NCBI GenBank assembly: GCA_963825835.1
Contig: CAWGVA010000010.1
Location: 26,990-90,989, forward strand
Origin: an uncultured Alphaproteobacteria bacterium
Lineage (GTDB): Bacteria > Pseudomonadota > Alphaproteobacteria > Rhizobiales > Methyloligellaceae
Direction: 5' to 3'
Length of the DNA: 64,000 bases
Shown: one piece after another, positions 1 through 64,000 of the stretch
Position numbering within the stretch: the first letter of the stretch is position 1
Layout: each line of letters starts with the position of its first letter
Program-made: the position numbers and the translations under genes
Notes under the pieces: model-generated
Database searches by the model: none
Seen by the model: only the letters and a program-made list of their open reading frames with translations
Told to the model about the DNA's origin: nothing

Positions 1-1656
1 GACAGCTTAAGGCTCGCGCTTGCGCAATTGAACCCCGTCGTTGGCGACATCGACGGCAATCTGAAGAAGGCGCGGGCTGCGCGGGCGGAAGCCTCGGCAA
101 AGGGCGCCGACCTGATCGCCTTCACCGAGCTTTATCTCACTGGCTACCCAATCGAAGATCTGGTGTTGAAGCCCGCGTTCCAGCAGGCAGCGCGCGAGGC
201 CTGCGAGGCCTTCGCCCGCGACACGAGCGGCGGCGGCCCTGCCGTGCTCATTGGCCTTCCCTGGGCGGAAGGCCCGTTCGTGTACAACGCCGTGGCCTAT
301 TTGGACCGGGGCCGCATCGAGGCGGTCAGGCTCAAATACAATCTGCCCAATTACGGGGTGTTCGACGAGAAGCGGGTTTTTGCCCCAGGTCCACTGCCGG
401 AACCGATCGACGTGAGGGGGGTTTCGCTCGGCGTGCCGGTGTGTGAGGACATCTGGAGCGAGGAGGCCTGCAGGGCGCTGGCCAAGGCAGGCGCTGGGCT
501 TCTCATCGTGCCGAATGGCTCGCCCTATTGGATGGACAAGCAGGGTCAGCGCTATTCGATCGCGCAGGCGCGCATCGCCGAGACCGGCCTCCCGCTTGCC
601 TATGTCAATCAGGTCGGAGGTCAGGACGAGCTTGTGTTCGACGGTGCCTCCTTTGTGCTCAACGCCGACGGCATCCTCGCCGTGCAAATGCCGGCGTGGG
701 AAGAGGCGCTGGGCGTGACCGAATGGCGCAAGGACGGAAAGCGCTGGCGCTGCCTTCCTCAGCCTCTCGCCGAGATCGAGCAGGGCGACGCCGCCAACTA
801 CCTCGCTTGCGTCACGGGTTTGCGCGACTATGTGGAGAAGAACGGCTTCCCCGGCGTGGTGCTTGGGCTCTCGGGCGGCATCGACTCCGCACTTTGCGTG
901 GCTATGGCCGTGGATGCGCTTGACGCCAAACGCGTGCATGGCGTCATGCTGCCCTATCTTTACACCAGCAACGAGAGCCTAAACGATGCGGCACAGACCG
1001 CCGAGGCGCTGGGCATCCGCTACGACATCATGCCGATCTCTCCGGCTGTGGAGGGGCTCACCAAGAGTCTCGCGACGATCTCCGACGGCGGCGACTCAGG
1101 CACGGCCGAGGAGAACTTGCAGTCGCGCGCCCGCGGCACGCTGCTCATGGGGCTCTCCAACAAATTCGGTCCGATGGTGATCACCACCGGCAACAAGTCG
1201 GAGGTGTCGGTCGGCTATGCGACGCTCTATGGCGATATGAATGGCGGGTTCAACCCGATCAAGGATTTGTATAAGACGCAAGTCTATGCCCTTGCCCGCT
1301 ATCGCAATCGCGAGCGGCCGAAGGGCTGCCTCGGGCCCACCGGCCGCGTCATCCCGGAGAATGTCCTGACCAAGGCGCCGACGGCGGAGCTGAAGCATAA
1401 CCAGCGCGATCAGGACACGCTGCCTCCTTACGACGTGCTCGACGACATTCTCAACTGCCTGGTCGAGCTCGAGCTGCCGTTGGCTGAGATCGTGGCGCGC
1501 GGCCATGCGGCGGAGGTCGTGAAGAAGGTGGAGCGCATGCTCTACCTCGCCGAGTACAAGCGCCGGCAGGCGGCGCCAGGGGTAAAGATCACCGCCAAGA
1601 ATTTCGGCCGCGACCGGCGCTATCCCATCACCAACAAGTTCCGCGAGAAGCTTTAG
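1..1656 (+). CDS. nadE: Glutamine-dependent NAD+ synthetase, 5' end outside window
   Basis: Frame is open from base 1 ([16 protein letters not shown]...), so the track start at 28 is internal. N-terminal CN-hydrolase-like domain plus C-terminal NAD synthetase domain with SGGIDS PP-loop. Confidence 0.9.
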
Positions 1657-1657
1657 C

Positions 1658-2995
1658 ATGAGCGTCACCGTACGCTTCGCGCCAAGCCCGACCGGCCGCC
1701 TGCACGCCGGCAATATCCGCACCGCGCTCCTCAACTGCATGTTCGCGCAGCAGCGGGGAGGGCGGCTTCTGCTGCGTCTCGACGACACCGACCGCGAGCG
1801 TTCCACCGAAGAGTTCGCCGACGGCATCCGCGAAGACTTGACCTGGCTCGGTCTTGCCTGGGACCGCGAGGTGAAACAGTCCGACCGCTTCGCGATCTAT
1901 GACGCAGCGGTGGAGAAGCTCAAAGCGAGCGGAAGGCTCTATCCGGCCTACGAGACGCAGGACGAGCTCGAGTTGAAGCGGAAGCGCCAGCTCGCCCGTG
2001 GGCGCCCGCCGGTCTACGACCGCGCCGCGCTGAAGCTCACCGACGCCGACCGCGAGAAATTGGAGTCAGCCGGACAAACTCCCCATTGGCGCTTCAAGCT
2101 CGAGACGCGCGACGTGGTGTGGAACGATCTCATCCGCGGCGAGCAGCATGTGGACGCAGCCTCGCTGTCAGACCCGGTGCTGGTCCGCGCCGACGGCAGC
2201 TATCTCTATACGCTGCCGAGCGTCGTCGACGACATCGACCTCGGCATCACTCATGTGGTGCGCGGCGAAGATCACGTCGCCAACACGGCACCGCAGATTC
2301 AGCTGTTCGGGGCGCTGGGCGCCGAGCCTCCCGCCTTCGGCCATCACAATCTCCTGGTTGGCCCCGAGGGCCAGGCTCTGTCCAAGCGCGACCGGGCGCT
2401 GTCCATCCAGGGTATGCGCGAGGAGGGGCTAGAGCCGCTGGCAGTGGCGAGTTATTCGACCGTCATAGGCACCTCCGATACTGTCGCTCCGCATGCGAAC
2501 CTGCATGAGCTTGTGGTCCGCTTCTCCTTCGGGAAAATGTCGCGGGCGCCGGCACGATTCGACGTGGAGGAGTTGCGCGGGCTGAACGCAAAGCTGCTGC
2601 ACGCGCTCCCATACGAAGCGGTCGCGCCCCGTTTGCACGACATGGGCATCAAAGACGGCCAGGCGTTTTGGCGCGCGGTGCGCTCCAATCTCGCGGTGCT
2701 GTCCGATGCGGGCGCCTGGTGGCTTGTGGTGAAGGGGCCGCTTCAGCCGGTGATTGCCGACGCCGCCCTGTGCGAGCAGGCCGCGGCGCTGCTTCCGCCT
2801 GAGCCGTGGGACGAATCGACCTGGGAGCGATGGGCCGCCGACGTGAAGCAGGCGAGCGGTATCAAGGGCAAGGCGTTGTTCCAGCCTTTGCGGCTCGCGC
2901 TCACGGGCCGCGAGCATGGACCTGAGCTCAAGCTGCTCTTGCCGCTGGTCGGCCGGGAGCGCGCGCTTGCGCGGCTCGAAGGCAAGACTGCCTGA
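1658..2995 (+). CDS. gltX: Glutamate--tRNA ligase
   Basis: Class I aaRS signatures [11 protein letters not shown] (HIGH-type) and ALSKR (KMSKS-type). 445 aa, starts 2 nt after the nadE stop. Confidence 0.9.
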
Positions 2996-3004
2996 TCGCT
3001 AAAA

Positions 3005-4168
3005 CTATTGTGGCGCCGGGGCTGGTGTACGTTTGGCGACGCTCGACTGCTGCGGCGCCGCATCCGCCGCTGCCGCCGGAGCTGCATCTGTCGGCGGAGC
3101 CGGGGCCTCGGCTTGGGTTGCGGGCGCGCCGGCATTCGGTGTTGAGCCGGTCACATCGAGTTGCGCCGGCTGCGGAGCTGGAGCTGCCGCCTGGGCCGTT
3201 GGCGCGGCACCCTTCTTCTTGCCGGGCTTGCCTGGCGCGGGCGTCGCTTCGGCCTTCTGGTTCGCCGCCTCAATCTCAGTCGGATTGTATTCGTCCGCCT
3301 TGCACGAGCAGCCCTTGATATACGACTTGCGGTATTTGAAGGCCGCCGGCAGGTCCGCATAGGCCGTGCCATTCAGTGAAATGGCCTGATCAATTTCCTG
3401 GCCAGGATTGCGATAGACGTAGAGCTCGGCCGGCGCCGCGCAACTCGATTGGCAGACGGTGGCGTCCTGGGCCAAGCGGTTGGCATAGGTCTGATAGCTC
3501 ACCGGGAAGAAAAATCCGTCGCAGGTCCGCACGCAAACCGAACGGTAGCGTCCGTTCGGATCGATGCTGCGATAGACCGGAGTTTCAGGCTGCTGCGCCT
3601 CCTGCTCGTCGTTGCCACGGCCGAACCAACCGAACAATCCGCCGCCGCCGCTGTCGCGGCGCGCCTGCTGCGGCATCGGCCTGCCGCCGGTGCAGCCGTT
3701 GCGGGCAAGCGCATCCATAAGCTCGGCCTGGCGCCGGCGATTGCCCCGCCCGCCCGCGATCGCGTCGCGTTGCGCCTGGAACTGCTCAACCTGACGCCTT
3801 GCGTCCTCGACCTGGTCGTTCATCTTGAGGCATTTGGGGCTGCGCACCAGTCCGCGTCCGAAGATGAGGAAGCCCCTCTCGAAGCAACCGGCATCCTCCA
3901 TCGCCGCCTGGGTCCCCTGGTAGAGGCGGGTCGCATTTTGAATTTGCTTGTCGATGCCGGGCAGCTCCTCGCGGCCGCCGCCGCCTTGAGCGCCGGCGAG
4001 CTCCTGCTGCAGCTGCATGCAACGGATCTGGTGGTCGCTGTCCTGGGCGAGCGTGTCACCTGCCACGAAAGTGACGGCAGCGCAGCACAGGGCAAGGACG
4101 GCGAGATTACGGTAGCGGCCGACGCGGCGCGCCGGAGAAGCGGGCGAAAGCTCGTGACGGGCGTTCAA
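3005..4168 (-). CDS. DUF2865-type secreted protein with Ala/Pro-rich C-terminus
   Basis: N-terminal hydrophobic signal-like segment. Conserved Cys block YRSVCVRTCDGFFFPVSY...CQSSC...GCSCK is typical of the DUF2865 family of Rhizobiales. Confidence 0.7.
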   Translation of the reverse strand: MNARHELSPASPARRVGRYRNLAVLALCCAAVTFVAGDTLAQDSDHQIRCMQLQQELAGAQGGGGREELPGIDKQIQNATRLYQGTQAAMEDAGCFERGFLIFGRGLVRSPKCLKMNDQVEDARRQVEQFQAQRDAIAGGRGNRRRQAELMDALARNGCTGGRPMPQQARRDSGGGGLFGWFGRGNDEQEAQQPETPVYRSIDPNGRYRSVCVRTCDGFFFPVSYQTYANRLAQDATVCQSSCAAPAELYVYRNPGQEIDQAISLNGTAYADLPAAFKYRKSYIKGCSCKADEYNPTEIEAANQKAEATPAPGKPGKKKGAAPTAQAAAPAPQPAQLDVTGSTPNAGAPATQAEAPAPPTDAAPAAAADAAPQQSSVAKRTPAPAPQ

Positions 4169-4465
4169 GTCTTGGCGTTTCCGAATGATGGCGACCCCCG
4201 AAAGGCCGTTGCGGCCCGGGCCTTAGGCCGTCCGCATTATGCCCGGCCAAGCTTAGGGGTCAATGCGGCATGAATAAGATGCCGAGCTTGACGGAGTTAA
4301 GGTTTGCGGCCATAAGCTCAGCCGTCATGGCGCAAGAACAACGCATCCTTATCATTTTCTGCGGCATTATTCCGGTCTAGCACAGAGCTGGCCCGGTCGT
4401 TCTTCCCTTACCTTTCACCTCCGCAAAAGAACCGAACGCCGGCCGGCCGTAAGGCAACGAGGCTA

Positions 4466-5893
4466 TTGGTGGCGCTCAGGCTCTACAACACGCTCACTCG
4501 CAAGAAGGAGCCGTTCCAACCCATAGATGCGGGCAATGTCCGCATGTATGTGTGCGGGCCGACGGTCTACGACTTTGCCCATATCGGCAATGCGCGCCCC
4601 GTGATCGTGTTCGACGTGCTGTTCCGGCTGCTCCGCCATCTCTATGGCCCGGAGCACGTCACCTATGTGCGCAACATCACCGACGTCGACGACAAGATCA
4701 ATGCGCGGGCGGCTCAGGACTATCCGAACCTTCCGCTGAACGAGGCGATCCGCCGCGTTACTGAGAAGACCGAGCAGCAGTTCCACGACGACGTGGCGGC
4801 GCTCGGTTGCCTGACGCCCACCGTCGAGCCGCGGGCGACGGAGCACATCGCTGCGATGAAAGAGATGATCGACGGGCTCGTTGCCAATGGCTGCGCCTAT
4901 GTCGCCGAGGACCACGTTCTGTTCGATGTCGCGGCCATGCCCGACTACGGCAAGCTGTCGGGCCGATCGCTTGACGAGATGATCGCCGGTGCCCGGGTGG
5001 AGGTTGCGCCCTACAAGCGCGACCCGATGGACTTCGTGCTGTGGAAGCCGTCGAAACCCGGCGAGCCGTCATGGACCTCGCCTGCCGGCATTGTGGCGCC
5101 GGGGCGTCCCGGCTGGCACATCGAATGCTCGGCCATGTCGTGGAAGCATCTCGGCGAGACTTTCGACATCCATGGCGGTGGCATCGACCTCGTCTTCCCG
5201 CATCATGAGAACGAGATCGCGCAGTCGCGCTGCGCCTTCCACACGCCGGTCATGGCCAATTACTGGCTGCATAACGGGTTCCTCCAAGTGGAGGGTGAGA
5301 AGATGGCGAAGAGCCTCGGCAACTTCGTCACCATCCATGAGCTGCTCACGCAGAGAAAATTTGGAAATCAGCCATGGCACGGCCGTGTTGTTCGCCTCGC
5401 TATGCTCTCCACACAATACCGGCAGCCGCTCGACTGGACAGTGGATCGACTTGCACAAGCGCGAAGTACCCTCATTGAGTGGGCTGAGTTCCTGCGAGAC
5501 GCCCCCTCGGGGGATCAATTGGACAGCGAGTTTGTCAGTGCACTTGAGGATGATCTCAACGCTCCTAGCGCCATGACCGTGCTGTATGGTTGGGCAAATG
5601 GCGCGCGGAGGCGGTCCGTACCGGATGTTAAGCGGCTGAAGGCCGCTGCACGATTTCTGGCTGTCTACGACAACGAGAGGCCAGCAGATTTTGCTGTCGG
5701 TTATGAAGTCACAAGCATGGACAAGGCCGACGTGGACATGAAGATCGCGCAGCGGCACGCTGCACGCAAGGCGAAGGACTTCAAGGAAGCCGATCGCATC
5801 CGCGATGAGCTGGCTGCCATGGGCATCGAGTTGAAGGACGCGAAGGACCCCAAGACCGGCGAGCTTGTCACCACTTGGGAGGTCGCCCGATGA
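4466..5893 (+). CDS. cysS: Cysteine--tRNA ligase
   Basis: [16 protein letters not shown] (HIGH) and KMAKSLGN (KMSKS) motifs over a full-length 475 aa. Confidence 0.95.
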
Positions 5894-7494
5894 CCCGCGA
5901 GCGGCTCTATCTCTATGACACGACGCTCAGGGACGGCGCGCAGACCCAGGGCGTCGACTTCTCGCTCGAGGACAAGGGGCTGATCGCCCAGCAACTCGAC
6001 GTGCTCGGCATCGACTATATCGAGGCGGGATATCCGGGCGCCAATCCAACCGACACGAAGCTCTTCGCCGCGCCGCAGAAGCTTGGATTGGCCAAGCTCA
6101 CCGCCTTCGGCATGACCAAGCGGCCTGGCCGTTCGATCGCGAACGATCCTGGCTTCCAGGCGGTGCTCGCGGCGAAGGCACCGGCCATCTGTCTCGTCGC
6201 CAAGACCTGGGACTTCCATGTCGAGGTGGCGCTCGGCATCAGCCTCGAGGAGAATTTGCAAGCCGTCGCTGACTCGGTTGCGGCCGTCGTCGCCTCGGGG
6301 CGCGAGGCGCTCGTCGACTGCGAGCATTTCTTCGACGGCTACAAGGCCAATTCCGATTACGCGCTCGCCTGCGCCGAGGCGGCCTACGAGGCCGGCGCCC
6401 GCTGGGTGGTGCTGTGCGACACCAATGGCGGCACGCTGCCTGAGGAGATCGAGCGGATCGTGGTCGAGGTTGTGCAGCACATCCCCGGCGACCATGTCGG
6501 CATCCATGTGCATAACGACACCGACAATGGCGTGGCCAATTCGCTCGCCGCGGTGCGCGCCGGCGCCCGACAGATCCAAGGCACGCTGAACGGGCTTGGC
6601 GAGCGTTGCGGCAACGCCAACCTTACCTCCATCATCCCGACACTGTTGCTCAAGACTGACTATGCGGCGCGCTTCGAGACCGGGGTGACGCCGGACAAGC
6701 TCAAGACGCTCACCCACGCCTCGCGCATTCTCGATGAGCTTCTCAATCGCGCGCCGAACCGCCGCGCACCCTATGTCGGCGAGTCAGCCTTCGCCCATAA
6801 AGGCGGCATCCATGTCTCTGCCGTGCAGAAGGACCCGCGCACCTACGAGCACGTGCCGCCGGAGGCGGTGGGCAACCGGCGGAGACTGCTTGTCTCCGAC
6901 CAGGGCGGACGCTCAAACATTCTCGCCGAGCTCGACCGCATCGGCATCGCCGTGCCGAAGAACGATCCGCGCATCGCCAGGCTGCTCGACGAGGTGAAGG
7001 AGCGCGAGGCTAATGGCTATGCCTATGAGGCGGCGGACGCTTCCTTCGAGCTGCTCGCCCGCCGCATTCTCGGCAATGTGCCGCAGTTCTTCGACGTCGA
7101 GTCGTTCCGGGTCATGGTCGAGCGCCGCCACAACGCCGTGGGCGACCTCGTCACCGTGTCGGAGGCGACAGTGAAGGTGCGCATCGACGGCGAGACCATG
7201 CTGTCGGTGGGCGAAGGGAACGGCCCGGTGAACGCGCTCGACACGGCGCTGCGCAAGGATCTGGGCCGCTATCAGAGCTATATCTCCGACCTCGAGCTCG
7301 TCGACTACAAGGTGCGTATCCTCACGGGCGGCACCGACGCCGTGACGCGGGTTTTGATCGAGAGCCGGGACGGGGAGGGGAACCGCTGGTTCACCGTCGG
7401 CGTCTCACCGAACATCGTCGATGCATCGTTCGAAGCGTTGCTCGATTCGATTAACTACAAGCTGATCCGCGACGGCGCGACCGCGCCTCAATAG
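5890..7494 (+). CDS. cimA: Citramalate synthase / LeuA-family (HMGL-like) enzyme
   Basis: [26 protein letters not shown]-terminus, HVHNDTDNG metal site and C-terminal LeuA-dimer-like domain. ATG at 5890 overlaps the cysS stop (ATGA). Confidence 0.8.
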
Positions 7495-7499
7495 GACAC

Positions 7500-8117
7500 T
7501 CAGAACTTCGCGGTGACCTTGGCTTCGGCCTCAGCTTCCGCGGTCTCGTCGCGGGGAATAAGCGCGCGGGTGATGGCGGGAATGATCGCATCCACCCGGT
7601 CCACCACCTCGAGGTGAAGCTCGAGCCCGGGGCGGATGAAGCTTTCTTCCCGCATGCGCGCGAACAGCGACAATAGCGGGTCCCAGAAGCCGTCGATATT
7701 GGCGAGCACGATCGGCTTTTGATGCTGCTCGAGCTGCGACCAGGTGAGCTGCTCGACGAACTCCTCCAATGTGCCGAGACCGCCAGGCAGCGCCACGAAA
7801 GCGTCCGACTTCATGAACATCAAATGCTTCCGCTGATGCATATTGTCGACCACAACCAATTCATGAGCTTCGAGCAGCATGTGCTCACGCGCGCTCAAGA
7901 AAGCGGGGATGATGCCCGTGACCCTGCCGCGGTGGCGGATCACCGAGCGCGCCGTCTCTCCCATGAGCCCGAGACTTCCTCCGCCATAGACGAGACCGAT
8001 GTTCTCATCGGCAAGGATGCGGCCAAAGTCGCGCGCGGCCTCGGCGAAGGCCTTATTCCGGCCGGGGCCTGACCCGCAATAGACGCAGATATTCCTAAGG
8101 TTAGCTGCTTTTTGCAT
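7500..8117 (-). CDS. LOG family (TIGR00730) nucleotide 5'-monophosphate nucleosidase
   Basis: GGGSLGLMG and PGGLGTLEE motifs. Start chosen at MQKAANLRNICVYCGSG; the ORF is open to 8153. Confidence 0.8.
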   Translation of the reverse strand: MQKAANLRNICVYCGSGPGRNKAFAEAARDFGRILADENIGLVYGGGSLGLMGETARSVIRHRGRVTGIIPAFLSAREHMLLEAHELVVVDNMHQRKHLMFMKSDAFVALPGGLGTLEEFVEQLTWSQLEQHQKPIVLANIDGFWDPLLSLFARMREESFIRPGLELHLEVVDRVDAIIPAITRALIPRDETAEAEAEAKVTAKF

Positions 8118-8298
8118 GGAACCCATGTGCCATTGGCTTCTTTGAAACGTCAAGGAAGCCTACACCGTTCGTATTGGCAGCTGGTTGTCCACAGATGTAG
8201 GGTGCGGCCATGAGCATGCGCGGCGGACTCTGCCCTTCGGTCCCTGGCGGCGAGGTAACGACAACAGGGGGGCGTTTCTCCGGAGGATCGAGCGAGAA

Positions 8299-10314
8299 AT
8301 GGGCAGCAGGTTTGTGGCGTTGTTGGTAGCAGTGATCGGCGTGATCGCCCTCGCTGCGGCAGGCATTTACCTCTATCGGCATCACGGTGCCACCCCTGGG
8401 GTCGAGGACAAGGTGGCGCAGGGCGAGAAGCCTGCTGAGCAGCCAAAGCCGGGAGAGTCGAAACCGGCCGAGACGGCGCCTTCCAAGCCCACGTCCGTGC
8501 CGAGCTTTGACCTCGTCCGCATCGAGCCGACGGGCGAAGGCGTCATTGCCGGCCGCGCCCAGCCAGGCTGGACCGTCACCTTGGAGAGCGGCGGAACCAA
8601 GATCGCCGAGACGAAGGCCGATGAGGAGGGCGCCTGGAGCGTCGTGCTCGACAAGCCTCTAGCCGCCGGGGACAATTCGCTTGAGCTGCGCGCCACCTCG
8701 CCTGATGGGACGCAGGCACTGACCGGACAGCAGCCGGTCCAGGTCGCTGTGGGCAAGCCAAGCGAGGAGCTCGCGCAGAAGGAACCTGCCGCGCAAGAAC
8801 CGGCGAAGGAAGCCGTTCCAGCCGCTCCTGAAGAGCAGGCGCCCGCCGAAGCCGCGGCACCGGAGGCGCCAAAGCCCGAGCAGCAGGCCGAGGCGCCGCA
8901 AGCCGTCCCAGGCCAGCCGGAGCCTGTGGTTCCCGACGAGAATGCTCCGCCGCCTGAGCGGCCGAAGCCTCCCGTGAAAATTGGCAAGCTCGACTATGAG
9001 GATACCGGCCCCGATAGCGGGAAGATCACGATGTCCGGCGTCGGCGTACCCAATGTGCATGTGTTCTTCTTCTATGACCAACAGCCGATTGGAGACTTGG
9101 TGATCGGCAGCGACGGCACTTGGACGTTCGAGGTCGAGAAGAAGCTCGGGGAAGGCGAGCACACCGTCCGCGCCGACACTTACGACGAGAAGACCGGTGT
9201 GGTGCAAGGGCGCGCCTCGCTTCGTCTCGGGCGTGAGCCGAAAGCTGAAGGCGCCGAAACCGCCGCACAAGAACCGCCTCCGCCTCAACCGGAGTCGGCG
9301 CGCGCGCCTGAAGCCGCCCCCGCGGAGCCTGCCGTTGCTCAAGCAGGACAGCCGTCAGGCCAACCCGAGCCGGTCTATCCTGAGGTGCAGCCACAGGAGG
9401 CGGCTTCGCCTGCGCCATCGACGTCGGTTGCCGCGGCGGAGCCGCAAGATCTGTCGTCGCAGCCTCAGCCGGTTTACCCGGAAGGAGAGGCGGCGTCAGA
9501 GGCTCCTTCGCCTGAGCCGTCCGCGCCGGTCGCCGCGGCGCAGCCGCAAGACCTGTCGTCGCAGCCTCAGCCGGTTCATCCGGAGGAGACGGCCGAGCCT
9601 GGACCAGCGGCTCAGCCGGAGGCGACCCCCGCCGAGCCTTCGGCTCCGGTCGTGGCCGAGCGGCCAAGCGAAGCCAAACCGTCAGAGCCGGCAAAGGCGC
9701 CGGTCGTGTTCAAGAGCGTCGACTACCAGGATACCGGCGCAGACTCCGGAAAGGTTGCGCTTTCCGGTACCGGCGAGCCCGGCGCGCGCCTCTTCCTCTA
9801 TTTCGACGAGACGCCGCTCGGCGAGGTGAGCGTGGGAAGCGACGGGACCTGGACGTTTGGGGCCGAGAGGAAACTCGGCACCGGCGAGCACAAGTTCCGT
9901 GCCGACAACATCGAGGAGGGTACCGGCATCGTCGTCGGCAGCGCTTCGATCGGCATCATGCGCATGGAGAAGCCTGAGCCGCCGAAGGAGGAAGTCGCTG
10001 CTGCGCCGACCTCGCCAACTCCACCGGCGCCGAAGCCTGCGTCGGAAGCGGCAACGCCCGCTCCGCAGCCTAAATCGCAAGTGGCCGCAGAGGAGGCGAA
10101 GCCTGCAGTGACGCCAGAGAAGCGCGCGGAGCGCGGGCCGCATCGTCCGAGGGTCTACACCGTGCGCCGGGGCGACACGCTGTGGGAGATCGCCGAAGCC
10201 TATTATGGCGGCGGCTGGCACTATCGCGCCATCGTGCGCGACAACCGCCGCAAGATCCACAATCCGCGTTGGATCTATCCAAGGCAGAAATTCCACATTC
10301 CTGCGGGGAGATGA
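8299..10314 (+). CDS. LysM-domain envelope protein with two Ig-like modules and Pro/Ala/Glu-rich linkers
   Basis: TM anchor MGSRFVALLVAVIGVIALAAAGIYLY and C-terminal LysM (YTVRRGDTLWEIAEAYYG...). Two paralogous ~87-aa modules (DYEDTGPDSGK... / DYQDTGADSGK...). The ORF is open from 8185. Confidence 0.8.
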   Translation: MGSRFVALLVAVIGVIALAAAGIYLYRHHGATPGVEDKVAQGEKPAEQPKPGESKPAETAPSKPTSVPSFDLVRIEPTGEGVIAGRAQPGWTVTLESGGTKIAETKADEEGAWSVVLDKPLAAGDNSLELRATSPDGTQALTGQQPVQVAVGKPSEELAQKEPAAQEPAKEAVPAAPEEQAPAEAAAPEAPKPEQQAEAPQAVPGQPEPVVPDENAPPPERPKPPVKIGKLDYEDTGPDSGKITMSGVGVPNVHVFFFYDQQPIGDLVIGSDGTWTFEVEKKLGEGEHTVRADTYDEKTGVVQGRASLRLGREPKAEGAETAAQEPPPPQPESARAPEAAPAEPAVAQAGQPSGQPEPVYPEVQPQEAASPAPSTSVAAAEPQDLSSQPQPVYPEGEAASEAPSPEPSAPVAAAQPQDLSSQPQPVHPEETAEPGPAAQPEATPAEPSAPVVAERPSEAKPSEPAKAPVVFKSVDYQDTGADSGKVALSGTGEPGARLFLYFDETPLGEVSVGSDGTWTFGAERKLGTGEHKFRADNIEEGTGIVVGSASIGIMRMEKPEPPKEEVAAAPTSPTPPAPKPASEAATPAPQPKSQVAAEEAKPAVTPEKRAERGPHRPRVYTVRRGDTLWEIAEAYYGGGWHYRAIVRDNRRKIHNPRWIYPRQKFHIPAGR

Positions 10315-10391
10315 TCGCTGCAGGGGCCGGACTTCGCGGCGGCGGCTGCTTGAGGCCGCCCGACCCCGGTACTATATGCTCGAGAGGCTAG

Positions 10392-10420
10392 GGGGTAGCG
10401 CTTCGACGCTACCCCTTTTT
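10392..10420 (+). terminator. Intrinsic terminator after the LysM gene
   Basis: GGGGTAGCG-cttcga-CGCTACCCC followed by TTTTT. Confidence 0.7.
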
Positions 10421-10454
10421 GCCGCGTAGGCACTCTCGGGGTAAACATTTTTCC

Positions 10455-12377
10455 ATGCAGGACCTGCCGCAAACGAGGAGCGACGCGCTGATGGCCGCGC
10501 GTACCGGGCACCTCACGGTCTTGCGCGAGCTTGCCCCCTATATCTGGCCTGCCGGGCGTCCCGATCTCCGCATGCGCGTGGTCATGGCCCTAGTGGCGCT
10601 GATCATCGCCAAGGCGATCACCCTCATGGTGCCGATTGCCTACAAGGCGGTGGTCGACCTCCTGACCGACGAGGCGACGGGCAAACAGATCACCGCGATC
10701 GGCCTCGCCGCCAGTCCCGTCTTCCTCATCGTCGCCTATGGCGTCGGCCGGGTGCTGATGGTGCTGTTCGCCCAGTTCCGCGACGTATGGTTCACCGCGG
10801 TTGCCCAACACGCGGTGCGCGAGCTTGCCAACCGCACCTTCCGCCATTTGCACGAGCTCTCGCTGCGCTTTCACCTCGAGCGCCGCACCGGCGGGTTGAA
10901 CCGGGTCATCGAGCGTGGCGTCACCGGCGTCGACACCATCGTGCGCATGGCGGTGCTCAACTCCATCCCGACCGCGGTCGAGCTGCTCATGATCTCGGGC
11001 CTCGTCGCTTACTATTTCGGCTGGATCTATGTGGTGGTCGTGCTCCTGACGGTCGGCCTCTATGTCGCCTTCACCTTCTGGGCGAGCGAGCGGCGCATCG
11101 CCATCCGCCGCGACATGAACGATTCAGATACCGAGGCCCACGCCAAAGCGGTGGACAGCCTGCTCAACTACGAGACGGTGAAGTATTTCGGCAACGAGGA
11201 TCACGAGGCGCGCCGCTTCGATTCCTCCATGGCGCGCTACGAAAGGGCGGCGATCAGGACCTACACCTCGCTCGGTGTGCTCAATACCGGGCAGGCGGTA
11301 ATCTTCACCATCGGCACCGTCATTTGCATGCTGCTCGCGGCCCGCGACGTCGCCTCTGGCGCGCTCACCATCGGCGGGTTCGTGATGATCAACGCCATCC
11401 TCATGCAGCTTTATCTGCCGCTCAATTTCATGGGCATGGTGTATCGCGAGATCAAGCAGGGCCTCATCGACATCGAGACCATGTTCGCGCTGCTGCACGA
11501 GCCTCCCGAGATTATCGATCGACCCGGCGCCAAGAAGCTGCGCGTGAAGAAGGGCGAGATCAAATTCGAGAACGTGTCCTTCGCCTACGATCCAGAGCGT
11601 CAGATCCTCAACAATGTCAGCTTCGAGGTGCCAGCGGGCAAGATGGTCGCCATCGTCGGTCCCTCAGGTGCCGGCAAATCGACGATCTCGCGCATCCTGT
11701 TCCGCTTCTATGAGCTCACCGGCGGCCGCGTTTCGATCGACGGGCAGAATATCAGCGACGTGACGCAAAGCTCGCTCCGCGCCGCCATCGGCATGGTTCC
11801 GCAGGACACGGTGCTGTTCAACGACACGATCCTGTACAACATCCGCTATGGCCGCCCGGAGGCGAGCGACGCTGAGGTGCGCGAGGCGGCACGGCTTGCC
11901 CAGATCCACGACTTCATCATGACTCTGCCGCAAGGCTACGATTCGCTGGTCGGCGAGCGTGGGCTGAAGCTTTCCGGCGGCGAGAAGCAGCGCGTGGCCA
12001 TCGCCCGCACCATCCTCAAATCGCCGCCGATCCTGATGTTGGACGAGGCGACATCGGCGCTCGACAGCCACACCGAGAAGGAGATCCAGGATGCGCTGGA
12101 AAGGGTCGCGCGTGAGCGCACGTCGCTCGTCATCGCCCACCGGCTCTCCACCGTGGTGCATGCCGACAACATCATCGTGCTCGACCATGGCGAGATCGTC
12201 GAGCAGGGCACCCATCTCGAGCTGCTCGCGCGCGGCGGCCTTTATGCCAGCCTGTGGGCACGCCAGCGCGAGGCTGACCAGGCCCGCGAGCGCCTCGCGC
12301 AGGTGCTCGACCACGAACCTGAGCCAGAGTCGCGCGCTGCAGAGCGGCTCGAAGACGAGGCTCTTGCCGGCAACTAG
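10455..12377 (+). CDS. ABC transporter, fused permease/ATPase (Atm1/HMT-type exporter)
   Basis: Six-TM domain then NBD with Walker A GPSGAGKST, signature LSGGEKQR and Walker B ILMLDEATSALD. ATG 10455 chosen because the track start 10419 lies inside the upstream terminator. Confidence 0.85.
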   Translation: MQDLPQTRSDALMAARTGHLTVLRELAPYIWPAGRPDLRMRVVMALVALIIAKAITLMVPIAYKAVVDLLTDEATGKQITAIGLAASPVFLIVAYGVGRVLMVLFAQFRDVWFTAVAQHAVRELANRTFRHLHELSLRFHLERRTGGLNRVIERGVTGVDTIVRMAVLNSIPTAVELLMISGLVAYYFGWIYVVVVLLTVGLYVAFTFWASERRIAIRRDMNDSDTEAHAKAVDSLLNYETVKYFGNEDHEARRFDSSMARYERAAIRTYTSLGVLNTGQAVIFTIGTVICMLLAARDVASGALTIGGFVMINAILMQLYLPLNFMGMVYREIKQGLIDIETMFALLHEPPEIIDRPGAKKLRVKKGEIKFENVSFAYDPERQILNNVSFEVPAGKMVAIVGPSGAGKSTISRILFRFYELTGGRVSIDGQNISDVTQSSLRAAIGMVPQDTVLFNDTILYNIRYGRPEASDAEVREAARLAQIHDFIMTLPQGYDSLVGERGLKLSGGEKQRVAIARTILKSPPILMLDEATSALDSHTEKEIQDALERVARERTSLVIAHRLSTVVHADNIIVLDHGEIVEQGTHLELLARGGLYASLWARQREADQARERLAQVLDHEPEPESRAAERLEDEALAGN

Positions 12378-12393
12378 GACCATGACCTGACCC

Positions 12394-13095
12394 ATGAGCG
12401 AACGCCACACCATCCTCGACAGCATCACGAGCGCCTTCGTGCCGATCCACCCCGAAGGCCGCAAATTCATTGCCGGCTTTGCCGTGGCGGCGCTGATCCT
12501 GTTCCTGCTCGCGCCGCCGCTCGGCTGGCTCGGCGTGATCGCCACCGTGCTGTGCGCCTATTTCTTCCGCGATCCTGAGAGGGTGACGCCGCAGCGCCCA
12601 GGCCTCGTGGTGAGCGCTGCCGACGGCAAGCTCGTCAATATCGGCACTGTCATTCCGCCGAAGGAGCTTGCGCTCGGCGAGGCGCTCCTCACCGGCATCT
12701 CGGTGTTCCTCTCGGTGCTCGACGTGCATGTGGTGCGGGCGCCGGTGGCTGGGCGCGTGGCGCATAGCACCTACGTGCCGGGGAAGTTCCTAAATGCCGA
12801 GCTCGACAAGGCGAGCGAGGAGAATGAGCGGCGCGCGATGGTCATCGAAACCCCGGCAGGGGAGAAGATCGGCGTGGTGCTGATCGCAGGTCTGATTGCG
12901 CGGCGGATCGTGACTTTTGTGGGCGAGGGAGCTAGCGTAGCGGCAGGCGAGCGTATCGGGCTAATCCGTTTCGGCAGCCGGGTTGATGTTTATCTGCCGG
13001 CCGGCGGCGATGTTCTGGTGGCGGCCGGCCAGACGGCGATCGGCGGCGAGACGGCCTTGGCCGAGCTGCCAGGCGTTCGCGCCAGCGGGCCTTGA
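12394..13095 (+). CDS. psd: Phosphatidylserine decarboxylase proenzyme (short type)
   Basis: 233 aa with an N-terminal TM pair and the [13 protein letters not shown] self-cleavage (G-S) region. Followed by pssA. Confidence 0.9.
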
Positions 13096-13119
13096 GGCCG
13101 GCGGAGAGGTCTTCGTCCC

Positions 13120-13986
13120 ATGTTTCCTCCCTTCGATCCTGAAAAAGACGACCGCAAGCCGCGGGCGCGGGTGTTCGCGCGCGGCCAAGTGCCGACGCGA
13201 GTGCTGATCCCCAACATCTTCACTTTGCTCGGGCTGTGCGCAGGGTTGACTGCCATCCGCATGGCCATCGAGCATCGCTGGGACCTGGCCGTTGCCGCGC
13301 TCGTCTTCGCTGCCTTTCTCGACGGCATCGATGGGCGCGTCGCGCGGCTGCTCAAGGCCCAATCGCGCTTCGGCGCCGAGCTCGATTCCCTCGCCGATTT
13401 CGTCAATTTCGGCGTGGCGCCGGCCATTATCATGTTCAACTGGGCGCTCGACGATCTTAAGAGCATGGGCTGGATCGCCGTGCTGATCTATGCGGTGTGC
13501 GCCGCGCTCAGGCTTGCGCGTTTCAATGTGGCGCTCGACCGGACAGATCTGCCGGCGTGGAAAAGCAGCTATTTTGTCGGCGTGCCGGCGCCGGCCGGCG
13601 CCATCGTGCTGCTGTTGCCGATCTACGCGCAGGATCTCGGCCTGCATTTGCCGACCCTCACCCCGCTCGTGCTGCTCTATACGCTCGCGGTCGCGCTTCT
13701 GATGGTGAGCCGCGTGCCGACTTTCTCGGGCAAGCTGATCGGCCAGAAGATCGCACGCGAGTACGTGCTTCCGGTGTTCGTGCTCGTCGCGCTTTTCATC
13801 GCCTGCCTGCTGACCTATCCGTCGCTAACGCTTGCCGTGGGCTCGGTCATCTATCTCGCGCTCATTCCGGTCAGCGCCTATCGCTATTTCCAGGTCGAGA
13901 GGAAGATGGAGCTCATTGCCAAGGGGCAGAACGGCAAGGGCGCTTCGGAGACTACGGCGATCGAGCCGCCGTCCTTCCCGCGCTAG
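13120..13986 (+). CDS. pssA: CDP-diacylglycerol--serine O-phosphatidyltransferase
   Basis: CDP-alcohol phosphatidyltransferase motif DGIDGRVARLLKAQSRFGAELDSLAD. Polytopic membrane protein. Confidence 0.9.
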   Translation: MFPPFDPEKDDRKPRARVFARGQVPTRVLIPNIFTLLGLCAGLTAIRMAIEHRWDLAVAALVFAAFLDGIDGRVARLLKAQSRFGAELDSLADFVNFGVAPAIIMFNWALDDLKSMGWIAVLIYAVCAALRLARFNVALDRTDLPAWKSSYFVGVPAPAGAIVLLLPIYAQDLGLHLPTLTPLVLLYTLAVALLMVSRVPTFSGKLIGQKIAREYVLPVFVLVALFIACLLTYPSLTLAVGSVIYLALIPVSAYRYFQVERKMELIAKGQNGKGASETTAIEPPSFPR

Positions 13987-15308
13987 ATGTGCGCGTCGCT
14001 TTCGCCAGGGGCCAGCACGCCGGTGATGTCGTAGATCAACCCGCCTGGGGCGAGCAGGGCGCCTAGACGACCGCGCCCGAGCGCCACGATCTCGCGATGC
14101 TTCACGGCGAGCACCACCGCCTGGAAGCGATCGTCCGGCAGTTTGTCGACGATGCCGACGCCATATTCGTGCAGCGCGTCCTCGCGGTCGGCGACGGGAT
14201 CGTAAACCACCACATCGAGGAAGCTGCCAAGCTCGCGCACGAGATCAACGACCTTGGTGTTGCGCGTGTCGGGCACGTTCTCCTTGAAGGTGAAGCCCAT
14301 GACCAAGACCTTGGCGTCGTCCATCTTCAGCTTGCGGTGAAGCATGGCCTTAATGATGTCGCGGGCGACGAAGTTCGCCATGCCGTCATTGATGCGGCGC
14401 CCGGCAAGGATCATCTCCGGGTGAAAGCCGATCGATTGCGCCTTGTGGGTCAGATAATAGGGATCGACGCCGATGCAGTGGCCGCCGACGAGGCCAGGAC
14501 GATAAGCGTGAAAATTCCATTTGGTGCCGGCGGCGGCAAGCACCTCGCTGGTGTCGAGCCCGAGATCCTTGAACAGCATGGCAAGCTCGTTGATCAGCGC
14601 GATGTTCACGTCGCGCTGAATGTTCTCGATGACCTTGGCGGCTTCCGCCACTCTGACTGAGCTCACCTTGTGGGTGCCGGCGGTCACCACGCTGCCATAG
14701 ACCTTGTCGACGAGGTCGGCGGCGTCCGGCGTCGAGCCCGAGGTGACCTTGACGATGGTGGGGAGCCGGTGCTGCAAATCGCCGGGATTGATGCGCTCCG
14801 GTGAATAGCCAACGAAGAAGTCGCGGTTGAAGGTGAGCCCAGACGCCTTCGCCAGGATCGGCACGCAAACCTCTTCCGTGGCGCCAGGATAGACCGTCGA
14901 TTCGTAGACCACCACGTCGCCAGGCGAGAGCACGCGGCCGACCGTCTCGCTTGCCCGCATCAGCGCCGTGAGGTCAGGACGCTTGGCCTGATCGATAGGC
15001 GTCGGCACCGTGACGATGTAGAAATTGCAGTCGCGCAGAGCCTCGATATCGGCAGTGAAGGAAATGGTGCGGGCGGCGGCGAATTCCTCGTCGGTGACCT
15101 CGCCGGTGCGGTCGCGGCCGCCGGCAAGCTCGCCGATGCGGGCCGTATTGACGTCAAAGCCAAGAACGGGGAAGTGACGCGCCATGTAAACGGCAAGCGG
15201 CAGCCCGACATAGCCAAGCCCGATGATCCCGACCCGCACGTTCTCAAGCGCGGGCGGCCTCGCTTGCCCGGATCCCTCACGCGCTGCCGCCTTAATTTGG
15301 TCATTCAT
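13983..15308 (-). CDS. Nucleotide-sugar dehydrogenase (UDP-glucose/GDP-mannose dehydrogenase family, TviB/WbpO-like)
   Basis: N-terminal Rossmann motif VGIIGLGYVGLPLA and catalytic region GGHCIGVDPYY. 441 aa. Confidence 0.85.
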   Translation of the reverse strand: MNDQIKAAAREGSGQARPPALENVRVGIIGLGYVGLPLAVYMARHFPVLGFDVNTARIGELAGGRDRTGEVTDEEFAAARTISFTADIEALRDCNFYIVTVPTPIDQAKRPDLTALMRASETVGRVLSPGDVVVYESTVYPGATEEVCVPILAKASGLTFNRDFFVGYSPERINPGDLQHRLPTIVKVTSGSTPDAADLVDKVYGSVVTAGTHKVSSVRVAEAAKVIENIQRDVNIALINELAMLFKDLGLDTSEVLAAAGTKWNFHAYRPGLVGGHCIGVDPYYLTHKAQSIGFHPEMILAGRRINDGMANFVARDIIKAMLHRKLKMDDAKVLVMGFTFKENVPDTRNTKVVDLVRELGSFLDVVVYDPVADREDALHEYGVGIVDKLPDDRFQAVVLAVKHREIVALGRGRLGALLAPGGLIYDITGVLAPGESDAHI

Positions 15309-15463
15309 GGGCAGGTTCTATCGTCCCTCGATATCGGGGCGTGACTTAGCATTTCGCGCAGTTTTTCGCAAAGTTCGGGGAGCGGCCGCGAGGGTCCGAA
15401 TTTGTCCTCGGCCCGCTAAGATGCTAAGGCCAAAGCCGAAAAAATGGCGGGGGCGGCACGCGC

Positions 15464-16372
15464 ATGAAGCATAGACTTTCAACCTATCTGCGCCAGCTCG
15501 AGGCTGAGAGCATCCAGATCATGCGTGAGGTGGTGGCGGAATTCCACCACCCCGTCATGCTCTATTCGATCGGCAAGGACTCCTCGGTCATGGCGCATCT
15601 CGCCACGAAGGCGTTCTATCCGGCAAAGCCGCCGTTTCCGCTGCTGCACGTCGATACCACCTGGAAGTTCCGCGAGATGATCGCCTTCCGCGACCGCGAG
15701 GCGAAGCGGCTCGGGGTCGATCTCATGGTGCATGTCAACGAGCAGGGCGTGCACGACGGCATCTCGCCGATTACCCATGGCAGCGCGCTCTACACCGACA
15801 TCATGAAGACGCAGAGCCTCAAGCAGGCGCTCGAGCAGCATCATTTCGATGCGGCCTTCGGCGGGGCGCGGCGCGACGAGGAAAAGTCGCGCGCCAAGGA
15901 GCGCGTGTTCTCCTTCCGCAACGCTGCCCACAATTGGGACCCGAAGCGGCAGCGCCCCGAGCTCTGGCACCTCGCCAACACCCAGATCAAATCCGGCGAA
16001 AGCATGCGCGTGTTTCCGCTGTCGAACTGGACCGAGCTCGACGTGTGGACCTACATCTATCTGGAAAATATTCCGGTGGTTCCGCTCTATTTCGCCGCCG
16101 AGCGCCCGGTGGTCGAACGTGGCGGCATGCTGATCATGGTCGATGACGATCGCCTGCCCATGGATGAAGGCGAGAAGCCCACGATGCGGCGCGTGCGCTT
16201 CCGCACGCTTGGCTGCTATCCGCTGTCAGGCGCCATAGAATCGAATGCCGCGACCGTGCCCGAGATCATCGAGGAGCTGGTCGCGGCGCGCTCGTCGGAG
16301 CGCCAGGGCCGGGTCATCGACCACGATCAGACCGGGTCGATGGAGAAAAAGAAGCAGGAAGGGTATTTCTGA
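15464..16372 (+). CDS. cysD: Sulfate adenylyltransferase subunit 2
   Basis: PAPS-reductase-fold N-terminus (YSIGKDSSV) and conserved C-terminus [11 protein letters not shown]. Followed by cysN. Confidence 0.95.
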
Positions 16373-18288
16373 TGGCACGGTTGAGTGTTGTCGACACTAA
16401 GCGTGACGCTGCTGCTGAGGAGCGGCTGAAGGAGCGCCTCGCCGCCGAGGAGAATCGCGGCCTATTGCGTTTTCTCACCTGCGGCAGCGTGGATGACGGC
16501 AAGAGCACGCTGATCGGGCGGCTGCTCTACAACTCGGCGCAGATCTACGACGACCAGTTGAAAAGCGCCGAGCGCGACTCGAAGCGCCCTGGCGGCAACG
16601 GCGCGCTCGACCTTGCTCTCCTGGTCGACGGCCTCCAGGCCGAGCGCGAGCAGAAGATCACCATCGACGTGGCTTATCGCTATTTCTCGACGCCGCGCCG
16701 CAAGTTCATCGTCGCCGATACGCCGGGGCATGTGCAGTACACGCGCAACATGGCGACCGGAGCGTCCAATTGCGACTTCGCCGTGCTCTTGGTCGATGCG
16801 CGGAGCGGCGTGCTCACCCAGACGCGGCGGCATGCCTGCATCGTCTCGCTGCTCGGCATCCGCAAGCTCGCGCTTGCCGTGAACAAGATGGATCTCGTCG
16901 ATTTTAGCCAGGCGCGCTTCGATGCGATCGCCGAGGATTTCAGGAGCTTCGCCGAGCCGCTCGGCTTCGAAGCAATCACCTGCATCCCGGTATCGGCGCT
17001 GAAGGGCGACAATGTGATCGTGCCCAGCCCGCATATGCATTGGTACCGAGGCCCCACGCTGCTCGGGCATCTCGAGACGGTTGATGTGTCACGGGAGGAG
17101 AAGGAGGAGCCGTTCCGCTTCCCCGTGCAGTGGGTGAACCGGCCGCATCTCGACTTCCGCGGATACGCCGGCACGATTGCGAGCGGCAAGGTCAGGCCAG
17201 GCGATGAGGTGATGATCCAGCCTTCGGGCAAGCGCGTGCATGTGGCGCGCATCGTCACCGCCGACGGCGACCTTGAGGTTGCCCGTCGCGGCGATGCCGT
17301 CACGCTCACCTTTGCCGAAGAAGTCGACGCCAGCCGCGGCGATATCGTCTGTGGGATCGAGGAGGCGCCTGCGATCGCCGATCAGATCGCGGCGCACATC
17401 GTCTGGTTCGATGAGGAGCCGATGCTGCCCGGCCGCAGCTACGCGCTCAAATGCGGCTGTCAAACCACAACCGCCACCATCTCGAGCCTGAAATACAAGC
17501 TCAATGTCGACAATCTGGAGCATGTCGCAGGCAAGACACTTGAGCTCAACGAAGTCGGGTCCTGCAACTTAAGCACCGGCAAGGCGCTCGTGTTCGATCC
17601 TTACGCCGAGAATTCCGAGACCGGGAGCTTCATCCTGATCGACCGCTTCACCCATGGCACGGTCGCTGCAGGGATGATCGAGTTCGGCTTGCGGCGTGCC
17701 ACCAACATCCAGTGGCAGGCGCTCTCCATCGACAAGCAGGCGCGGTCGCGGCTGAAGGGTCAGCAGCCTTGTGTGCTCTGGTTCACCGGACTGTCAGGCT
17801 CGGGCAAGTCGACCATCGCCAACATGCTGGAGAAGCGGCTGCACGCGCTCGGCCGGCACACTTACGTGCTCGATGGCGACAACATCCGCCACGGGCTCAA
17901 CAAGGACCTCGGCTTTACCGACGCAGACCGGGTGGAGAACATCCGCCGCGTGGCGGAGACGGCCAAGCTGTTCGTGGAGGCCGGTCTGATCGTCATGGTG
18001 TCGTTCATCTCGCCGTTCCGCTCCGAACGGCGGATGGCGCGCGAGCTGCTCCAAGAGGGCGAGTTCGTCGAGGTCTATGTCGACACGCCACTCGAAATCT
18101 GCGAGGCGCGCGATCCCAAGGGGCTCTACCGCAAGGCGCGGGCAGGGTTGATCAGCCACTTCACCGGCATCGATTCAGACTACGAGGTGCCGGAGGCTGC
18201 TGAGCTCACCCTCGATACCAGCAAGACGACACCCGACGCGCTCGCCGAGGCTCTGCTTGCCGAACTCAGGCGCCGCCACGTCATCTAG
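16372..18288 (+). CDS. cysNC: Bifunctional sulfate adenylyltransferase subunit 1 / adenylylsulfate kinase
   Basis: GTPase motifs [14 protein letters not shown] and NKMD, plus a C-terminal APS kinase domain with P-loop GLSGSGKST. Start overlaps the cysD stop (TGATG). Confidence 0.95.
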
Positions 18289-18295
18289 AAAAGTT

Positions 18296-18349
18296 GGGCC
18301 GCAGCCGCCGATCCCCCCGATTTGGTCCCTCGGTTAGCGGCTGCGGCCC
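18296..18349. terminator. Long hairpin between convergent genes (possible bidirectional terminator)
   Basis: 13-bp arms GGGCCGCAGCCGC / GCGGCTGCGGCCC around a ~28-nt loop. No clear T-tract. Confidence 0.4.
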
Positions 18350-18357
18350 ACCTCAAG

Positions 18358-19704
18358 CTAGTCTGAGAGACTAGCGAGGATCTTCAAGCGCTCGGCGGCC
18401 TTCACGCTGCCCGACTCCGAGGCCCATTCGTACCAACCCACGGCGCGCGTCTTGTCCGGACCAACGCCGCGCGCGCCAAGCTCGGCCAGATATTCGGCAT
18501 CGAACGTGCGCGCGAGCTCGTAGGCAGCGTCGGCTTCGCCTTGCTCGGCTAGATGCATGAGCAGGAGCCGTGCGCCGGCGATATCGCCTTCGCCGAGGAG
18601 ACGTATGGCGCGCGTCATGAGCGGAGAGGCTGGAGCGGCGGCGGCAGGCTGCGCCTGCGCGGGTGCCTGTGCCGCGTTGAACAGAGTTCCAGGGGCTCCG
18701 GCGGCCGATGCCAAGGTAGGCCCGGCAGCGACGCGGAACACTAAACGCTGCCGGGCCTGGGGGGCGCTAGCGGCGCCTAAAGCGTAAACCTCCACGGGAT
18801 AGTCGCCGCTCGCGGCGCCACCGATCGACAAGGTCAGGTGGCCGGCGTCCCTCTCCTTCACGAGCCAAGCACCGCTCGGGTTGCGCTGGCCGGCGGAGAG
18901 CTTGGCTTCGCTGGGAAGGCCGCGGACGAGGACGTAGCGCGCCTGCCGCTGGGTGAGCAGGGGAGCAAGCTCGAGCGGGCGGCCGGCTTGCACCATGATC
19001 AACTGCGGCGGTGTGTTGGCCGCCGACGAAGAGGCTGTCACGGGCTCTGGCGCGGCGCTCGAAGCCTCTTCCTCGACCGGCGCAGGCTCGGTGAAGGGCG
19101 CCGCCTTGGCGAGGATGAGCTTTGGCAGCGCAGAGTCTTGCGACCCGTGCCAAACCACGGAACTCGAACTTTTGACCAGAGGGTCGGCGTCGGCAGGAGA
19201 GGGCTTGGCGAAACTTGCAAGGGCCGCAATGCCGACCACGGTCAACACGATCGACGTGGCAACGCACCCGGCGACGAGTATGCTCGCTTGGCGTTGACGA
19301 CGGCGGAAGTCGTGAACGAGCGCCTGCATATGAGCTTGCGGGGCAGGCTTCGGTTCGAGCGGCAAGCCCGCCTCAAAGGCCTCAGAGTCGCTGAGATCGT
19401 AGCCGCTGCCGGTCTCGGCGCGGACTGCGAGCGCAAGGTCCTCAAGAAAGGTGCCGAGCTCCTCGTCGTCGGGCACCAAGGTCCGCAGTCGAGCCGCGAG
19501 CGAGCGGGGAAGTGCCATCCCGCGGGCAATGCGCCTCGTATATTGCGGCGTCTCGATATACGGAAAGGTGCTGCGGTGGATTGCGTCCCAGCGCACCCCG
19601 GGAATCGCCGCCGGACGATCCGCTTCGAGGTACGCGCGGGGCAGCAGTTGACGCAACGGTTGCAAACCAGGCTCTGCTCTGCAGGGCGCGGCGGAACCGA
19701 TCAT
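18358..19704 (-). CDS. Membrane-anchored protein with C-terminal Sel1/TPR-like repeats
   Basis: Central TM (ILVAGCVATSIVLTVVGIAALASF). C-terminus AYELARTFDAEYL...AVGWYEWASESGSVKAAERL resembles Sel1 repeats. Confidence 0.55.
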   Translation of the reverse strand: MIGSAAPCRAEPGLQPLRQLLPRAYLEADRPAAIPGVRWDAIHRSTFPYIETPQYTRRIARGMALPRSLAARLRTLVPDDEELGTFLEDLALAVRAETGSGYDLSDSEAFEAGLPLEPKPAPQAHMQALVHDFRRRQRQASILVAGCVATSIVLTVVGIAALASFAKPSPADADPLVKSSSSVVWHGSQDSALPKLILAKAAPFTEPAPVEEEASSAAPEPVTASSSAANTPPQLIMVQAGRPLELAPLLTQRQARYVLVRGLPSEAKLSAGQRNPSGAWLVKERDAGHLTLSIGGAASGDYPVEVYALGAASAPQARQRLVFRVAAGPTLASAAGAPGTLFNAAQAPAQAQPAAAAPASPLMTRAIRLLGEGDIAGARLLLMHLAEQGEADAAYELARTFDAEYLAELGARGVGPDKTRAVGWYEWASESGSVKAAERLKILASLSD

Positions 19705-19789
19705 ATTTGTACTCCATGGTTACTCCGCCGAGCGGCTTGGCCGCCCGGCGTTACGCGCCCCGTCTTCCCCCTCCCACAAAAAAAGCGCG

Positions 19790-20890
19790 CTAGTGCCCTT
19801 TAGCGCGCTGCCACTCGATATACTGTTCGAACAATACGTCCCTCTGATTTTGGCTCACGGGCAGATTTGACTGGACTGCGCCAGCTTCGATCTTTGCCTG
19901 TGTGCCTTTGCGCGCGTCTTCATGCTGCGCCAACCATGCTTCAGCCGCGGGCGCCCGGGTCCATCCGGGGAGGCTCGCGGCGAGATTGATCTCGCGCCAT
20001 TTCGGATGCCTGCCGTCTTTCTTGAGTTCGCCGAAGTGCGAGAAGAGCGTGTCGACCAATTGCGCCACACGGTCGGCGTGGCCTGGATCGTCCTTGGACG
20101 CCGCCGCGAGCAGCGCCACGCCGGTCGCGACCGACGGAATCTCGGTCTCCATTTCGATCAGGTTCGGATAATCGTCATGGTCGAAACCCGTCGGCAAATA
20201 GACGGCTTCGAGGCCCGCGCCGAATGCGACGGGCAGAAGATGCAGGCCCTGATTTGCCGGGATCCCCGCGATCACGGGCATCGGCTTCGCGCCGACGAAC
20301 ACGCTCGCGGCGATCGCGCCTTGCGTCAGTTGCTCGATGGCAGCGCGGCCGTCGAGAGCAACCGGCTCGACCTCGATGTTCAGAGCCCGGAACAGAGTCC
20401 TTGCAGTGACCGCCGAGCTTCCGCCGTCAGTGCCGAAATTCACCTTCTTGCCGGCGAGATCGGCGAGGCTGTCGATGCCGGCCTGCGCCAGGACATGAAC
20501 CTCTTGCGGACAGAGCCGCGCGACCACCTGCAGGCTCGCGGCGAGATTTGGCACGGAGCTCTGCGTCTCGGAATCGGCGAGGACGTCGGTCGAAACAAAA
20601 CCCGCATCAATGTGCGGGTCGTGCAAAAGTCGTGAAATGTTGTTGAGGCCGCTGTCGCCCGGTACCGGAACGACGCGGAATGGGCTGTCGGTGGCGAAGA
20701 GCTCAGCCATCTCGGCAGCAAGCTCGATTTCCGATCCGGCCTCGTCGCCCGCGATCACACCGAGCCAGTCTGCGCTTGAATTGGGATCCAGGTCTTTGCC
20801 GGTTCCCAGGGTTGCGTCGCCCGAGGCGACCATGCCGAAAATGGCGACAAAAACCAACGGCAGTCGGATACGCAAAATGCGCGCCGCCAT
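19790..20890 (-). CDS. Periplasmic solute-binding protein, TAXI (TRAP-associated)/NMT1-like
   Basis: Signal peptide, then GKKVNFGTDGGSSAVTARTLFRALNIEVEPV... pattern typical of TAXI receptors. No TRAP permease is adjacent. Confidence 0.55.
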   Translation of the reverse strand: MAARILRIRLPLVFVAIFGMVASGDATLGTGKDLDPNSSADWLGVIAGDEAGSEIELAAEMAELFATDSPFRVVPVPGDSGLNNISRLLHDPHIDAGFVSTDVLADSETQSSVPNLAASLQVVARLCPQEVHVLAQAGIDSLADLAGKKVNFGTDGGSSAVTARTLFRALNIEVEPVALDGRAAIEQLTQGAIAASVFVGAKPMPVIAGIPANQGLHLLPVAFGAGLEAVYLPTGFDHDDYPNLIEMETEIPSVATGVALLAAASKDDPGHADRVAQLVDTLFSHFGELKKDGRHPKWREINLAASLPGWTRAPAAEAWLAQHEDARKGTQAKIEAGAVQSNLPVSQNQRDVLFEQYIEWQRAKGH

Positions 20891-21195
20891 GACACCCGTC
20901 CCTCTTCACGGCAGGAGCCGGAGCTTCTAGAGCGCCGGGCGCCTCAACCGTCGAGCATGTGGACGGGCAACGCATGAAATCGACACCCCCCTGCATCTCG
21001 AAGGCCGGCAGCTAAACGCCTGTCCGGCATTCTTCCCGTGTCTCAAACCCCGTTCGGGGCAAAACGTTCATTTTTTGTTAAACATGAACGTAACCCGCGA
21101 CTGGGGCGCCACTTCGTCCTGATTGCGGCGAAGCCGAGGCTTGGTGCTTGACAAGTGTCGGCGAGGTAACAGGAAGCGCGACGCGCGAGGGTAGC

Positions 21196-22137
21196 CTATC
21201 GGCCGGCGGGTAAAGCTTCGTCGCTGCGCGAAAGCTCATCCATCATGCGTGCATAAAGAGAATAAGCGAGACGGTTTAAGCCAAGCCGCGCCGCCACGGC
21301 GCTCGGCAGAATGAAGCGCATGTAGACCGACAAGAGTCTGGCCGCGCGCTCCTGTTGCGGGAGCCGCTCCAGTATCGACGGCGCCACGAGATAATAGGCG
21401 GCGAGGGCGGCATGGCCGCCCGGCATGGCAATGAGCACGCGGTCGCGATAGCGGCGAAGGGTGCGGAGCTCGAAGCAATCGTCGCTCAAGCCAAGCACCT
21501 CGCAACAGGCGGTGGTCAGGAAGCAGCCTTTGGCCGGCGGCGTGCACTTCTTTTCGTCGAAGGATTTCGCCAGCTCGTCCTTGCGCTGCACCGCCCAGTC
21601 GAGAGCTTTGCGCAAATCTTCGCAGTTGAGCGTGAAGCTGCATTGCTCGGCGTTGCCAAGCTTCACCGCCATCTCCACCGATTTGGCCGAGCGGAACAGC
21701 GCTCCGGTCGCTAGCGGCAGGACGATGCTCACCTTGTCGTCGCGGATGTCGGTGCACACCCCGCAGAGTGGCTCGTCGATGGCAGTAGTACCGTCCTCGT
21801 TCTTGGCGATGATGCGATTGTCGGGCTTGACGAGAAAGTCTTTCGGCAGCGGCGTGCCGTCCGGATCGCCAAAGATCACGAGCTTCGCATCGTAGCTCGC
21901 CGCCACCTGAATCTCGGCGCGGAGATCGCAAGCGTCGTGATCGGAAAAGGTCACCTGGCCGATGCGGGCGCCGGCTTGCTTGTTGGTCGCCGTCCCCTTC
22001 CAATCGCCGAAGGCCTGCAGCGCGAAGCATTCCGGTGTTTTGGCGGCAAGAGCGCGCGGGACGAGCGGCACGAGGCGCGAGGTCCCGATCGCGGCGGCGA
22101 GCAGTCCGAGCATCCTGCGGCGCGTATTTAGAAGCAT
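21196..22137 (-). CDS. Hypothetical exported protein (Tat-like signal) with Cys-rich C-terminal module
   Basis: MLLNTRRRMLGLLAAAIG... twin-arginine-like leader. C-terminal CFLTTACCEVLGLSDDCFELRTLRRYRDRVL block. The overlapping 21236..22204 ORF has junk-like composition. Confidence 0.6.
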   Translation of the reverse strand: MLLNTRRRMLGLLAAAIGTSRLVPLVPRALAAKTPECFALQAFGDWKGTATNKQAGARIGQVTFSDHDACDLRAEIQVAASYDAKLVIFGDPDGTPLPKDFLVKPDNRIIAKNEDGTTAIDEPLCGVCTDIRDDKVSIVLPLATGALFRSAKSVEMAVKLGNAEQCSFTLNCEDLRKALDWAVQRKDELAKSFDEKKCTPPAKGCFLTTACCEVLGLSDDCFELRTLRRYRDRVLIAMPGGHAALAAYYLVAPSILERLPQQERAARLLSVYMRFILPSAVAARLGLNRLAYSLYARMMDELSRSDEALPAGR

Positions 22138-22255
22138 GTGCCGATCCCGAGAAACTGGCGCGCGAGGCGTGAGCCCCGCGGAAAACGGTCAATGCCTGTT
22201 TCACGAGAACGGCGGCTTGTCAAACCAGCTGTCGGGTGAGGGTATTAGACAAGAA

Positions 22256-22286
22256 GAAGCCCCGAGAAGAGGCATCCCGGGGCTTC
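22256..22286 (-). terminator. Candidate terminator downstream of the phasin gene
   Basis: GAAGCCCCG / CGGGGCTTC stem. On the minus strand it is followed by a T-rich TTCTTGTC. Confidence 0.4.
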
Positions 22287-22376
22287 GTCGCCGCAAATTC
22301 CCCTAAGTGCGCGGCTCAGACGGAGTCACCCTGGGGCAACCTCACAGACACCAAACGGGTCAGCTGGCGGCCTTCC

Positions 22377-22847
22377 TCAATCCAGGCCGCGCGTCATCTG
22401 TGTCTTGATCGGTTCGGCCGCGTCGGCGGTCACCTTGGTCGACAGCGTGCGCATCTCTTCGGCTTGGGATTGCAAGGCACTAATCTGGTTGCGCCAGTAG
22501 GTCGCGTGCAGTTCCATGGCTTCGGCGAGGTTCTTTGCCGCCGCCAATCTCTTTGCGAGGTCGAAGCCGGAATTGATGTTGCGCTGGGCGATGTCGATGA
22601 CCTTACGGTTGAGCGCCACGGCGCCCTGACCGACGGCGTCGAACGACCTTTCCCAGCTCTCGAGCACCGTGTCGAGCGCGTCCTTGGAGCGCTCATAGAT
22701 CTCGCGCGTTTGAGCGATGTTCTTTTCGGCCAAAGCGCGCATTGCCTCCGGCACCTGAGCGTCGCCGGCTAAGTCCTCGAATTGAGCAGCGGCCTTGCGA
22801 TACGTGTCGCGCGCCTTCTCGGCGGCAGCTTTTGAACTTTCGGTCAT
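22377..22847 (-). CDS. Phasin family protein (PHA granule-associated)
   Basis: 156-aa Ala/Glu/Lys-rich helical protein with a typical alphaproteobacterial phasin pattern (...VPEAMRALAEKNIAQTREIYERSKDA...NLAEAMELHATYWRNQ...). Confidence 0.8.
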   Translation of the reverse strand: MTESSKAAAEKARDTYRKAAAQFEDLAGDAQVPEAMRALAEKNIAQTREIYERSKDALDTVLESWERSFDAVGQGAVALNRKVIDIAQRNINSGFDLAKRLAAAKNLAEAMELHATYWRNQISALQSQAEEMRTLSTKVTADAAEPIKTQMTRGLD

Positions 22848-23178
22848 GGTACTGGCCTCTTGGGGTTACGCAGAAGGTTAGCAGGGGCTGGACGACCCGA
22901 GCCGGCACGCTTCCATGCGCAAAAGCCGGGCCGCCATTGGGCAGGGTAAGACCTTGGCGAGAGACTTTGCAAGCGTGGCGCGCAAACGCGCTTCGCGCCC
23001 CGCAAACCGAGTTCTCAACACTATGGGTTAAGCGCTTCGAACTCGGCGCTTCTTACCCGTGATCGCTGGCGGCGCGCGAGGCGAAGACCGTAACTCCCAC
23101 GCGGGGCACATTTTGCGCCGCGCATGCAATCTTGGATGTGAGGCGCTTTGCGGCGAGCAACGAAGGCGGGATCGACGG

Positions 23179-23252
23179 TGGCTGGGGGACTTGGATTCGA
23201 ACCAAGACTGGCGGAGTCAGAGTCCGCTGTCCTACCGTTAGACGATCCCCCA
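23179..23252 (-). tRNA. tRNA-Gln (anticodon CUG), CCA encoded
   Basis: Minus strand reads TGGGGGA-TC-GTCT-AACGGTA-GGAC-A-GCGGA-CTCTGAC-TCCGC-CAGT-CTTGG-TTCGAAT-CCAAG-TCCCCCA-G-CCA. Full cloverleaf, 74 nt. Confidence 0.9.
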
Positions 23253-23323
23253 GTATTTCACATTTGGATCAACGAGATGGGTTTTCCAATCATTGACAAG
23301 TTTTCCAATCTTCCACATTTCGT
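23253..23323. repeat. AT-rich junction between tRNA-Gln and the integrase remnant, with an 11-nt direct repeat
   Basis: GTTTTCCAATC occurs at 23281-23291 and 23300-23310. Confidence 0.5.
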
Positions 23324-24339
23324 TCAGGCCCCACGTTCGCTGGACGTTCGCTCTTTTAGTCGTCGCTGCGCCGATTTTGCAAGTTTCTTCTGATCGGCAA
23401 AGCGGCTGTAGCGCATGATCATCGCTGGCGACATGCCGGTGATGCTCTCGATCTCGTGCGCGTTGCATCCGGCCTCACGCAGTTTCTCGACGCTCGACGC
23501 GCGGAGCCCGTATGTAGCCTTCCTTCCTGATCCCGCCTGCAGGCGTGCCATTCATCAGCCGCGTCCACGCAGCCTGGGAGCGGTCTGTGTTGTATGCTTC
23601 GCCCTTCGGCGTCTGCAACGAAGGGGGAGCAGCTCCAGCCCTCCAGCGCACCCACCAAATCGTCGTGAAGGGGCACCCACAACTCCTTGCCGGTCTTCTG
23701 CTGCACCACGTTGATCCCGCCGTCCTCAACGTCGCTTGGGGCCATACGCAGCACATCAGACTGTCTCTGGCCGGTGTATCGAGCCAGCAGAACAGCACGG
23801 CGCACATCCTCCCTCGCATGCTCCTCAATCAAGCTGTAGGCCCACACAGGCCACGGTCGAGCACCTTCTTCATCCGTCTCCAGCTTGGGCACATACACGC
23901 ACGGGTTCGTCTCACAGAACTCGCGCGGGATGCCCCAGTTGACCAGCGTCTTCAGGACCGCAAGAAGATGGTTCGCGGCGACCGGCGTGCTTGCCCATTT
24001 GTCGCGCAGACCGATGACGTGCTTCGGTCTGAGGTCGCTGACCAGCAGCTCTCCCCACGCCTTCGATATGATTTCGAGGTAGCGCAGGTAGTCGCGCTTC
24101 GTCGAAGCAGCTCGCTTGTCGAACTCAGGCGACACCTTGTACGCTAGGATCAGGTCGTTGAAGCTCCTGCAGGTCGAGACGTCGCCATTGAGCTGGATCT
24201 TGTAAGCAGCCCAGAACTCGACTGTGTGCGGTCCACCAGGGAGCTTTACGCTCGGCCCTGCCGACGCGTCGCGGACAAGGCCTACAACTACGACAAGCCG
24301 ATGCCCAATTGGTGGTAGTTCGCTGCCGCAGAAGCAGGA
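23324..24339 (-). pseudogene. Tyrosine recombinase (phage-type integrase), at least 2 frameshifts and no usable start
   Basis: Integrase-like sequence is spread over three minus-strand frames. These are ...LPGGPHTVEFWAAYK...VSPEFDKRAASTKRDYLRYLE..RYTGQRQSDV.., then ..TPKGEAYNTDRSQAAWTRLMNGTPAG.., then ..YGLRASSVEKLREAGCNAHEIESITGMSPAMIMRYSRF. A stop lies at 24340-24342 upstream of the N-terminal segment. Confidence 0.8.
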
Positions 24340-24394
24340 CTAGGGCCACAGACGAGGCGTCGGAACGGGGGCCGCGAGCCTATTGCCGTAGGAT

Positions 24395-24880
24395 TTAAAA
24401 CACCTGCTGCATGGGTCGAAGTTCCGGCCTTAGGTACTGAGTAAAGTTCTTGAAGTCTGCAACGAGATGGTCATACAGCGCCGTCCGATCCCGTTCTCCT
24501 ATCTTTTCCTGCGCAGTTAAGGTCCGCTGATCAGTGAGGTGTGAAATCTGCTTATTGATTTTTGCGATTAGCGCCTTTCTCTCCTCCGAGTTCGGGGGCA
24601 ACTTGTAGTCGCCCACGGTAAAGTCGCTTGCCTTGAGAGCGTGATCCCACCCAACTTCCAGGAAAAACTCGTTGAGGTTGCGCGTGGAGTGCAAAATGCC
24701 TCGATTAGTGCATTCTGAATGACCGTGTCGCCGATCCTCGCCAAAAGCCTCTTGTGAGTTTCGGCGAGCATCCAAAATTCGTAGAACAAGTAACGTAGTT
24801 GCTCCTTCTTGATGTCGTCGGGGACTGTTCACCTGCGTCTCCACATCAGGAACCCGGCTCGCGAAAGAACGCATTTGCAA
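24395..24880 (-). pseudogene. Hypothetical gene, probably frameshifted
   Basis: Protein-like sequence switches frame. MFYEFWMLAETHKRLLARIGDTVIQNALIEAF (ORF 24568..24789) continues sensibly as ..STRNLNEFFLEVGWDHALKASDF...ISHLTDQRTL... in ORF 24395..24880. Confidence 0.4.
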
Positions 24881-24895
24881 AAGGAACCGCTTTAC

Positions 24896-25687
24896 TCATC
24901 CTAGCGGCGGGCTTTGATCGGTTGCATTGCCATATTCGTGGTAGCGAGCATATTTTCTCTCGACATCGTATTTGCCAATTTCTCCGTCGCCTCGCATAAC
25001 CCAATTGTAACGATGGCAGAAACGGGTCCAGCGGTCTTTGCCCAATCCATCTTGGTAGGCAACCATCCCCCACACGTATAAAAAGACCGGGCTTTCTTCA
25101 GAGCGCACTCTTATTGGGTTTCCACTTTGCGCGTTGAGTTCTGCGACAAGCATTTTCGTACTGGTCGCCCGGGGCATGATCACTCCTGGCGGAACGACCG
25201 CGTCACCGTGGAATGCACCTATTGCGAATTCCTTCTCGGCCCTATCGGGAGATGCCTTCATGTCAAGAAACCAGCGAACGTTATGAGCTGGTAGGTGACC
25301 AGTGTTATGTACCCCAACGTGGCCCAGCACGCCGGCACCTCCGACAACCATCAGGATGCCATCGGGCTCAACGCTGATGTATGCACGCTGAGTTGCCCTG
25401 AGGAATTTGGCCTGATCGTGCGCAATGGACGCGAATGCATCCGAAGCACGGCGCAGTTTTTTGCTGAAAATAGCATACGCAATAACAAGCAGGACGAGAG
25501 CAAGGATAAGAAGAAGAACAATCAGCCCAGCCGAAACGGCTTGCACTGAGCCAGAGTGTTTGTCGAGCCATTGGGTGATGAGGGTTGTGTTGAAACTCTG
25601 GATAGACAAAAGCCCCCATAGGCCCCCAATTAAGATTGAAATCAGCCAAACTCCGAATACCCAAAGCCAGGACTTTGACATAGGCAT
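24896..25687 (-). CDS. Hypothetical membrane protein (2 N-terminal TM helices plus soluble domain)
   Basis: 263-aa ORF with natural composition in a low-GC region. TM segments WLWVFGVWLISILIGGLWGLL and AGLIVLLLILALVLLVIAYAIF. No family recognised. Confidence 0.55.
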   Translation of the reverse strand: MPMSKSWLWVFGVWLISILIGGLWGLLSIQSFNTTLITQWLDKHSGSVQAVSAGLIVLLLILALVLLVIAYAIFSKKLRRASDAFASIAHDQAKFLRATQRAYISVEPDGILMVVGGAGVLGHVGVHNTGHLPAHNVRWFLDMKASPDRAEKEFAIGAFHGDAVVPPGVIMPRATSTKMLVAELNAQSGNPIRVRSEESPVFLYVWGMVAYQDGLGKDRWTRFCHRYNWVMRGDGEIGKYDVERKYARYHEYGNATDQSPPLG

Positions 25688-26000
25688 CCTGTACTAGCGG
25701 TTTTCTAGATGGTAGCGAAGCTCGGTAGGATGTGCGCCTGAGACGGCCTTCGCATATTTTTTTGCCACGCAGGCCGAGGCGCTTATCCGGGTGAGCCCAA
25801 CAAGAACACGGATATTACCACGACGATGATACCGCCCCACACAAAAGCGGTGATCATGTCACTAACCCATTGCCAGTCGAGCTTCATGACGCCAGACAAC
25901 GCCATCGAGAAGCCGAACATGTTACTTGAATTGCCGGTGGTGAGGTAGGATGCGGTGAGACGAGAGTTAACCGCACCGTTCGGGAGGTTAAAATTGGACC

Positions 26001-26336
26001 TTATTCCGTCCGAGCGCGATCCGCGCCCCTGCCCCCGAGCGGCTCAAGGTCGCGTCGCATTGATTGCAAACCGATGTCGCCATCATGGGCAGCTTCTTCC
26101 TCGCGCTTGGCGGTGAGCGACTGCTGAGCATCTATTCGTGAGCCGAAGCGATATGGCTCGTTTGAATTCGCAGGCGCTTGAGAGAGTGAAGCCTCTAAGC
26201 CCTCTACGCTGTTTGCGAGCCTCGTCCAATCCTCGGCCATATCTAGAAATTTTTGGCGCTGTTCTCCAGGTGGAAAAGTCTCAGCCGTTTGCGTGCATTT
26301 CGATGCGTGCTCGCGGCAAGTTTTCGGATTAAGCAT
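26001..26336 (-). CDS. Hypothetical small protein
   Basis: 111-aa ORF preceded by GGGAGGAAGG SD. N-terminus MLNPKTCREHASKCTQTAETF resembles small rhizobial proteins of unknown function. Confidence 0.5.
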   Translation of the reverse strand: MLNPKTCREHASKCTQTAETFPPGEQRQKFLDMAEDWTRLANSVEGLEASLSQAPANSNEPYRFGSRIDAQQSLTAKREEEAAHDGDIGLQSMRRDLEPLGGRGADRARTE

Positions 26337-26649
26337 GGCCTTCCTCCCTATAAGGAGGACAAGGCGGCTTTCTGATGGACGGATAGGAGGAGCCGCCTTG
26401 TCCGGCGCTGGCCCGCTAGTACGAGGAGCGGTTCCACATCAGCGCGTTGGGAGGCTCGGTTCACATTTCGGCAGAGTAATGACGTAATTGCGAAAGTGTA
26501 TGGAAACGTACAATGTTTTGACTTTTGAGAACGGCTAACTTCTGCGACATGACCGATGATGAGCTAGCTGCCATCGCATCAGGCGCTAAACTCACGGTGA
26601 TCAAGTGAGTTGGCTACCTCCACGCCCCAGAGTGGATGATAGTCGAGAG

Positions 26650-26922
26650 TTATGACACGTTCCGCCCCACCGTCCCGAGCACCAACTCAAGTGGGATTAC
26701 GGTCTCGTCATTCGACGTGGGAAACCCACCTAGCACGCGCACACGATAGGCATCGCTGGCGTCACCGTACTTGTCCTTTATGTCTTCGATGTGCCCCTGA
26801 GCCCTCGGGACATCGAGGCAGTTGACGTGCATCGTGTGCCAACGGCGCCTCAGGCTATGATGCGCAAAAGTAAGGGTGGCCGGGTTTCTCGTGAGGCCAT
26901 AAGAATCCGTCTGAGCGCTCAA
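26650..26922 (-). pseudogene. Phage terminase large-subunit-like fragment
   Basis: The 90-aa ORF contains ...KDKYGDASDAYRVRVLGGFPTSNDETVIPLELV..., resembling the segment after the ATPase domain of TerL proteins. Far too short to be functional. Confidence 0.35.
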
Positions 26923-27255
26923 GCTTATGGGGTCTAGGCTGCGTCGCTCCCCCTACAAGCGACACCCATGCTCGGGCTCATGGTGGTGCTCGCCGCAGGC
27001 GTGCTGAGCGGCCTTGAGCCCGGCATGCATGCCCACCCAGCTGCCACCGTCGCGAGCGCTCCGTTAACCATGCCTTAACCTAGTTGCACGCTGCGCGCCA
27101 AGTTTATGGTAAATTGCTTATTACTGATGGTGAGTGCGCTGCGAGGAGTGCCCCCCCGTTTCCTTTCAGCCCGGCAAGCAGCTATGCCGGCACTCATCAG
27201 CAGCTGATGGCGGCCTATCCCTCGGCCCCCCAAGCCGCAAGCCGCTAAAAAGCTT

Positions 27256-27290
27256 GGGCCGGAGCTCAACCCTCCGGCCCCCTCTTTTTT
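27256..27290 (+). terminator. Orphan intrinsic terminator
   Basis: GGGCCGGAG-ctcaacc-CTCCGGCCC then CCTCTTTTTT. No credible plus-strand CDS upstream. Confidence 0.6.
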
Positions 27291-27625
27291 GGGCACGCAA
27301 GCGTGCGGCCTCGGCTTTACCCACTTTGCCGCCCAACCCCCCGAGTCGAACGGACTAGTGAAGCCCGACGCACGTGGAGTGACGCCAATTGTTCCAAGAT
27401 CACCAACGGCAAGCGGGGTCTTGGGGAGCGCAGACCGAAGCCACAAAAAGAAGCCTCGGAGGCTAATGGCACCCCGAGGCTTCTAAACTCGTTACGCGAA
27501 ACTTGGGACCGGCAGTTCGCAGGAAGTTAGGCTACCGAGTCCGCGTACGTATCAATAACCGATGCGTCTTCCCTTAGTTCCAGGGCGACGCCAGGAGCAT
27601 TCGAGCACATGACTTTACGGCCAGT

Positions 27626-27688
27626 GGGGGTGGGGTGTCCGGGTGTGCCCGTGGATTAGGATCCATAGCCTGCCCCCAATGCGTGACC
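27626..27688 (+). repeat. Island hairpin element, copy A
   Basis: GGGGGTGGGGTGTCCGGGTGTGCCC-GTGGATTAGGATCCATAGCCT-GCCCCCAATGCGTGACC. About 105 nt upstream of ORF 27792. Confidence 0.7.
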
Positions 27689-27791
27689 TACAGGCCCCCG
27701 GGGAGCTAGCCGCGGCTATAAATCATCTGTTCACCCTTCCTCAACCATATCGCGGTGTGATCAACGTGCAGCAACCGAATAACCCACTGCC

Positions 27792-28610
27792 ATGTCCGAG
27801 AAGCGATTTCTCTTATTCTTTGGCGCGCCTGCAATCAGCGTCATCTTGATCTGCGCGACCCTGTTTCTTCTGCCGGCCTCATCAGGGGATTCTCCAAAAA
27901 GCGAGGTCGAGCCGCCTGAACTGACAGCGGCGAACTCAGCACAGCTTTCGATCCATGCAAAATCGGTCAGCACCATTCGTGGCGGAGCGGACCTGAAAAC
28001 TCCCACAGCACTCCCCTCGTCAGAGTCCAGAGAGCCGGATTACGTCGCGTCTATTTTGGAACAATCACAAAGCCGGGAAGAACCCGCCAACGAGGCGAGT
28101 ACGCCCACACTATCGCTGGCGGGGACCGACCCAGCTTCGTCAAAAGACGCCTCGTCGCTCCGCGCGGCAGCCAGTGAACCGAAGGTAGTCGCTCCCCCTA
28201 AACGCCAGGAAACCGCTGCCTTAGAGTCCCACGACAAACCGTCCTGGAAAGCTATGGCGCTTGCCTCGAACGAAAAGCAGCCATCGCCGTCACTCTTGAA
28301 AGCTACGACCCCGGGAGAGAATGTCGTCACCTATGGAGCAAAGGTTAGGGCGTTCCTTGCGCGCCAACCCAGAGCTGTGGGGCCACCCGGCACCGCAACG
28401 GTAACTTTCGCCATTAGTGCACGCGGCACGCTTCGGTACGCGCGAATCGAACATTCAAGCGACAGTGCTGCGCTCGACGAAATGGCCCTTGCGACTGTGC
28501 AAAATGCAGCGCCGTTTCCACCGCCCCCGAAAACCCTGAATGACGAAGCCTTGTCTTACTCGATTCAAATTGGTTTTCGAGACCCGGACGCTCCGCGGAC
28601 ACAAAATTGA
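27792..28610 (+). CDS. TonB C-terminal domain protein
   Basis: N-terminal TM (FLLFFGAPAISVILICATLFLL) and a Ser/Pro/Ala-rich linker. C-terminal GTATVTFAISARGTLRYARIEHSSDSAALDEMALATVQNAAPFPPPP matches the TonB_C pattern. Confidence 0.65.
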   Translation: MSEKRFLLFFGAPAISVILICATLFLLPASSGDSPKSEVEPPELTAANSAQLSIHAKSVSTIRGGADLKTPTALPSSESREPDYVASILEQSQSREEPANEASTPTLSLAGTDPASSKDASSLRAAASEPKVVAPPKRQETAALESHDKPSWKAMALASNEKQPSPSLLKATTPGENVVTYGAKVRAFLARQPRAVGPPGTATVTFAISARGTLRYARIEHSSDSAALDEMALATVQNAAPFPPPPKTLNDEALSYSIQIGFRDPDAPRTQN

Positions 28611-28927
28611 GCCTCCCGCGCCTTTGGCGGACACTGCGGGTGCAATAGGCTCAGTCGTCGCCCCACTTCGGACGGGGACGGACAAAAGCTTGAGGCGGCC
28701 TTGCGAGGCCGCGATGGCGGCGATCCGCCTAATGTAACTTGGATATGGCGCCGACTGATCTACCATCCGCGCGACTGGCAAATTGAGGAGGCAACCGGCA
28801 CAGGGGCCAACGTTCCTTCCGGTAGCGGGGGCTTCATGAACTTATAATGAGAAGTTCATGTTACCCGATATTGTTCAGGTTCGCTGGCACTCCATCTATC
28901 GCCCGCCAAGATTTGGAGGAAGCGAAG

Positions 28928-29155
28928 ATGGGTACTCTGGTCTTTGTCTGTCCCAACTCAGGCCGCGAAGTTTTCACCGGACTTGAAATTGATTCAGCGA
29001 GCTTTCAGGGCCTGCCCAAGGTGCTCGCAGAGATAAACTGTTCTGACTGCTGTGAAACCCATAACCTGTTCGAGGTTCGATCGCGACTGGTCGCGACTCC
29101 GCCGGAGGGGTCCAACCACGCCCTGCCAGGAACACCCGATCCTATCGCGGATTGA
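28928..29155 (+). CDS. Small Cys-containing hypothetical protein (zinc-ribbon-like CPxxG...CSDCC)
   Basis: ATG preceded by GGAGGAAGCGAAG. 75 aa. Confidence 0.5.
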   Translation: MGTLVFVCPNSGREVFTGLEIDSASFQGLPKVLAEINCSDCCETHNLFEVRSRLVATPPEGSNHALPGTPDPIAD

Positions 29156-29159
29156 ATCA

Positions 29160-29492
29160 ATGTCGGCAGGCCAGATTGGCGAACAACATCCCGCGTTTGT
29201 GGCAGAACCCAATCTTATGGCGATCCTCAACGGGTTGATTGTAGCGGTGTTCCTGATCTTATTGGTGGCTTCGGTAGCGGTGGTAGGATCGATGATCGCC
29301 TTAACATTATTCGATCTGGCCCTCAGCAGGAAACGGCCATCGGGCACTACCGCTGTGATAGACAGCGATCCTGAAATTACTAATCGCTCCAATCTTGAAA
29401 TGGCATTTAGCAATTGGCGGCGTGAAAGGGGCGGCGAAGCAGCGAGCGGGAACAACCAAGTCTTAGACGGTCGGCCCCGCCCGCTCGGTTAA
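29160..29492 (+). CDS. Hypothetical single-TM protein
   Basis: Starts 4 nt after the previous stop. TM segment ILNGLIVAVFLILLVASVAVVGSMIALTLF. Confidence 0.4.
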   Translation: MSAGQIGEQHPAFVAEPNLMAILNGLIVAVFLILLVASVAVVGSMIALTLFDLALSRKRPSGTTAVIDSDPEITNRSNLEMAFSNWRRERGGEAASGNNQVLDGRPRPLG

Positions 29493-29786
29493 AAATGCAT
29501 GGGCTGGGGACAAAGAAAGCCCGACCTGGACACAGGCCGGGCTGAACTAGACGGGTCGGCTGAGTTGGGTATGCTCGCCGACTAAGAATTGAAATGTCGC
29601 TGCCAACCTGCGGTTCCCGACCCTAGTTAGAGAATGCGCGTTTCGTTCGATTTCGATGCCAACAAGTCACAGTAACGAAAATTGGGGTTTTCTATTCCCT
29701 CAAAAGCCGCATTGCGGGCGATTCGGACGATGACGACTGCCAATCTGTTTACGTCGCGCGGCTGCGCCTAGCGGTGCAACAACTCA

Positions 29787-29863
29787 GTTGAACGGGAGGG
29801 GTGAGGGTGCCGGGTGTATACCGTGGATTAGGATCCATAGCCTCCCCCGGTAAGGCAGGTACC
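29787..29863 (+). repeat. Island hairpin element, copy B
   Basis: GTTGAAC-GGGAGGGGTGAGGGTGCCGGGTGTATACC-GTGGATTAGGATCCATAGCCT-CCCCCGGTAAGGCAGGTACC. Lies between convergent gene ends. Confidence 0.7.
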
Positions 29864-29910
29864 TTTCAGCCTCCTGAGCGGCCCGATGATCCCTTGGCCG
29901 AGAACGCCGC

Positions 29911-30147
29911 CTAGTGTGCCGGGGAGAGCGGCAGACTCTCGAGGGCAAGTCTCCGAAGCTGAGCCGGATCAGTTACACCAGCAGCAGCAAGCTCGACGAG
30001 CTTCCGACTGATCTCGATGCTAAGGCCCTTGGCTCTATCCGCATCAAGAAGGGGATCATGCGCTCGCATTACCAACCAGATAGATTCAAAAGCTTGCGCC
30101 AACTCAGTAACCAGTTTCGGATCATCGAAAAGATTATGAGGGCTCAT
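29911..30147 (-). CDS. Hypothetical small protein
   Basis: 78-aa ORF with strong SD (GGAGGGAAGAA-ATG) and helical, natural composition. Confidence 0.55.
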   Translation of the reverse strand: MSPHNLFDDPKLVTELAQAFESIWLVMRAHDPLLDADRAKGLSIEISRKLVELAAAGVTDPAQLRRLALESLPLSPAH

Positions 30148-30205
30148 TTCTTCCCTCCACGAAGGTAGTCACCAAAAAGGAAGCCCTACCGGGCGGTCAT
30201 TGGCG

Positions 30206-30586
30206 TCAGTGAACTGCTTCGGAGACCGCGTGAGCCAATGTGTCGCGATACACCGGCTTAGAGAGCACAGGCGCTCCGGGAACCACGTCGTGAATGCGTT
30301 CTAGCGTGCTGTCGTCACTGTGAGCAGTCACAAAAACGATGGGAACGTCACACACTTCCTTGAGCCATCGCGCGGTTTCAATTCCGGTACGAGCTCCGCC
30401 GAGATATACATCTATTACTGCCACGTCCGGCGGATTGCTCATCGCCAACTCCTTAGCGTCCTTTTCGTTTGATGCCACATTGCAGACGTCGAAGCCCAAC
30501 TCATGCATCGAAGCTTCCAAATCGAATGCAATCAGAAACTCATCATCAACGATTAGCGCCCGACGCGAGGACAGATCTTGTGCCAT
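30206..30586 (-). CDS. Single-domain response regulator (CheY-like receiver)
   Basis: LIVDDE acidic pocket, phospho-acceptor context VAVIDVYL, FVTAH and LSKP conserved positions. No output domain and no kinase nearby. Confidence 0.85.
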   Translation of the reverse strand: MAQDLSSRRALIVDDEFLIAFDLEASMHELGFDVCNVASNEKDAKELAMSNPPDVAVIDVYLGGARTGIETARWLKEVCDVPIVFVTAHSDDSTLERIHDVVPGAPVLSKPVYRDTLAHAVSEAVH

Positions 30587-30702
30587 TGGTCACCTGGATT
30601 TTTGGCGTGCCAAACTTCATCAACGCGCTCGGGCAACATTGGTGCCCGCAGCCACAAGATTTTCCACAGACAAGTCGGATGGAAGGCCCTCTCGTTGGGG
30701 CA

Positions 30703-30900
30703 TCAGAGCGCCCCGAATAAATTGAATAGATCAGTCATCGAGGCATAATGAGCCGTTTCTGGCTTCGCTGCCTGTACCATTGGGCCGCTGACCTGAGTCA
30801 GCGAGGTCCCTAGCGAGAACAGTGTTACAAGTCCGGCGAGAACCCACGCCACGAGTGGTAAGCGCGTCTTCACCGGAAGAGTGCCTACGATCTTGAACAT
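30703..30900 (-). CDS. Small hypothetical membrane protein
   Basis: 65 aa with one TM (LPLVAWVLAGLVTLFSLG). Upstream of, and co-oriented with, the receiver gene. Confidence 0.4.
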   Translation of the reverse strand: MFKIVGTLPVKTRLPLVAWVLAGLVTLFSLGTSLTQVSGPMVQAAKPETAHYASMTDLFNLFGAL

Positions 30901-30955
30901 GGCAATTCTCCCTCGATGTGCCCGCGTGTCCCTCCCGGTTACACCCTCAGGCCGC

Positions 30956-31017
30956 GGGGGGGCTGTCGGGGGTGTACGGTGGATTAGGATCCATAGCCTC
31001 CCCCGGTAAGACAGGTA
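30956..31017 (+). repeat. Island hairpin element, copy C
   Basis: GGGGGGGCTGTCGGGGGTGTACG-GTGGATTAGGATCCATAGCCT-CCCCCGGTAAGACAGGT. Confidence 0.7.
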
Positions 31018-31159
31018 TATCGTTTAGGCGAGGGACCAAACCTGCAAGCTAATCTGCGACTTTGCGAGGGTGCCACACGGACGAGCGGATCTTTATCGGA
31101 AGTCTATATCGAGACACAGCCCACAGCATCCCTCATACGCGATCGGTGCGTCTAAAGTA

Positions 31160-31234
31160 TTGAACGGAGGGGAGGTGGGGGTGCCGGGCCATACCGTGGA
31201 ATAGAAGCTATAACCCTTCCCCAATCGGACACCC
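31160..31234 (+). repeat. Island hairpin element, copy D
   Basis: TTGAAC-GGAGGGGAGGTGGGGGTGCCGGGCCATACCGTGGAATAGAAGCTATAACCCTTCCCCAATCGGACACC. About 80 nt upstream of the PAP2 ORF. Confidence 0.65.
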
Positions 31235-31314
31235 GTCACTGTGATGCAATAACCGACGACCAATCTCGACGATAAAGCCAAAGCTTTTTGTGGTGCCCGG
31301 ATGGCAGCGGAAGC

Positions 31315-32700
31315 ATGGGTATGAGTTCTAAGCAGGCATTTGCTTTAAAACGATTTGTTATGGCGGTCTTCCCCGCTGCCTTTATCGCTGCTGCTGCACT
31401 CGCAGCACCTGGCGAAGCGACGCTGACCGTGACCAACCTGAATGCGCTGCACGGCCTCGTTTCGCTGACCACGCTGGGCAATACCGATGCCGGCAGGGCG
31501 GCGCTGGTAAGCAACTTCACCATCACGGGTGAAATCCAGAGTGGAGTGGCCCACCAGCCGCTCCTGCTTTCCTTCCCCGATCAGCAGCAGCAGGCGCTCC
31601 GCGACGCGCTCATCACCGGGGTTGCCTATGAACTGGCCGACGGACTCGGTAACAAGCTCGGCGACGCCTATCAGACGACGATCAGCGCCGACTGCAAAAC
31701 CTCAATCTTCACAAGCAAGTTGCCGGCGGTCGCTCGCCTGATCGGATTTGCCAACGCGACATCACATGCCGATTCAGATGCGAGCAAGTACTTCTTCGCC
31801 AACGGAACGCGTGACGGCGGGAAGCCGGTTTCGGGAGAGGTCAAATTGATCCTGACCGAGGTCAGCGGCACCACGGACGTCTTTGGCAGGGCCTATGGGC
31901 CGCCAGTGGGTAGCGATAAGGCCAACCCTTTCGGCAATTCCCGGCCATTCCAGACCGAGCCGCACTTCACGAAGTACGCGGGCAAGGACTTCTGCGGCTC
32001 CGAGACCACGAACACCGACAATCTCAAGCATTTGGCGGCGAATCCCGCCTATCCCAGCGGTCATACTGTCTATGGTTACATGGAGTCGGTTCTGTTGGCT
32101 TTGCTGGTGCCGGAGCGGTATCAGCAGATGGTCACCCGCGCCGCCGAATACGGCAATGATCGCATCGTGCTCGGATCTCATTATGCGATGGACGTCTTGG
32201 CTGGCCGGACCCTGGCCTTATATGACCTCGCTCAGCTGCTGGCCAACAAACCCGGTTATGTCGGCGTGAAGCGGGAAGACGTGGAGATTGGCGATTTCCC
32301 GAAGGCACTAGTGGATGCCCGCGCCGAACTGGCTGCTGCTCTCGAGAAGGCTTGCGGTGGCAAGATCGCCGACTGCGCCGGGCAGGATCAGAGTCGCTTT
32401 GCCGATCCGGCGATGAGCAAGGCTTTCTACGAGGCCACCCAGACCTATGGTCTGCCTGTGGTATTCGCGAACAACGCGCAGGCCCCCCACGACGTCGCCA
32501 AATTCGCGCCGGAAGCGGGCTATCTGCTGACCGCTGCTTTCCCCGACCTCACGCTCGCGCAGGCCGATGCTATCCTGACGCTAACCCAGGGGCCAGGTGG
32601 CGGCTTTCTCGACGACGGCTCAGCCTTTGGCGTTTATTCGCGCCTCGACCTTTACAAGGCGGCGGCGCGCGCTGCGGCATTCTTGAGAGACCGAGAATAA
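31315..32700 (+). CDS. PAP2-superfamily phosphatase / vanadium-haloperoxidase-related exported protein
   Basis: Signal peptide (FVMAVFPAAFIAAAALAAPGEA). Motifs ...FGNSRPF, YPSGHTVYGY and DRIVLGSHYAMDVLAGR (R-x5-H-x3-D). The ORF is open from 31288. Confidence 0.7.
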   Translation: MGMSSKQAFALKRFVMAVFPAAFIAAAALAAPGEATLTVTNLNALHGLVSLTTLGNTDAGRAALVSNFTITGEIQSGVAHQPLLLSFPDQQQQALRDALITGVAYELADGLGNKLGDAYQTTISADCKTSIFTSKLPAVARLIGFANATSHADSDASKYFFANGTRDGGKPVSGEVKLILTEVSGTTDVFGRAYGPPVGSDKANPFGNSRPFQTEPHFTKYAGKDFCGSETTNTDNLKHLAANPAYPSGHTVYGYMESVLLALLVPERYQQMVTRAAEYGNDRIVLGSHYAMDVLAGRTLALYDLAQLLANKPGYVGVKREDVEIGDFPKALVDARAELAAALEKACGGKIADCAGQDQSRFADPAMSKAFYEATQTYGLPVVFANNAQAPHDVAKFAPEAGYLLTAAFPDLTLAQADAILTLTQGPGGGFLDDGSAFGVYSRLDLYKAAARAAAFLRDRE

Positions 32701-32784
32701 CACGCCGTGGGAGGAAGTGGGCCTAACCCCCGGCGGACACCTCGCCGCCCATGCTTTCGGCTCCTCGTCTAGAGCAACGAATGA

Positions 32785-32852
32785 GTTGAACGGGGGTGAG
32801 GTGGCTGGGGGCGTACGGTGGAATAGAAACGAAACCCCGCCTCCGATTAAGG
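32785..32852 (+). repeat. Island hairpin element, copy E1 (more diverged)
   Basis: GTTGAAC-GGGGGTGAGGTGGCTGGGGGCGTACGGTGGAATAGAAACGAAACCCCGCCTCCGATTAAGGG. Confidence 0.55.
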
Positions 32853-32924
32853 GTCGAAGGGGGTGGCGGTGCCGGGGGTACACCATAAAAAGGTACCATC
32901 AGCCCACCCCCCATGCGTGGGTCC
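32853..32924 (+). repeat. Island hairpin element, copy E2 (tandem with E1)
   Basis: GTCGAA-GGGGGTGGCGGTGCCGGGGGTACACCATAAAAAGGTACCATCAGCCCACCCCCCATGCGTGGGTCC. Tail ATGCGTG is shared with copy A. Confidence 0.6.
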
Positions 32925-32959
32925 TGCCGCACCGCCAAAGCCAAGTGCCAGTTCATAAG

Positions 32960-33739
32960 TTACCGACCTGTGCCCTTCTCAAATCGGCGATCATTTTCGG
33001 AAGCAACGGCCAACTGCGCTGGCTTGAGCGTTTCGCGCGGCTTAGTGGCGAATGCAAACAAAGCGTTGACGAGAAACGAGGCCACAATGCTGCACAAAGC
33101 CATGATCACATAATGATGGCCGGAGAAGCCTTGTCGCGCGATATTCGTTAGCTTGATTGCTCCGGGAATAGACTCACCTCGTGAGCTCAAGGCACTCAAC
33201 GAAGCCTGCCAAATCCAATCGGCAAAGCGCAGAAGCGCGGCGTAGGTCTCGGGCACGAGGGCGTTGAATGTAAAGAGTGCCACTGCCAGCACCACCGTCG
33301 CCGGCACGCTAACCAGGGCTATGGCAATCCGTTGAAGCCCGCTGCGCGTTCCTCCGAGGACCCAGTTTAAGGGGATGCCGACAAAAATGGTGGCGATCAC
33401 GATCGCTGGGATGGAAAGCACGACGTGAGTCATGTTTACGCGTTCGCGCAGGTGATTAACCGCTATTTGTCCCCAATAGGAACCGGAGACTAACGAATCC
33501 AACCAGTTTGTTATGGAGCGCCCGATATCAAAAGCCAAGGTGATGACTGGCTCTAACTCTCGATCATAAACGACAGAGAGGACCATCATCCCGAGCATCA
33601 GTGCATAGCTTATGCCGCCAATGCCGATTGAGACGATGAGGCGTCGGACCCACGCGAGCATTGCATTCCCCCAACCGCTGGCTCTAACGCCCTCGGTCAA
33701 ATCCCATTCTATTATTGTTCGGCTCTCAACAAGCTGCAC
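32960..33739 (-). CDS. Hypothetical polytopic membrane protein
   Basis: 259-aa ORF with about 6 hydrophobic helices. No family recognised. Confidence 0.55.
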   Translation of the reverse strand: MQLVESRTIIEWDLTEGVRASGWGNAMLAWVRRLIVSIGIGGISYALMLGMMVLSVVYDRELEPVITLAFDIGRSITNWLDSLVSGSYWGQIAVNHLRERVNMTHVVLSIPAIVIATIFVGIPLNWVLGGTRSGLQRIAIALVSVPATVVLAVALFTFNALVPETYAALLRFADWIWQASLSALSSRGESIPGAIKLTNIARQGFSGHHYVIMALCSIVASFLVNALFAFATKPRETLKPAQLAVASENDRRFEKGTGR

Positions 33740-33827
33740 TGCACGGGCCGCTTGGAACTTTTAGACCCAGCGACAGTTCACGGCTCAAATTCGACGAAAC
33801 AGCCACTGAAAAAAGCGGGTCGTGATT

Positions 33828-33971
33828 ATGCCTCTAAAGAAAGGTTCGTCACACAAGACGATTAGCTCAAACATCAAAACTGAGATGAAGGCAGGCAAGC
33901 CACAGAAGCAGGCGGTCGCCATCGCTTTAAAAAAGGCCGGCAAGAGCAAAAAGTCCAAACGGTCGAAGTGA
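33828..33971 (+). CDS. Small basic protein (DUF6496-like), below the ORF-track length cutoff
   Basis: Read directly as [47 protein letters not shown]. The [12 protein letters not shown] core is typical of that small-protein family. Confidence 0.5.
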
Positions 33972-34066
33972 TCAGCACCGCGACCGACTAGAGTTTGTGC
34001 GACTGACTAGACGTACTCGCATTGCCAGTGGGCGCGAGATGACACCTGGTTCTCCATGGGTCGCCA

Positions 34067-34303
34067 TCACCGTTTTGTGTGCCACCGATCGTACCGTGCT
34101 TGCAGACGCGGTGCGATCAGCCAGGCTATAGGCGCGGCTAGAATAAGGCTCGCTACGACCACGACGGGAATCCAAATATACGCGTTGGTGCTGAGTGCGG
34201 GCACATTCAACACCGTAATTATTGCCGCGCCGAAAATGACTGCATTCGTCATTGAGTAAATCAGAACAGCGATTCTCAGTCGGTTTCTCATTCCGGCTTG
34301 CAC
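34067..34303 (-). CDS. Small hypothetical membrane protein (2 TM)
   Basis: 78 aa and hydrophobic. In tandem with 34310..34498. Confidence 0.4.
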   Translation of the reverse strand: MQAGMRNRLRIAVLIYSMTNAVIFGAAIITVLNVPALSTNAYIWIPVVVVASLILAAPIAWLIAPRLQARYDRWHTKR

Positions 34304-34309
34304 TACTCT

Positions 34310-34498
34310 TCACCCGCGCGCTCGGAGCGGCCAAATCTCGCTTACGACTATCGCGAGCAAAGATGCCGCTATTGAAAGCCACGCCAATTCAATCCAACGC
34401 ACGTGACCCGTAATCATTGCGAATACGGCTCCGATGGTCGCTATGAGGAGTGCCAAAGCCGCAATCGCGCACAGTATGAAAATGAGAGATCTGATCAA
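34310..34498 (-). CDS. Small hypothetical membrane protein (2 TM)
   Basis: 62 aa and hydrophobic. Ends 6 nt before the next ORF start. Confidence 0.4.
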   Translation of the reverse strand: MIRSLIFILCAIAALALLIATIGAVFAMITGHVRWIELAWLSIAASLLAIVVSEIWPLRARG

Positions 34499-35188
34499 CT
34501 CTAACTCCGCAGCGTCGTATTCACCAACAGCAGGGGTGCGGTTTGGGGGGCCAACAGCAGCGAACTAAAACACCCGATCCTATCGCGGTTTGAATCGTCT
34601 TGGCGGTGCACAGGATAGCCAAACGCCGGTTAGCACGGGGACTCTTACCGCCGCCTTGTTGGTTCTCTGTCTGTCCAGCCTCGTCGGCGTTTCTCGTCTG
34701 CAAGCCAACCGAGTTCCCGAGCTTTCTCAGTTGCTCGCCTTAGCCATGAGAGTGAACTCTTGGGAAGTGACCCGAGCCTTATGATCATCCTGGCCAAAGC
34801 CACTGAGGAAACATAGGCCACGCGGTATCAAACCAAATCTTGTTCGTAGGCCGTGCCGGGCATCTTCACTATTATCCTACGAAGGGTCTCCTGTACCTCG
34901 ATGTGAAGATCGGGAGCCTTGGACATGGCTGGCACTTTCATGGCCCCCAATTTCAACGCTGGGAGCGGTGCGTCGTCGGGGCCGCCGACGCTATTTCAAA
35001 CGGTCTGTCAGCATCGTAGTTCCGCGTCAGCACCGACCGAAGCCGACGGGCGCAGACCGAATAGACCGCCCAGATTTACGATAGCAGGGGAACGCGGAGA
35101 CGATCACCGCCGTTGTGGTTCTAGCAGCCGCAAGAAGTCGGCTGGGGTACTGGGGATTGTGACGCTCGGGTTAAACGGAGGGTGTAAC

Positions 35189-35296
35189 ATGGCCATCGCC
35201 CCGACAAACAAGCGCGAGGCAGATGAAATGGCACTCAAGCTGTCCTGCTTGCTCGCGTTCATCCTGGTTGGCTTGATCACGGCTGGGGTGCTTTAG
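35189..35296 (+). CDS. Possible 35-aa membrane peptide
   Basis: GGAGGGTGTAAC-ATG and a C-terminal TM (LSCLLAFILVGLITAGVL). Followed by a 10-bp GC hairpin at 35309-35339. Confidence 0.3.
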   Translation: MAIAPTNKREADEMALKLSCLLAFILVGLITAGVL

Positions 35297-35636
35297 ACTC
35301 AAACAGAAAGCCCCGGGGCACTGCATGTCCCCCGGGGCTCTGATTAGGAGTGCGGGTTACCGTGGTCTCCGCCGTTCACCGAAGCGAACTAGAGCGGCCA
35401 CCCCGCCTCACGGTAGATAGCACTGTTCGGTAAGTATGGCTGTGCCCCTGGCGCCACTTCTTCGATCAAAAAACGCGCCGAAGCCGAACGCTTGCGTCAT
35501 GGTCGCCGTCTTTAACGCTAGGCCCGTGTCTGGGTGGGGCCGCCTCAGGCGTGCGAAAATGCCCGTCCGTCCTTACTATGTCGTTACTGGCTTTGGTCTG
35601 CCAACTCGCGATTTAAGCCTAACTCGTTGTTTTTAT

Positions 35637-35712
35637 TGGCGCGCCTGGAAGGGCTCGAACCTCCAACCTACAGATTCGAAGTCTGGTGCTCTATCCGTTG
35701 AGCTACAGGCGC
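35637..35712 (-). tRNA. tRNA-Arg, anticodon read as UCG; atypical (C-U mismatch at the top of the anticodon stem)
   Basis: Minus strand reads GCGCCTG-TA-GCTC-AACGGATA-GAGC-A-CCAGA-CTTCGAA-TCTGT-AGGTT-GGAGG-TTCGAGC-CCTTC-CAGGCGC-G-CCA. 76 nt. Confidence 0.75.
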
Positions 35713-35736
35713 CTCGCCGCGCGGCAGCCTATCAGC

Positions 35737-36186
35737 CTATTGGCAATAGTCCCAATAGCCGCGCGTCATTGACGGATCGGCCCAGTACCAGCAGAGATTG
35801 GGTGCCGGCGCCACTGCCGAATAGGCCGCCGCCCCGAGAACGGTTCCGAGCGCCACGCCGCCGATGACGGTGCCGTAGTAAGGCTGCTTGTTCCAATGCC
35901 GGTAGGGTCTGACCACCACGACCTTTTTGTTGTTCCAGTTCTTGTTGTTGTTCCAGTTCTTGTTGTTGTGCCAATTCTTATCCTTGCCGGCGAGGACGAT
36001 TACGCCGTCGGCCTTCGCCGATTCGCTCGGCAGAGCCTGCTTGGCCGACCCCGCTGCCGTCGTGTCGCTTGGGACGCCGGCCGCAACCGGGCCGATGGGC
36101 ATGGCAATGCCGAGAGCAAGGCCGAGTATAAGCGCAGCAATGGCAAAGGGACCGAAGCGTCTCGAGTTCAGTTCGTCATACCCCAT
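35737..36186 (-). CDS. Exported low-complexity protein with (K/N)NW(N/H)NN repeats
   Basis: GGAGGA SD before the ATG at 36186 and a signal/TM segment. Contains KDKNWHNNKNWNNNKNWNNKK and a Gly-zipper-like VIGGVALGTVLGAAAY. C-terminus is CWYWADPSMTRGYWDYCQ. Confidence 0.55.
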   Translation of the reverse strand: MGYDELNSRRFGPFAIAALILGLALGIAMPIGPVAAGVPSDTTAAGSAKQALPSESAKADGVIVLAGKDKNWHNNKNWNNNKNWNNKKVVVVRPYRHWNKQPYYGTVIGGVALGTVLGAAAYSAVAPAPNLCWYWADPSMTRGYWDYCQ

Positions 36187-36509
36187 GATGTTCCTCCGGG
36201 TTGGATGCTTGGCGAGCAACGTAGCTCACCCGAATCTACACTTGGCGACTTAGGTTCGGCAGTTGGGGGCAGCTCCCCGCTACCGAGACTGAGCTACGAG
36301 GCGAGCAAGGCGACATTGTGATGGCGGGGAACGGCTCAAATCGGGGCGCCCGGATTTTGGGCGGCAGGGTCAAGCGACCGGGGCAAGACCGGAAATCTCG
36401 CTTTACCTCCCTTAAGACCTTGCTACAGTGGAGTTATCGAACCATTGCCGCGGCCAAGCATGTGGGAGCCTGAAGTAGGCGGGTGCCGCGGACATAAGGG
36501 CTGAACATC

Positions 36510-37763
36510 GTGACTGGGCCGAGCGGCAATGCCCGCACGGCTGCCATAGCTTCGCCGGACCTAAAGGCCGCGCGGAGCGAGACCAACGACTGCGGGGATG
36601 GCGGCCCGGCATCAGTCGTGGCCCGAGCGCTGCTTGATGCGCCGGCCGAGGGCCTATTGGGGGCAGCCCAGGGCAAGAGCGATGCGGGGGCACGCGCCCG
36701 GCGCGCGGGAGTTCCGGTTTACGGGGCGCTCGACCTTGGCACCAACAATTGCCGGCTTTTGGTGGCGCGACCCTCGCGCCGCGGTTTTCTCGTCATCGAT
36801 GCTTTTTCCCGCATTATTCGCTTGGGCGAAGGGGTGCTCCGTTCGGGATATCTGTCCGACGCCGCCATGAGCCGCACCATCGATGCCCTCAAGATCTGCT
36901 CCGACAAGATGCGGCGGCGAAACGTGTCGCGCTCGCGCCTGATCGCCACCGAGGCATGCAGGATCGCGGCGAACAGCGGCGAGTTCATCGACCGGGTACG
37001 CCGCGACACCGGACTCTCCCTCGAGATCGTGAGCCGCGAGACCGAGGCGAAGCTCGCTGTCTCGGGCTGCGCGTCGCTGATCGACCGCAATTGCGACTGG
37101 GCGCTGGTGTTCGATATCGGCGGCGGCAGCTCGGAGCTGATCTGGCTCGACCTCACGCGGCTCGCCCGCCCGTGGCGCCGCTCGATCTACGACCGGCTCG
37201 AAGTGCAAAGCTGCATCGCCGGCTGGACGTCACTGCCCATCGGCGTGGTCAATCTTGCCGAGCGGCATGGCGGGCGCGAGGTTGGCCGCGAGAACTATGA
37301 GGCCATGGTCGCCGACGTGATGGCGGCGCTGACAAGCTTCGAAGGCGCCTACCGCTTCCGTGAGCGCATTTCCAAGGGTTGCGCGCATTTCCTTGGCACC
37401 TCCGGCACGGTCACTACTATCGCCGGCATTCATCTCGGCCTTCCGGCTTACGACCGCAGCCGCGTTGACGGCTGCTGGCTCGGCGCCCCCGACGCGCGCC
37501 GCGTGTCGGACGCCCTCATCGACATGAGCTATGCCGAGCGCGTGGCTCAGCCTTGCATCGGTCAGGAGCGCGCCGATCTCGTTCTCGCCGGCTGCGCCAT
37601 CCTCGAGGCGCTGCTCAGGGTGTGGCCGTGCCAGCGCCTGCGCGTAGCCGATCGAGGTTTGCGCGAGGGCATCCTCGCCACGCTGATGTCAGAGGATGGA
37701 CACGGCGGCGCACCGCATCAGCGCCATCATCGTTGGCCCCACGCGGCGACGGGCAGCAGCTAG
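36510..37763 (+). CDS. Ppx/GppA family phosphatase
   Basis: VYGALDLGTNNCRLLVA... and FDIGGGSSEL ASKHA-fold motifs. Start uncertain (GTG at 36510). Confidence 0.8.
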   Translation: MTGPSGNARTAAIASPDLKAARSETNDCGDGGPASVVARALLDAPAEGLLGAAQGKSDAGARARRAGVPVYGALDLGTNNCRLLVARPSRRGFLVIDAFSRIIRLGEGVLRSGYLSDAAMSRTIDALKICSDKMRRRNVSRSRLIATEACRIAANSGEFIDRVRRDTGLSLEIVSRETEAKLAVSGCASLIDRNCDWALVFDIGGGSSELIWLDLTRLARPWRRSIYDRLEVQSCIAGWTSLPIGVVNLAERHGGREVGRENYEAMVADVMAALTSFEGAYRFRERISKGCAHFLGTSGTVTTIAGIHLGLPAYDRSRVDGCWLGAPDARRVSDALIDMSYAERVAQPCIGQERADLVLAGCAILEALLRVWPCQRLRVADRGLREGILATLMSEDGHGGAPHQRHHRWPHAATGSS

Positions 37764-39193
37764 ACATCCACGCGGGCTCCTGTGGTGACCTGTTCTTGCG
37801 CCGTCGCGATGGGACGCGCTGGGCGGGACAGGCTCGCACCGGCGCTCTTCGGCAGCCGCATGAAAATGAAGGCCGATGCGGCAGAGATGAGACCGACGAC
37901 GACGAAGGCCGTGATGAAGTCGCGCGGCTCGACTGCCGTCTCCGCGCGCCCGTGACGCTGGATCTCGAGTACCAGCGCGCCAACGGCGACGCCGGCCGAC
38001 ATCGATAGCTGCTGTGCGACACTGGCAAAGCTCGTCGCCGCGCTCATCGCTCGGGGCTCGATATCGGCGTAAGCGAGCGAGTTGATGCTGGTGAATTGCA
38101 GCGACTTGAAGAAGCCGCCGACCAGGAGCACGACGAGGATCAAACCATGCGGCGTGATCGGCGTGAACAACGCCGGGATGCCGATGAAGACAGCGCTCAC
38201 CACCGCGTTGATCACGAGGATCTGCTTGAAGCCGAAACGGCGCAGGATGGGCGCCGCCGTGGTCTTCATGGCCATGGCGCCGAGGGCGGTGGAGAAGGTA
38301 AGCATGCCGGATTGAAAAGGTGTCAGGCCAAAGCCGAGCTGCAGCAGAAGCGGCAGCAGGAAGGGCGTGGCACCGATGCCGACGCGAAAGATGAAGCCGC
38401 CCACCACGCTCGCGAAGAACGTATCGATCTTGAGCAGGCTGAGATCGAGCAGGGGAGCGGTCGCGGTGCGGGCGTGACGGACATAGAGCCAGCAGGCGAT
38501 GATCCCGGTGACGAGCAGCGAGGCCACCATCACCGGCGGCAACAGTCCTTGGCCAATGGTGGTGAAGCCGAAGGCGAGACCCGAAAGCCCGATGCCTGAC
38601 AGAACGAAGCCCTTAAGGTCGAGCGGCGGCAATCTCTCCTCGCGGAAATTCTGGATGTAGTACGTGGCAAGAATTACGCCGAGGATTCCGATGGGAATGT
38701 TGATCCAGAAGATCCAGCGCCAGGAAACAAAGGTGGTGATGAAGCCGCCGAGCGGCGGCCCGATCACTGGACCCATCAGGGCCGGAATCGTGAGCCAGGC
38801 GAGCGCCGAGATCAGCTCCGACTTGGGCACGGTGCGTAGGATAACGAGCCGCCCCACCGGCACCATCATGGCGCCGCCGATGCCCTGCACGATGCGGAAC
38901 AACACGAAGTCGAGCAACGAGTGAGCAAAGCCGCAGGCCGCTGAGCCCAGGGTGAAGACGACGATCGCTGCTCGGAACACGGTGCGGGCGCCGAAGCGGT
39001 CGGCGGCCCAGCCGCTCAGGGGAATGAACACCGCAAGCGACAAGAGGTAAGAGGTGAGGGCGAGCTTGAGCGCGATCGGGTCTTCGCCGAGGTCGCGGGC
39101 GATGGCCGGCAGAGACGTCGCGATCACCGTCGAGTCCATGGTCTCCATGAAGAGAGAGACTGCGACGATGAGGGTGACGAAGTAGCGGGGCAT
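37760..39193 (-). CDS. MFS transporter, DHA2 (14-TMS drug/H+ antiporter) type
   Basis: About 14 hydrophobic helices. N-terminal FMETMDSTVIATSLPAIARDL and GWAADRFGAR motifs. The ORF is open to 39265. Confidence 0.85.
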   Translation of the reverse strand: MPRYFVTLIVAVSLFMETMDSTVIATSLPAIARDLGEDPIALKLALTSYLLSLAVFIPLSGWAADRFGARTVFRAAIVVFTLGSAACGFAHSLLDFVLFRIVQGIGGAMMVPVGRLVILRTVPKSELISALAWLTIPALMGPVIGPPLGGFITTFVSWRWIFWINIPIGILGVILATYYIQNFREERLPPLDLKGFVLSGIGLSGLAFGFTTIGQGLLPPVMVASLLVTGIIACWLYVRHARTATAPLLDLSLLKIDTFFASVVGGFIFRVGIGATPFLLPLLLQLGFGLTPFQSGMLTFSTALGAMAMKTTAAPILRRFGFKQILVINAVVSAVFIGIPALFTPITPHGLILVVLLVGGFFKSLQFTSINSLAYADIEPRAMSAATSFASVAQQLSMSAGVAVGALVLEIQRHGRAETAVEPRDFITAFVVVGLISAASAFIFMRLPKSAGASLSRPARPIATAQEQVTTGARVDV

Positions 39194-39281
39194 GTGGCAG
39201 GTGTTAGAGGGACGATATGTCGGACATGGGGCCGCGAGCCCCATAGGGTCAAGGGCTTGAGCCAATGCGCCTCATTAACAA

Positions 39282-39995
39282 ATGGTAAGCCGGGGCAAAG
39301 GCGGCGGCGCGGAGCGGCGGGGCGGCAGCCGCAAGCTCGCCGTGAAGCTGCGCACGGCGAAGGGCCGCAAGATCGCCTCGACCCGCTGGCTGCAGCGCCA
39401 GCTCAACGATCCTTACGTCGAGGAGGCGAAGCGGCGGGGCTACCGCTCGCGCGCGGCGTTCAAGCTTGTCGAGATGGACGACAAATACCGCTTCCTCAGG
39501 CCAGGGATGGTCGTGCTCGATCTCGGCGCGGCTCCAGGAGGGTGGAGCCAGATCGCGGCGGAGCGGGTCGGCTCGGCCGAGGGGAAGGGGCGGGTGCTCG
39601 CCGTCGATTTGAGCCCGATCGAGCCGCTCCCAGGCGTCGAGGTGCTGACGCAGGATGTGAGTGCGGGAGATGCGCCCGCGCTTATCGGCGCCGCGCTGAA
39701 AGGCGGCCACGCCGATGTCGTCCTCTCCGACATGGCCGCGCCCGCCACAGGGCACCGGTCCACGGACCATGTGCGCGTGGTGGCGCTGGTCGAGGCAGCG
39801 CTCGATCTTGCCGAGGACGTGCTGAAGCCGGGAGGAACCTTCGTCGCCAAGGTGTTTCAGGGCGGCGCAGGCGGCGAGCTCGTCTCTCGGCTCAAGCGCT
39901 CCTTCGCCAAGGTGCAGCACGTGAAGCCGAAAGCGAGCCGGCCTGAGTCGCCAGAAGTCTATGTCTTGGCAACGGGGTTTCGTGGCGCGAAATGA
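39282..39995 (+). CDS. rlmE: 23S rRNA (uridine2552-2'-O)-methyltransferase
   Basis: WLQRQLNDPYV, RSRAAFKLVEMDDKY and VLDLGAAPGGWSQ motifs of FtsJ/RlmE. Confidence 0.9.
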   Translation: MVSRGKGGGAERRGGSRKLAVKLRTAKGRKIASTRWLQRQLNDPYVEEAKRRGYRSRAAFKLVEMDDKYRFLRPGMVVLDLGAAPGGWSQIAAERVGSAEGKGRVLAVDLSPIEPLPGVEVLTQDVSAGDAPALIGAALKGGHADVVLSDMAAPATGHRSTDHVRVVALVEAALDLAEDVLKPGGTFVAKVFQGGAGGELVSRLKRSFAKVQHVKPKASRPESPEVYVLATGFRGAK

Positions 39996-39997
39996 GA

Positions 39998-40027
39998 AGG
40001 GCCCCCGCGGGATCGCGGAGGCCCTTT
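39998..40027. terminator. GC hairpin between convergent rlmE and the Gly-rich protein gene
   Basis: AGGGCCCCCGCG-gat-CGCGGAGGCCCT followed by TTT. One mismatch. Confidence 0.4.
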
Positions 40028-40050
40028 GACGTCAGGTTAGGCTGTGCAGG

Positions 40051-40812
40051 CTAGTAATATGAGACGCACGCGTTGTAGCGCGACCACCAGTAGGGGCTTC
40101 CCGTGGCGAGCGCCTGGCGGCGAAGCCAATAGCAATCGTCGCCATAGGCATAATAGTCAGGACCGTAGATCCAGACCCAGGCGCCGTTCCTGAAGACCCG
40201 ATGACGGCCATGGTGGTCGAAGTCGTGGCCGTGGTCGCGGTCGCGCTCGGCAAAGCGACGATGATCGGGCCGGTTACGGTCGCCGTGGTCATGGCCGCGG
40301 TCGCGATTGAAGGCTTGGGCATTGCCACGACGGACATCGCTTCTCGGTCCCGAGCGATTGAAATCGCGGCCGGCGTAAGACCGCGGACCGCGATAGGCGT
40401 TGCTGCCACCACCATTGTCGGCGAAAGAGCGCGCGCCGCGCGGGACGCCGCCTAGGCTCGGGCCACCGCCGCCTCTTGCGAAGCCGCGGCCACCGCCGCC
40501 TCCGGAGAGGCCGGGACCGCCACCGCCACCGCCGCCAGAGAAGGCGGGACCGCCGCCACCTCCACCGACATGGCCACCGCCACCGCCACCGCCACCGCCA
40601 CCTCCGCCTCCGCCTCCGCCGCCACCGCTAAATCCACCGCCGCCGCCGCCATGACCGACGAGGATAATGGAGCCAGATGTGTTGCCGGATGTACTGCCGA
40701 GGACGTTCTTGAGATTGATCGGCACGGAGGTCGCCGACGCCGGTCCTTGAACGGCGGGCAGGAAAAGCAGACCGCCCGCCAGAGCGGCCATGGCCGCCAT
40801 GGGTGCTTTCAT
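40051..40812 (-). CDS. Exported glycine-rich protein
   Basis: AAGGAGAATTGTC-ATG at 40812 and signal peptide MKAPMAAMAALAGGLLFLPAVQGPASA. Long poly-Gly tracts, then an Arg/His/Asp-rich region and an aromatic/Cys C-terminus. The track ORF to 41073 is an upstream extension. Confidence 0.6.
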   Translation of the reverse strand: MKAPMAAMAALAGGLLFLPAVQGPASATSVPINLKNVLGSTSGNTSGSIILVGHGGGGGGFSGGGGGGGGGGGGGGGGGGHVGGGGGGPAFSGGGGGGGPGLSGGGGGRGFARGGGGPSLGGVPRGARSFADNGGGSNAYRGPRSYAGRDFNRSGPRSDVRRGNAQAFNRDRGHDHGDRNRPDHRRFAERDRDHGHDFDHHGRHRVFRNGAWVWIYGPDYYAYGDDCYWLRRQALATGSPYWWSRYNACVSYY

Positions 40813-40942
40813 GACAATTCTCCTTGATTCATACGACGGGGGACGGCGGCTCATCCTGCCGGCCCAACGCCGCTCGCCTGAATAATGCGAGAATTGCCCT
40901 GTCAGTTCCAGCCCCGAGAAGACACAAATCCGTGTACGGCCC

Positions 40943-41548
40943 TCAGTCAGCCTTGCCGCGAAGCCTGGCATTCTCCGCCTCGAGCTCAGCAATGCGCTCC
41001 TCGAGCACACCGATGGCGGCGGACACATCTTCGACGAACAGCATTTGCGGGATATGTTGCGGACAGTTCGCATCCCAGGCCTCGACGGTGAACAGGATCG
41101 CGGCCTCGGGACTCGCCCGATAGTCGTCAGGCAACAGACGCGCGATCAACTGAGGGTCGTTCTCGATCACGCGGGCTTGGCCCCAAATCTTCACGCGACG
41201 GCGATTCTGGTAGTCCATGAGGAAGAGCGTGGCGCGCGGGTTCTCGGCGAGATTGCCGGTGCTGATATATTGCCGGTTGCCGGCGAAATCGGCGAAGGCG
41301 AGTGTCGTCTCGTCGATGACGCGCAAGAATCCCGGCGGTCCGCCGCGGTGCTGGACGTAAGGCTGCCCGTCCTTGCTCGCGGTCGCTAGGTAGAACGACC
41401 TGAGGTCCGCGATGAACTTGGCAAGGACGGCGTCGATCTTCGTCTCCCAGCCGCCATTCTGTTCGAGGCGCGCATAGGCGCCGCGCGAGCCGCGGCGCTC
41501 TTGAACGGCCTTTACCGAAGGCGAGAAGGCAATGTCTGTGGAGGCCAT
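40943..41548 (-). CDS. Pyridoxamine 5'-phosphate oxidase-family FMN-binding protein
   Basis: FYLATASKDGQPYVQHRGGPPGFLRVIDETTLAFADFAGNRQYISTGNL... is the split-barrel pattern. Start at MASTDIAF with GGGGGGAG SD. The ORF is open to 41701. Confidence 0.7.
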   Translation of the reverse strand: MASTDIAFSPSVKAVQERRGSRGAYARLEQNGGWETKIDAVLAKFIADLRSFYLATASKDGQPYVQHRGGPPGFLRVIDETTLAFADFAGNRQYISTGNLAENPRATLFLMDYQNRRRVKIWGQARVIENDPQLIARLLPDDYRASPEAAILFTVEAWDANCPQHIPQMLFVEDVSAAIGVLEERIAELEAENARLRGKAD

Positions 41549-41647
41549 GTTGCTCCCCCCTGGTGCAGCCCCCGTAGGGCTGGCTCTACCACGCTTAAAT
41601 GGTGCATTCCGCTCATGGAGAGTATTGCCTATCATTCCAATTGATCT

Positions 41648-41662
41648 TTCCAGATTTCGGAA
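41648..41662. promoter_or_regulatory. Candidate LysR-type operator
   Basis: Dyad TTCC-AGATTTC-GGAA (contains T-N11-A) in the 121-bp divergent intergenic region, 8 nt upstream of the LysR ATG. Confidence 0.3.
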
Positions 41663-41669
41663 TGATGGA

Positions 41670-42584
41670 ATGGACCGCTTAGCCGCCATGCGCGTGTTCA
41701 CGGCTGTCGCCGATGCCGGAAGCCTGTCGGCCGCCGGACGACGCCTGAATATGCCGCTCGCGACCGTCAGCCGTCATCTCGCGGCGCTCGAGGATGAGGT
41801 CGGCGTGCGCCTCATGACCCGCACCACGCGGCATCTCGCGCTCACTGAGCCCGGCCGGCACTACCTTGAGTCCTGCCGCCGCATCCTCGCCGAGCTCGAA
41901 GCGGCGGACCTTGCCCTTGCCGGGCAGCATCTCGAGCCGCGCGGCGAGATTGCCATCACAGCGCCCGCCATGTTCGGCCGCCTCCACGTGGTGCCCATTG
42001 TGGTTGCGTTTCTCGAGGCCTTCCCACAGGTCACCGCCCGGCTGCTGCTCGTCGATCGCGTCGTCGATCTGATCGAGGAGGGGCTCGACGTCTCGGTGCG
42101 GATTGGGGTTCTTCCCGACTCCTCGCTGATGGCGACGCGGGTCGGGGGCATTCGCCTGGTGACGTGCGCGAGCCCTGCCTATCTCGCCAAGCATGGCGCG
42201 CCGGCGACGCCTCTCGAACTTGCCGGGCATGACTGCATCAGCTTCGGGGCCTTTTCACCCGCCGAACGTTGGGTCTATGCCGGCCCGACCAAGTCGCGGC
42301 GGGTCTCCGTGCATTCACGGCTCATCGTCAACACCGCTGACGCCGCGATCGGCGCCGCGCGAGCCGGGCTCGGGGTCACCAGAGTGCTGTCCTATCAGGC
42401 CGAGTCGAGCGTCGCAGAAGGGGCGCTCCGCCTCGTCCTTGAGAACTTCGAGCCTGAAGCTTTTCCTGTGAGCCTGCTCCATCGCGAGGATCGCCTGCCC
42501 CAGGCCAAGGTGCAGCGCTTCATCGCTTTCGCCGCACCGCGGCTCCGTGCGGCACTAAAGGCCCAATCGGGCCGCTCCGGCTAA
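41670..42584 (+). CDS. LysR family transcriptional regulator
   Basis: MDRLAAMRVFTAVADAGSLSAAGRRLNMPLATVSRHLAALE wHTH domain plus LysR substrate-binding domain. Divergent from the PNPOx-like gene. Confidence 0.85.
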   Translation: MDRLAAMRVFTAVADAGSLSAAGRRLNMPLATVSRHLAALEDEVGVRLMTRTTRHLALTEPGRHYLESCRRILAELEAADLALAGQHLEPRGEIAITAPAMFGRLHVVPIVVAFLEAFPQVTARLLLVDRVVDLIEEGLDVSVRIGVLPDSSLMATRVGGIRLVTCASPAYLAKHGAPATPLELAGHDCISFGAFSPAERWVYAGPTKSRRVSVHSRLIVNTADAAIGAARAGLGVTRVLSYQAESSVAEGALRLVLENFEPEAFPVSLLHREDRLPQAKVQRFIAFAAPRLRAALKAQSGRSG

Positions 42585-42679
42585 CAAAGATCGATGCTTC
42601 GCTTCCCAAAGCCAAGGCAAGCTGCTAAAGGAAGCCGCCAACCGGTGGGACGCTTCCCGCCCCGAGATGAGGTTGGCCG

Positions 42680-44194
<1,515 letters not shown>

Positions 44195-44202
44195 GCTTCC
44201 GC

Positions 44203-45144
44203 CTACTCCACGCCGAGCTTCTTGATCTGGTCGATGATGCCCGGTTCCAGCGTGATCGCCTGCTGGATCTCGCGGCTGCCGTCGGTGGGCTTCCCCTTGC
44301 GGCTCTTCACCACGCCAACGCCGACCAGGGCTGACGCATCGTTCTCGTGGATCTTCAACGCCGCCGTGAAGTCTTCCATGGCGTGATCGAGATCGTTCTT
44401 CAGCACATAGATCCAGCCGCGATCGATATAGCCTTTGGGCTTATCCGGCTCCAACTTGATCACTTCCGAGTAGTCGGCGGCGGCGTGTTCATAGTCCTTC
44501 TTCTGGCGGAACAATTCGGCGCGCTTCGAATAACCTTGCGTGGAGTTCGGGTCGAGCTTGACCTTCTGGTCGAGCTCCGTGATAGCGCGGTCGAAATCGC
44601 CCTTTTGCCCGAAGACGACACCGCGCAGCATGTAGAAGTCGCCGCGGCTCGCGTCGAGGCGGATGGCCTCATCGAGATCGGCGATCGACTTGTCGTAGTC
44701 CTTCTTGGCCTCGTAGGCCGCTGCGCGCATGAAATAACTGTTCGGCTGCTTGGGATCGAGCGCCACGGCCTCGTTCATCTCGGTGAGAGCCGCATCGAAA
44801 TCGCCGGTGGCGGCAAGACCGATCGCGCGGTTGCCATGCGCGGCGATGAGCTTGTCGGTGTCCTTCGACCCTGAGGCGAGGAAGGCGGCGCAGGCGTCGA
44901 GCACCTCTTTGATCGAGCCTTTGCCGGTGAAGCAGGGATTGTCCTCCACGCTTGCGGCAGATCCAGGGGAGGCCGCGGCTGCGGCGGCCGGGTCGGCCGG
45001 GACGAGGACTTGCGGCTTCGCCTGATCGGCGGCAGCTTGCGGATCTTCGGCAAACACGGGGGTAGCTAAACCTGCTCCAAGCGCCAGCGTTGCGGCGACG
45101 ATCGCTGCCCGCGACACGACGGCTTTACGCCCAAACACATGCAT
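44203..45144 (-). CDS. Exported tetratricopeptide-repeat protein
   Basis: GGAGGAAGGA SD before the ATG at 45144 and a signal peptide. Multiple 34-aa TPR units (..[14 protein letters not shown].. pattern). Confidence 0.75.
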
Positions 45145-45330
45145 TCCTTCCTCCATAGACCTAGAATTTCTGAAATTTGGCCTTGTTAAAGCTTCACCCG
45201 GGCGCCGCGTCAATTGAACTTCTCTTCATGAAGCCAATGGCCGCCGCCGCTCACCCTTGGCGGAAATCGAGGGTATAAGAGCGCTGAAGGCCGCCAGGCT
45301 GGCCGCCGTCGGGGGCAATGGGAGGCTTCA

Positions 45331-45759
45331 ATGTCGATGCAGGCCATGCTGATGCCGGTATTCGCGCAAGTCGCGCTGACCTTCGTGCTGCTGTTCTGGA
45401 TGCAGTTCTCGCGGATGCGGGCCATTCGCCGGGGCCAAGTTCCCGCCCATTCGATCGCGCTCAGAGAGCCTAACTGGCCGCCGCGCGTGACCCAGATCGG
45501 CAACGCCTACCACAATCAGCTCGAGACGCCGCTCCTTTTCTATGTGCTGATCCTGCTCGCGCTGGTGACGAGCACCGCTGATTCCATCCTTTTCGTGCTC
45601 AGCTGGCTGTTCGTCGCCTCGCGCTTCGTGCACGCCTATATCCACCTGACCAGCAACCGGATCGACCGGCGGGCGCCGGTCTTTCTCGTCGGCGCCATCG
45701 GCCTTGCCCTCATGTGGATCATCGTTGCCGCCCGCCTGACCATCGCCTTCACCGGATGA
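45331..45759 (+). CDS. MAPEG family membrane protein
   Basis: 142 aa with 4 TM. HNQLETPLLFYV and ASRFVHAYIH motifs are typical of bacterial MAPEG. Confidence 0.75.
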   Translation: MSMQAMLMPVFAQVALTFVLLFWMQFSRMRAIRRGQVPAHSIALREPNWPPRVTQIGNAYHNQLETPLLFYVLILLALVTSTADSILFVLSWLFVASRFVHAYIHLTSNRIDRRAPVFLVGAIGLALMWIIVAARLTIAFTG

Positions 45760-47051
45760 CCCCAGCGGCTCGCGCCAGCGCGGCAATAGAGGTTCTCGCC
45801 GATATCGCGCTGCGCAAGCGGCCGGCGGCGGACGCGCTCAAGGATTGGGGGCTCGCCCACCGCTTTGCCGGGTCAGGCGACCGGGGCGCCATCGGCAATC
45901 TTGTGTTCGATGCGCTGCGCCGGCGCGCCTCCAGTGCCTACGCCATGGGGGAAGACAGCCCGCGGGTGCTCGTGCTCCGCACCCTCGTTTCAGGTTGGGG
46001 CACGGCCCCGGAGGCGGTGGAGGCGCTCGCCGATGGCAGCCGCTTTGCGCCGGCGCCGCTCACGCCGCCGGAACTTGAGGGCCTCAAGCGCGAACTCTCG
46101 GCCGATGCACCGGCCTTCATACGAGGCGATTATCCGGAATGGCTCGATCCGCAACTCCAACTGGCCTTCGGAGCGCAGGCGGCGGAAGAGGGGGCAGCGC
46201 TCGCCACCCGTGCGCCCGTAGACCTTCGCGTCAACACGTTGAAGGCCACGCGGGACAAGGTGCTGCATGCGCTCCGCCGCTTCGATGCGGCGCCCACGCC
46301 CTACTCACCGCTTGGCGTGCGCATTGCGGCGGGCATCGGCCCAAGCCGAAGCCCCCATGTCGAGGCAGAGCCGGCGCATGGCAAGGGCTGGTACGAGGTG
46401 CAGGACGAAGCGTCACAAATCGCGACGCGTCTCTCGGGGGCGCGACCGAAGGAGCAGATCCTCGATTTCTGTGCCGGGGCCGGCGGCAAGACGCTCGCCC
46501 TCGCTGCCGCCATGGAGAATACCGGCCAGCTCTATGCCTATGATGCCGACCGCATGCGGCTTCGGCCGATCTTCGAGCGCCTGAAGCGGGCAGGGGTGCG
46601 CAACGTTCAGGTGCTCGATCCGGGCAACACCGAAGCTCTCGCGGACCTCGAAGGCAAGATGGACCGGGTGATCGTCGACGCGCCCTGCACCGGGTCAGGC
46701 GTGTGGCGGCGGCGCCCCGACGCGAAATGGCGGTTATCTCCGCAAATGCTCGAAGCGAGGCTTGCCGAGCAGCGTGCCGTACTTGATCAGGCAGCACGTC
46801 TGGTGAAGCCCGGAGGCCGGCTTCTCTACATCACCTGCTCGGTGCTGCCGTCCGAGAACCGCGACCAGGTCGACGCTCTTATCAACCGGTTTCCCGAGTT
46901 CGGCATCGTGCCGTGGGCTCCGCTGTGGGAGCAGGCGGCATTCTCTGCTGCACCGCCGCAATCGGCCGACCGGTCGGCTGAAACGTTGTTGATGACCCCC
47001 CGCAGTTTCGGCACCGATGGTTTTTTCCTGTCCATGCTGCAGCGCAAATGA
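45756..47051 (+). CDS. RsmB/NOP-family SAM-dependent RNA (cytosine-C5) methyltransferase
   Basis: DFCAGAGGKT SAM motif, DAPCTGSG and TCS catalytic Cys motifs. ATG overlaps the MAPEG stop (ATGA). Confidence 0.85.
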   Translation: MTPAARASAAIEVLADIALRKRPAADALKDWGLAHRFAGSGDRGAIGNLVFDALRRRASSAYAMGEDSPRVLVLRTLVSGWGTAPEAVEALADGSRFAPAPLTPPELEGLKRELSADAPAFIRGDYPEWLDPQLQLAFGAQAAEEGAALATRAPVDLRVNTLKATRDKVLHALRRFDAAPTPYSPLGVRIAAGIGPSRSPHVEAEPAHGKGWYEVQDEASQIATRLSGARPKEQILDFCAGAGGKTLALAAAMENTGQLYAYDADRMRLRPIFERLKRAGVRNVQVLDPGNTEALADLEGKMDRVIVDAPCTGSGVWRRRPDAKWRLSPQMLEARLAEQRAVLDQAARLVKPGGRLLYITCSVLPSENRDQVDALINRFPEFGIVPWAPLWEQAAFSAAPPQSADRSAETLLMTPRSFGTDGFFLSMLQRK

Positions 47052-47242
47052 GATCCGCCAAAGGTCGCTTCGAGCGGTCGATCGGCGCCACGGCCACGGT
47101 CCCAAAAAATTTGGGACGCGACGCCATTACCTCTTGAAATCAACAAGAGAGTCGCTGAAATGACTCGCGCTTTTGACGGACGCAGAAAAGGCGGTCGGCG
47201 CCTGGATCGTCCATCGAGTCACCGAAGGGGGATGTAGTCCCG

Positions 47243-48568
47243 ATGAAGATGAATTTGCTTCTCGGCGAGGCTGAAGAGCCACCCAGTCGCCAAACGGCGA
47301 CACCTCAAGTTTCCACCAAACCACATCGTCTCATAAGCCCCCACTCGCAAGCGCTCCCCTCGCTGGGAGCCGTTGTCACGCGGCTCGAGCGCTTTCCGAT
47401 CGGACCGGCCACCCGCGCCTTTCGCAAGCGGTTCTATCCGGAGGTTGAAGCCACTGAGTGGAATGACTGGCGCTGGCAGGCGCGTAAGCGCATCCGCACG
47501 CTCGCAGAGCTCGAGCGGCTGTTCGTGCTGTCCGACGACGAGCGCGATGCCGTGGTGCGCCATCAAGGATCGCTGCCGCTCGGCATCACGCCGTACTATG
47601 CGAGCCTGATGAGCCGCGACGACGCGCTCGAGCCGTTGCGACGAACCCATATTCCCGTCGGCACCGAATATCTCAAGGCGCCCGGCGAGGCCGACGATCC
47701 TCTCGGCGAGGATGGCCACACGGCTGTGCCAGGTCTCGTGCACCGCTATCCGGACCGGGTGCTGTTTCTCGCCACCGGCTTCTGCTCGACCTATTGCCGC
47801 TATTGCACGCGTTCCCGCATGGTCGGTGAGCCAGGCGGCGAATATTCCTTCAGCCGCCCGCAATGGGAGGAGGCGCTCGACTACATCGCCGCACATCCCG
47901 AAATTCGCGACGTGCTGATCTCGGGCGGCGATCCGCTGACCTTGTCCGATGAGCGGCTCGACTATCTGCTCGGGCGCTTGCGCGCCATCCGCCATGTCGA
48001 GTTCGTACGGCTCGGCACCAAGGTGCCGGTGGTGCTGCCCATGAGGGTCACCCGCTCGCTCACCAGGATTCTGAAGAAGCATCATCCGCTGTGGGTGAGC
48101 CTGCACTTCACCCATCCTGCCGAGCTCTCGCCCGAGGTTACCGAGGCCTGCGCGCGGCTTGCCGACGCCGGCATTCCGCTCGGCAGCCAGACGGTGTTGC
48201 TCAAGGACATCAACGACAGCGTCGACACTCTAAAGACGCTCTATCACGGGCTGCTCAAGCGGCGCGTGCGGCCGTACTACCTCTATCAATGCGACCCGAT
48301 CTCGGGCTCGTCGCATTTCCGTACCTCCGTCGATAAGGGCCTGGAGATCATGCAAGGCTTGCGCGGCCATACCACCGGCTACGCGGTGCCGACCTATGTG
48401 ATCGACGCGCCAGGCGGCGGCGGCAAGATCCCGCTTCTGCCCGACTATGTGCAGGGCCGCGACGGCGACGACCTGATCCTGAAAAACTTCGAGGGCAAGA
48501 TCTATCGCTACACCGATCCGCAAGGGACGGTGGGAGCGGATCGGACGGCAAGCGCCGAAAATCTGTGA
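47243..48568 (+). CDS. kamA: KamA-family radical SAM lysine 2,3-aminomutase
   Basis: CSTYCRYCTRS (CxxxCxxC) cluster motif, SGGDPL, and a conserved C-terminal region ..GHTTGYAVPTYVIDAPGGGGKIP. Confidence 0.85.
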   Translation: MKMNLLLGEAEEPPSRQTATPQVSTKPHRLISPHSQALPSLGAVVTRLERFPIGPATRAFRKRFYPEVEATEWNDWRWQARKRIRTLAELERLFVLSDDERDAVVRHQGSLPLGITPYYASLMSRDDALEPLRRTHIPVGTEYLKAPGEADDPLGEDGHTAVPGLVHRYPDRVLFLATGFCSTYCRYCTRSRMVGEPGGEYSFSRPQWEEALDYIAAHPEIRDVLISGGDPLTLSDERLDYLLGRLRAIRHVEFVRLGTKVPVVLPMRVTRSLTRILKKHHPLWVSLHFTHPAELSPEVTEACARLADAGIPLGSQTVLLKDINDSVDTLKTLYHGLLKRRVRPYYLYQCDPISGSSHFRTSVDKGLEIMQGLRGHTTGYAVPTYVIDAPGGGGKIPLLPDYVQGRDGDDLILKNFEGKIYRYTDPQGTVGADRTASAENL

Positions 48569-49596
48569 TGCGTGTCGCTCTCGTCTACGACTTGCGCGAC
48601 GACTATCGCGCGCTCGGCTTCTCTGAGGAGGAGGTGGCCGAGTTCGACAACGTCGACACCATCGACCAGCTCGATGGCGCGTTGCGAGCGCTTGGCTGCG
48701 AGGTCGACCGCGTTGGCCGCGGGCAGGTGCTTGCCGCGCGGCTTGCCGCGGGGATGCGCTTCGACCTCGTGTTTTCCATTGCGGAGGGCGTGAAGGGTCG
48801 CTCGCGTGAGGCGCAGGTGCCTGCGCTCTGCGAGCTGTTCGATCAGCCTTATCTGTTGTCGGATCCGCTCACATCCGCCGTATGCCACGACAAGGCCGTG
48901 GCCAAGCGGCTGGTGCGGGCAGCCGGCGTGCCGACGCCTGCCTTCATGGTGGCGGCCTCGGACGCGAGCGAGCTTCGTGGCTGGAGCGAGTTTCCCGCTT
49001 TCGTCAAGCCGATCGCGGAAGGGACCGGCAAAGGCTGCGAGTCCGCCTCTGTGGTGCACACGCCGGAGGAGCTTGCCAGTGCCGGAACGAAGTTGCTGCA
49101 GCGCTATCGTCAGCCGGTGCTGGTCGAGACGTACTTGCCAGGCCGCGAGTTCACCGTCGGCATCGTCGGCAACGGCAGGGATGCGACGGTGCTTGGGGTC
49201 TGCGAGATCCTGCTCAAAGAGGACGCCGAGGCCAATGTCTACTCGCTGCGCAACAAGGAACTTTGCGAGGAGCTGGTGATCTACGCCCGCGCCGACGATG
49301 GGGAAGCCTGGGCCGCCGCGCGGCAGGCGCTTGCCGCTTACCAAGCGCTTGAGTGCCGGGACGCGGCGCGCATCGACTTTCGCTCCAATGCTTTCGGCGA
49401 GCCTTATTTCCTTGAAGCCAACCCGCTTGCCGGGCTGCATCCGCATCATTCGGACCTTCCCATTCTCGCCGCGCAGAACGGCGTTACTTACGTCGAGCTG
49501 ATCGGCATGATCCTCGACGCCGGCTTGGCGCGTTACGGGCTTGCCCGAGACGGCCTCAAGCGGACAGGCAAGGAGCAGGAGCGGAGACGCGCCTGA
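48568..49596 (+). CDS. ATP-grasp enzyme, D-alanine--D-alanine ligase family (paralogue 1)
   Basis: Ddl-like layout: MRVALVYD..., DKAVAKRLVRAAGVPTP, FVKPIAEGTGKG, and ARIDFR...YFLEANPLAG. Abuts the kamA stop (GTGATG). Confidence 0.8.
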   Translation: MRVALVYDLRDDYRALGFSEEEVAEFDNVDTIDQLDGALRALGCEVDRVGRGQVLAARLAAGMRFDLVFSIAEGVKGRSREAQVPALCELFDQPYLLSDPLTSAVCHDKAVAKRLVRAAGVPTPAFMVAASDASELRGWSEFPAFVKPIAEGTGKGCESASVVHTPEELASAGTKLLQRYRQPVLVETYLPGREFTVGIVGNGRDATVLGVCEILLKEDAEANVYSLRNKELCEELVIYARADDGEAWAAARQALAAYQALECRDAARIDFRSNAFGEPYFLEANPLAGLHPHHSDLPILAAQNGVTYVELIGMILDAGLARYGLARDGLKRTGKEQERRRA

Positions 49597-50585
49597 TGGC
49601 GCTCAAGCCAGGCGGCTTCATCCCCGTCGTGCATGCCGCGACGCGCCAGCGTCCTGACGAGATCGACACGCTGCTCTCCGCCGAAGCCGTGGCTCACGCG
49701 CTCGGCGAGCTCGGCTTCGCCACCGAGATCGTCGCCGTCGATCTCGACCTCAACCATTTCCTGGCCTTGAAGCGCCTGGATCCGCTTCTCGTGTTCAACC
49801 TGGTCGACGCGGTGCGCGGCGACGGCAGGCTTGCCCCGGTCATCCCCTCGATGCTCGATGCTGTGGGGCTTCCCTTTACCGGCGCCCATTCCGACGCTTG
49901 GCTCGAGACGCTGTCAAAGGTCGCGACCAAGCTGAAGCTTAAGCGTGAAGGCCTGCCCACGCCCGGCTTCTCGGTTGACGGCGCACGCCTCGATCCTGAT
50001 GCAAAGGTCATCGTCAAGGCGGTGTGGGAGCATGGCTCGCTCGGGCTCGACGAGGGCTCGGTGGTAAAGGGCGCTGACGCTGCCCGCGTCATCGCCGACC
50101 GCGTTGCGCGGTTCGGCACCGAGCATTTTGCGGAAAGTTTCGTCGAGGGGCGCGAGTTCAACCTCTCGCTGCTTGAGGAGCGTGGCCGCGCCAGCGTGTT
50201 GCCGATCGCCGAGATCGTGTTCGAGGATTGGCGTGAGGGGCGCCCGCGCATCGTCGGCTATGACGCCAAATGGACGAGCGACAGCGAGGCCTATGCCGGC
50301 ACGCCGCGCCGCTTCGGGCTGGAAAAGACCGAGTCGGCGCTTGCCGCGAACCTGGAGAAGCTCGCCAAATCCTGCTGGGACCTGTTCGGGCTTGCCGGCT
50401 ATGCCCGCGTCGACTTCCGCGTCGATCGCGAAGGCAGACCAACGATCCTCGAAGTTAACGTCAATCCTTGCCTCAACCCCGATGCAGGCTTTGCCGCGGC
50501 GGCGGCTCAAGGCGGGCTCTCCTACCGCGACCTCATCGGCAGCATTATCGATGCCGCGCCGCGAGCCTTGCCAGCCATCGCCTGA
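49596..50585 (+). CDS. ATP-grasp enzyme, D-alanine--D-alanine ligase family (paralogue 2)
   Basis: SKVATKLKLKREGLPTP, and ARVDFRVDREGRPTILEVNVNPCL. Start overlaps the previous stop (TGATG). Confidence 0.8.
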   Translation: MALKPGGFIPVVHAATRQRPDEIDTLLSAEAVAHALGELGFATEIVAVDLDLNHFLALKRLDPLLVFNLVDAVRGDGRLAPVIPSMLDAVGLPFTGAHSDAWLETLSKVATKLKLKREGLPTPGFSVDGARLDPDAKVIVKAVWEHGSLGLDEGSVVKGADAARVIADRVARFGTEHFAESFVEGREFNLSLLEERGRASVLPIAEIVFEDWREGRPRIVGYDAKWTSDSEAYAGTPRRFGLEKTESALAANLEKLAKSCWDLFGLAGYARVDFRVDREGRPTILEVNVNPCLNPDAGFAAAAAQGGLSYRDLIGSIIDAAPRALPAIA

Positions 50586-50603
50586 CATGCTTCGCATCTA
50601 GTC

Positions 50604-52865
50604 ATGTTGCGCATCCGCAAAGTGGCCGACGCCACCACGGCGCCGAACCGCGCCGCGATCGAGGCGGCGCAAAAGATCATGCGCGAGCAGTTCCCGGCGA
50701 TGCCCGATTACGACATCGCCAAGCTCCCCGAGCAGCTCGCCAATCCGCTCAAGCATCGCTTCGTCGCGCGGCTGTTCGTGGCCGAGAATGCCCGCGACCA
50801 GACCCTTGGCCTGGCGCTTCTGCTGCACGCGCCGGACATCGGCTTTTCCTATTTGGAGATTATCTCCACCGCTCTTGGCCGCACGGGGAGGGGCATTGGC
50901 GCCACGCTTTATGAGCGGGTGCGGGAAGAGGCGCGGGCGCTCGGCACGCAGCTCTATTTCGAGAGCCTGCCCGACGATCCGGCGCTCAGCCCCAACCCCG
51001 AGATCAGAGCCAACAATGCCAACCGGCTCAAATTCTACGAGCGCTACGGTGCGCGCCCGATCATCAACACCGCCTATGAGACGCCGGTGACGCCAGGCAC
51101 CACCGACCCACCCTACCTGATGCTCGATCCGCTCGGCTCAAACGATCTGCCGAGCCGCGACAAAGTGCAAAGGGTCGTGCGCGCCATACTCGAGCGGAAA
51201 TATGGGCTGGGCGCCACCTATGTGCAGTTGGTGGTGGACTCGATCCAGGACGATCCGATTCGCTTGCGCGAGCCGCGCTACACGAAGCGCCCGCAAAAGG
51301 CGGAGGTCCGTGCGTTCGACGAGCCACGCATCGCGCTCGCGCTCAACGACGACCACACCATCCACCATGTGCAGGAGCGCGGCTATGTCGAGGCGCCGGT
51401 GCGCATCCGCTCGATCATGGCCGAATTGAATGCCTCAGGCCTGTTCGAGCGGGTGCCGACCAAGCGCTTCTCCGACCGCCACATCCGCGCCGTGCATGAC
51501 GGGCGGCTCGTCGATTACATCCGCAAGGCCTGCCTCATCGCCGGCCCCAAGAAGTCGATCTATCCTTACGTGTTCCCGACGCGGAACCCGGCGCGGGCGC
51601 CGAAGGACGAGACGGTGCTCGCCGGCTATTACTGCATCGACACGTTCACGCCGCTCAATCTCAACGCCTATCTCGCCGCGCGCTCGGCGGTCGATTGCGC
51701 ACTGACCGCGGCGGAGAAGGTGCTGGAGGGGGCGGACCTCGCCTACGCGCTGGTGCGCCCGCCTGGGCACCACGCCGAGACCCGCACCTTCGGCGGCTTT
51801 TGCTATTTCAACAATGCGGCGATCGCCGCCAACATGCTCTCGCGCTACGGCCGTGTCGCCATGCTCGACATCGACTATCACCACGGCAACGGCCAGCAGG
51901 AAATCTTCTATACGCGCTCCGATGTGCTCACCGTGTCGATCCACGGTCATCCGAGCTTCGCCTATCCGTATTTCACCGGGTTCCGTGACGAGACCGGGAT
52001 CGGCCCAGGCGCCGGCTACAATCTCAATCTGCCGCTGCCTGAGCACATCACGCCGGAGCAGCACCGGAACGCGGTCGCGGAAGCGCTTCGCCGCATTCGC
52101 CGCTTCGCGCCGGCCTTCCTCGTGGTGTCGGCCGGTTTCGATACGGCTAGAGGCGATCCGACCGGTACCTGGTCCAATCGGGCACGCGACTTCGAGCAGC
52201 TCGGCCATATGCTCGGCGAGCAGGGCTACTCGACGCTCGTGGTGCAGGAGGGCGGCTATCGCGTGCGCACGCTCGGCACTAATGTGCGGAATTTCTTCGC
52301 AGGTCTGGTCAACGGCCATTCTGCCGCGCGCCAAGTGGCGCCGGCGCTCGCGCGAAGCGCCGGTCAGCGTCCGCCCGCGCGGGACGGGCTCGAATGGCGG
52401 AGCGCGGTGATGGCCGACGATGTGGGCCGCGTGCGCTCGCTTGTCGCTTCCACCGGGTTCTTCAATGCGGCTGAGGTCGACGTCGCGGCGGATCTCGTCA
52501 CAGAGCGCCTCGCCAAGGGGATTCGCTCAGGCTACCACTTCATTCTCGCCGAGCGCGGCAGCGGGCTCGTGGCCTATGCCTGCTACGGCCCGATCGAGGG
52601 CACGCAAGGCTCATTCGATCTCTACTGGATTGCCGTGGCACCTGAGGAGCAGCGCAAGGGCCTGGGGCCGCAGGTATTCGCCCGGGCCGAGAACGCCATG
52701 CGCAAAGCCGGCGCCAAGAAGGTCTATGTCGATACCTCCTCATCCGACCGCTATGCGGGCACGCGCGGTTTCTATCAGCGCATGGGCTTCGCCGAGGATG
52801 CGCGGTTGCCGGACTTCTACGGGCCCGGCGACAGCAAAGTCATCTATGTGAAGGAGCTGTTGTGA
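50604..52865 (+). CDS. Tri-domain protein: GNAT-like N-terminus, histone-deacetylase/acetylpolyamine-amidohydrolase domain, GNAT C-terminus
   Basis: N-terminal RTGRGIGATLYERV (acetyl-CoA motif A-like). Central VRPPGHHA, DIDYHHGNG and SAGFD HDAC motifs. C-terminal VAPEEQRKGLG...FYQRMGF GNAT motifs. Confidence 0.8.
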   Translation: MLRIRKVADATTAPNRAAIEAAQKIMREQFPAMPDYDIAKLPEQLANPLKHRFVARLFVAENARDQTLGLALLLHAPDIGFSYLEIISTALGRTGRGIGATLYERVREEARALGTQLYFESLPDDPALSPNPEIRANNANRLKFYERYGARPIINTAYETPVTPGTTDPPYLMLDPLGSNDLPSRDKVQRVVRAILERKYGLGATYVQLVVDSIQDDPIRLREPRYTKRPQKAEVRAFDEPRIALALNDDHTIHHVQERGYVEAPVRIRSIMAELNASGLFERVPTKRFSDRHIRAVHDGRLVDYIRKACLIAGPKKSIYPYVFPTRNPARAPKDETVLAGYYCIDTFTPLNLNAYLAARSAVDCALTAAEKVLEGADLAYALVRPPGHHAETRTFGGFCYFNNAAIAANMLSRYGRVAMLDIDYHHGNGQQEIFYTRSDVLTVSIHGHPSFAYPYFTGFRDETGIGPGAGYNLNLPLPEHITPEQHRNAVAEALRRIRRFAPAFLVVSAGFDTARGDPTGTWSNRARDFEQLGHMLGEQGYSTLVVQEGGYRVRTLGTNVRNFFAGLVNGHSAARQVAPALARSAGQRPPARDGLEWRSAVMADDVGRVRSLVASTGFFNAAEVDVAADLVTERLAKGIRSGYHFILAERGSGLVAYACYGPIEGTQGSFDLYWIAVAPEEQRKGLGPQVFARAENAMRKAGAKKVYVDTSSSDRYAGTRGFYQRMGFAEDARLPDFYGPGDSKVIYVKELL

Positions 52866-53159
52866 TGCGGCAGAGTCCTACTGCATCGACAAAGCAGGCC
52901 TCCGCCTAACCAGCGGGACTCCAAGCCAGGCGACCGCGGCATCCGGGGTCGTTGGGCGTCCTCTTTTGCGCGCCACTCGAACTCGACTTCAACGGCACAT
53001 CCAAGCGCCCGAGCAAGATGCAGCACGGCTTTCCAGGCGTCATTGGCTGCAACTCCCTGGATCGAGAAACCAAGATTTCCAAGTGGCTGGAAGCCCTCAT
53101 CGGTCTTGGAGCCCTTTTGCACCGGATGGATCGTCGATAGCCTCATATGCGGGCGAGAA

Positions 53160-54172
53160 ATGATGCCAGCGCCATATTCTGCGGATCTCAGCCGAAGGTC
53201 GGCCATCACCCTTTTGGGCGCCAGCGTGGGGCTGCTCGCCATCTGGCGCCGTGCCGTCTCGTTGGCGCTGGCCGAGGGGACTCTGAACCTTGACGGCGAC
53301 CTCGGCAGTCTCGAGCCCGGCCAATTCATCTGGGCCCCGGAACGCGCCCCTGAAGGTCCGGTTGCCATCATCGTCTCGATCCCGAAGCAGCTCGTCTTCG
53401 TCTATCGCAACGGCATCCTGATCGGCGTCTCCACCTGCTCGACCAGCAAGCCGGGCCATTCGACGCCTGCCGGCGTGTTCACCATCCTCGACAAGGCCAA
53501 GGTGCACACCTCGGCCACCTATGGCGAGCCGATGCCGGACATGGAGAAACTCACCTGGAAGGGCATCGCGCTCCATGTCGGCGATCTGCCGGGCTATCCC
53601 GACTCGCACGGCTGCGTGCACCTGCCACCTGATTTCGCCGACGATCTCTACGCCATCACCCAAATCGGGACGCCGGTCATCCTTGCAGGAGGCCACACCG
53701 ATCCGGCGTCAGTGGCCGATCCGGGACCGATCCTCGGCACCACCGCGAGAGAGGAGATCGAAGCCAAGATCGGGGGCAAGCCCATCCCGTCGTTGAGCCC
53801 GAATGCGGTCATGTCGATCCTCGTCTCGCGCGGCGACATGAAGATTTATGTGCTGCAGAAGCCGAGATCGTGGCCGAGGGCGCCGCCATCATCAAGGACC
53901 CGTCGGAGCCGATCGGCTCAAATGTCTTCGTGTGGCAGGGCGGCAACACGCACGGCTCCAGCTGGGAGGGCATGGGCTTCCATGCCTGCCCAAGCGTTCC
54001 CACCGCGCCTGACACCAACGTGCTTCAACGCATCGATGGCGCGCCCGACGTGATGGATGTGATCAGGGATCGCATCAAGCCGGGGACGGTGCTGGTGACC
54101 ACCGATCTATCGGCCTCGCCGGAGACGCGCAGCGGCAGCGGCTTCACGGTGATGGACGCGCCGACGAGTTGA
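53160..54172 (+). pseudogene. L,D-transpeptidase (YkuD domain) with an apparent -1/+2 frameshift near 53859
   Basis: Tat-like leader (SRRSAITLLGASV) and YkuD core ...GIALHVGDLPGYPDSHGCVHLP. After ..KIYVLQ the protein-like sequence continues in another frame (AEIVAEGAAIIKDPSEPIGSNVFVW...) to the stop at 54172. Confidence 0.65.
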
Positions 54173-54180
54173 GATGGCGC

Positions 54181-55206
54181 TCAGGCAGGCACGGCCTCGA
54201 TAACGGAGAGGCCTGAGCTTGTGGCCGTGACTTTCGACAGCGCAAGCTTTGCTTGCGTGAGCAGCCGCTCGAGCTCCTGAAGCGTACGCGCCCGGCCGCC
54301 GGTGATGACCATCATATGCAGGTCGGTCATCACGGCGCTCGGATCGTCGTGAGCTTGCTCGGGGAGCAGGCGCTCGATGATCGCGAGCTTGGCACGCGCC
54401 GGCATGGCATCGCGGCAGCTTCCCAGGATGGCGCGGGCCGCCACATCGTCCCAATGCTGGAGCACGCTTTTCAGCACATAGAGGTCGGCCTCGACGGGGA
54501 TCTCGGCGAGGAAGTCCCCGCCGGCGAGGGTCACGCGATCGAACACGCCATGGGACGTGAGAAACTTCTTGGCGCCGATGATGGTCTCGGGCAGGTCGAA
54601 GAGGATGCCTCGCACGTCGGGATGCGCTTGAAGGATCGCGGCGAGCAGCCCGCCATGACCGCCGCCGATATCGGCGACGCGGCCGACGCCCGCGAGATCT
54701 AGCGCCTCTATGATCGGGCCGGCTCCCGCGAAGGTCTCGCTCGCGAGATAGGCTGCAAAGATGTCACCGCCGCGAAAGTTCTCGTTCCGCCACGCCCACA
54801 CATCGGTGCCGAACACATGCTCGAAGGCAGGTTCGCCGGTTTGCAGGGTCGAGACGAGGTCGGCCCAGGGGCGCCAATATTGCTCGACCACGATCATGAC
54901 CTTCTCGCCGAGCCGAGAGGGCGAACCGAGCTTGAGGGAGCGGCCGAGGTCCGTTAGCGCGAAGCTGCCATCGGAACGCTCCTCGCAGATCCCGATGGTC
55001 ACCAGCCCCCTCAGAAAACGGAGGAGGTGCGGCGTGGAAAGGCCGAACTCTGCCGCCAACGCCGGCGCGGTCCAGGGCCGCGCGCCCATACGGTCGGGCA
55101 GCCCAAGCTTCACCGCCGCATAGACAAGCGCCGAGGCGTGATACGCCTCGATCGCGGCGCGCAGGCGCTCCTCCGCGTGCTTTTCCCCAGTCTCATTCAT
55201 GACCAA
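54181..55206 (-). CDS. Class I SAM-dependent O-methyltransferase (family 2, with N-terminal dimerisation/wHTH domain)
   Basis: VADIGGGHGGLL SAM-binding motif. 341 aa with COMT/ASMT-like architecture. Confidence 0.8.
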   Translation of the reverse strand: MVMNETGEKHAEERLRAAIEAYHASALVYAAVKLGLPDRMGARPWTAPALAAEFGLSTPHLLRFLRGLVTIGICEERSDGSFALTDLGRSLKLGSPSRLGEKVMIVVEQYWRPWADLVSTLQTGEPAFEHVFGTDVWAWRNENFRGGDIFAAYLASETFAGAGPIIEALDLAGVGRVADIGGGHGGLLAAILQAHPDVRGILFDLPETIIGAKKFLTSHGVFDRVTLAGGDFLAEIPVEADLYVLKSVLQHWDDVAARAILGSCRDAMPARAKLAIIERLLPEQAHDDPSAVMTDLHMMVITGGRARTLQELERLLTQAKLALSKVTATSSGLSVIEAVPA

Positions 55207-55213
55207 TCATGTC

Positions 55214-55377
55214 ATGGCGGGGCTCGTCCCGGCCATCCACGTCTTTTTCATCCCTCCCCTCCAGGGGAGGGTGGCGAGCCCGGCTTGCCGGGATCGCCGG
55301 GTGGGGTGATCACACGAGCCCCCACCCCGACGACGCCTTAAACGAGGCGTCGTCGGACCTCCCCGCAAGGGGGAGGT
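55214..55377. repeat. REP/RIME-like intergenic mosaic of five hairpins
   Basis: Hairpins: ATGGCGGGG..CCCGGCCAT, CCCTCCCC-tcca-GGGGAGGG, CCCGG-cttg-CCGGG, CCGACGACGCC-ttaaacga-GGCGTCGTCGG and ACCTCCCC-gcaag-GGGGAGGT. Produces the spurious ...MAGTSPAMT ORF. Confidence 0.6.
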
Positions 55378-55437
55378 ATGCAGAGAGCCTAGCCGCAGGG
55401 CCATTGCCGACTCGGGCGCTATTCGCTAACCAACGCC

Positions 55438-56994
55438 ATGACGGACCATCCGGACAAGGTGCTGATCGTCGATTTCGGCGCGCAATACACCCAGCTCATC
55501 GCGCGGCGGGTGCGGGAAGCGGGCGTCTATTCGGAGATCGTGCCCTTCGACAAGGCCGAGGCTGCGCTCAAGCCGGTTCTCCCCAAGGCTATCATTCTCT
55601 CCGGCGGGCCGGCATCGGTGCACGAGACCGGCACGCCGCAGCTGTCGGCAGCCATCGCCAATTCAGGCGTGCCCATCCTCGGCATCTGCTATGGCGAGCA
55701 GGCGATGGTGGCTGCCCTTGGCGGCCAGGTGGAAGGCGGTCACACCCGCGAGTTCGGCCGTGCCGAACTCGAGATCACCGGCGACACGCCGCTGTTCCAC
55801 GATGTGTGGCGGCCGGGAACGCGGGCGCCGGTGTGGATGAGCCATGGCGATCGCGTCAGCAAACTTCCCGAGGGCTTCCGCGCTGTGGCAGTGTCAAACG
55901 GCGCGCCGTTCGCGGCCATCGCTGACGACGCCCGCAAGCTTTATGGCGTACAGTTCCATCCGGAGGTCGTGCATACGCCTGACGGTGCCAAACTCATCGC
56001 CAATTTCGTGCATGCAATAGCAGGCTGCCCCGGCGATTGGTCGATGGCGCAGTTCCGCGCCTCCGAAATCGCGCGCATCAGGAGTCAGGTCGGGGAGGGC
56101 CGCGTGATCTGCGGGCTCTCGGGCGGGGTCGACTCTGCCGTCGCGGCGCTGCTCATCCACGAAGCGATCGGCGATCAGCTCACCTGCATCTTCGTCGATC
56201 ATGGGCTGCTCCGCGAGAACGAGGCGCGTGAGGTGGTCGATCTCTTTCGCGGCCACTACAACATTCCGCTGATCGCCGTTGATGCTGGCGCGCGCTTCCT
56301 CGCCGGGCTTCGTGGCGTCACCGACCCTGAGGAGAAGCGCAAGACCATCGGCCGCCTGTTCGTTGAGGTGTTCGAGAACGAAGCCGACAAGCTCGGCAAG
56401 GTCGATTTCCTCGCGCAAGGCACGCTCTATCCCGACGTGATCGAGAGCGTGTCCTTCTCTGGCGGACCGTCGGCGACCATCAAGTCGCACCATAATGTGG
56501 GCGGCCTGCCTGAGCGTATGCGGCTCAAGCTGATCGAGCCGTTGCGCGAGTTGTTCAAGGACGAGGTGAGGGCGCTCGGCCGCGAGCTTGGGTTGCCGCC
56601 GGTCTTCGTCAACCGCCATCCCTTCCCGGGGCCCGGGCTCGCCATCCGCGTGCCCGGCGAAGTGACCGAGGAGAAGCTCGCCATCCTGCGGCGCGCCGAC
56701 GCCATCTATCTCGACGAGATCAGGAAGGCCGGCCTCTACGACACGATCTGGCAGGCTTTCGCCGTGCTGCTCCCGGTGCGCACCGTCGGCGTCATGGGCG
56801 ATGCGCGCACCTACGACTATGTATGCGCGCTTCGCGCCGTCACCTCGACCGACGGCATGACCGCCGACTACTACGATTTCTCCCACGACTTTTTGGGCCA
56901 CGCGGCGCGGCGCATCATCAACGAGGTGCGCGGCATCAACCGCGTCGTCTACGACATCACCTCCAAGCCGCCGGGCACCATCGAGTGGGAGTAG
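55438..56994 (+). CDS. guaA: Glutamine-hydrolysing GMP synthase
   Basis: GATase domain (ILGICYGEQ), ATP-PPase SGGVDSAV P-loop and C-terminal ..KPPGTIEWE. Confidence 0.95.
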
Positions 56995-57125
56995 GTAATA
57001 TACGAGTCTCAAGACGCCGACGGCCTTCCCGACGTTGCGTTTGGCGCACTGCAATATCGCCGTCACAACAATGACGCAGGCGCATCCGATTCTGGCGCGA
57101 GGTCACAAAGATTCGGAGACAAGCC

Positions 57126-57665
57126 ATGTTGAAGAAAATCCTGATTGCGCTTGCCGCGATCATCGCCGTCTTCCTGATCGTCGTCGCGCTGCAGCCGTCC
57201 GAATTCCATGTCGAGCGGACGGCGACCATTACGGCCCCGCCGGCGACGGTGTTCGATCAGGTCAACGACTTCCACAAATGGGACGCGTGGTCGCCCTGGG
57301 CCAAGCTCGATCCCAATGCCAAGATCGCGTTCGAAGGGCCGCCGTCAGGCACCGGCACGATCATGACCTGGGCCGGCAACAACCAGGTGGGCGAGGGGAA
57401 AATGACGCTCACCGAGAGCCGCCCCAATGAGCTCGTGAAGATCAATGTCGATATCGTGAAGCCGATGGAAGGCTCCAGCACCTCGGAGTTTGCCTTCAAG
57501 CCCGAGGGCGATCAGACCGCGGTGACGTGGAGCATGTCAGGCCATCAAAATTTTATTGCCAAGGCAATGTGCCTGGTGATGAACGGCAAGAAGATGATGT
57601 CCGACATCATGGACAAGGGGCTCGCCAACATGAAATCTGTGGTGGAAGGGGCGAGCAAGACGTAA
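57126..57665 (+). CDS. SRPBCC (START/polyketide-cyclase-like) family protein with N-terminal TM
   Basis: 179 aa. N-terminal anchor ILIALAAIIAVFLIVVAL, then the typical SRPBCC beta-grip pattern (ERTATITAPPATVFDQVNDFHKWDAWSPW). Confidence 0.7.
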   Translation: MLKKILIALAAIIAVFLIVVALQPSEFHVERTATITAPPATVFDQVNDFHKWDAWSPWAKLDPNAKIAFEGPPSGTGTIMTWAGNNQVGEGKMTLTESRPNELVKINVDIVKPMEGSSTSEFAFKPEGDQTAVTWSMSGHQNFIAKAMCLVMNGKKMMSDIMDKGLANMKSVVEGASKT

Positions 57666-57676
57666 AGCTTTCGGCA

Positions 57677-58246
57677 ATGACCCTGCTCATCATCGGCATC
57701 ATCGTCATGATCGGTATCCATCTGGTGCCGGCCTTCCCGGACGTGCGCGAGAGGCTGATCGGACAGCTCGGCCAGAACGGCTACCGGCTTCTGTTCTCGG
57801 TGGTCTCGACCCTCGGCCTGGTCTTGCTGATCTGGGGTTTCGCCCGCGCGCCCGTCATTCAGGTCTGGGTGCCGCCCGACTGGACGCGCTACGTAGCCAT
57901 GGTGCTGATGCTGCCGGTGTTCGTCCTGCTCATCGCCGCCTATGTGCCTGGTCAGATCAAGGCCAAGGTGAAGAACCCCTTCTTGGACGCGATCAGCACC
58001 TGGGCGCTCGCCCATCTCATCGCCAATGGCGACCTCGCCTCGATCATCCTGTTCGGCTCGTTCCTCGTTTATTCTGTCTTCGACCGTATCGCGCTGAAGC
58101 GCCGCCCCGCGACCGGGCTCGTCACGGTTGCGGAAACCGGGCAGGGGCGCAACGACGTGATCGCCGTGGTTGGAGGGCTGCTGCTCTACGTGGCCTTTCT
58201 CGTCTGGCTGCACCCGCTGTTGATCGGGACCTCGCCCTTGCCCTGA
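57677..58246 (+). CDS. NnrU family membrane protein
   Basis: MTLLIIGIIVMIGIHLVP..., 5 TM, and ..WALAHLIANGDLASIILFGSFL.. as in NnrU. The track ORF from 57527 overlaps the previous gene. Confidence 0.7.
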   Translation: MTLLIIGIIVMIGIHLVPAFPDVRERLIGQLGQNGYRLLFSVVSTLGLVLLIWGFARAPVIQVWVPPDWTRYVAMVLMLPVFVLLIAAYVPGQIKAKVKNPFLDAISTWALAHLIANGDLASIILFGSFLVYSVFDRIALKRRPATGLVTVAETGQGRNDVIAVVGGLLLYVAFLVWLHPLLIGTSPLP

Positions 58247-58417
58247 TGGAAAAATCCAACAAGAACCGTAGGTTACTTCGATTTTCGGTCAAGACGAAAG
58301 AAAGGGTGGCAAGGCCCCTGAGGGCTTCCCGGCTAGACCAAGGGAGGGTGCATACCGCGCGCTTTTGCGCTGCAAAAATCCCCATATATCTGGCATAAGA
58401 CGTGAAAAGTCTTTGGC

Positions 58418-59302
58418 TTGCTTTTCTTGGGAGCTCGGAACGTGTCGGGTGAATTCAGCTTCAAGCGGGTGACCGCGCCGGACATCGCCAAACGCAAAGG
58501 CGGGGCGCCGATCGTGGCGCTCACCGCCTATCATGCGCACACCGCGCGCATCATCGACCCTTACGTCGACATGCTGCTCGTTGGCGACTCGCTCGGCATG
58601 GTGATGCATGGTTACGAGACCACGGTGCCCGTGCCTCTCGAGTTGATGATCATGCATGCGCAGGCCGTGGTGCGCGGCTCCTCCCGCTCGCTCGTGGTCG
58701 TGGACATGCCTTTCGGCTCTTATGAGGAGAGCCCATCGGAAGCATTCCGCAACGCCGCGCGGGTGATGAAGGAAACCGGCTGCGGCGCCATCAAGATCGA
58801 GGGTGGGGCTCATATGGCTGAGACCATCCGCTATCTCACCGATCGCGGCATCCCGGTCATGAGTCATATCGGCATGACGCCGCAAGCCGTGAATACGATC
58901 GGCAGCTTCAAGCCGCGCGGACGGTTCCGCTCGGAATGGGCCGCGTTCGAGGAGGACGCGCGCGCGGTTGCCGAAGCCGGTGCCTTCGCCGTCGTGCTCG
59001 AGGCTCTCGCCGAGCTGCTCGCCGCGCGCATCACCAAGCAGATTTCCATTCCCACCATCGGCATCGGGGCCTCCGCCGAATGCGACGGACAGATCCTCGT
59101 GCTCGAGGACATGCTGGGCTTGAGTCCACGCGTGCCGAAATTCGTCAAGGAGTACGCGCAGATCGGTGAGGCCATCGAGACCGCGGTAAAGGCTTACGCG
59201 AATGAGGTTCGCGGCCGCGTGTTCCCATCCGACGCCTACACCTATCCGATGTGCGACGAGCCGGCACCAGTCACGAAAAAGCCCAAAATGACAGGCAGTT
59301 AG
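58418..59302 (+). CDS. panB: 3-methyl-2-oxobutanoate hydroxymethyltransferase
   Basis: [23 protein letters not shown].., [10 protein letters not shown] and IKIEGG motifs. The true start may be the GTG at 58442. Confidence 0.9.
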
Positions 59303-59465
59303 CCCGTCCAGCGCATCGGTATTGCTTGAGCCTAACGGCTCGCGCACGGGGCGAGAGTGCCTTGCGCGAGCACCACGCCTTCACTATACGGCGGAGGGGA
59401 GGAGCGGGCCGGCGTCTGCTTCCGGAACCTGTCCCTAGTCGTCACGACAAAAGAGTTCGCCGCCA

Positions 59466-60146
59466 ATGAGCGACCGTGATTTTTTTCGCGAGGTGGACGA
59501 GGCCGTCCGCCAAGACCGCTACAAAGAGCTGTGGGACAAATACGGCGTCTATGCCTTGATCGCGGCGGGAGTGATCGTGGCGGCGGTGGCCGGCTTCAAG
59601 GCTTGGACCTATTGGCAGGAGCGCAAGGCGCAGGAAGCCGGCACTGAATTCAGCCAAGCGGTCACGCAACTCGAAGGCGGCGAAGCGGCCAAGGCGCGCG
59701 ACGCTCTCAATGCCTTGGCCGAGAAGGGGCCACCCGGGTATAGCGTGCTCGCGCGATTCCAGCTCGCTGCCGCGGAGGCGCAAGCCGGAAATACCGATAA
59801 GGCGGTTGCGGACTACGATGCCCTCGCCACGGATTCCGGCACGGACAATATTCTGAAGGGACTGGCCACGATTCAGGCGGCGACGCTGCGACTTGACACC
59901 GCCGACTACGCGGAGATGGAGCGGCGCCTCAAAGGGCTGATCGAGGAGGGAAGCCCCTGGCGATATTCGGCGCGGGAACTGCTCGGGCTTTCGGCCTACA
60001 GGCTGAACAAGATGCCTGATGCCGAGAAACAATTCAGCACGCTCATCGCCGATCAGGGAACGCCTCAAAATTTGCGCGAACGTGCCGATATGTTGCTGGC
60101 GCTCATCGTAGGCGTGCCGCAGGCGTTGAGCACCACGGCGAAGTAG
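59466..60146 (+). CDS. YfgM-like TPR membrane protein
   Basis: N-terminal FFREVDEAVRQDRYKELW plus a single TM, then TPR-like helices. Conserved position upstream of bamB-der. Confidence 0.65.
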   Translation: MSDRDFFREVDEAVRQDRYKELWDKYGVYALIAAGVIVAAVAGFKAWTYWQERKAQEAGTEFSQAVTQLEGGEAAKARDALNALAEKGPPGYSVLARFQLAAAEAQAGNTDKAVADYDALATDSGTDNILKGLATIQAATLRLDTADYAEMERRLKGLIEEGSPWRYSARELLGLSAYRLNKMPDAEKQFSTLIADQGTPQNLRERADMLLALIVGVPQALSTTAK

Positions 60147-60160
60147 CGCTTAAAACGAAG

Positions 60161-61522
60161 GTGGCTCTAAAAGTGGGCCCGATTCGCATACGGGGAAGCG
60201 ATAGTCATTTTTGGCGCGGGTGCCTTGCGGCGTTGCTCGTCGCGAGCCTCACTGCCTGCTCGGCTGGACTGCCCTCGCTGCCGAGCATCAAAAATCCCTT
60301 TAAGAAGAAGGAAGAGACGCTGCCGGGCGAGCGCATTGCCGTGATTACCGATCAGAGCCTCGAGGCCCCCGATCCCGCCGCCGCGGGGAAGCCCATAGCC
60401 TTGCCTCCGCCGGTGGCCAATGCGTCGTGGGCAGAGCCTGGGGGCAGTCCCTCCAACAGTCTCGGCCATCTTGCTCTCGGCGATCGCTTGAACAAGGCCT
60501 GGCGGGTGGATATCGGCACTGGCTCTTCATCCAGCGGACGCCTCAGCGCGGTCCCGCTTGTCGCCGATGGCAAGGTGTACACTCTCGATGCCGGGGGCAC
60601 GGTATCGGCCTTCTCCGCCTCGGGGGGCGGTAAGGTGTGGGGCACGAGCGTGACGCCGAAGAACGAGAAGCGGGCGGAAGGCTTCGGCGGCGGTCTCGCG
60701 CTCGACAGCGGGCGGCTCTACGTCACCACGGGATACGGCACCGTCGTCGGCATCGACCCGGCGAAGGGAACCGTGCTGTGGACGCAGAAGGTCGGCGAGC
60801 CGGTGCGCTCATCGCCCACTGCGTCGGGCGGCAAAGTCTATTTCGTGTCGACCGATAGCGTGTTGCACTGCCTCGACGGCAATGACGGCCAGGAGCTGTG
60901 GACCGCGCGCGGCGTGCCTGAGCCGGCGACGCTGCTTTCCAATGTGAGCCCGGCGGTGGGGCAGGGGTTGGTGGTTGCGGCGTTCCCGGCGGGAGACATC
61001 ACCGCTTTTGGGGTCGGCAGCGGGCAACCCGCTTGGCGAGAGTCGCTCGCACGCACCAGCGAGACGAGCGCCGCAGGCATTCTCGCCGATCCGGCGCGGC
61101 CGGTGATCGATAGGGGCGTTGTGTTCGCGGTCGGGCACGGCGGCAGGATGATTGCGGTGTCGGAATCGTCGGGCGAGCGGCTGTGGAGCAGGAACGTGAC
61201 AAGCACGCAGATGCCGTATTCCGCCGGGGACGCCGTCTTCGTCGTCGACGTGAACGGCAAGCTGATGGCGCTTTCACGCGCCGACGGCAAGGTCCGCTGG
61301 ATCACCCAGCTTCCCGGCACGGCGCGGTGGAATGGGCCGGTGCTCGCCGGCGGCAAGCTCTGGGTGGTCTCGACGGACGGCTCGCTCGTGGCGGTGGACG
61401 CGCGAAGCGGCCAGGTCGCAAGCACGACCCCTCTCGGCGCCAAGGTCTTCGTCTCGCCGGTTGTGGCCGGCGGCCGCATGTATATTCTGGCCGACAACGC
61501 CACGCTGATCGCTCTCAACTAG
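60161..61522 (+). CDS. bamB: Outer-membrane protein assembly factor BamB (PQQ-like beta-propeller lipoprotein)
   Basis: Lipobox LVASLTAC and repeated PQQ-like blades (..G.VYV....G.L.ALD..TG...W). Synteny with der. Confidence 0.8.
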   Translation: MALKVGPIRIRGSDSHFWRGCLAALLVASLTACSAGLPSLPSIKNPFKKKEETLPGERIAVITDQSLEAPDPAAAGKPIALPPPVANASWAEPGGSPSNSLGHLALGDRLNKAWRVDIGTGSSSSGRLSAVPLVADGKVYTLDAGGTVSAFSASGGGKVWGTSVTPKNEKRAEGFGGGLALDSGRLYVTTGYGTVVGIDPAKGTVLWTQKVGEPVRSSPTASGGKVYFVSTDSVLHCLDGNDGQELWTARGVPEPATLLSNVSPAVGQGLVVAAFPAGDITAFGVGSGQPAWRESLARTSETSAAGILADPARPVIDRGVVFAVGHGGRMIAVSESSGERLWSRNVTSTQMPYSAGDAVFVVDVNGKLMALSRADGKVRWITQLPGTARWNGPVLAGGKLWVVSTDGSLVAVDARSGQVASTTPLGAKVFVSPVVAGGRMYILADNATLIALN

Positions 61523-61570
61523 CATAGCCACGGGAGCGGTCAGGCTCGTCTCACGCTCCGGTCCCGCCTC

Positions 61571-62932
61571 ATGCCCTTCACCATCGCCATCGTAGGACGG
61601 CCGAATGTCGGCAAGTCGACGCTTTTCAACCGGCTCGCCGGCAAGCGCCTGGCGCTCGTCGACGATCAGCCGGGATTGACCCGCGACCGGCGGGAGGCTG
61701 ATACGGAGCTTGGAACAACCGCGGTCAGGCTGATCGACACCGCGGGGCTCGAGCACGGCGATGCGGGTCTCACCGCCCGCATGCGCGAGCAGACCGTGGC
61801 CGCCATCAAGCAGGCCGACCTCGTCGTCTTTCTAATCGATGCGCGGGCGGGCATTGTCGCTGCCGACGAGATCTTCGCAGAATTGGTGCGGGCATCGGGG
61901 AAGCCCGTGATCCTGGCCGCCAACAAATGCGAGGGGCGCGCGGCGGAGCCAGGTCTCTACGAAGCGTTTTCGCTGGGCCTTGGCGAGCCGCTGCCGATCT
62001 CAGCTGAGCACGCCCTCGGCATTGGCGAGCTGAGCGACGCCATCCAGCAGGCCGCCAGCAGTCAAGATGGCGGCGCTCAGATCGAGGAGGCGCCTGGCGA
62101 AGAGGACGAGGGTACCGCCCATCCGCTTCGCATCGCCGTGGTCGGGCGTCCCAATGTCGGCAAATCCACGTTGGTGAATACGATTCTCGGCGAGGAGCGC
62201 CTGATCACCGGACCTGAAGCCGGAATCACGCGCGACGCCATTGCCGTCGACCTCGAGCGGCAGGGCAGGGCGCTCAGGCTGTTCGACACCGCAGGCTTGC
62301 GGCGCAAGATGCGGATGGAAGGAACGGCGGAAGGGCTCTCCGTCGGCGACACCCTGCGTGCCATCAGATTTGCGGAAGTCGTCGTGCTGTTGCTCGATGC
62401 CGAGCGGCCCTTCGAGAAGCAGGATCTGCAGATCGCCGATCTCATTTTCGAGGAGGGAAGGGCCCTCGTCATCGCCGTCAACAAATGGGACCTGGTGCGA
62501 GCGCCGCAAGCGCGGCTCGCCGAGTTGCGAGAGACCTGCGAGCGGCTTCTGCCGCAGATCAAGGGCGTTGCCTTCGTCCCCGTCTCCGCGCTTACCGGCA
62601 AGGGCATCGATAAGCTCTTGTGCGCCGTGCTCGCGGCCGACGCGCTGTGGAATAAGCGGCTACCCACGCACGCGCTCAATCAATGGCTGAGAGAGGCGGT
62701 CGAAACGCATTCGCCGCCCGCGGTCTCGGGACGGCGCATCAAGCTCAGATACATCACTGAGAGCAATGCACGGCCTCCCACCTTCGTGCTGTTCTGCTCG
62801 CGTCCGAAGGCGCTCCCCGACTCCTATGTGCGCTATCTCGTCAATGCCTTGCGGGAGACATTCGACCTTCCCGGCGTGCCGATCAGGCTGCATCTGCGCA
62901 AGGGGGAGAACCCTTACGCCAAGGGAGAATGA
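61571..62932 (+). CDS. der: Ribosome-associated GTPase Der/EngA
   Basis: Two G domains (GRPNVGKST twice, DTAG twice, NKCE/NKWD) plus a KH-like C-terminus. Confidence 0.95.
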
Positions 62933-62938
62933 CGGCAG

Positions 62939-63400
62939 ATGAGCGACGGCGCGACCGAAGTCTATTTCTACCATCTCGAGCGGCGGACGCTGGAGGAGGT
63001 GCTGCCAACGCTGCTCGAGCGCTCGCTGGAACGCGGGTGGCGCGCCACGGTCCAAGCCGCGAGCGAGGAGCGAGTCGAGGCGCTCGACACGCTGCTTTGG
63101 ACCTATCGCGAGGAGAGCTTCCTTGCCCATGGCAGGGCGCGGGACGGCTTCGCCGAGGCGCAACCCATTTACCTTACCGCCGGCGGCGACAATCCCAACG
63201 GGGCGCAGGTTCGCTTCCTGGTCGACGGCGCGAAGCTTGACGATGCCGCGCCATATGCCCGTGTGGTTTACGTGTTCGACGGGCGCGATGAAGCTGCGGT
63301 GAGCCAGGCCCGCGCGGCGTGGCAGAACGCCAAGGCGCAAGGCTTGAGCGTCAGTTACTGGCAGCAGGATGCGGGAGGGCGCTGGCAGCAAAAGGCGTGA
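62939..63400 (+). CDS. holC: DNA polymerase III subunit chi
   Basis: VYFYHLERRTLEEVLPTLLERSLERGWR...LDTLLWTY is the typical chi N-terminus. 153 aa. Confidence 0.85.
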   Translation: MSDGATEVYFYHLERRTLEEVLPTLLERSLERGWRATVQAASEERVEALDTLLWTYREESFLAHGRARDGFAEAQPIYLTAGGDNPNGAQVRFLVDGAKLDDAAPYARVVYVFDGRDEAAVSQARAAWQNAKAQGLSVSYWQQDAGGRWQQKA

Positions 63401-63475
63401 CAGCGCCTTGTCGCTGTCATGGCTCGCCGCTATAAGCCCTCAAAACAATTCAAAGCCTTGAGGGACCCCGCCACC

Positions 63476-63898
63476 ATGGCCATTGAGCGTACGCTTTCGA
63501 TCATCAAGCCAGACGCCACCGAGCGCAATCTCACCGGGCAAATCATTGCCCGGCTCGAGGCTGCAGGTCTCCGAGTGATCGCGCAGAAGCGGATTTGGTG
63601 GAAGAAGAAGGACGCCAAGAAATTCTACGAGGTGCACAGGGGCCAGCCTTACTACAAGGACCTCATCGTGTTCATGACCTCCGGCCCCATCGTGGTGCAG
63701 GTGCTCGAAGGCGAGGATGCCATCGCCAAGAACCGCGAGGTGATGGGCGCGACCAACCCCGTCGATGCCGCGGCAGGCACCATCCGGAAGGATTTTGGCG
63801 TCAACCATCAGAAGAACTCGGTGCACGGCTCGGATAGCCCGGAAGCGGCGAAGAAGGAGATCGCCCTTTGCTTCAAGAAGGCCGAGATCGTGGGGTAG
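63476..63898 (+). CDS. ndk: Nucleoside-diphosphate kinase
   Basis: [14 protein letters not shown]..., and NSVHGSDS with the active-site His. 140 aa. The track start 63419 is an upstream extension. Confidence 0.95.
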
Positions 63899-63920
63899 CA
63901 CGGACATCGGGGCAGGCTGG

Positions 63921-64000
63921 CATGCTCAGATTTCGAGTCTACACGGCGGCGTGCGCCGCTATTTTTCTCACTGCATTAGCTGTCACAGTCACATCCGCGC
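63921..64000 (+). CDS. Start of an exported protein (3' end outside window)
   Basis: ATG followed by a signal-peptide-like MLRFRVYTAACAAIFLTALAVTVTSA. Only 26 codons are visible. Confidence 0.3.

Follow-up and report, generated by a model that had tools for sequence, protein, structure and literature searches.

A new co-oriented mosaic DNA repeat at the breakpoints of shuffled accessory-gene modules in an uncultured soil alphaproteobacterium

The analysis of the window (the whole 64,000-nt stretch of DNA studied here) revealed six copies of an element of approximately 70-125 nt. It represents a new mosaic DNA repeat, non-coding and specific to one lineage, in the flexible genome of an uncultured soil alphaproteobacterium. 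Neighbouring copies always have the same orientation, are built of exchangeable parts and are placed at the breakpoints of shuffled accessory-gene modules, and good evidence for an RNA role is lacking. We put at roughly 45% the probability that this is a NIME/BIME-like repeat whose portable homology would allow accessory genes to be exchanged like cassettes.

Results

Six copies of the element in an accessory island

The six copies are located in a low-GC island (GC 0.54-0.58 versus 0.61-0.67 outside), which is bounded by tRNA-Gln (23179-23252, minus strand) and tRNA-Arg (35637-35712, minus strand) and contains a degraded tyrosine-integrase ORF at 23419-24135. A profile made from the six copies recovered all of them from the window with E-values of 1e-14 to 5e-19, on the plus strand and where the preliminary description had placed them (Table 1). 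The next match had an E-value of 2.5, confirming that the remaining 58 kb of the window contain no copy. The identical six matches, and no other at E<1, were obtained with a richer profile of 40 sequences. A suggested seventh relic at 35346-35372 proved unsupported: no profile match was found there even in a 200-nt search space, and the region shows no remaining alignment with the syntenic copy of L059.

Table 1. Elements and associated features of the window
Feature	Coordinates	Strand	Profile match	Description
Copy A	27626..27688	+	27617-27686	76.2 bits
Copy B, full-length form	29758..29863	+	29788-29859	85.9 bits
Copy C	30937..31017	+	30950-31015	Alternative left module GGTTACACCCTCAGGCC, truncated
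Copy D	31094..31234	+	31160-31229	Divergent core variant GTGGAATAGAAGCTATAACC; degenerate long left module
Copy E1	32769..32852	+	32787-32850	Left-extension remnant CTAGAGCAACGAATGAGTTGAAC; core variant GTGGAATAGAAACGAAACCC
Copy E2	32853..32924	+	32851-32921	Core variant CACCATAAAAAGGTACCATCAGCC; ATGCGTGGGTCC tail
Low-GC accessory island	23260..35636	.		tRNA-Gln to tRNA-Arg; contains all six copies
Response-regulator gene module	29905..30936	-		78-aa ORF, response regulator, 65-aa ORF; bounded by B and C
orfX N-terminal fragment	28686..28790	+		KLEAALRGRDGGDPP..WQIEE
orfX C-terminal remnant	29864..29914	+		About 16-17 codons, FQPPERPDDPLAENAA-stop; abuts B tail

Read from left to right, the unit may start with a left extension (about 35 nt, with GTTGAAC at its end), followed by the G-rich arm, the conserved core TGCCGGG-GTATACC-GTGGATTAGGATCCATAGCC (about 40 nt), the C-rich arm and a tail (about 15 nt) that finishes in ..GGTMCC. 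Two short palindromes present in the core, GGGTATACCC and TGGAT-N4-ATCCA, look like protein-binding sites. A, B and C have the 20-mer GTGGATTAGGATCCATAGCC in exact form (0.00 matches in shuffles). As described earlier, ATGCGTG is common to the tails of A and E2 and GGTAAGRCAGGT to those of B and C, and the gene context of the copies is as reported. The core positions also stand, but the units are longer on the left: the AGTTGAAC lead is present as claimed and is the end of the conserved extension of about 35 nt, ..GCGGCTGCGCCTAGCTGTGCAACGAnTGAGTTGAAC. The starts of B, C, D and E1 (the last one approximate) were corrected accordingly in Table 1.

Copy A, without the left extension, consists of the G arm, the core GTGGATTAGGATCCATAGCC, the C arm and the ATGCGTGACC tail and lies 104 nt upstream of a TonB-like ORF (27792-28610). 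In copy B the left extension GCGGCTGCGCCTAGCGGTGCAACAACTCAGTTGAAC (29758-29793) is followed by the G arm, core, C arm and GGTAAGGCAGGTACC tail. At the left edge of C, the homology of the response-regulator module reaches its right-hand limit. The left module of D begins with TTATCGGAAG, half of a 10-bp palindrome that is present upstream of other copies, and its core unit (31159-31234) is found 86 nt upstream of a PAP2 gene (31321-32700). E1 and E2 are arranged head to tail; the E2 subtype adjoins the response-regulator module in L156 and L159 and was found in L058 as well.

Left modules and tails are interchangeable, including the 35-nt left extension and three tail types. Composite tandem forms exist, some of them having two cores between a single G arm and a single C arm. 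The right end is sharp, with pairwise homology stopping by about +80 unless the entire flank is shared, and the left end is ragged, with homology stopping at many positions. Adjacent copies are on the same strand in all 25 of 25 pairs (16 independent multi-copy loci), despite flanking genes being transcribed in both directions.

Distribution of the family

A scan of 185,579 species genomes found true relatives in only two alphaproteobacterial MAGs, on 5 and 4 contigs, and the exact 20-mer is carried by forty soil metagenome contigs. Profile searches yielded 80 copies (65 distinct), reduced to 57 when near-identical copies were dropped; the approximately 60 non-redundant copies originate from the two uncultured alphaproteobacterial MAGs and soil metagenomes. 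No family matches were detected in Rfam, plasmids, phages or viral contigs, and the core pattern was not found in species genomes of Rhizobium, Sinorhizobium and Agrobacterium. The earlier statement that the elements are confined to the island is correct within the window, but relatives carry copies on several contigs.

Gene modules flanking the elements

Copies of the response-regulator module (1032 bp) are present in at least four further contexts, among them three unrelated ones, L156, L159 and L162, where identity is 97.8-98.4%, and L154, where the match starts from 29867 at 93% identity. At least four different left flanks precede the B-type copies joined to this module, with switches at -38, at -2 or within the G arm; L144 and L127 have a common left flank and diverge within the G arm. 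These scattered breakpoints were judged by eye in a handful of recombinant pairs. The TonB module begins 32 nt past A.

A multi-copy hypothetical gene, designated orfX, is split in the window, where its middle part is replaced by 28791-29863, comprising two small genes and copy B. The element L144_9253 and copy B interrupt orfX at different codons. The gene adjoins elements in the window, L031, L058 (twice), L125, L137, L144, L154, L163 and L165, and has their orientation in each independent context observed. Its protein product of 80-105 aa falls into 275 clusters at 90% identity, every one hypothetical and lacking a domain. orfX recurs as a pair with ORF84, and in L163, L165, L144 and L125 the order of orfX, small ORFs and an element 400-700 nt downstream is repeated. 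No likeness of either protein to any recombinase or transposase was detected; the structure model obtained in this protein analysis was unusable (pLDDT 50).

Discussion

Recombination between co-oriented copies

Since the copies have the same orientation and are located at sites of swapped gene blocks, they resemble DNA recombination joints and not small RNAs. They could serve as stretches of portable homology joining accessory-gene modules: a module between two co-oriented copies may be deleted, or swapped for incoming DNA, linear or circular, with copies in the same orientation. Such deletion or replacement would explain why arrays remain co-oriented, why chimeric elements and empty tandem pairs (C-D and E1-E2) occur and why one module is found in many contexts. 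We infer that crossing-over proceeds via general homologous recombination, with no dedicated enzyme, and that the elements promote exchange and do not merely mark its sites. The NIME arrays of Neisseria have been proposed to promote exchange of flanking genes (PMC1797815).

However, homologous recombination leaves unexplained the sharp right end and the strongly conserved core with its two palindromes. Several module boundaries are 30-60 nt away from the element and not within it, and the right edge of the response-regulator module in four contexts is a terminator hairpin and not an element. The structure-fitted alignment (see below) also suggests that some arm complementarity is kept, for which a passive repeat would have no need. 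Alternatively, the direction of replication could be the cause of co-orientation.

Alternative explanations

The preliminary description considered the elements as small structured RNAs or cis-acting leaders transcribed from the plus strand, which is the least likely rival and in our opinion very improbable. A and D do lie 86-104 nt upstream of ORFs, and one arm pair is G-U in 22 of the 57 copies, which favours the plus strand; however, all 22 trace to a single substitution common to a subfamily. Rfam searches gave nothing even at E<=10, the folding energies of individual copies matched those of dinucleotide-shuffled sequences on either strand (z between -1.6 and +1.0), and RNAalifold applied to 40 non-redundant copies found no consensus pair on the plus strand and a trivial five pairs (-1.4 kcal/mol) on the minus strand. 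In a structure-blind alignment, pairing of the proposed arms was seen in 76.8% of cells compared with 75.4% in column shuffles, and therefore the pairing mostly reflects G-rich columns opposite C-rich columns. In a structure-fitted alignment, built on the earlier proposed structure and leaning toward it by construction, pairing reached 82.1% versus 76.8% in shuffles (0 of 500 shuffles attained it), although even there 27 of the 57 copies have a broken middle pair. Covariation of the arms, suggested earlier, appears in the structure-fitted alignment only. The inner hairpin is lost in the core variants of D, E1 and E2, and no promoter or terminator pattern was detected on the elements. Their position relative to genes is inconsistent (divergent and convergent spacers, with some copies inserted inside ORFs), and RNA genes do not typically have a ragged left end or mosaic modules.

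Two DNA-based alternatives take account of other features. It is conceivable, if doubtful, that the copies serve a dedicated, strand-specific DNA enzyme whose gene lies elsewhere in the genome, being either integron-like recombination sites that mark gene cassettes or hairpin ends or sites of single-strand transposition (IS200/IS605, PATE or REP-RAYT type). An enzyme recognising the folded G-arm/C-arm hairpin and core on one strand would fix orientation, and the strict co-orientation (25/25 pairs), sharp right end and conserved palindrome-bearing core are consistent with it. So are the imperfect dyad symmetry of each copy, the excess complementarity and double changes in the structure-fitted alignment, the head-to-tail composites, the modules with a copy at one edge recurring in many contexts, and the generic tyrosine and serine recombinases at the island edges. 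Nevertheless, the attC signature RYYYAAC...GTTRRRY is missing (5 occurrences per strand in 64 kb, touching only one element), the search for an integron integrase was negative, and the element-bearing loci share no recurrent recombinase or transposase. Crossover points are spread over the element and not fixed, no clean empty site or conserved target sequence was found, and sequence is conserved above structure, the reverse of attC. It is also unlikely that the element is the conserved terminus (attachment site or end sequence) of a small mobile unit carrying the ORF84-orfX pair, most copies being solo remnants after insertion beside earlier copies and subsequent decay. The constant adjacency and co-orientation of orfX, its great abundance for an unknown protein, its pairing with ORF84 and the gene order repeated in four loci agree with this; against it, neither protein resembles a recombinase or transposase, many copies have no orfX nearby, and elements cut orfX on either side at varied codons, so that it appears equally victim and partner. 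Moreover, the pair has a toxin-antitoxin-like operon layout, which would explain its abundance in islands with no link to the repeat.

Comparison with known repeats

NIMEs, in which dRS3 repeats flank RS elements, are likewise non-coding mosaic repeats forming arrays beside variable genes; the make-up of the arrays varies between strains, and where genes were exchanged, the recombination end points lie within or close to the arrays. There is no sequence relation (dRS3 is ATTCCC-N8-GGGAAT), and a 20-bp inverted repeat alternates there with many RS families, whereas the present family has a single unit, approximately 70-125 nt long, whose ends can be exchanged. Strict co-orientation has not been described for NIMEs, and NIMEs have not been observed outside Neisseria (PMC1797815).

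The attC sites of integrons, among them those of chromosomal arrays such as Vibrio VCRs and of CALINs (attC clusters without an integrase), are also co-oriented imperfect palindromes, of 60-130 nt, located between small, mostly hypothetical genes, with one gene module present in different arrays. In sedentary chromosomal integrons attC repeats are homogeneous within one lineage. The elements described here differ in the absence of R''/R' boxes and IntI, in genes running in both directions, multi-gene modules, irregular spacing and scattered crossover points, and in that sequence and not structure is conserved. They are not canonical attC sites. Integrons are reported absent from Alphaproteobacteria (PMC9668308).

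REP/BIME sequences of enterobacteria and pseudomonads and rhizobial RIMEs are similarly short, GC-rich, imperfectly palindromic, mosaic, intergenic, lineage-specific and non-coding. REPs are 20-40 nt long, are scattered over the whole genome in both orientations, frequently as inverted pairs, and accompany a RAYT transposase; the present copies are longer, concentrated in accessory regions and strictly co-oriented, and for this last reason canonical REP identity was rejected. Canonical MITEs were rejected owing to strict co-orientation and the lack of terminal inverted repeats (beyond the low-complexity arms) and target-site duplications; the ragged left end, the lack of clean empty sites and the absence of a transposase from the element-bearing loci also distinguish the elements from MITEs and from IS200/IS605-derived PATEs. 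The other earlier proposal, a new REP/MITE-like hairpin repeat spread inside one island, is closer than the RNA one because the family is indeed a new repeat; it did not, however, spread inside one island, and it departs from REPs and MITEs in the features given above. Both MITEs and PATEs are nevertheless small, non-autonomous, hairpin-bearing and multi-copy, and single-strand transposons can have a strand bias, which is reminiscent of the co-oriented elements.

Six co-oriented copies in a low-GC island

A profile was built from the six aligned copies of the element (A, B, C, D, E1 and E2, all within 27626-32924) and run over the 64-kb window. It gave six matches, all on the + strand, with E values from 5e-19 to 2e-14; the best remaining match had E=2.5. 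A later profile of 40 sequences returned the same six copies. The 20-mer GTGGATTAGGATCCATAGCC is present without any change in A, B and C, with a chance expectation of none. The six copies named in the preliminary description were thus borne out by the alignment and by both profiles. This was not so for a seventh, relic copy suggested at 35346-35372, where the profile finds nothing even with a 200-nt search space and no alignment was obtained to the syntenic copy in L059 (L numbers denote other loci, on contigs of metagenome-assembled genomes (MAGs) or of soil metagenomes).

All six copies are located in a stretch at ~24-36 kb with a GC content of 0.54-0.58, compared with 0.61-0.67 in the rest of the window. 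The neighbouring genes for a TonB-like protein, a response regulator and a PAP2 phosphatase are as first described, and the other neighbours of the elements are several small ORFs without a known domain. Tandem accretion at a tRNA attachment site was considered and rejected, as no repeat of 13 nt or more of either tRNA was found elsewhere in the island.

Features of the window and of two related loci
Feature	Sequence	Position	Strand	Remark
tRNA-Gln(ctg)	window	23179-23252	-	one border of low-GC stretch
Phage-integrase ORF	window	23419-24135		weak match, probably degraded
TonB C-terminal-domain protein	window	27792-28610		
orfX N-terminal fragment	window	28686-28790		
orfX C-terminal remnant	window	29864-29914		
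Response regulator	window	30206-30586	-	
PAP2 phosphatase	window	31321-32700		
tRNA-Arg(tcg)	window	35637-35712	-	other border of low-GC stretch
ORF84-orfX pair	L163	9745-10318		
ORF84-orfX pair	L165	9832-10231		

Structure of the element

Comparison of many copies revealed that the unit originally outlined is real but not whole, being the right-hand part of a longer element. The commonest full form consists of ..AGCGGCTGCGCCTAGCTGTGCAACGAnTGAGTTGAAC, a G arm (GGAGGGGTGGGGG), TGCCGGGGTATACC, GTGGATTAGGATCCATAGCC, a C arm (TCCCCC) and a tail, and the unit is 70-125 nt long. The tails ATGCGTGGGTCC, GGTAAGGCAGGTACC and GTAACGTAGGTA are variants of one segment. In C and a number of relatives the GTTGAAC extension gives way to another left module, GCGTTAGGTGGTTACACCCTCAGGCC. 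The cores of D, E1 and E2 differ by substitutions that grade into one another, and these variants do not retain the TGGAT/ATCCA hairpin. Elements with two cores between a single G arm and C arm, or elements arranged head-to-tail, were found in L031, L059, L002 and L156; in the window E1-E2 is arranged head-to-tail.

The boundaries were read from a histogram of the end positions of pairwise homology. The right boundary is sharp, with no homology past about +80 unless the whole flank is shared. On the left the end points are ragged and peak at +10, -30 and elsewhere. The two ends of the element (GCGGCTGCGCC.. and ..GGTMCC) do not form an inverted repeat. A protein-coding repeat was rejected because indels between copies, read by eye, break the frames on both strands. 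A G-quadruplex motif in the G arm was also rejected: four G3 tracts are present in only 5 copies of a set of 57, which combines the collected copies with loci from protein look-ups after removal of near-identical copies.

Distribution and orientation

A degenerate core pattern was scanned over one genome per species (185,579 species). Nearly all of the 112 loci obtained are chance matches, and among them convincing full-length profile matches were found in two uncultured alphaproteobacterial MAGs only, MFD04967.bin.3.101 (family on five contigs) and MFD05513.bin.1.41 (four contigs); matches in L052 and L065 are marginal (E about 4-6e-4). The exact 20-mer is present on 40 metagenome contigs from soil or rhizosphere, and protein look-ups located the window's own locus in at least ten ENA soil assemblies at 99.5-99.8% identity. 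Together, the window, the two MAGs and the metagenome contigs yielded 80 copies, 65 of them distinct. A phage or plasmid origin was rejected since neither the core nor orfX, a multi-copy hypothetical gene near the elements, has a match in IMG/VR viral contigs, and copy B has none in PLSDB plasmids or INPHARED phages. The repeat family is lineage-specific and new among intergenic mosaic repeats, lying outside Rfam and the plasmid, phage and viral collections searched.

A covariance model was constructed from the six window copies and the structure initially proposed for them. A search with it over 35 sources gave 58 hits and 16 independent multi-copy loci, and wherever a locus holds several copies, they share one strand. 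Adjacent pairs are co-oriented in 25 cases out of 25 (P about 3e-8 under random, independent orientations), and no oppositely oriented copy was detected in any locus searched. Genes flanking the elements run both ways: of the spacers that hold the window copies, two are divergent (A; C and D) and two convergent (B; E1 and E2). This indicates that the orientation of the elements is not tied to transcription.

Assessment of an RNA function

A known RNA family was rejected, as the Rfam search suggested at the outset gave none: at gathering thresholds the two tRNAs are the only matches in the window, and at E<=10 the region 27300-33300 gives three chance-level hits of 17-19 bits. Every copy folds no better than its own dinucleotide shuffles on both strands (z near 0), whereas against mononucleotide shuffles the mean z is -1.6 for the + strand and -2.3 for the - strand. 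The hairpin potential therefore reflects G runs facing C runs. For 40 non-redundant copies, RNAalifold leaves the + strand without any pair and predicts five, at -1.4 kcal/mol, on the - strand.

The outer arms had been described as mutually complementary within each copy. On the structure-blind alignment of the 40 copies, the proposed structure pairs 76.8% of cells, compared with 75.4% after column shuffling (30 of 500 shuffles reach the observed value), and the covariation score is 0.131 versus 0.109 (18 of 500). The 58 hits were also aligned to the covariance model, which leans towards that structure. In this structure-fitted alignment 82.1% of cells are paired versus 76.8%, both-side changes occur in 28 cells versus 12.3 and the score is 0.138 versus 0.078, none of these being reached in 500 shuffles; the middle pair is broken in 27 of 57 copies and the inner-hairpin pairs in 8-18 of 57. 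We read the excess as some retained arm complementarity, which would suit a hairpin of DNA or of RNA equally and is well short of demonstrating a structured RNA.

No sigma-70-like promoter or intrinsic-terminator pattern falls on any copy, and identity of the elements as promoters or terminators was rejected on this basis. The copies are found in divergent spacers, in convergent spacers and inside a disrupted ORF, with no fixed position relative to genes. Overall, an RNA function of the elements appears very improbable.

Gene modules and their breakpoints

An identical copy of the window's response-regulator protein is also encoded in four unrelated contexts elsewhere. The regulator, a 78-aa ORF and a 65-aa ORF lie together in a 1032-bp block (29905-30936), which L156, L159 and L162 carry at 97.8-98.4% identity; in L154 homology to this regulator module starts from 29867, at 93%. 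In the window, element B forms the left limit of the block and the left edge of C its right limit. To the left of the module there is an E2-type element in L156 and L159 and an element with an internal deletion in L162; L154 has no element there, and an intact orfX reaches the module. The right end in all four loci is a terminator hairpin, not an element. The unit made of B and the regulator module is joined to at least three further left flanks on other contigs; the switch occurs either where the left extension begins, or immediately before AGTTGAA, or within the G arm. Loci L144_10000 and L127_864 have a common left flank and diverge within the G arm. The TonB module (27720-28625), which in the window starts 32 nt after A, is 91% identical in L144.

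PAP2 was rejected as a mobile module: its exact protein is present only at this locus and one variant (L174) diverges from the window 60 nt beyond E2. The single candidate for an empty site, and the sole presence/absence case (L144_9253 versus window 28625-28692), proved to be a replacement and not a clean insertion. There is therefore nothing to indicate insertion with target duplication, whether by cut-and-paste or copy-and-paste, and empty-site support for transposition was discarded.

The orfX product is a hypothetical protein of 80-105 aa that forms 275 clusters at 90% identity in soil metagenomes, with no name or domain and nothing in Pfam or PHROGs; its AlphaFold model (pLDDT 50) is too poor for use. 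Together with its upstream partner ORF84 it constitutes a translationally coupled pair encoding small helical proteins of no known domain, a layout which resembles a toxin-antitoxin or cassette-stabilising operon. The pair adjoins elements on the same strand in all ten occurrences, at nine loci. The elements could have originated as the terminus of an orfX-carrying unit, which we consider rather improbable; elements cut orfX at varied codons, and the two orfX pieces in the window are separated by two small genes and B.

Comparison with known systems and possible mechanism

The best fit to the data is a lineage-specific mosaic repeat of the flexible genome, acting as a DNA-level joint between accessory-gene modules. 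Chimeric elements, spread crossover points, empty tandem pairs, recurrence of the same modules in many contexts and strict local co-orientation are all expected if co-oriented copies recombine repeatedly, be it inside one genome or with incoming DNA bearing copies in the same orientation. Homologous exchange is the likelier mechanism, a tentative choice to which we give a probability of about 0.45; it is preferred because the breakpoints are scattered and no enzyme is linked. The same two observations count against a dedicated strand-specific enzyme acting on the elements, which is doubtful yet a serious rival because the right end is sharp, the palindromic core is conserved and there is a hint of retained dyad symmetry. 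Island-edge integrases and resolvases (tyrosine and serine) were rejected as a linked recombinase, as they do not recur in other loci.

It is unlikely, but conceivable, that the elements are recombination sites of an integron-like cassette system, of a new kind unrelated to attC and IntI. A strand-specific enzyme of this soil alphaproteobacterial lineage would then recognise the hairpin into which G arm, core and C arm fold, and would integrate or remove modules of several genes in a single orientation; the abundant ORF84-orfX pair might be a partner of this enzyme. The elements resemble integron attC arrays and CALINs in their strict co-orientation (25/25 pairs), their position at module joints and the presence of modules common to several contexts, but here genes run both ways and many modules are multi-gene. 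A regular-expression search of both strands for attC boxes (RYYYAAC...GTTRRRY) gave 5 matches on each strand over the 64 kb. A single one of them, at 32721-32791, touches an element, via the GTTGAAC of E1, and its boxes are not complementary. Canonical attC was rejected since paired R''/R' boxes do not mark the elements. No integron integrase was found, NCBIfam giving weak generic tyrosine-recombinase matches (30.9 bits versus a cut-off of 220). An integron integrase is not required for a CALIN.

REP and REPIN sequences are short palindromes dispersed over the whole genome in both orientations, often as inverted pairs, whereas the present elements are 70-125 nt long and occur in one orientation, without the scatter of opposite copies typical of that class. 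Strict co-orientation is not a property of REP or MITE families. MITEs were rejected, as the element ends are not inverted repeats and the sole presence/absence case is a replacement. No RAYT (IS200/IS605-like TnpA) was detected in the scanned proteins and the gene calls of fetched loci, which cover the island part of the window and a minority of the metagenome contigs. A RIME assignment, judged by presence of the core pattern, is not supported, as the species scan found this pattern in no Rhizobium, Sinorhizobium or Agrobacterium genome. Of the systems described so far, the neisserial NIME array comes closest; it is defined by dRS3 repeats (ATTCCC-N8-GGGAAT) flanking RS elements, and both homologous recombination and a specific recombinase have been proposed for it (PMC1797815). 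NIMEs belong to Neisseria and carry dRS3, whereas our elements have an alphaproteobacterial host and no dRS3 motif in the element sequences read.

If the repeat promotes or marks module exchange, it would make the flexible gene pool of an abundant, uncultured group of soil Alphaproteobacteria accessible through sequence. Possible cassette exchange is of interest here because the integron, the classic platform for cassettes, is reportedly missing from Alphaproteobacteria (PMC9668308). Strict co-orientation is an unusual property that is directly testable on complete genomes. Annotation of the family would avoid false small-RNA or riboswitch predictions in these genomes and help to set island and module limits in metagenome assemblies.

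Other repeats and small ORFs

A second repeat family of these flexible regions, made up of GGCGTCGGCTTCGGTCGGCGC and a T-rich run after it, resembles an intrinsic terminator: its predicted 9-bp stem is nearly invariant and carries a UUCG tetraloop. It is present at 35030-35047 (-) in the window and in at least 12 copies on both strands of L156 (4827-18083), terminates the regulator module in L154, L156, L159 and L162, and is located immediately left of about a dozen element copies in a constant relative orientation. The perfect 10-bp palindrome CTTCCGATAA-N6-TTATCGGAAG lies 0-90 nt upstream of several long copies (L137, L031, L148, L002, L120 and L125); in L002 and L031 it is inside a separate ~195-nt module of 87% identity, and the window has a half site only (31094-31103). 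A perfect 9-bp GC-rich hairpin at 27256-27280, with T-runs bordering it on each strand, resembles a bidirectional terminator; the block containing it (27061-27290) is 88% identical to L058, where it is also element-adjacent.

The 20-kb loci L154, L156 and L159 look like hypervariable accessory regions. They contain long runs of 50-150-aa ORFs, none with a Pfam hit, and one edge carries a serine recombinase (L154 20020-20381; L156 19105-19779). They have many modules in common with the window's island yet 0-3 repeat copies. In L153 the small gene at 29160-29450 is annotated with 96 aa and in the other assemblies with 110 aa; a 164-nt insertion/deletion polymorphism lies inside it (29433/29434 versus L153 11150-11313). 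A 35-aa hydrophobic ORF, MAIAPTNKREADEMALKLSCLLAFILVGLITAGVL, with a good ribosome-binding site is located at 35189-35296 (+), and its product resembles a type I toxin-like small membrane peptide. Together with ~160 nt upstream (conserved from 35030) it has 92% nucleotide identity to L059 2711-2977, where elements come after it. A 35-aa gene is called at the same position in L153-L161, and one is called in L159.

Follow-up and report, generated by a model that had tools for sequence, protein, structure and literature searches.

Introduction

The roles described for beta-lysine in bacteria and archaea are few: the osmolyte N-epsilon-acetyl-beta-lysine, the modification of EF-P, lysine fermentation and a small number of antibiotics. 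To our knowledge, these are the only ones recognized so far. The abl-like yodP-kamA genes of Bacillus subtilis represent a pathway of the AblA/AblB type. Related chemistry is found in systems built around other compounds. The NAGGN pathway (Ngg/AsnO) uses a GNAT and an ATP-grasp ligase to make an N-acetylated dipeptide solute, with neither ribosome nor NRPS; acetylpolyamine amidohydrolases (APAHs) hydrolyze N-acetyl groups on the terminal aminoalkyl chains of small molecules; and protect-ligate-deprotect logic is seen in the N-acetyl intermediates of arginine biosynthesis, in mycothiol synthesis (MshB/MshC/MshD) and in the N-acetyl intermediates of bialaphos.

No description of the gene set at the locus treated here was found in the searchable literature. 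We see it as a variant of known beta-lysine pathways and as a good lead for experiments. Comparison of the encoded proteins suggests, at about even confidence, an intracellular pathway to a beta-lysine-derived metabolite, probably a dipeptide, tripeptide or conjugate that is N-acetylated; like the first-pass annotation of this DNA, we infer a product that contains beta-lysine in peptide or conjugate form.

Locus Organization

The four ORFs are tightly coupled and lie co-oriented on the forward strand of a Methyloceanibacter-like genome, in a window (the whole stretch of DNA analyzed) of 64,000 nucleotides, and occupy the positions that the first-pass annotation had given them:

47243-48568, + strand: gene 1, 441 aa, predicted KamA-family radical-SAM/PLP lysine 2,3-aminomutase
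47273..47287, + strand: E-E-P-P-S motif (gene 1 aa 11-15), inside the variable N-terminal extension
48565-49596, + strand: gene 2, 343 aa, Ddl-fold ATP-grasp ligase, g2 type
49596-50585, + strand: gene 3, 329 aa, Ddl-fold ATP-grasp ligase, g3 type
50586-50603, + strand: gene 3/gene 4 spacer, 18 nt, near-duplicate of the gene 4 start
50604-52865, + strand: gene 4, 753 aa, GNAT-HDAC-GNAT
50604..51248, + strand: gene 4 domain 1 (aa 1 to about 215), GCN5-like GNAT
51387..52304, + strand: gene 4 domain 2 (aa 262-567), HDAC-family zinc deacetylase
52371..52856, + strand: gene 4 domain 3 (aa about 590-751), small GNAT acetyltransferase

All three junctions were found as first reported. The gene 2 start (GTG at 48565 or ATG at 48568) overlaps the gene 1 stop in the sequence GTGATG (48565-48570), and the gene 3 ATG shares one base with the gene 2 stop in TGATG (49594-49598). 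The 18-nt spacer before gene 4, which forms the mini-ORF ATG CTT CGC ATC TAG, is kept in Methyloceanibacter-lineage loci and missing from two others (L002 and L011). Rfam searches near the upstream region (47052-47242) gave no match to a lysine riboswitch or other element, the predicted RNA fold of the gene 1 leader and EEPPS-motif region was non-significant (z -1.33), and none of the four proteins matched the anti-phage defense models of PADLOC.

A KamA-Family Aminomutase

Gene 1 had been named as a KamA homologue with a radical-SAM motif, and the profile searches agree: it has Radical_SAM and LAM_C Pfam domains, matches L-lysine 2,3-aminomutase (2A5H) with E 1.9e-131, and scores above the cut-off for the KamA family (TIGR00238; 347.7 bits vs. 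199.2). The radical-SAM CxxxCxxC motif is CSTYCRYC (aa 181-188; C181/C185/C188), and R190, D351, D388 and K395 are the equivalents of 2A5H R134, D293, D330 and K337; the motif and all four residues are kept in gene 1 and in 24/24 cluster-linked homologues. K337 is the PLP lysine and the other three bind substrate; D293 and D330 have a role in lysine specificity. On the basis of these conserved active-site residues, the assignment of gene 1 as a KamA-family aminomutase, predicted to convert L-lysine to beta-lysine, is strongly supported.

The scores of gene 1 are under the cut-offs of both the AblA equivalog (TIGR03820; 473.1 bits vs. 525.4) and the EpmB equivalog (254.4 bits vs. 369.3, also less than its AblA score), and the protein has an N-terminal extension of about 60 aa and lacks the C-terminal zinc-site cysteines. 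At least 32 of the 55 KamA ORFs linked to a cluster, from different phyla, carry a motif of the [ED][ED]EPP[SGD] type, and the codons of the motif vary synonymously.

Two Families of ATP-Grasp Ligases

The description of genes 2 and 3 as paralogous Ddl-type ATP-grasp enzymes holds: both contain Dala_Dala_lig_C (PF07478; E 1.5e-26 and 2e-18, respectively), and the two proteins share 27% identity (E 4e-13). Gene 2 has only Ddl/Van ligases among its PDB matches, and the best Foldseek matches of an AlphaFold2 model of gene 3 (pLDDT 84.6) are all D-Ala-D-Ala ligases (TM 0.76-0.82). The two belong to separate orthologous groups, g2 and g3, and each cluster holds one of each; public annotation labels for both families are generic (“D-alanine--D-alanine ligase family protein,” “ATP-grasp domain-containing protein”).

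Equivalents of DdlB K97, K144, E180, E187, K215, R255, D257, E270 and N272 are invariant in 31 g2-type and 25 g3-type sequences. With the ATP, Mg and catalytic residues of DdlB all kept, both ligases are predicted to be catalytically intact. The Ddl pocket positions S150/Y216/S281/L282 are occupied by T/S, mostly E, S and D in g2 (the S281 equivalent being invariant in its 31 orthologues), and by A/G, an invariant W, A and G in g3; residue 216 falls in a flexible loop, where the alignment is possibly off. The acidic residues at two second-substrate positions in g2 would fit a cationic nucleophile such as beta-lysine or lysine, while W/A/G at these positions in g3 would give a roomier pocket. 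Both families score under the curated Ddl subfamily cut-off of about 243 bits (g2 132, g3 106) and have replacements among the D-Ala pocket residues; they were not assigned to the D-Ala-D-Ala ligases on these grounds.

The GNAT-Deacetylase-GNAT Protein

Gene 4 had been read as two acetyltransferase-like domains fused to a deacetylase. The least obvious of the three is the N-terminal domain, which is under the Pfam threshold for GNATs (21.9 vs. 27 bits); a profile search against the PDB gave a GNAT match (E 1.8e-6), and its AlphaFold2 model (pLDDT 90.5) confirmed the predicted GNAT fold. The G-x-G-x-G CoA-pyrophosphate loop (G95/G97/G99) is intact and conserved.

The central domain is a clear Hist_deacetyl match (PF00850; E 1.2e-75, 255 bits vs. 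a cut-off of 27.9), with the PPGHH, DxDxHHGNG, D513 and QEGGY motifs kept; H389/H390, D422/D424/H426, D513 and Y552 show little or no variation among 24 homologues. It aligns full-length with APAH structures (6PHR, 3MEN, 9GKZ, 3Q9B; E 1e-59 to 1e-69), and small-molecule acetylpolyamine amidohydrolases are its closest relatives among solved structures.

The C-terminal GNAT (PF13508/PF00583 at aa about 634-732, E about 1e-16 to 1e-17) matches 2R7H, the DDE_3044 protein of Desulfovibrio G20, with E 1.2e-40, and is the orthologue of a free-standing GNAT encoded directly 3′ of g3 in many loci. Like the N-terminal domain, it is a GNAT fold with a CoA loop. Its match to AblB is slight (TIGR03827; 15.4 bits, E 0.009, cut-off 205.1). 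A simple linear pathway does not account for a protein that carries two acetyltransferase domains as well as a deacetylase.

Conservation of the Gene Set

Conservation of the neighborhood had been proposed as a check on the operon, and the genes prove to be co-conserved in many phyla. The set recurs in Alpha- and Gammaproteobacteria, Desulfobacterota, Dehalococcoidia, Planctomycetota, Bacteroidales, Acidobacteriota and others, more than 10 bacterial lineages in all, with five or more gene orders and with fused as well as unfused states. Two reciprocal scans, seeded with the deacetylase protein and with g3, were counted over well-flanked loci. From the deacetylase seed, KamA, g2, g3 and GNAT were present together in 22-23 of 46 genome loci; the g3 seed retrieved 21 cores, with KamA in 19, g2 in 19, GNAT in 20 and the N-GNAT-deacetylase in 10. 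A few loci are reduced to g3 and GNAT, or to KamA, g3 and GNAT.

The conserved core is thus KamA, g2, g3 and a GNAT of the Dde_3044 type, which this locus has as the C-terminal domain of gene 4; the N-GNAT-deacetylase module is an accessory found beside about half of the cores. The conserved unit is not the four genes as first proposed, for it takes in only the small GNAT of gene 4, the remainder of which is optional; an acetylation/deacetylation cycle, which had been part of that proposal, is not intrinsic to the pathway, since the module goes with only 10 of the 21 cores and stands by itself in about 40-50% of the well-flanked loci that carry it. Among the neighborhoods scanned, no transporter, regulator, precursor peptide or riboswitch was co-conserved.

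The full cluster occurs in the cultured Rhodovulum marinum DSM 18063 (locus L011); in Methyloceanibacter marginalis, a homologue of gene 4 (P0116) was all that was seen. Record titles place many of the hosts at marine or saline sites, and at least one in a freshwater lake. Given both kinds of habitat, an osmolyte role is only one option.

A Possible Pathway

In the pathway that we favor, KamA would convert L-lysine to beta-lysine, after which the Dde_3044-type GNAT would use acetyl-CoA to acetylate one amino group. This would likely serve to neutralize or protect the amine, so that activation of the carboxyl avoids lactam formation, much as N-acetylation does in arginine biosynthesis. The g2 and g3 ligases, acting non-redundantly, would then each form one amide bond via an acyl-phosphate, so that beta-lysine would end up in an N-acetylated product, be it a dipeptide, a tripeptide or a conjugate. 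In this lineage, the GCN5-like GNAT and the APAH-like deacetylase, fused ahead of the C-terminal GNAT, could take an acetyl group (e.g., the epsilon-N-acetyl of beta-lysine) off a terminal aminoalkyl chain and might also put one back, in maturation, turnover or recycling. As no exporter is co-conserved, the product would remain intracellular and serve as a compatible solute, polyamine-like compound or similar metabolite. The order of steps, the acetylated position and the ligation partners are guesses. The deacetylase may serve a broader pool, for example of acetylpolyamines, as half of the cores lack it and it often stands by itself.

A more specific form of this pathway is possible, but on balance doubtful: ribosome- and NRPS-independent N-acetylated beta-lysyl peptides would constitute a new solute or polyamine surrogate in hundreds of genomes of more than 10 lineages, made by enzymes docked on the KamA EEPP[S/G/D] motif, with the GNAT-deacetylase-GNAT protein switching them between acetylated (neutral) and deacetylated (cationic) states.

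Alternative Explanations

One alternative is that the ligases polymerize beta-lysine, either by itself or in alternation with another amino acid, to give an oligo- or polyamide polycation comparable to the beta-lysine tail of streptothricin or to cyanophycin, which the GNAT would cap or detoxify and the deacetylase trim or re-activate. Two distinct, putatively active ligases could supply such a product, an APAH-like domain would suit long cationic aminoalkyl substrates, and the GNAT profile has a weak similarity, at the generic GNAT level only, to acetyltransferases for nourseothricin/streptothricin (E 5e-4 to 7e-3). We nevertheless consider it unlikely: the Ddl fold is known for single turnovers on two small substrates and not for processive polymerization, the deacetylase is optional, and no exporter, granule protein or depolymerase is encoded nearby.

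A quite unlikely variant is that KamA and the GNAT make N-epsilon-acetyl-beta-lysine much as AblA/AblB do, with recycling by the deacetylase, and that the Ddl-like genes act separately, for example on a variant cell-wall dipeptide. In methanogens, a KamA and a GNAT suffice for this osmolyte, according to work cited in PMC2412884 (its refs 9, 15, 68). The marine or saline origin of many hosts agrees with such a product, and an APAH-like domain would be chemically sensible as its deacetylase. However, g3 is the gene with the tightest link to the GNAT (20/21) and to KamA (19/21), so the ligases belong to the unit; they also score below Ddl cut-offs with altered substrate residues, the GNAT scores far too low for AblB (15 bits vs. 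205 for TIGR03827), and the cluster is present in Dehalococcoidia, relatives of which are not known to make peptidoglycan.

It is improbable that the system modifies proteins, with an ATP-grasp ligating beta-lysine to a translation factor such as EF-P, a ribosomal or another protein and the GCN5-like GNAT and HDAC serving as writer and eraser of acetylation on lysine or beta-lysine. The best Foldseek matches of the N-terminal GNAT are the protein lysine acetyltransferases GCN5/PCAF (prob 1.00, TM about 0.75), the best curated family for the C-terminal GNAT is RimI (E 4e-11, under its cut-off), GNAT and HDAC pairs such as AcuA/AcuC do regulate proteins, and the conserved Pro-Pro of the KamA motif recalls the need for EF-P in translating such motifs. 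Against this, the ligase fold is that of Ddl rather than RimK/LysX/TTL, the HDAC domain is nearest to small-molecule polyamine deacetylases, the EpmB score of gene 1 is well under the cut-off and below its AblA score, neither the window nor the conserved neighborhoods hold a target gene such as efp, and the patchy phylogenetic spread would be odd for a core translation function.

Finally, a chance association of genes with no shared function is effectively refuted, the chances of it being negligible, by the overlapping start and stop codons and the co-conservation of the same set in many phyla, where both the order of the genes and their fusion state differ.

Significance

If the proposed pathway to an N-acetylated beta-lysine peptide or conjugate is correct, it would be a new branch of beta-amino-acid metabolism, leading through two dedicated amide-bond ligases to what is probably a new metabolite, in organisms from relatives of marine methylotrophs to sulfate reducers, Dehalococcoidia and Planctomycetes. 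Functions would follow, too, for two large ligase families with generic labels, for the GNAT-HDAC fusions common in bacteria, and for the structural-genomics orphan Dde_3044 (2R7H). The existence of cultured carriers makes these ideas directly testable.

Comparison with Known Systems

Similar in outline is the AblA/AblB pathway, which likewise places a KamA-family lysine 2,3-aminomutase and a GNAT in one operon and has an intracellular product and no exporter. Here, however, two Ddl-fold ligases are integral, the GNAT is Dde_3044-like, a GNAT-HDAC module is optional, and the KamA falls under the AblA cut-off, with an N-terminal extension carrying the EEPP motif and without the C-terminal zinc-site cysteines. 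Membership in the AblA/AblB pathway was rejected, the curated cut-offs for both proteins being missed. In EpmA/EpmB/EpmC, too, a KamA paralogue supplies beta-lysine for ATP-dependent ligation to an amine; this locus differs in having no EpmA (LysRS-like) gene, no efp linkage, an EpmB score of 254 vs. 369, and ligases of the ATP-grasp (acyl-phosphate) and not the adenylate-forming type. EF-P beta-lysylation by EpmAB was also rejected, as the EpmB cut-off is missed and no LysRS paralogue was found in the operon or among its conserved neighbors. The first-pass annotation had set the operon apart from both systems, and the missed AblA, AblB and EpmB cut-offs bear it out.

The ligases share with Ddl/VanA the three-domain ATP-grasp fold and the residues binding ATP, Mg and the transition state, but score 106-132 bits vs. 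about 243, have family-specific replacements of S150, Y216, S281 and L282, and lie in a context of beta-lysine metabolism instead of mur/ftsQ cell-wall genes. The deacetylase resembles APAHs (3Q9B, 6PHR, 3MEN) over its full length, with zinc and catalytic residues intact; unlike them, it is fused N-terminally to a GCN5-like GNAT and, in this lineage, C-terminally to a second GNAT, and has beta-lysine genes beside it in about half of its loci. With the protect-ligate-deprotect systems, the operon has in common an acetyltransferase, an ATP-dependent ligase and a deacetylase (here optional) around an amino compound; the enzyme families are unrelated, and the likeness is one of chemical logic alone. 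The GNAT plus ATP-grasp logic is also that of NAGGN synthesis; the operon is distinguished by what is probably another ATP-grasp subfamily, no amidotransferase, and a supply of beta-lysine from a radical-SAM enzyme.

The operon and its setting

The operon consists of four ORFs on the forward strand, all recovered as the first-pass annotation had placed them, junctions included:

47243-48568, + strand: gene 1 ORF, KamA-family aminomutase, 441 aa
48565-49596, + strand: gene 2 ORF, ATP-grasp ligase (g2), 343 aa
49596-50585, + strand: gene 3 ORF, ATP-grasp ligase (g3), 329 aa
50604-52865, + strand: gene 4 ORF, GNAT-HDAC-GNAT protein, 753 aa

Genes 1 and 2 meet in GTGATG (48565-48570) and genes 2 and 3 in TGATG (49594-49598), while an 18-nt spacer (50586-50603) separates genes 3 and 4. 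The spacer, CATGCTTCGCATCTAGTC, is a near-copy of the start of gene 4, ATGTTGCGCATC, and encodes a four-codon mini-ORF (MLRI-stop). It is kept in loci of the Methyloceanibacter lineage (L001 and L081-L090) and missing from L002 and from L011 (Rhodovulum marinum DSM 18063), in both of which gene 4 starts directly after the g3 stop; it may be the leftover of a small tandem duplication, or an aid to re-initiation.

The G+C content of the operon (0.65) does not differ from that of its flanks. It lies between guaB and guaA, which are about 11 kb apart (window 42680-56994), with genes for a TPR protein and an RsmB-like methyltransferase on its upstream side and genes for a YkuD transpeptidase and an O-methyltransferase on its downstream side. 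This arrangement is kept within the Methyloceanibacter lineage, where the site of the cluster, between rsmB and the O-methyltransferase gene/guaA, is constant; the flanks differ in other taxa. The gene for the YkuD-type L,D-transpeptidase (53043-54053), which follows the operon and precedes the O-methyltransferase gene, is variable: the 96%-identical locus L001 lacks it there, L083 has it in a different place and L090 has two copies. A weak, sub-threshold Rfam match to the Whalefall-1 sRNA (55318-55379, - strand; 25 bits, gathering score 37; E 0.006) falls between the O-methyltransferase gene and guaA and may be due to chance.

Elsewhere in the window, the stretch 23179-36219 has a G+C content of 0.54-0.58, against 0.62-0.66 in the remainder, and lies between tRNA-Gln(ctg) (23179-23252) and tRNA-Arg(tcg) (35637-35712). 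A weak phage-integrase-like ORF (23419-24135) adjoins tRNA-Gln; other ORFs encode one TonB-C and one PAP2 protein or, in several cases, lack a Pfam match. This is probably a tRNA-integrated genomic island.

Scans of the operon leader found no riboswitch or other Rfam element and no significant RNA fold, and promoter and terminator consensus scans gave nothing above background. The operon proteins matched none of the anti-phage families in PADLOC.

Conservation of the gene set

Two scans bear on whether these genes belong together. The first, seeded with gene 4, covered one genome per species (80 loci, searched by tblastn with the window proteins), 46 of them well flanked (at least 4.5 kb on either side); the reciprocal scan, seeded with gene 3, covered metagenomes (21 well-flanked loci). 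KamA, g2, g3 and the small GNAT, the free-standing orthologue of the C-terminal domain of gene 4 or that domain itself, were also present at 22-23 of the 46 well-flanked gene 4-seeded loci, and 18 to about 22 of the remainder had the N-GNAT-HDAC gene without the others. Around gene 3, KamA was found at 19/21 loci, g2 at 19/21 and the small GNAT at 20/21, but the N-GNAT-HDAC gene at only 10/21.

Layouts of the gene set (N, H and C, N-terminal GNAT, HDAC domain and C-terminal GNAT of gene 4; brackets enclose one gene)
Gene 4-seeded: KamA-g2-g3-[N-H-C], fused; 11 loci
Gene 4-seeded: KamA-g2-g3-C-[N-H]; 5-6 loci
Gene 4-seeded: KamA-[N-H]-g2-g3-C
Gene 4-seeded: g2-g3-C-KamA-[N-H]
Gene 4-seeded: two divergent arrangements
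Gene 3-seeded: KamA-g2-g3-[N-H-C]; 9 loci, among the most frequent
Gene 3-seeded: KamA-g2-g3-GNAT, plain four-gene form; 8 loci, among the most frequent
Gene 3-seeded: g3-GNAT only, or KamA-g3-GNAT; few loci

The counts and layouts of the reciprocal scan indicate that the core consists of KamA, g2, g3 and the GNAT of the Dde_3044 type, which lies directly 3' of g3 in nearly all layouts. The operon had earlier been read as probably ligating beta-lysine into a peptide or conjugate, with an acetylation/deacetylation cycle. This reading is partly supported: the genes are co-inherited in both scans. It is also refined: the N-GNAT-HDAC part proves accessory, accompanying about half of the cores. The simplest history for the three-domain gene in the window is insertion of an N-GNAT-HDAC gene between g3 and the GNAT gene, followed by fusion with the latter.

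Carriers found in the gene 4-seeded scan, named from record titles, include Methyloceanibacter, Hyphomicrobiaceae, Kiloniellaceae, Rhodovulum marinum DSM 18063, Woeseia, Woeseiaceae, Nitrococcus, Desulfobacterales, Desulfatiglans, Desulfonatronovibrio, Desulfuromonas, Dehalococcoidia, Planctomycetales, Pirellulaceae, Bacteroidales, Acidobacteriota and Eisenbacteria. Clustering of ORFs from 160 loci revealed no conserved gene for a transporter, a regulator, a precursor peptide (minimum length 60-70 aa) or an alternative deacetylase. Judged from sequence inspection, the recurrent PhoU-like, MarC-like, Fpg and ABC ATPase neighbors are seemingly unrelated; other recurrent neighbors were set aside as lineage synteny.

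The aminomutase

Gene 1 aligns with the L-lysine 2,3-aminomutase of Clostridium subterminale (2A5H; E 1.9e-131, residues 63-427), and has the radical-SAM motif (CSTYCRYC) and equivalents of R134, D293, D330 and the PLP lysine K337, all retained in 24/24 cluster-linked homologues examined. D293 and D330, which are substituted in glutamate 2,3-aminomutase, bind the lysine epsilon-ammonium group; since their equivalents are present, lysine is the likely substrate. Gene 1 scores above the curated cut-off for the KamA family and below every equivalog cut-off compared: AblA (473 vs. 525), glutamate 2,3-aminomutase (410 vs. 650), arginine 2,3-aminomutase (390 vs. 600) and EpmB (254 vs. 369).

Unlike 2A5H, gene 1 lacks the C-terminal zinc-site cysteines and has an N-terminal extension of ~60 aa; the zinc ligand Cys268 is replaced by Ser, and is variable across the clade. 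Embedded in the otherwise variable extension is a short motif, [ED][ED]-E-P-P-[S/G/D], conserved across phyla in the KamA proteins linked to the cluster (at least 32 of 55), with synonymous codon differences (in the window EEPPS, aa 11-15, 47273-47287). Loci with the four-gene core have it too; the short KamA of the Desulfuromonas-type layout does not. Candidate roles for it are partner-enzyme docking, action as a degron, and EF-P-dependent pausing.

The ATP-grasp ligases

Genes 2 and 3 both belong, by Pfam, to the D-Ala-D-Ala-ligase type of ATP-grasp protein, and PDB sequence searches with them matched only Ddl and Van ligases. They score far under the curated Ddl cut-offs, and database names of their homologues are generic. 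An AlphaFold2 model of g3 (pLDDT 84.6), built from a less diverse alignment, matches D-Ala-D-Ala ligases only (TM 0.76-0.82). The two proteins are 27% identical and fall into two orthologous groups, each cluster having one member per group, which rules out a recent duplication.

When both groups are mapped onto E. coli DdlB (residues 60-305), K97, K144, E180, E187, K215, R255, D257, E270 and N272 are kept without exception; because all nine are invariant, both ligases are predicted to be active. The two substrate pockets differ both from the Ddl pocket and between themselves: g2 has T/S for S150, mostly E for Y216 and D for L282, with S281 kept, whereas g3 has A/G for S150, an invariant W for Y216, A for S281 and G for L282.

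Relatives on rhizobial plasmids are only distant g3 paralogues (32% identity) beside a CapA-family gene, and were rejected as a different system. The example on Sinorhizobium fredii NGR234 plasmid pNGR234a (L161; 207279-208289) lies amid IS elements; plasmids of Rhizobium and Mesorhizobium carry comparable genes.

The GNAT-HDAC-GNAT protein

Pfam recognizes two domains in gene 4: a histone deacetylase (aa 262-567, E 1.2e-75) and, at the C-terminus, a GNAT. Over its full length the deacetylase aligns with the acetylpolyamine amidohydrolases 6PHR, 3MEN, 9GKZ and 3Q9B (E 1e-59 to 1e-69), which it matches better than protein deacetylases, and its catalytic motifs are intact. The C-terminal GNAT matches 2R7H, the structural-genomics protein DDE_3044 of Desulfovibrio G20 (E 1.2e-40). 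The first 250 residues fall under the Pfam threshold; their earlier designation as a second GNAT is nevertheless correct, supported by a family profile matching GNATs in the PDB (E 1.8e-6), by a model (pLDDT 90.5) whose nearest structures are GCN5/PCAF domains (probability 1.00), and by retention of the CoA-loop glycines.

The closest relatives of gene 4 (80-96% identity) are from Methyloceanibacter, a genus of Hyphomicrobiales. Relatives in a representative library are mostly two-domain N-GNAT + HDAC proteins of ~575 aa, the three-domain form being rarer. The two-domain protein, a GCN5-like GNAT with an acetylpolyamine-amidohydrolase-like domain and thereby a putative fused 'writer-eraser' for acetyl groups, is often solitary, with no conserved neighbor, in very diverse bacteria (L018, L021, L024-L026, L032, L034, L036 and others).

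A possible pathway

Sequence comparisons establish, as predicted activities, an aminomutase of the lysine type, two catalytically intact ligases of the small-molecule Ddl type, and two GNAT domains with an intact polyamine-type deacetylase, encoded by co-inherited genes. In the pathway we propose, KamA would supply beta-lysine and the core GNAT would acetylate an amine; the tight linkage of g3 and the GNAT suggests that the product of one enzyme is the substrate of the other. If the amine is blocked before the carboxyl group is activated, lactam formation would be prevented as well, a logic shared with the N-acetyl intermediates of arginine biosynthesis. The two ligases would then form two amide bonds: the g2 pocket, with its acidic substitutions, would fit an amino-acid nucleophile that is cationic, and the g3 pocket, with W/A/G, a nucleophile that is bulkier or acetylated. 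Where present, the accessory N-GNAT-deacetylase would remove an acetyl group from a terminal aminoalkyl chain, and perhaps put one back.

Other possibilities are that the product is oligo- or poly-beta-lysine, that the genes form a protein-modification system (no efp-like KPGKG gene was found within the 64-kb window), or that this is a plain N-acetyl-beta-lysine pathway to which the ligases are unrelated; each matches the fold, linkage and neighbor data less well than the acetylation and two-ligase pathway. Since no exporter is linked to the genes, the product of that pathway is probably intracellular and may reasonably be guessed to be a compatible solute or a polyamine-like compound, although the hosts are not halophiles only.

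No description of the gene set was found in the searchable full-text literature. The set is widespread and, as a form of beta-lysine metabolism, apparently undescribed.
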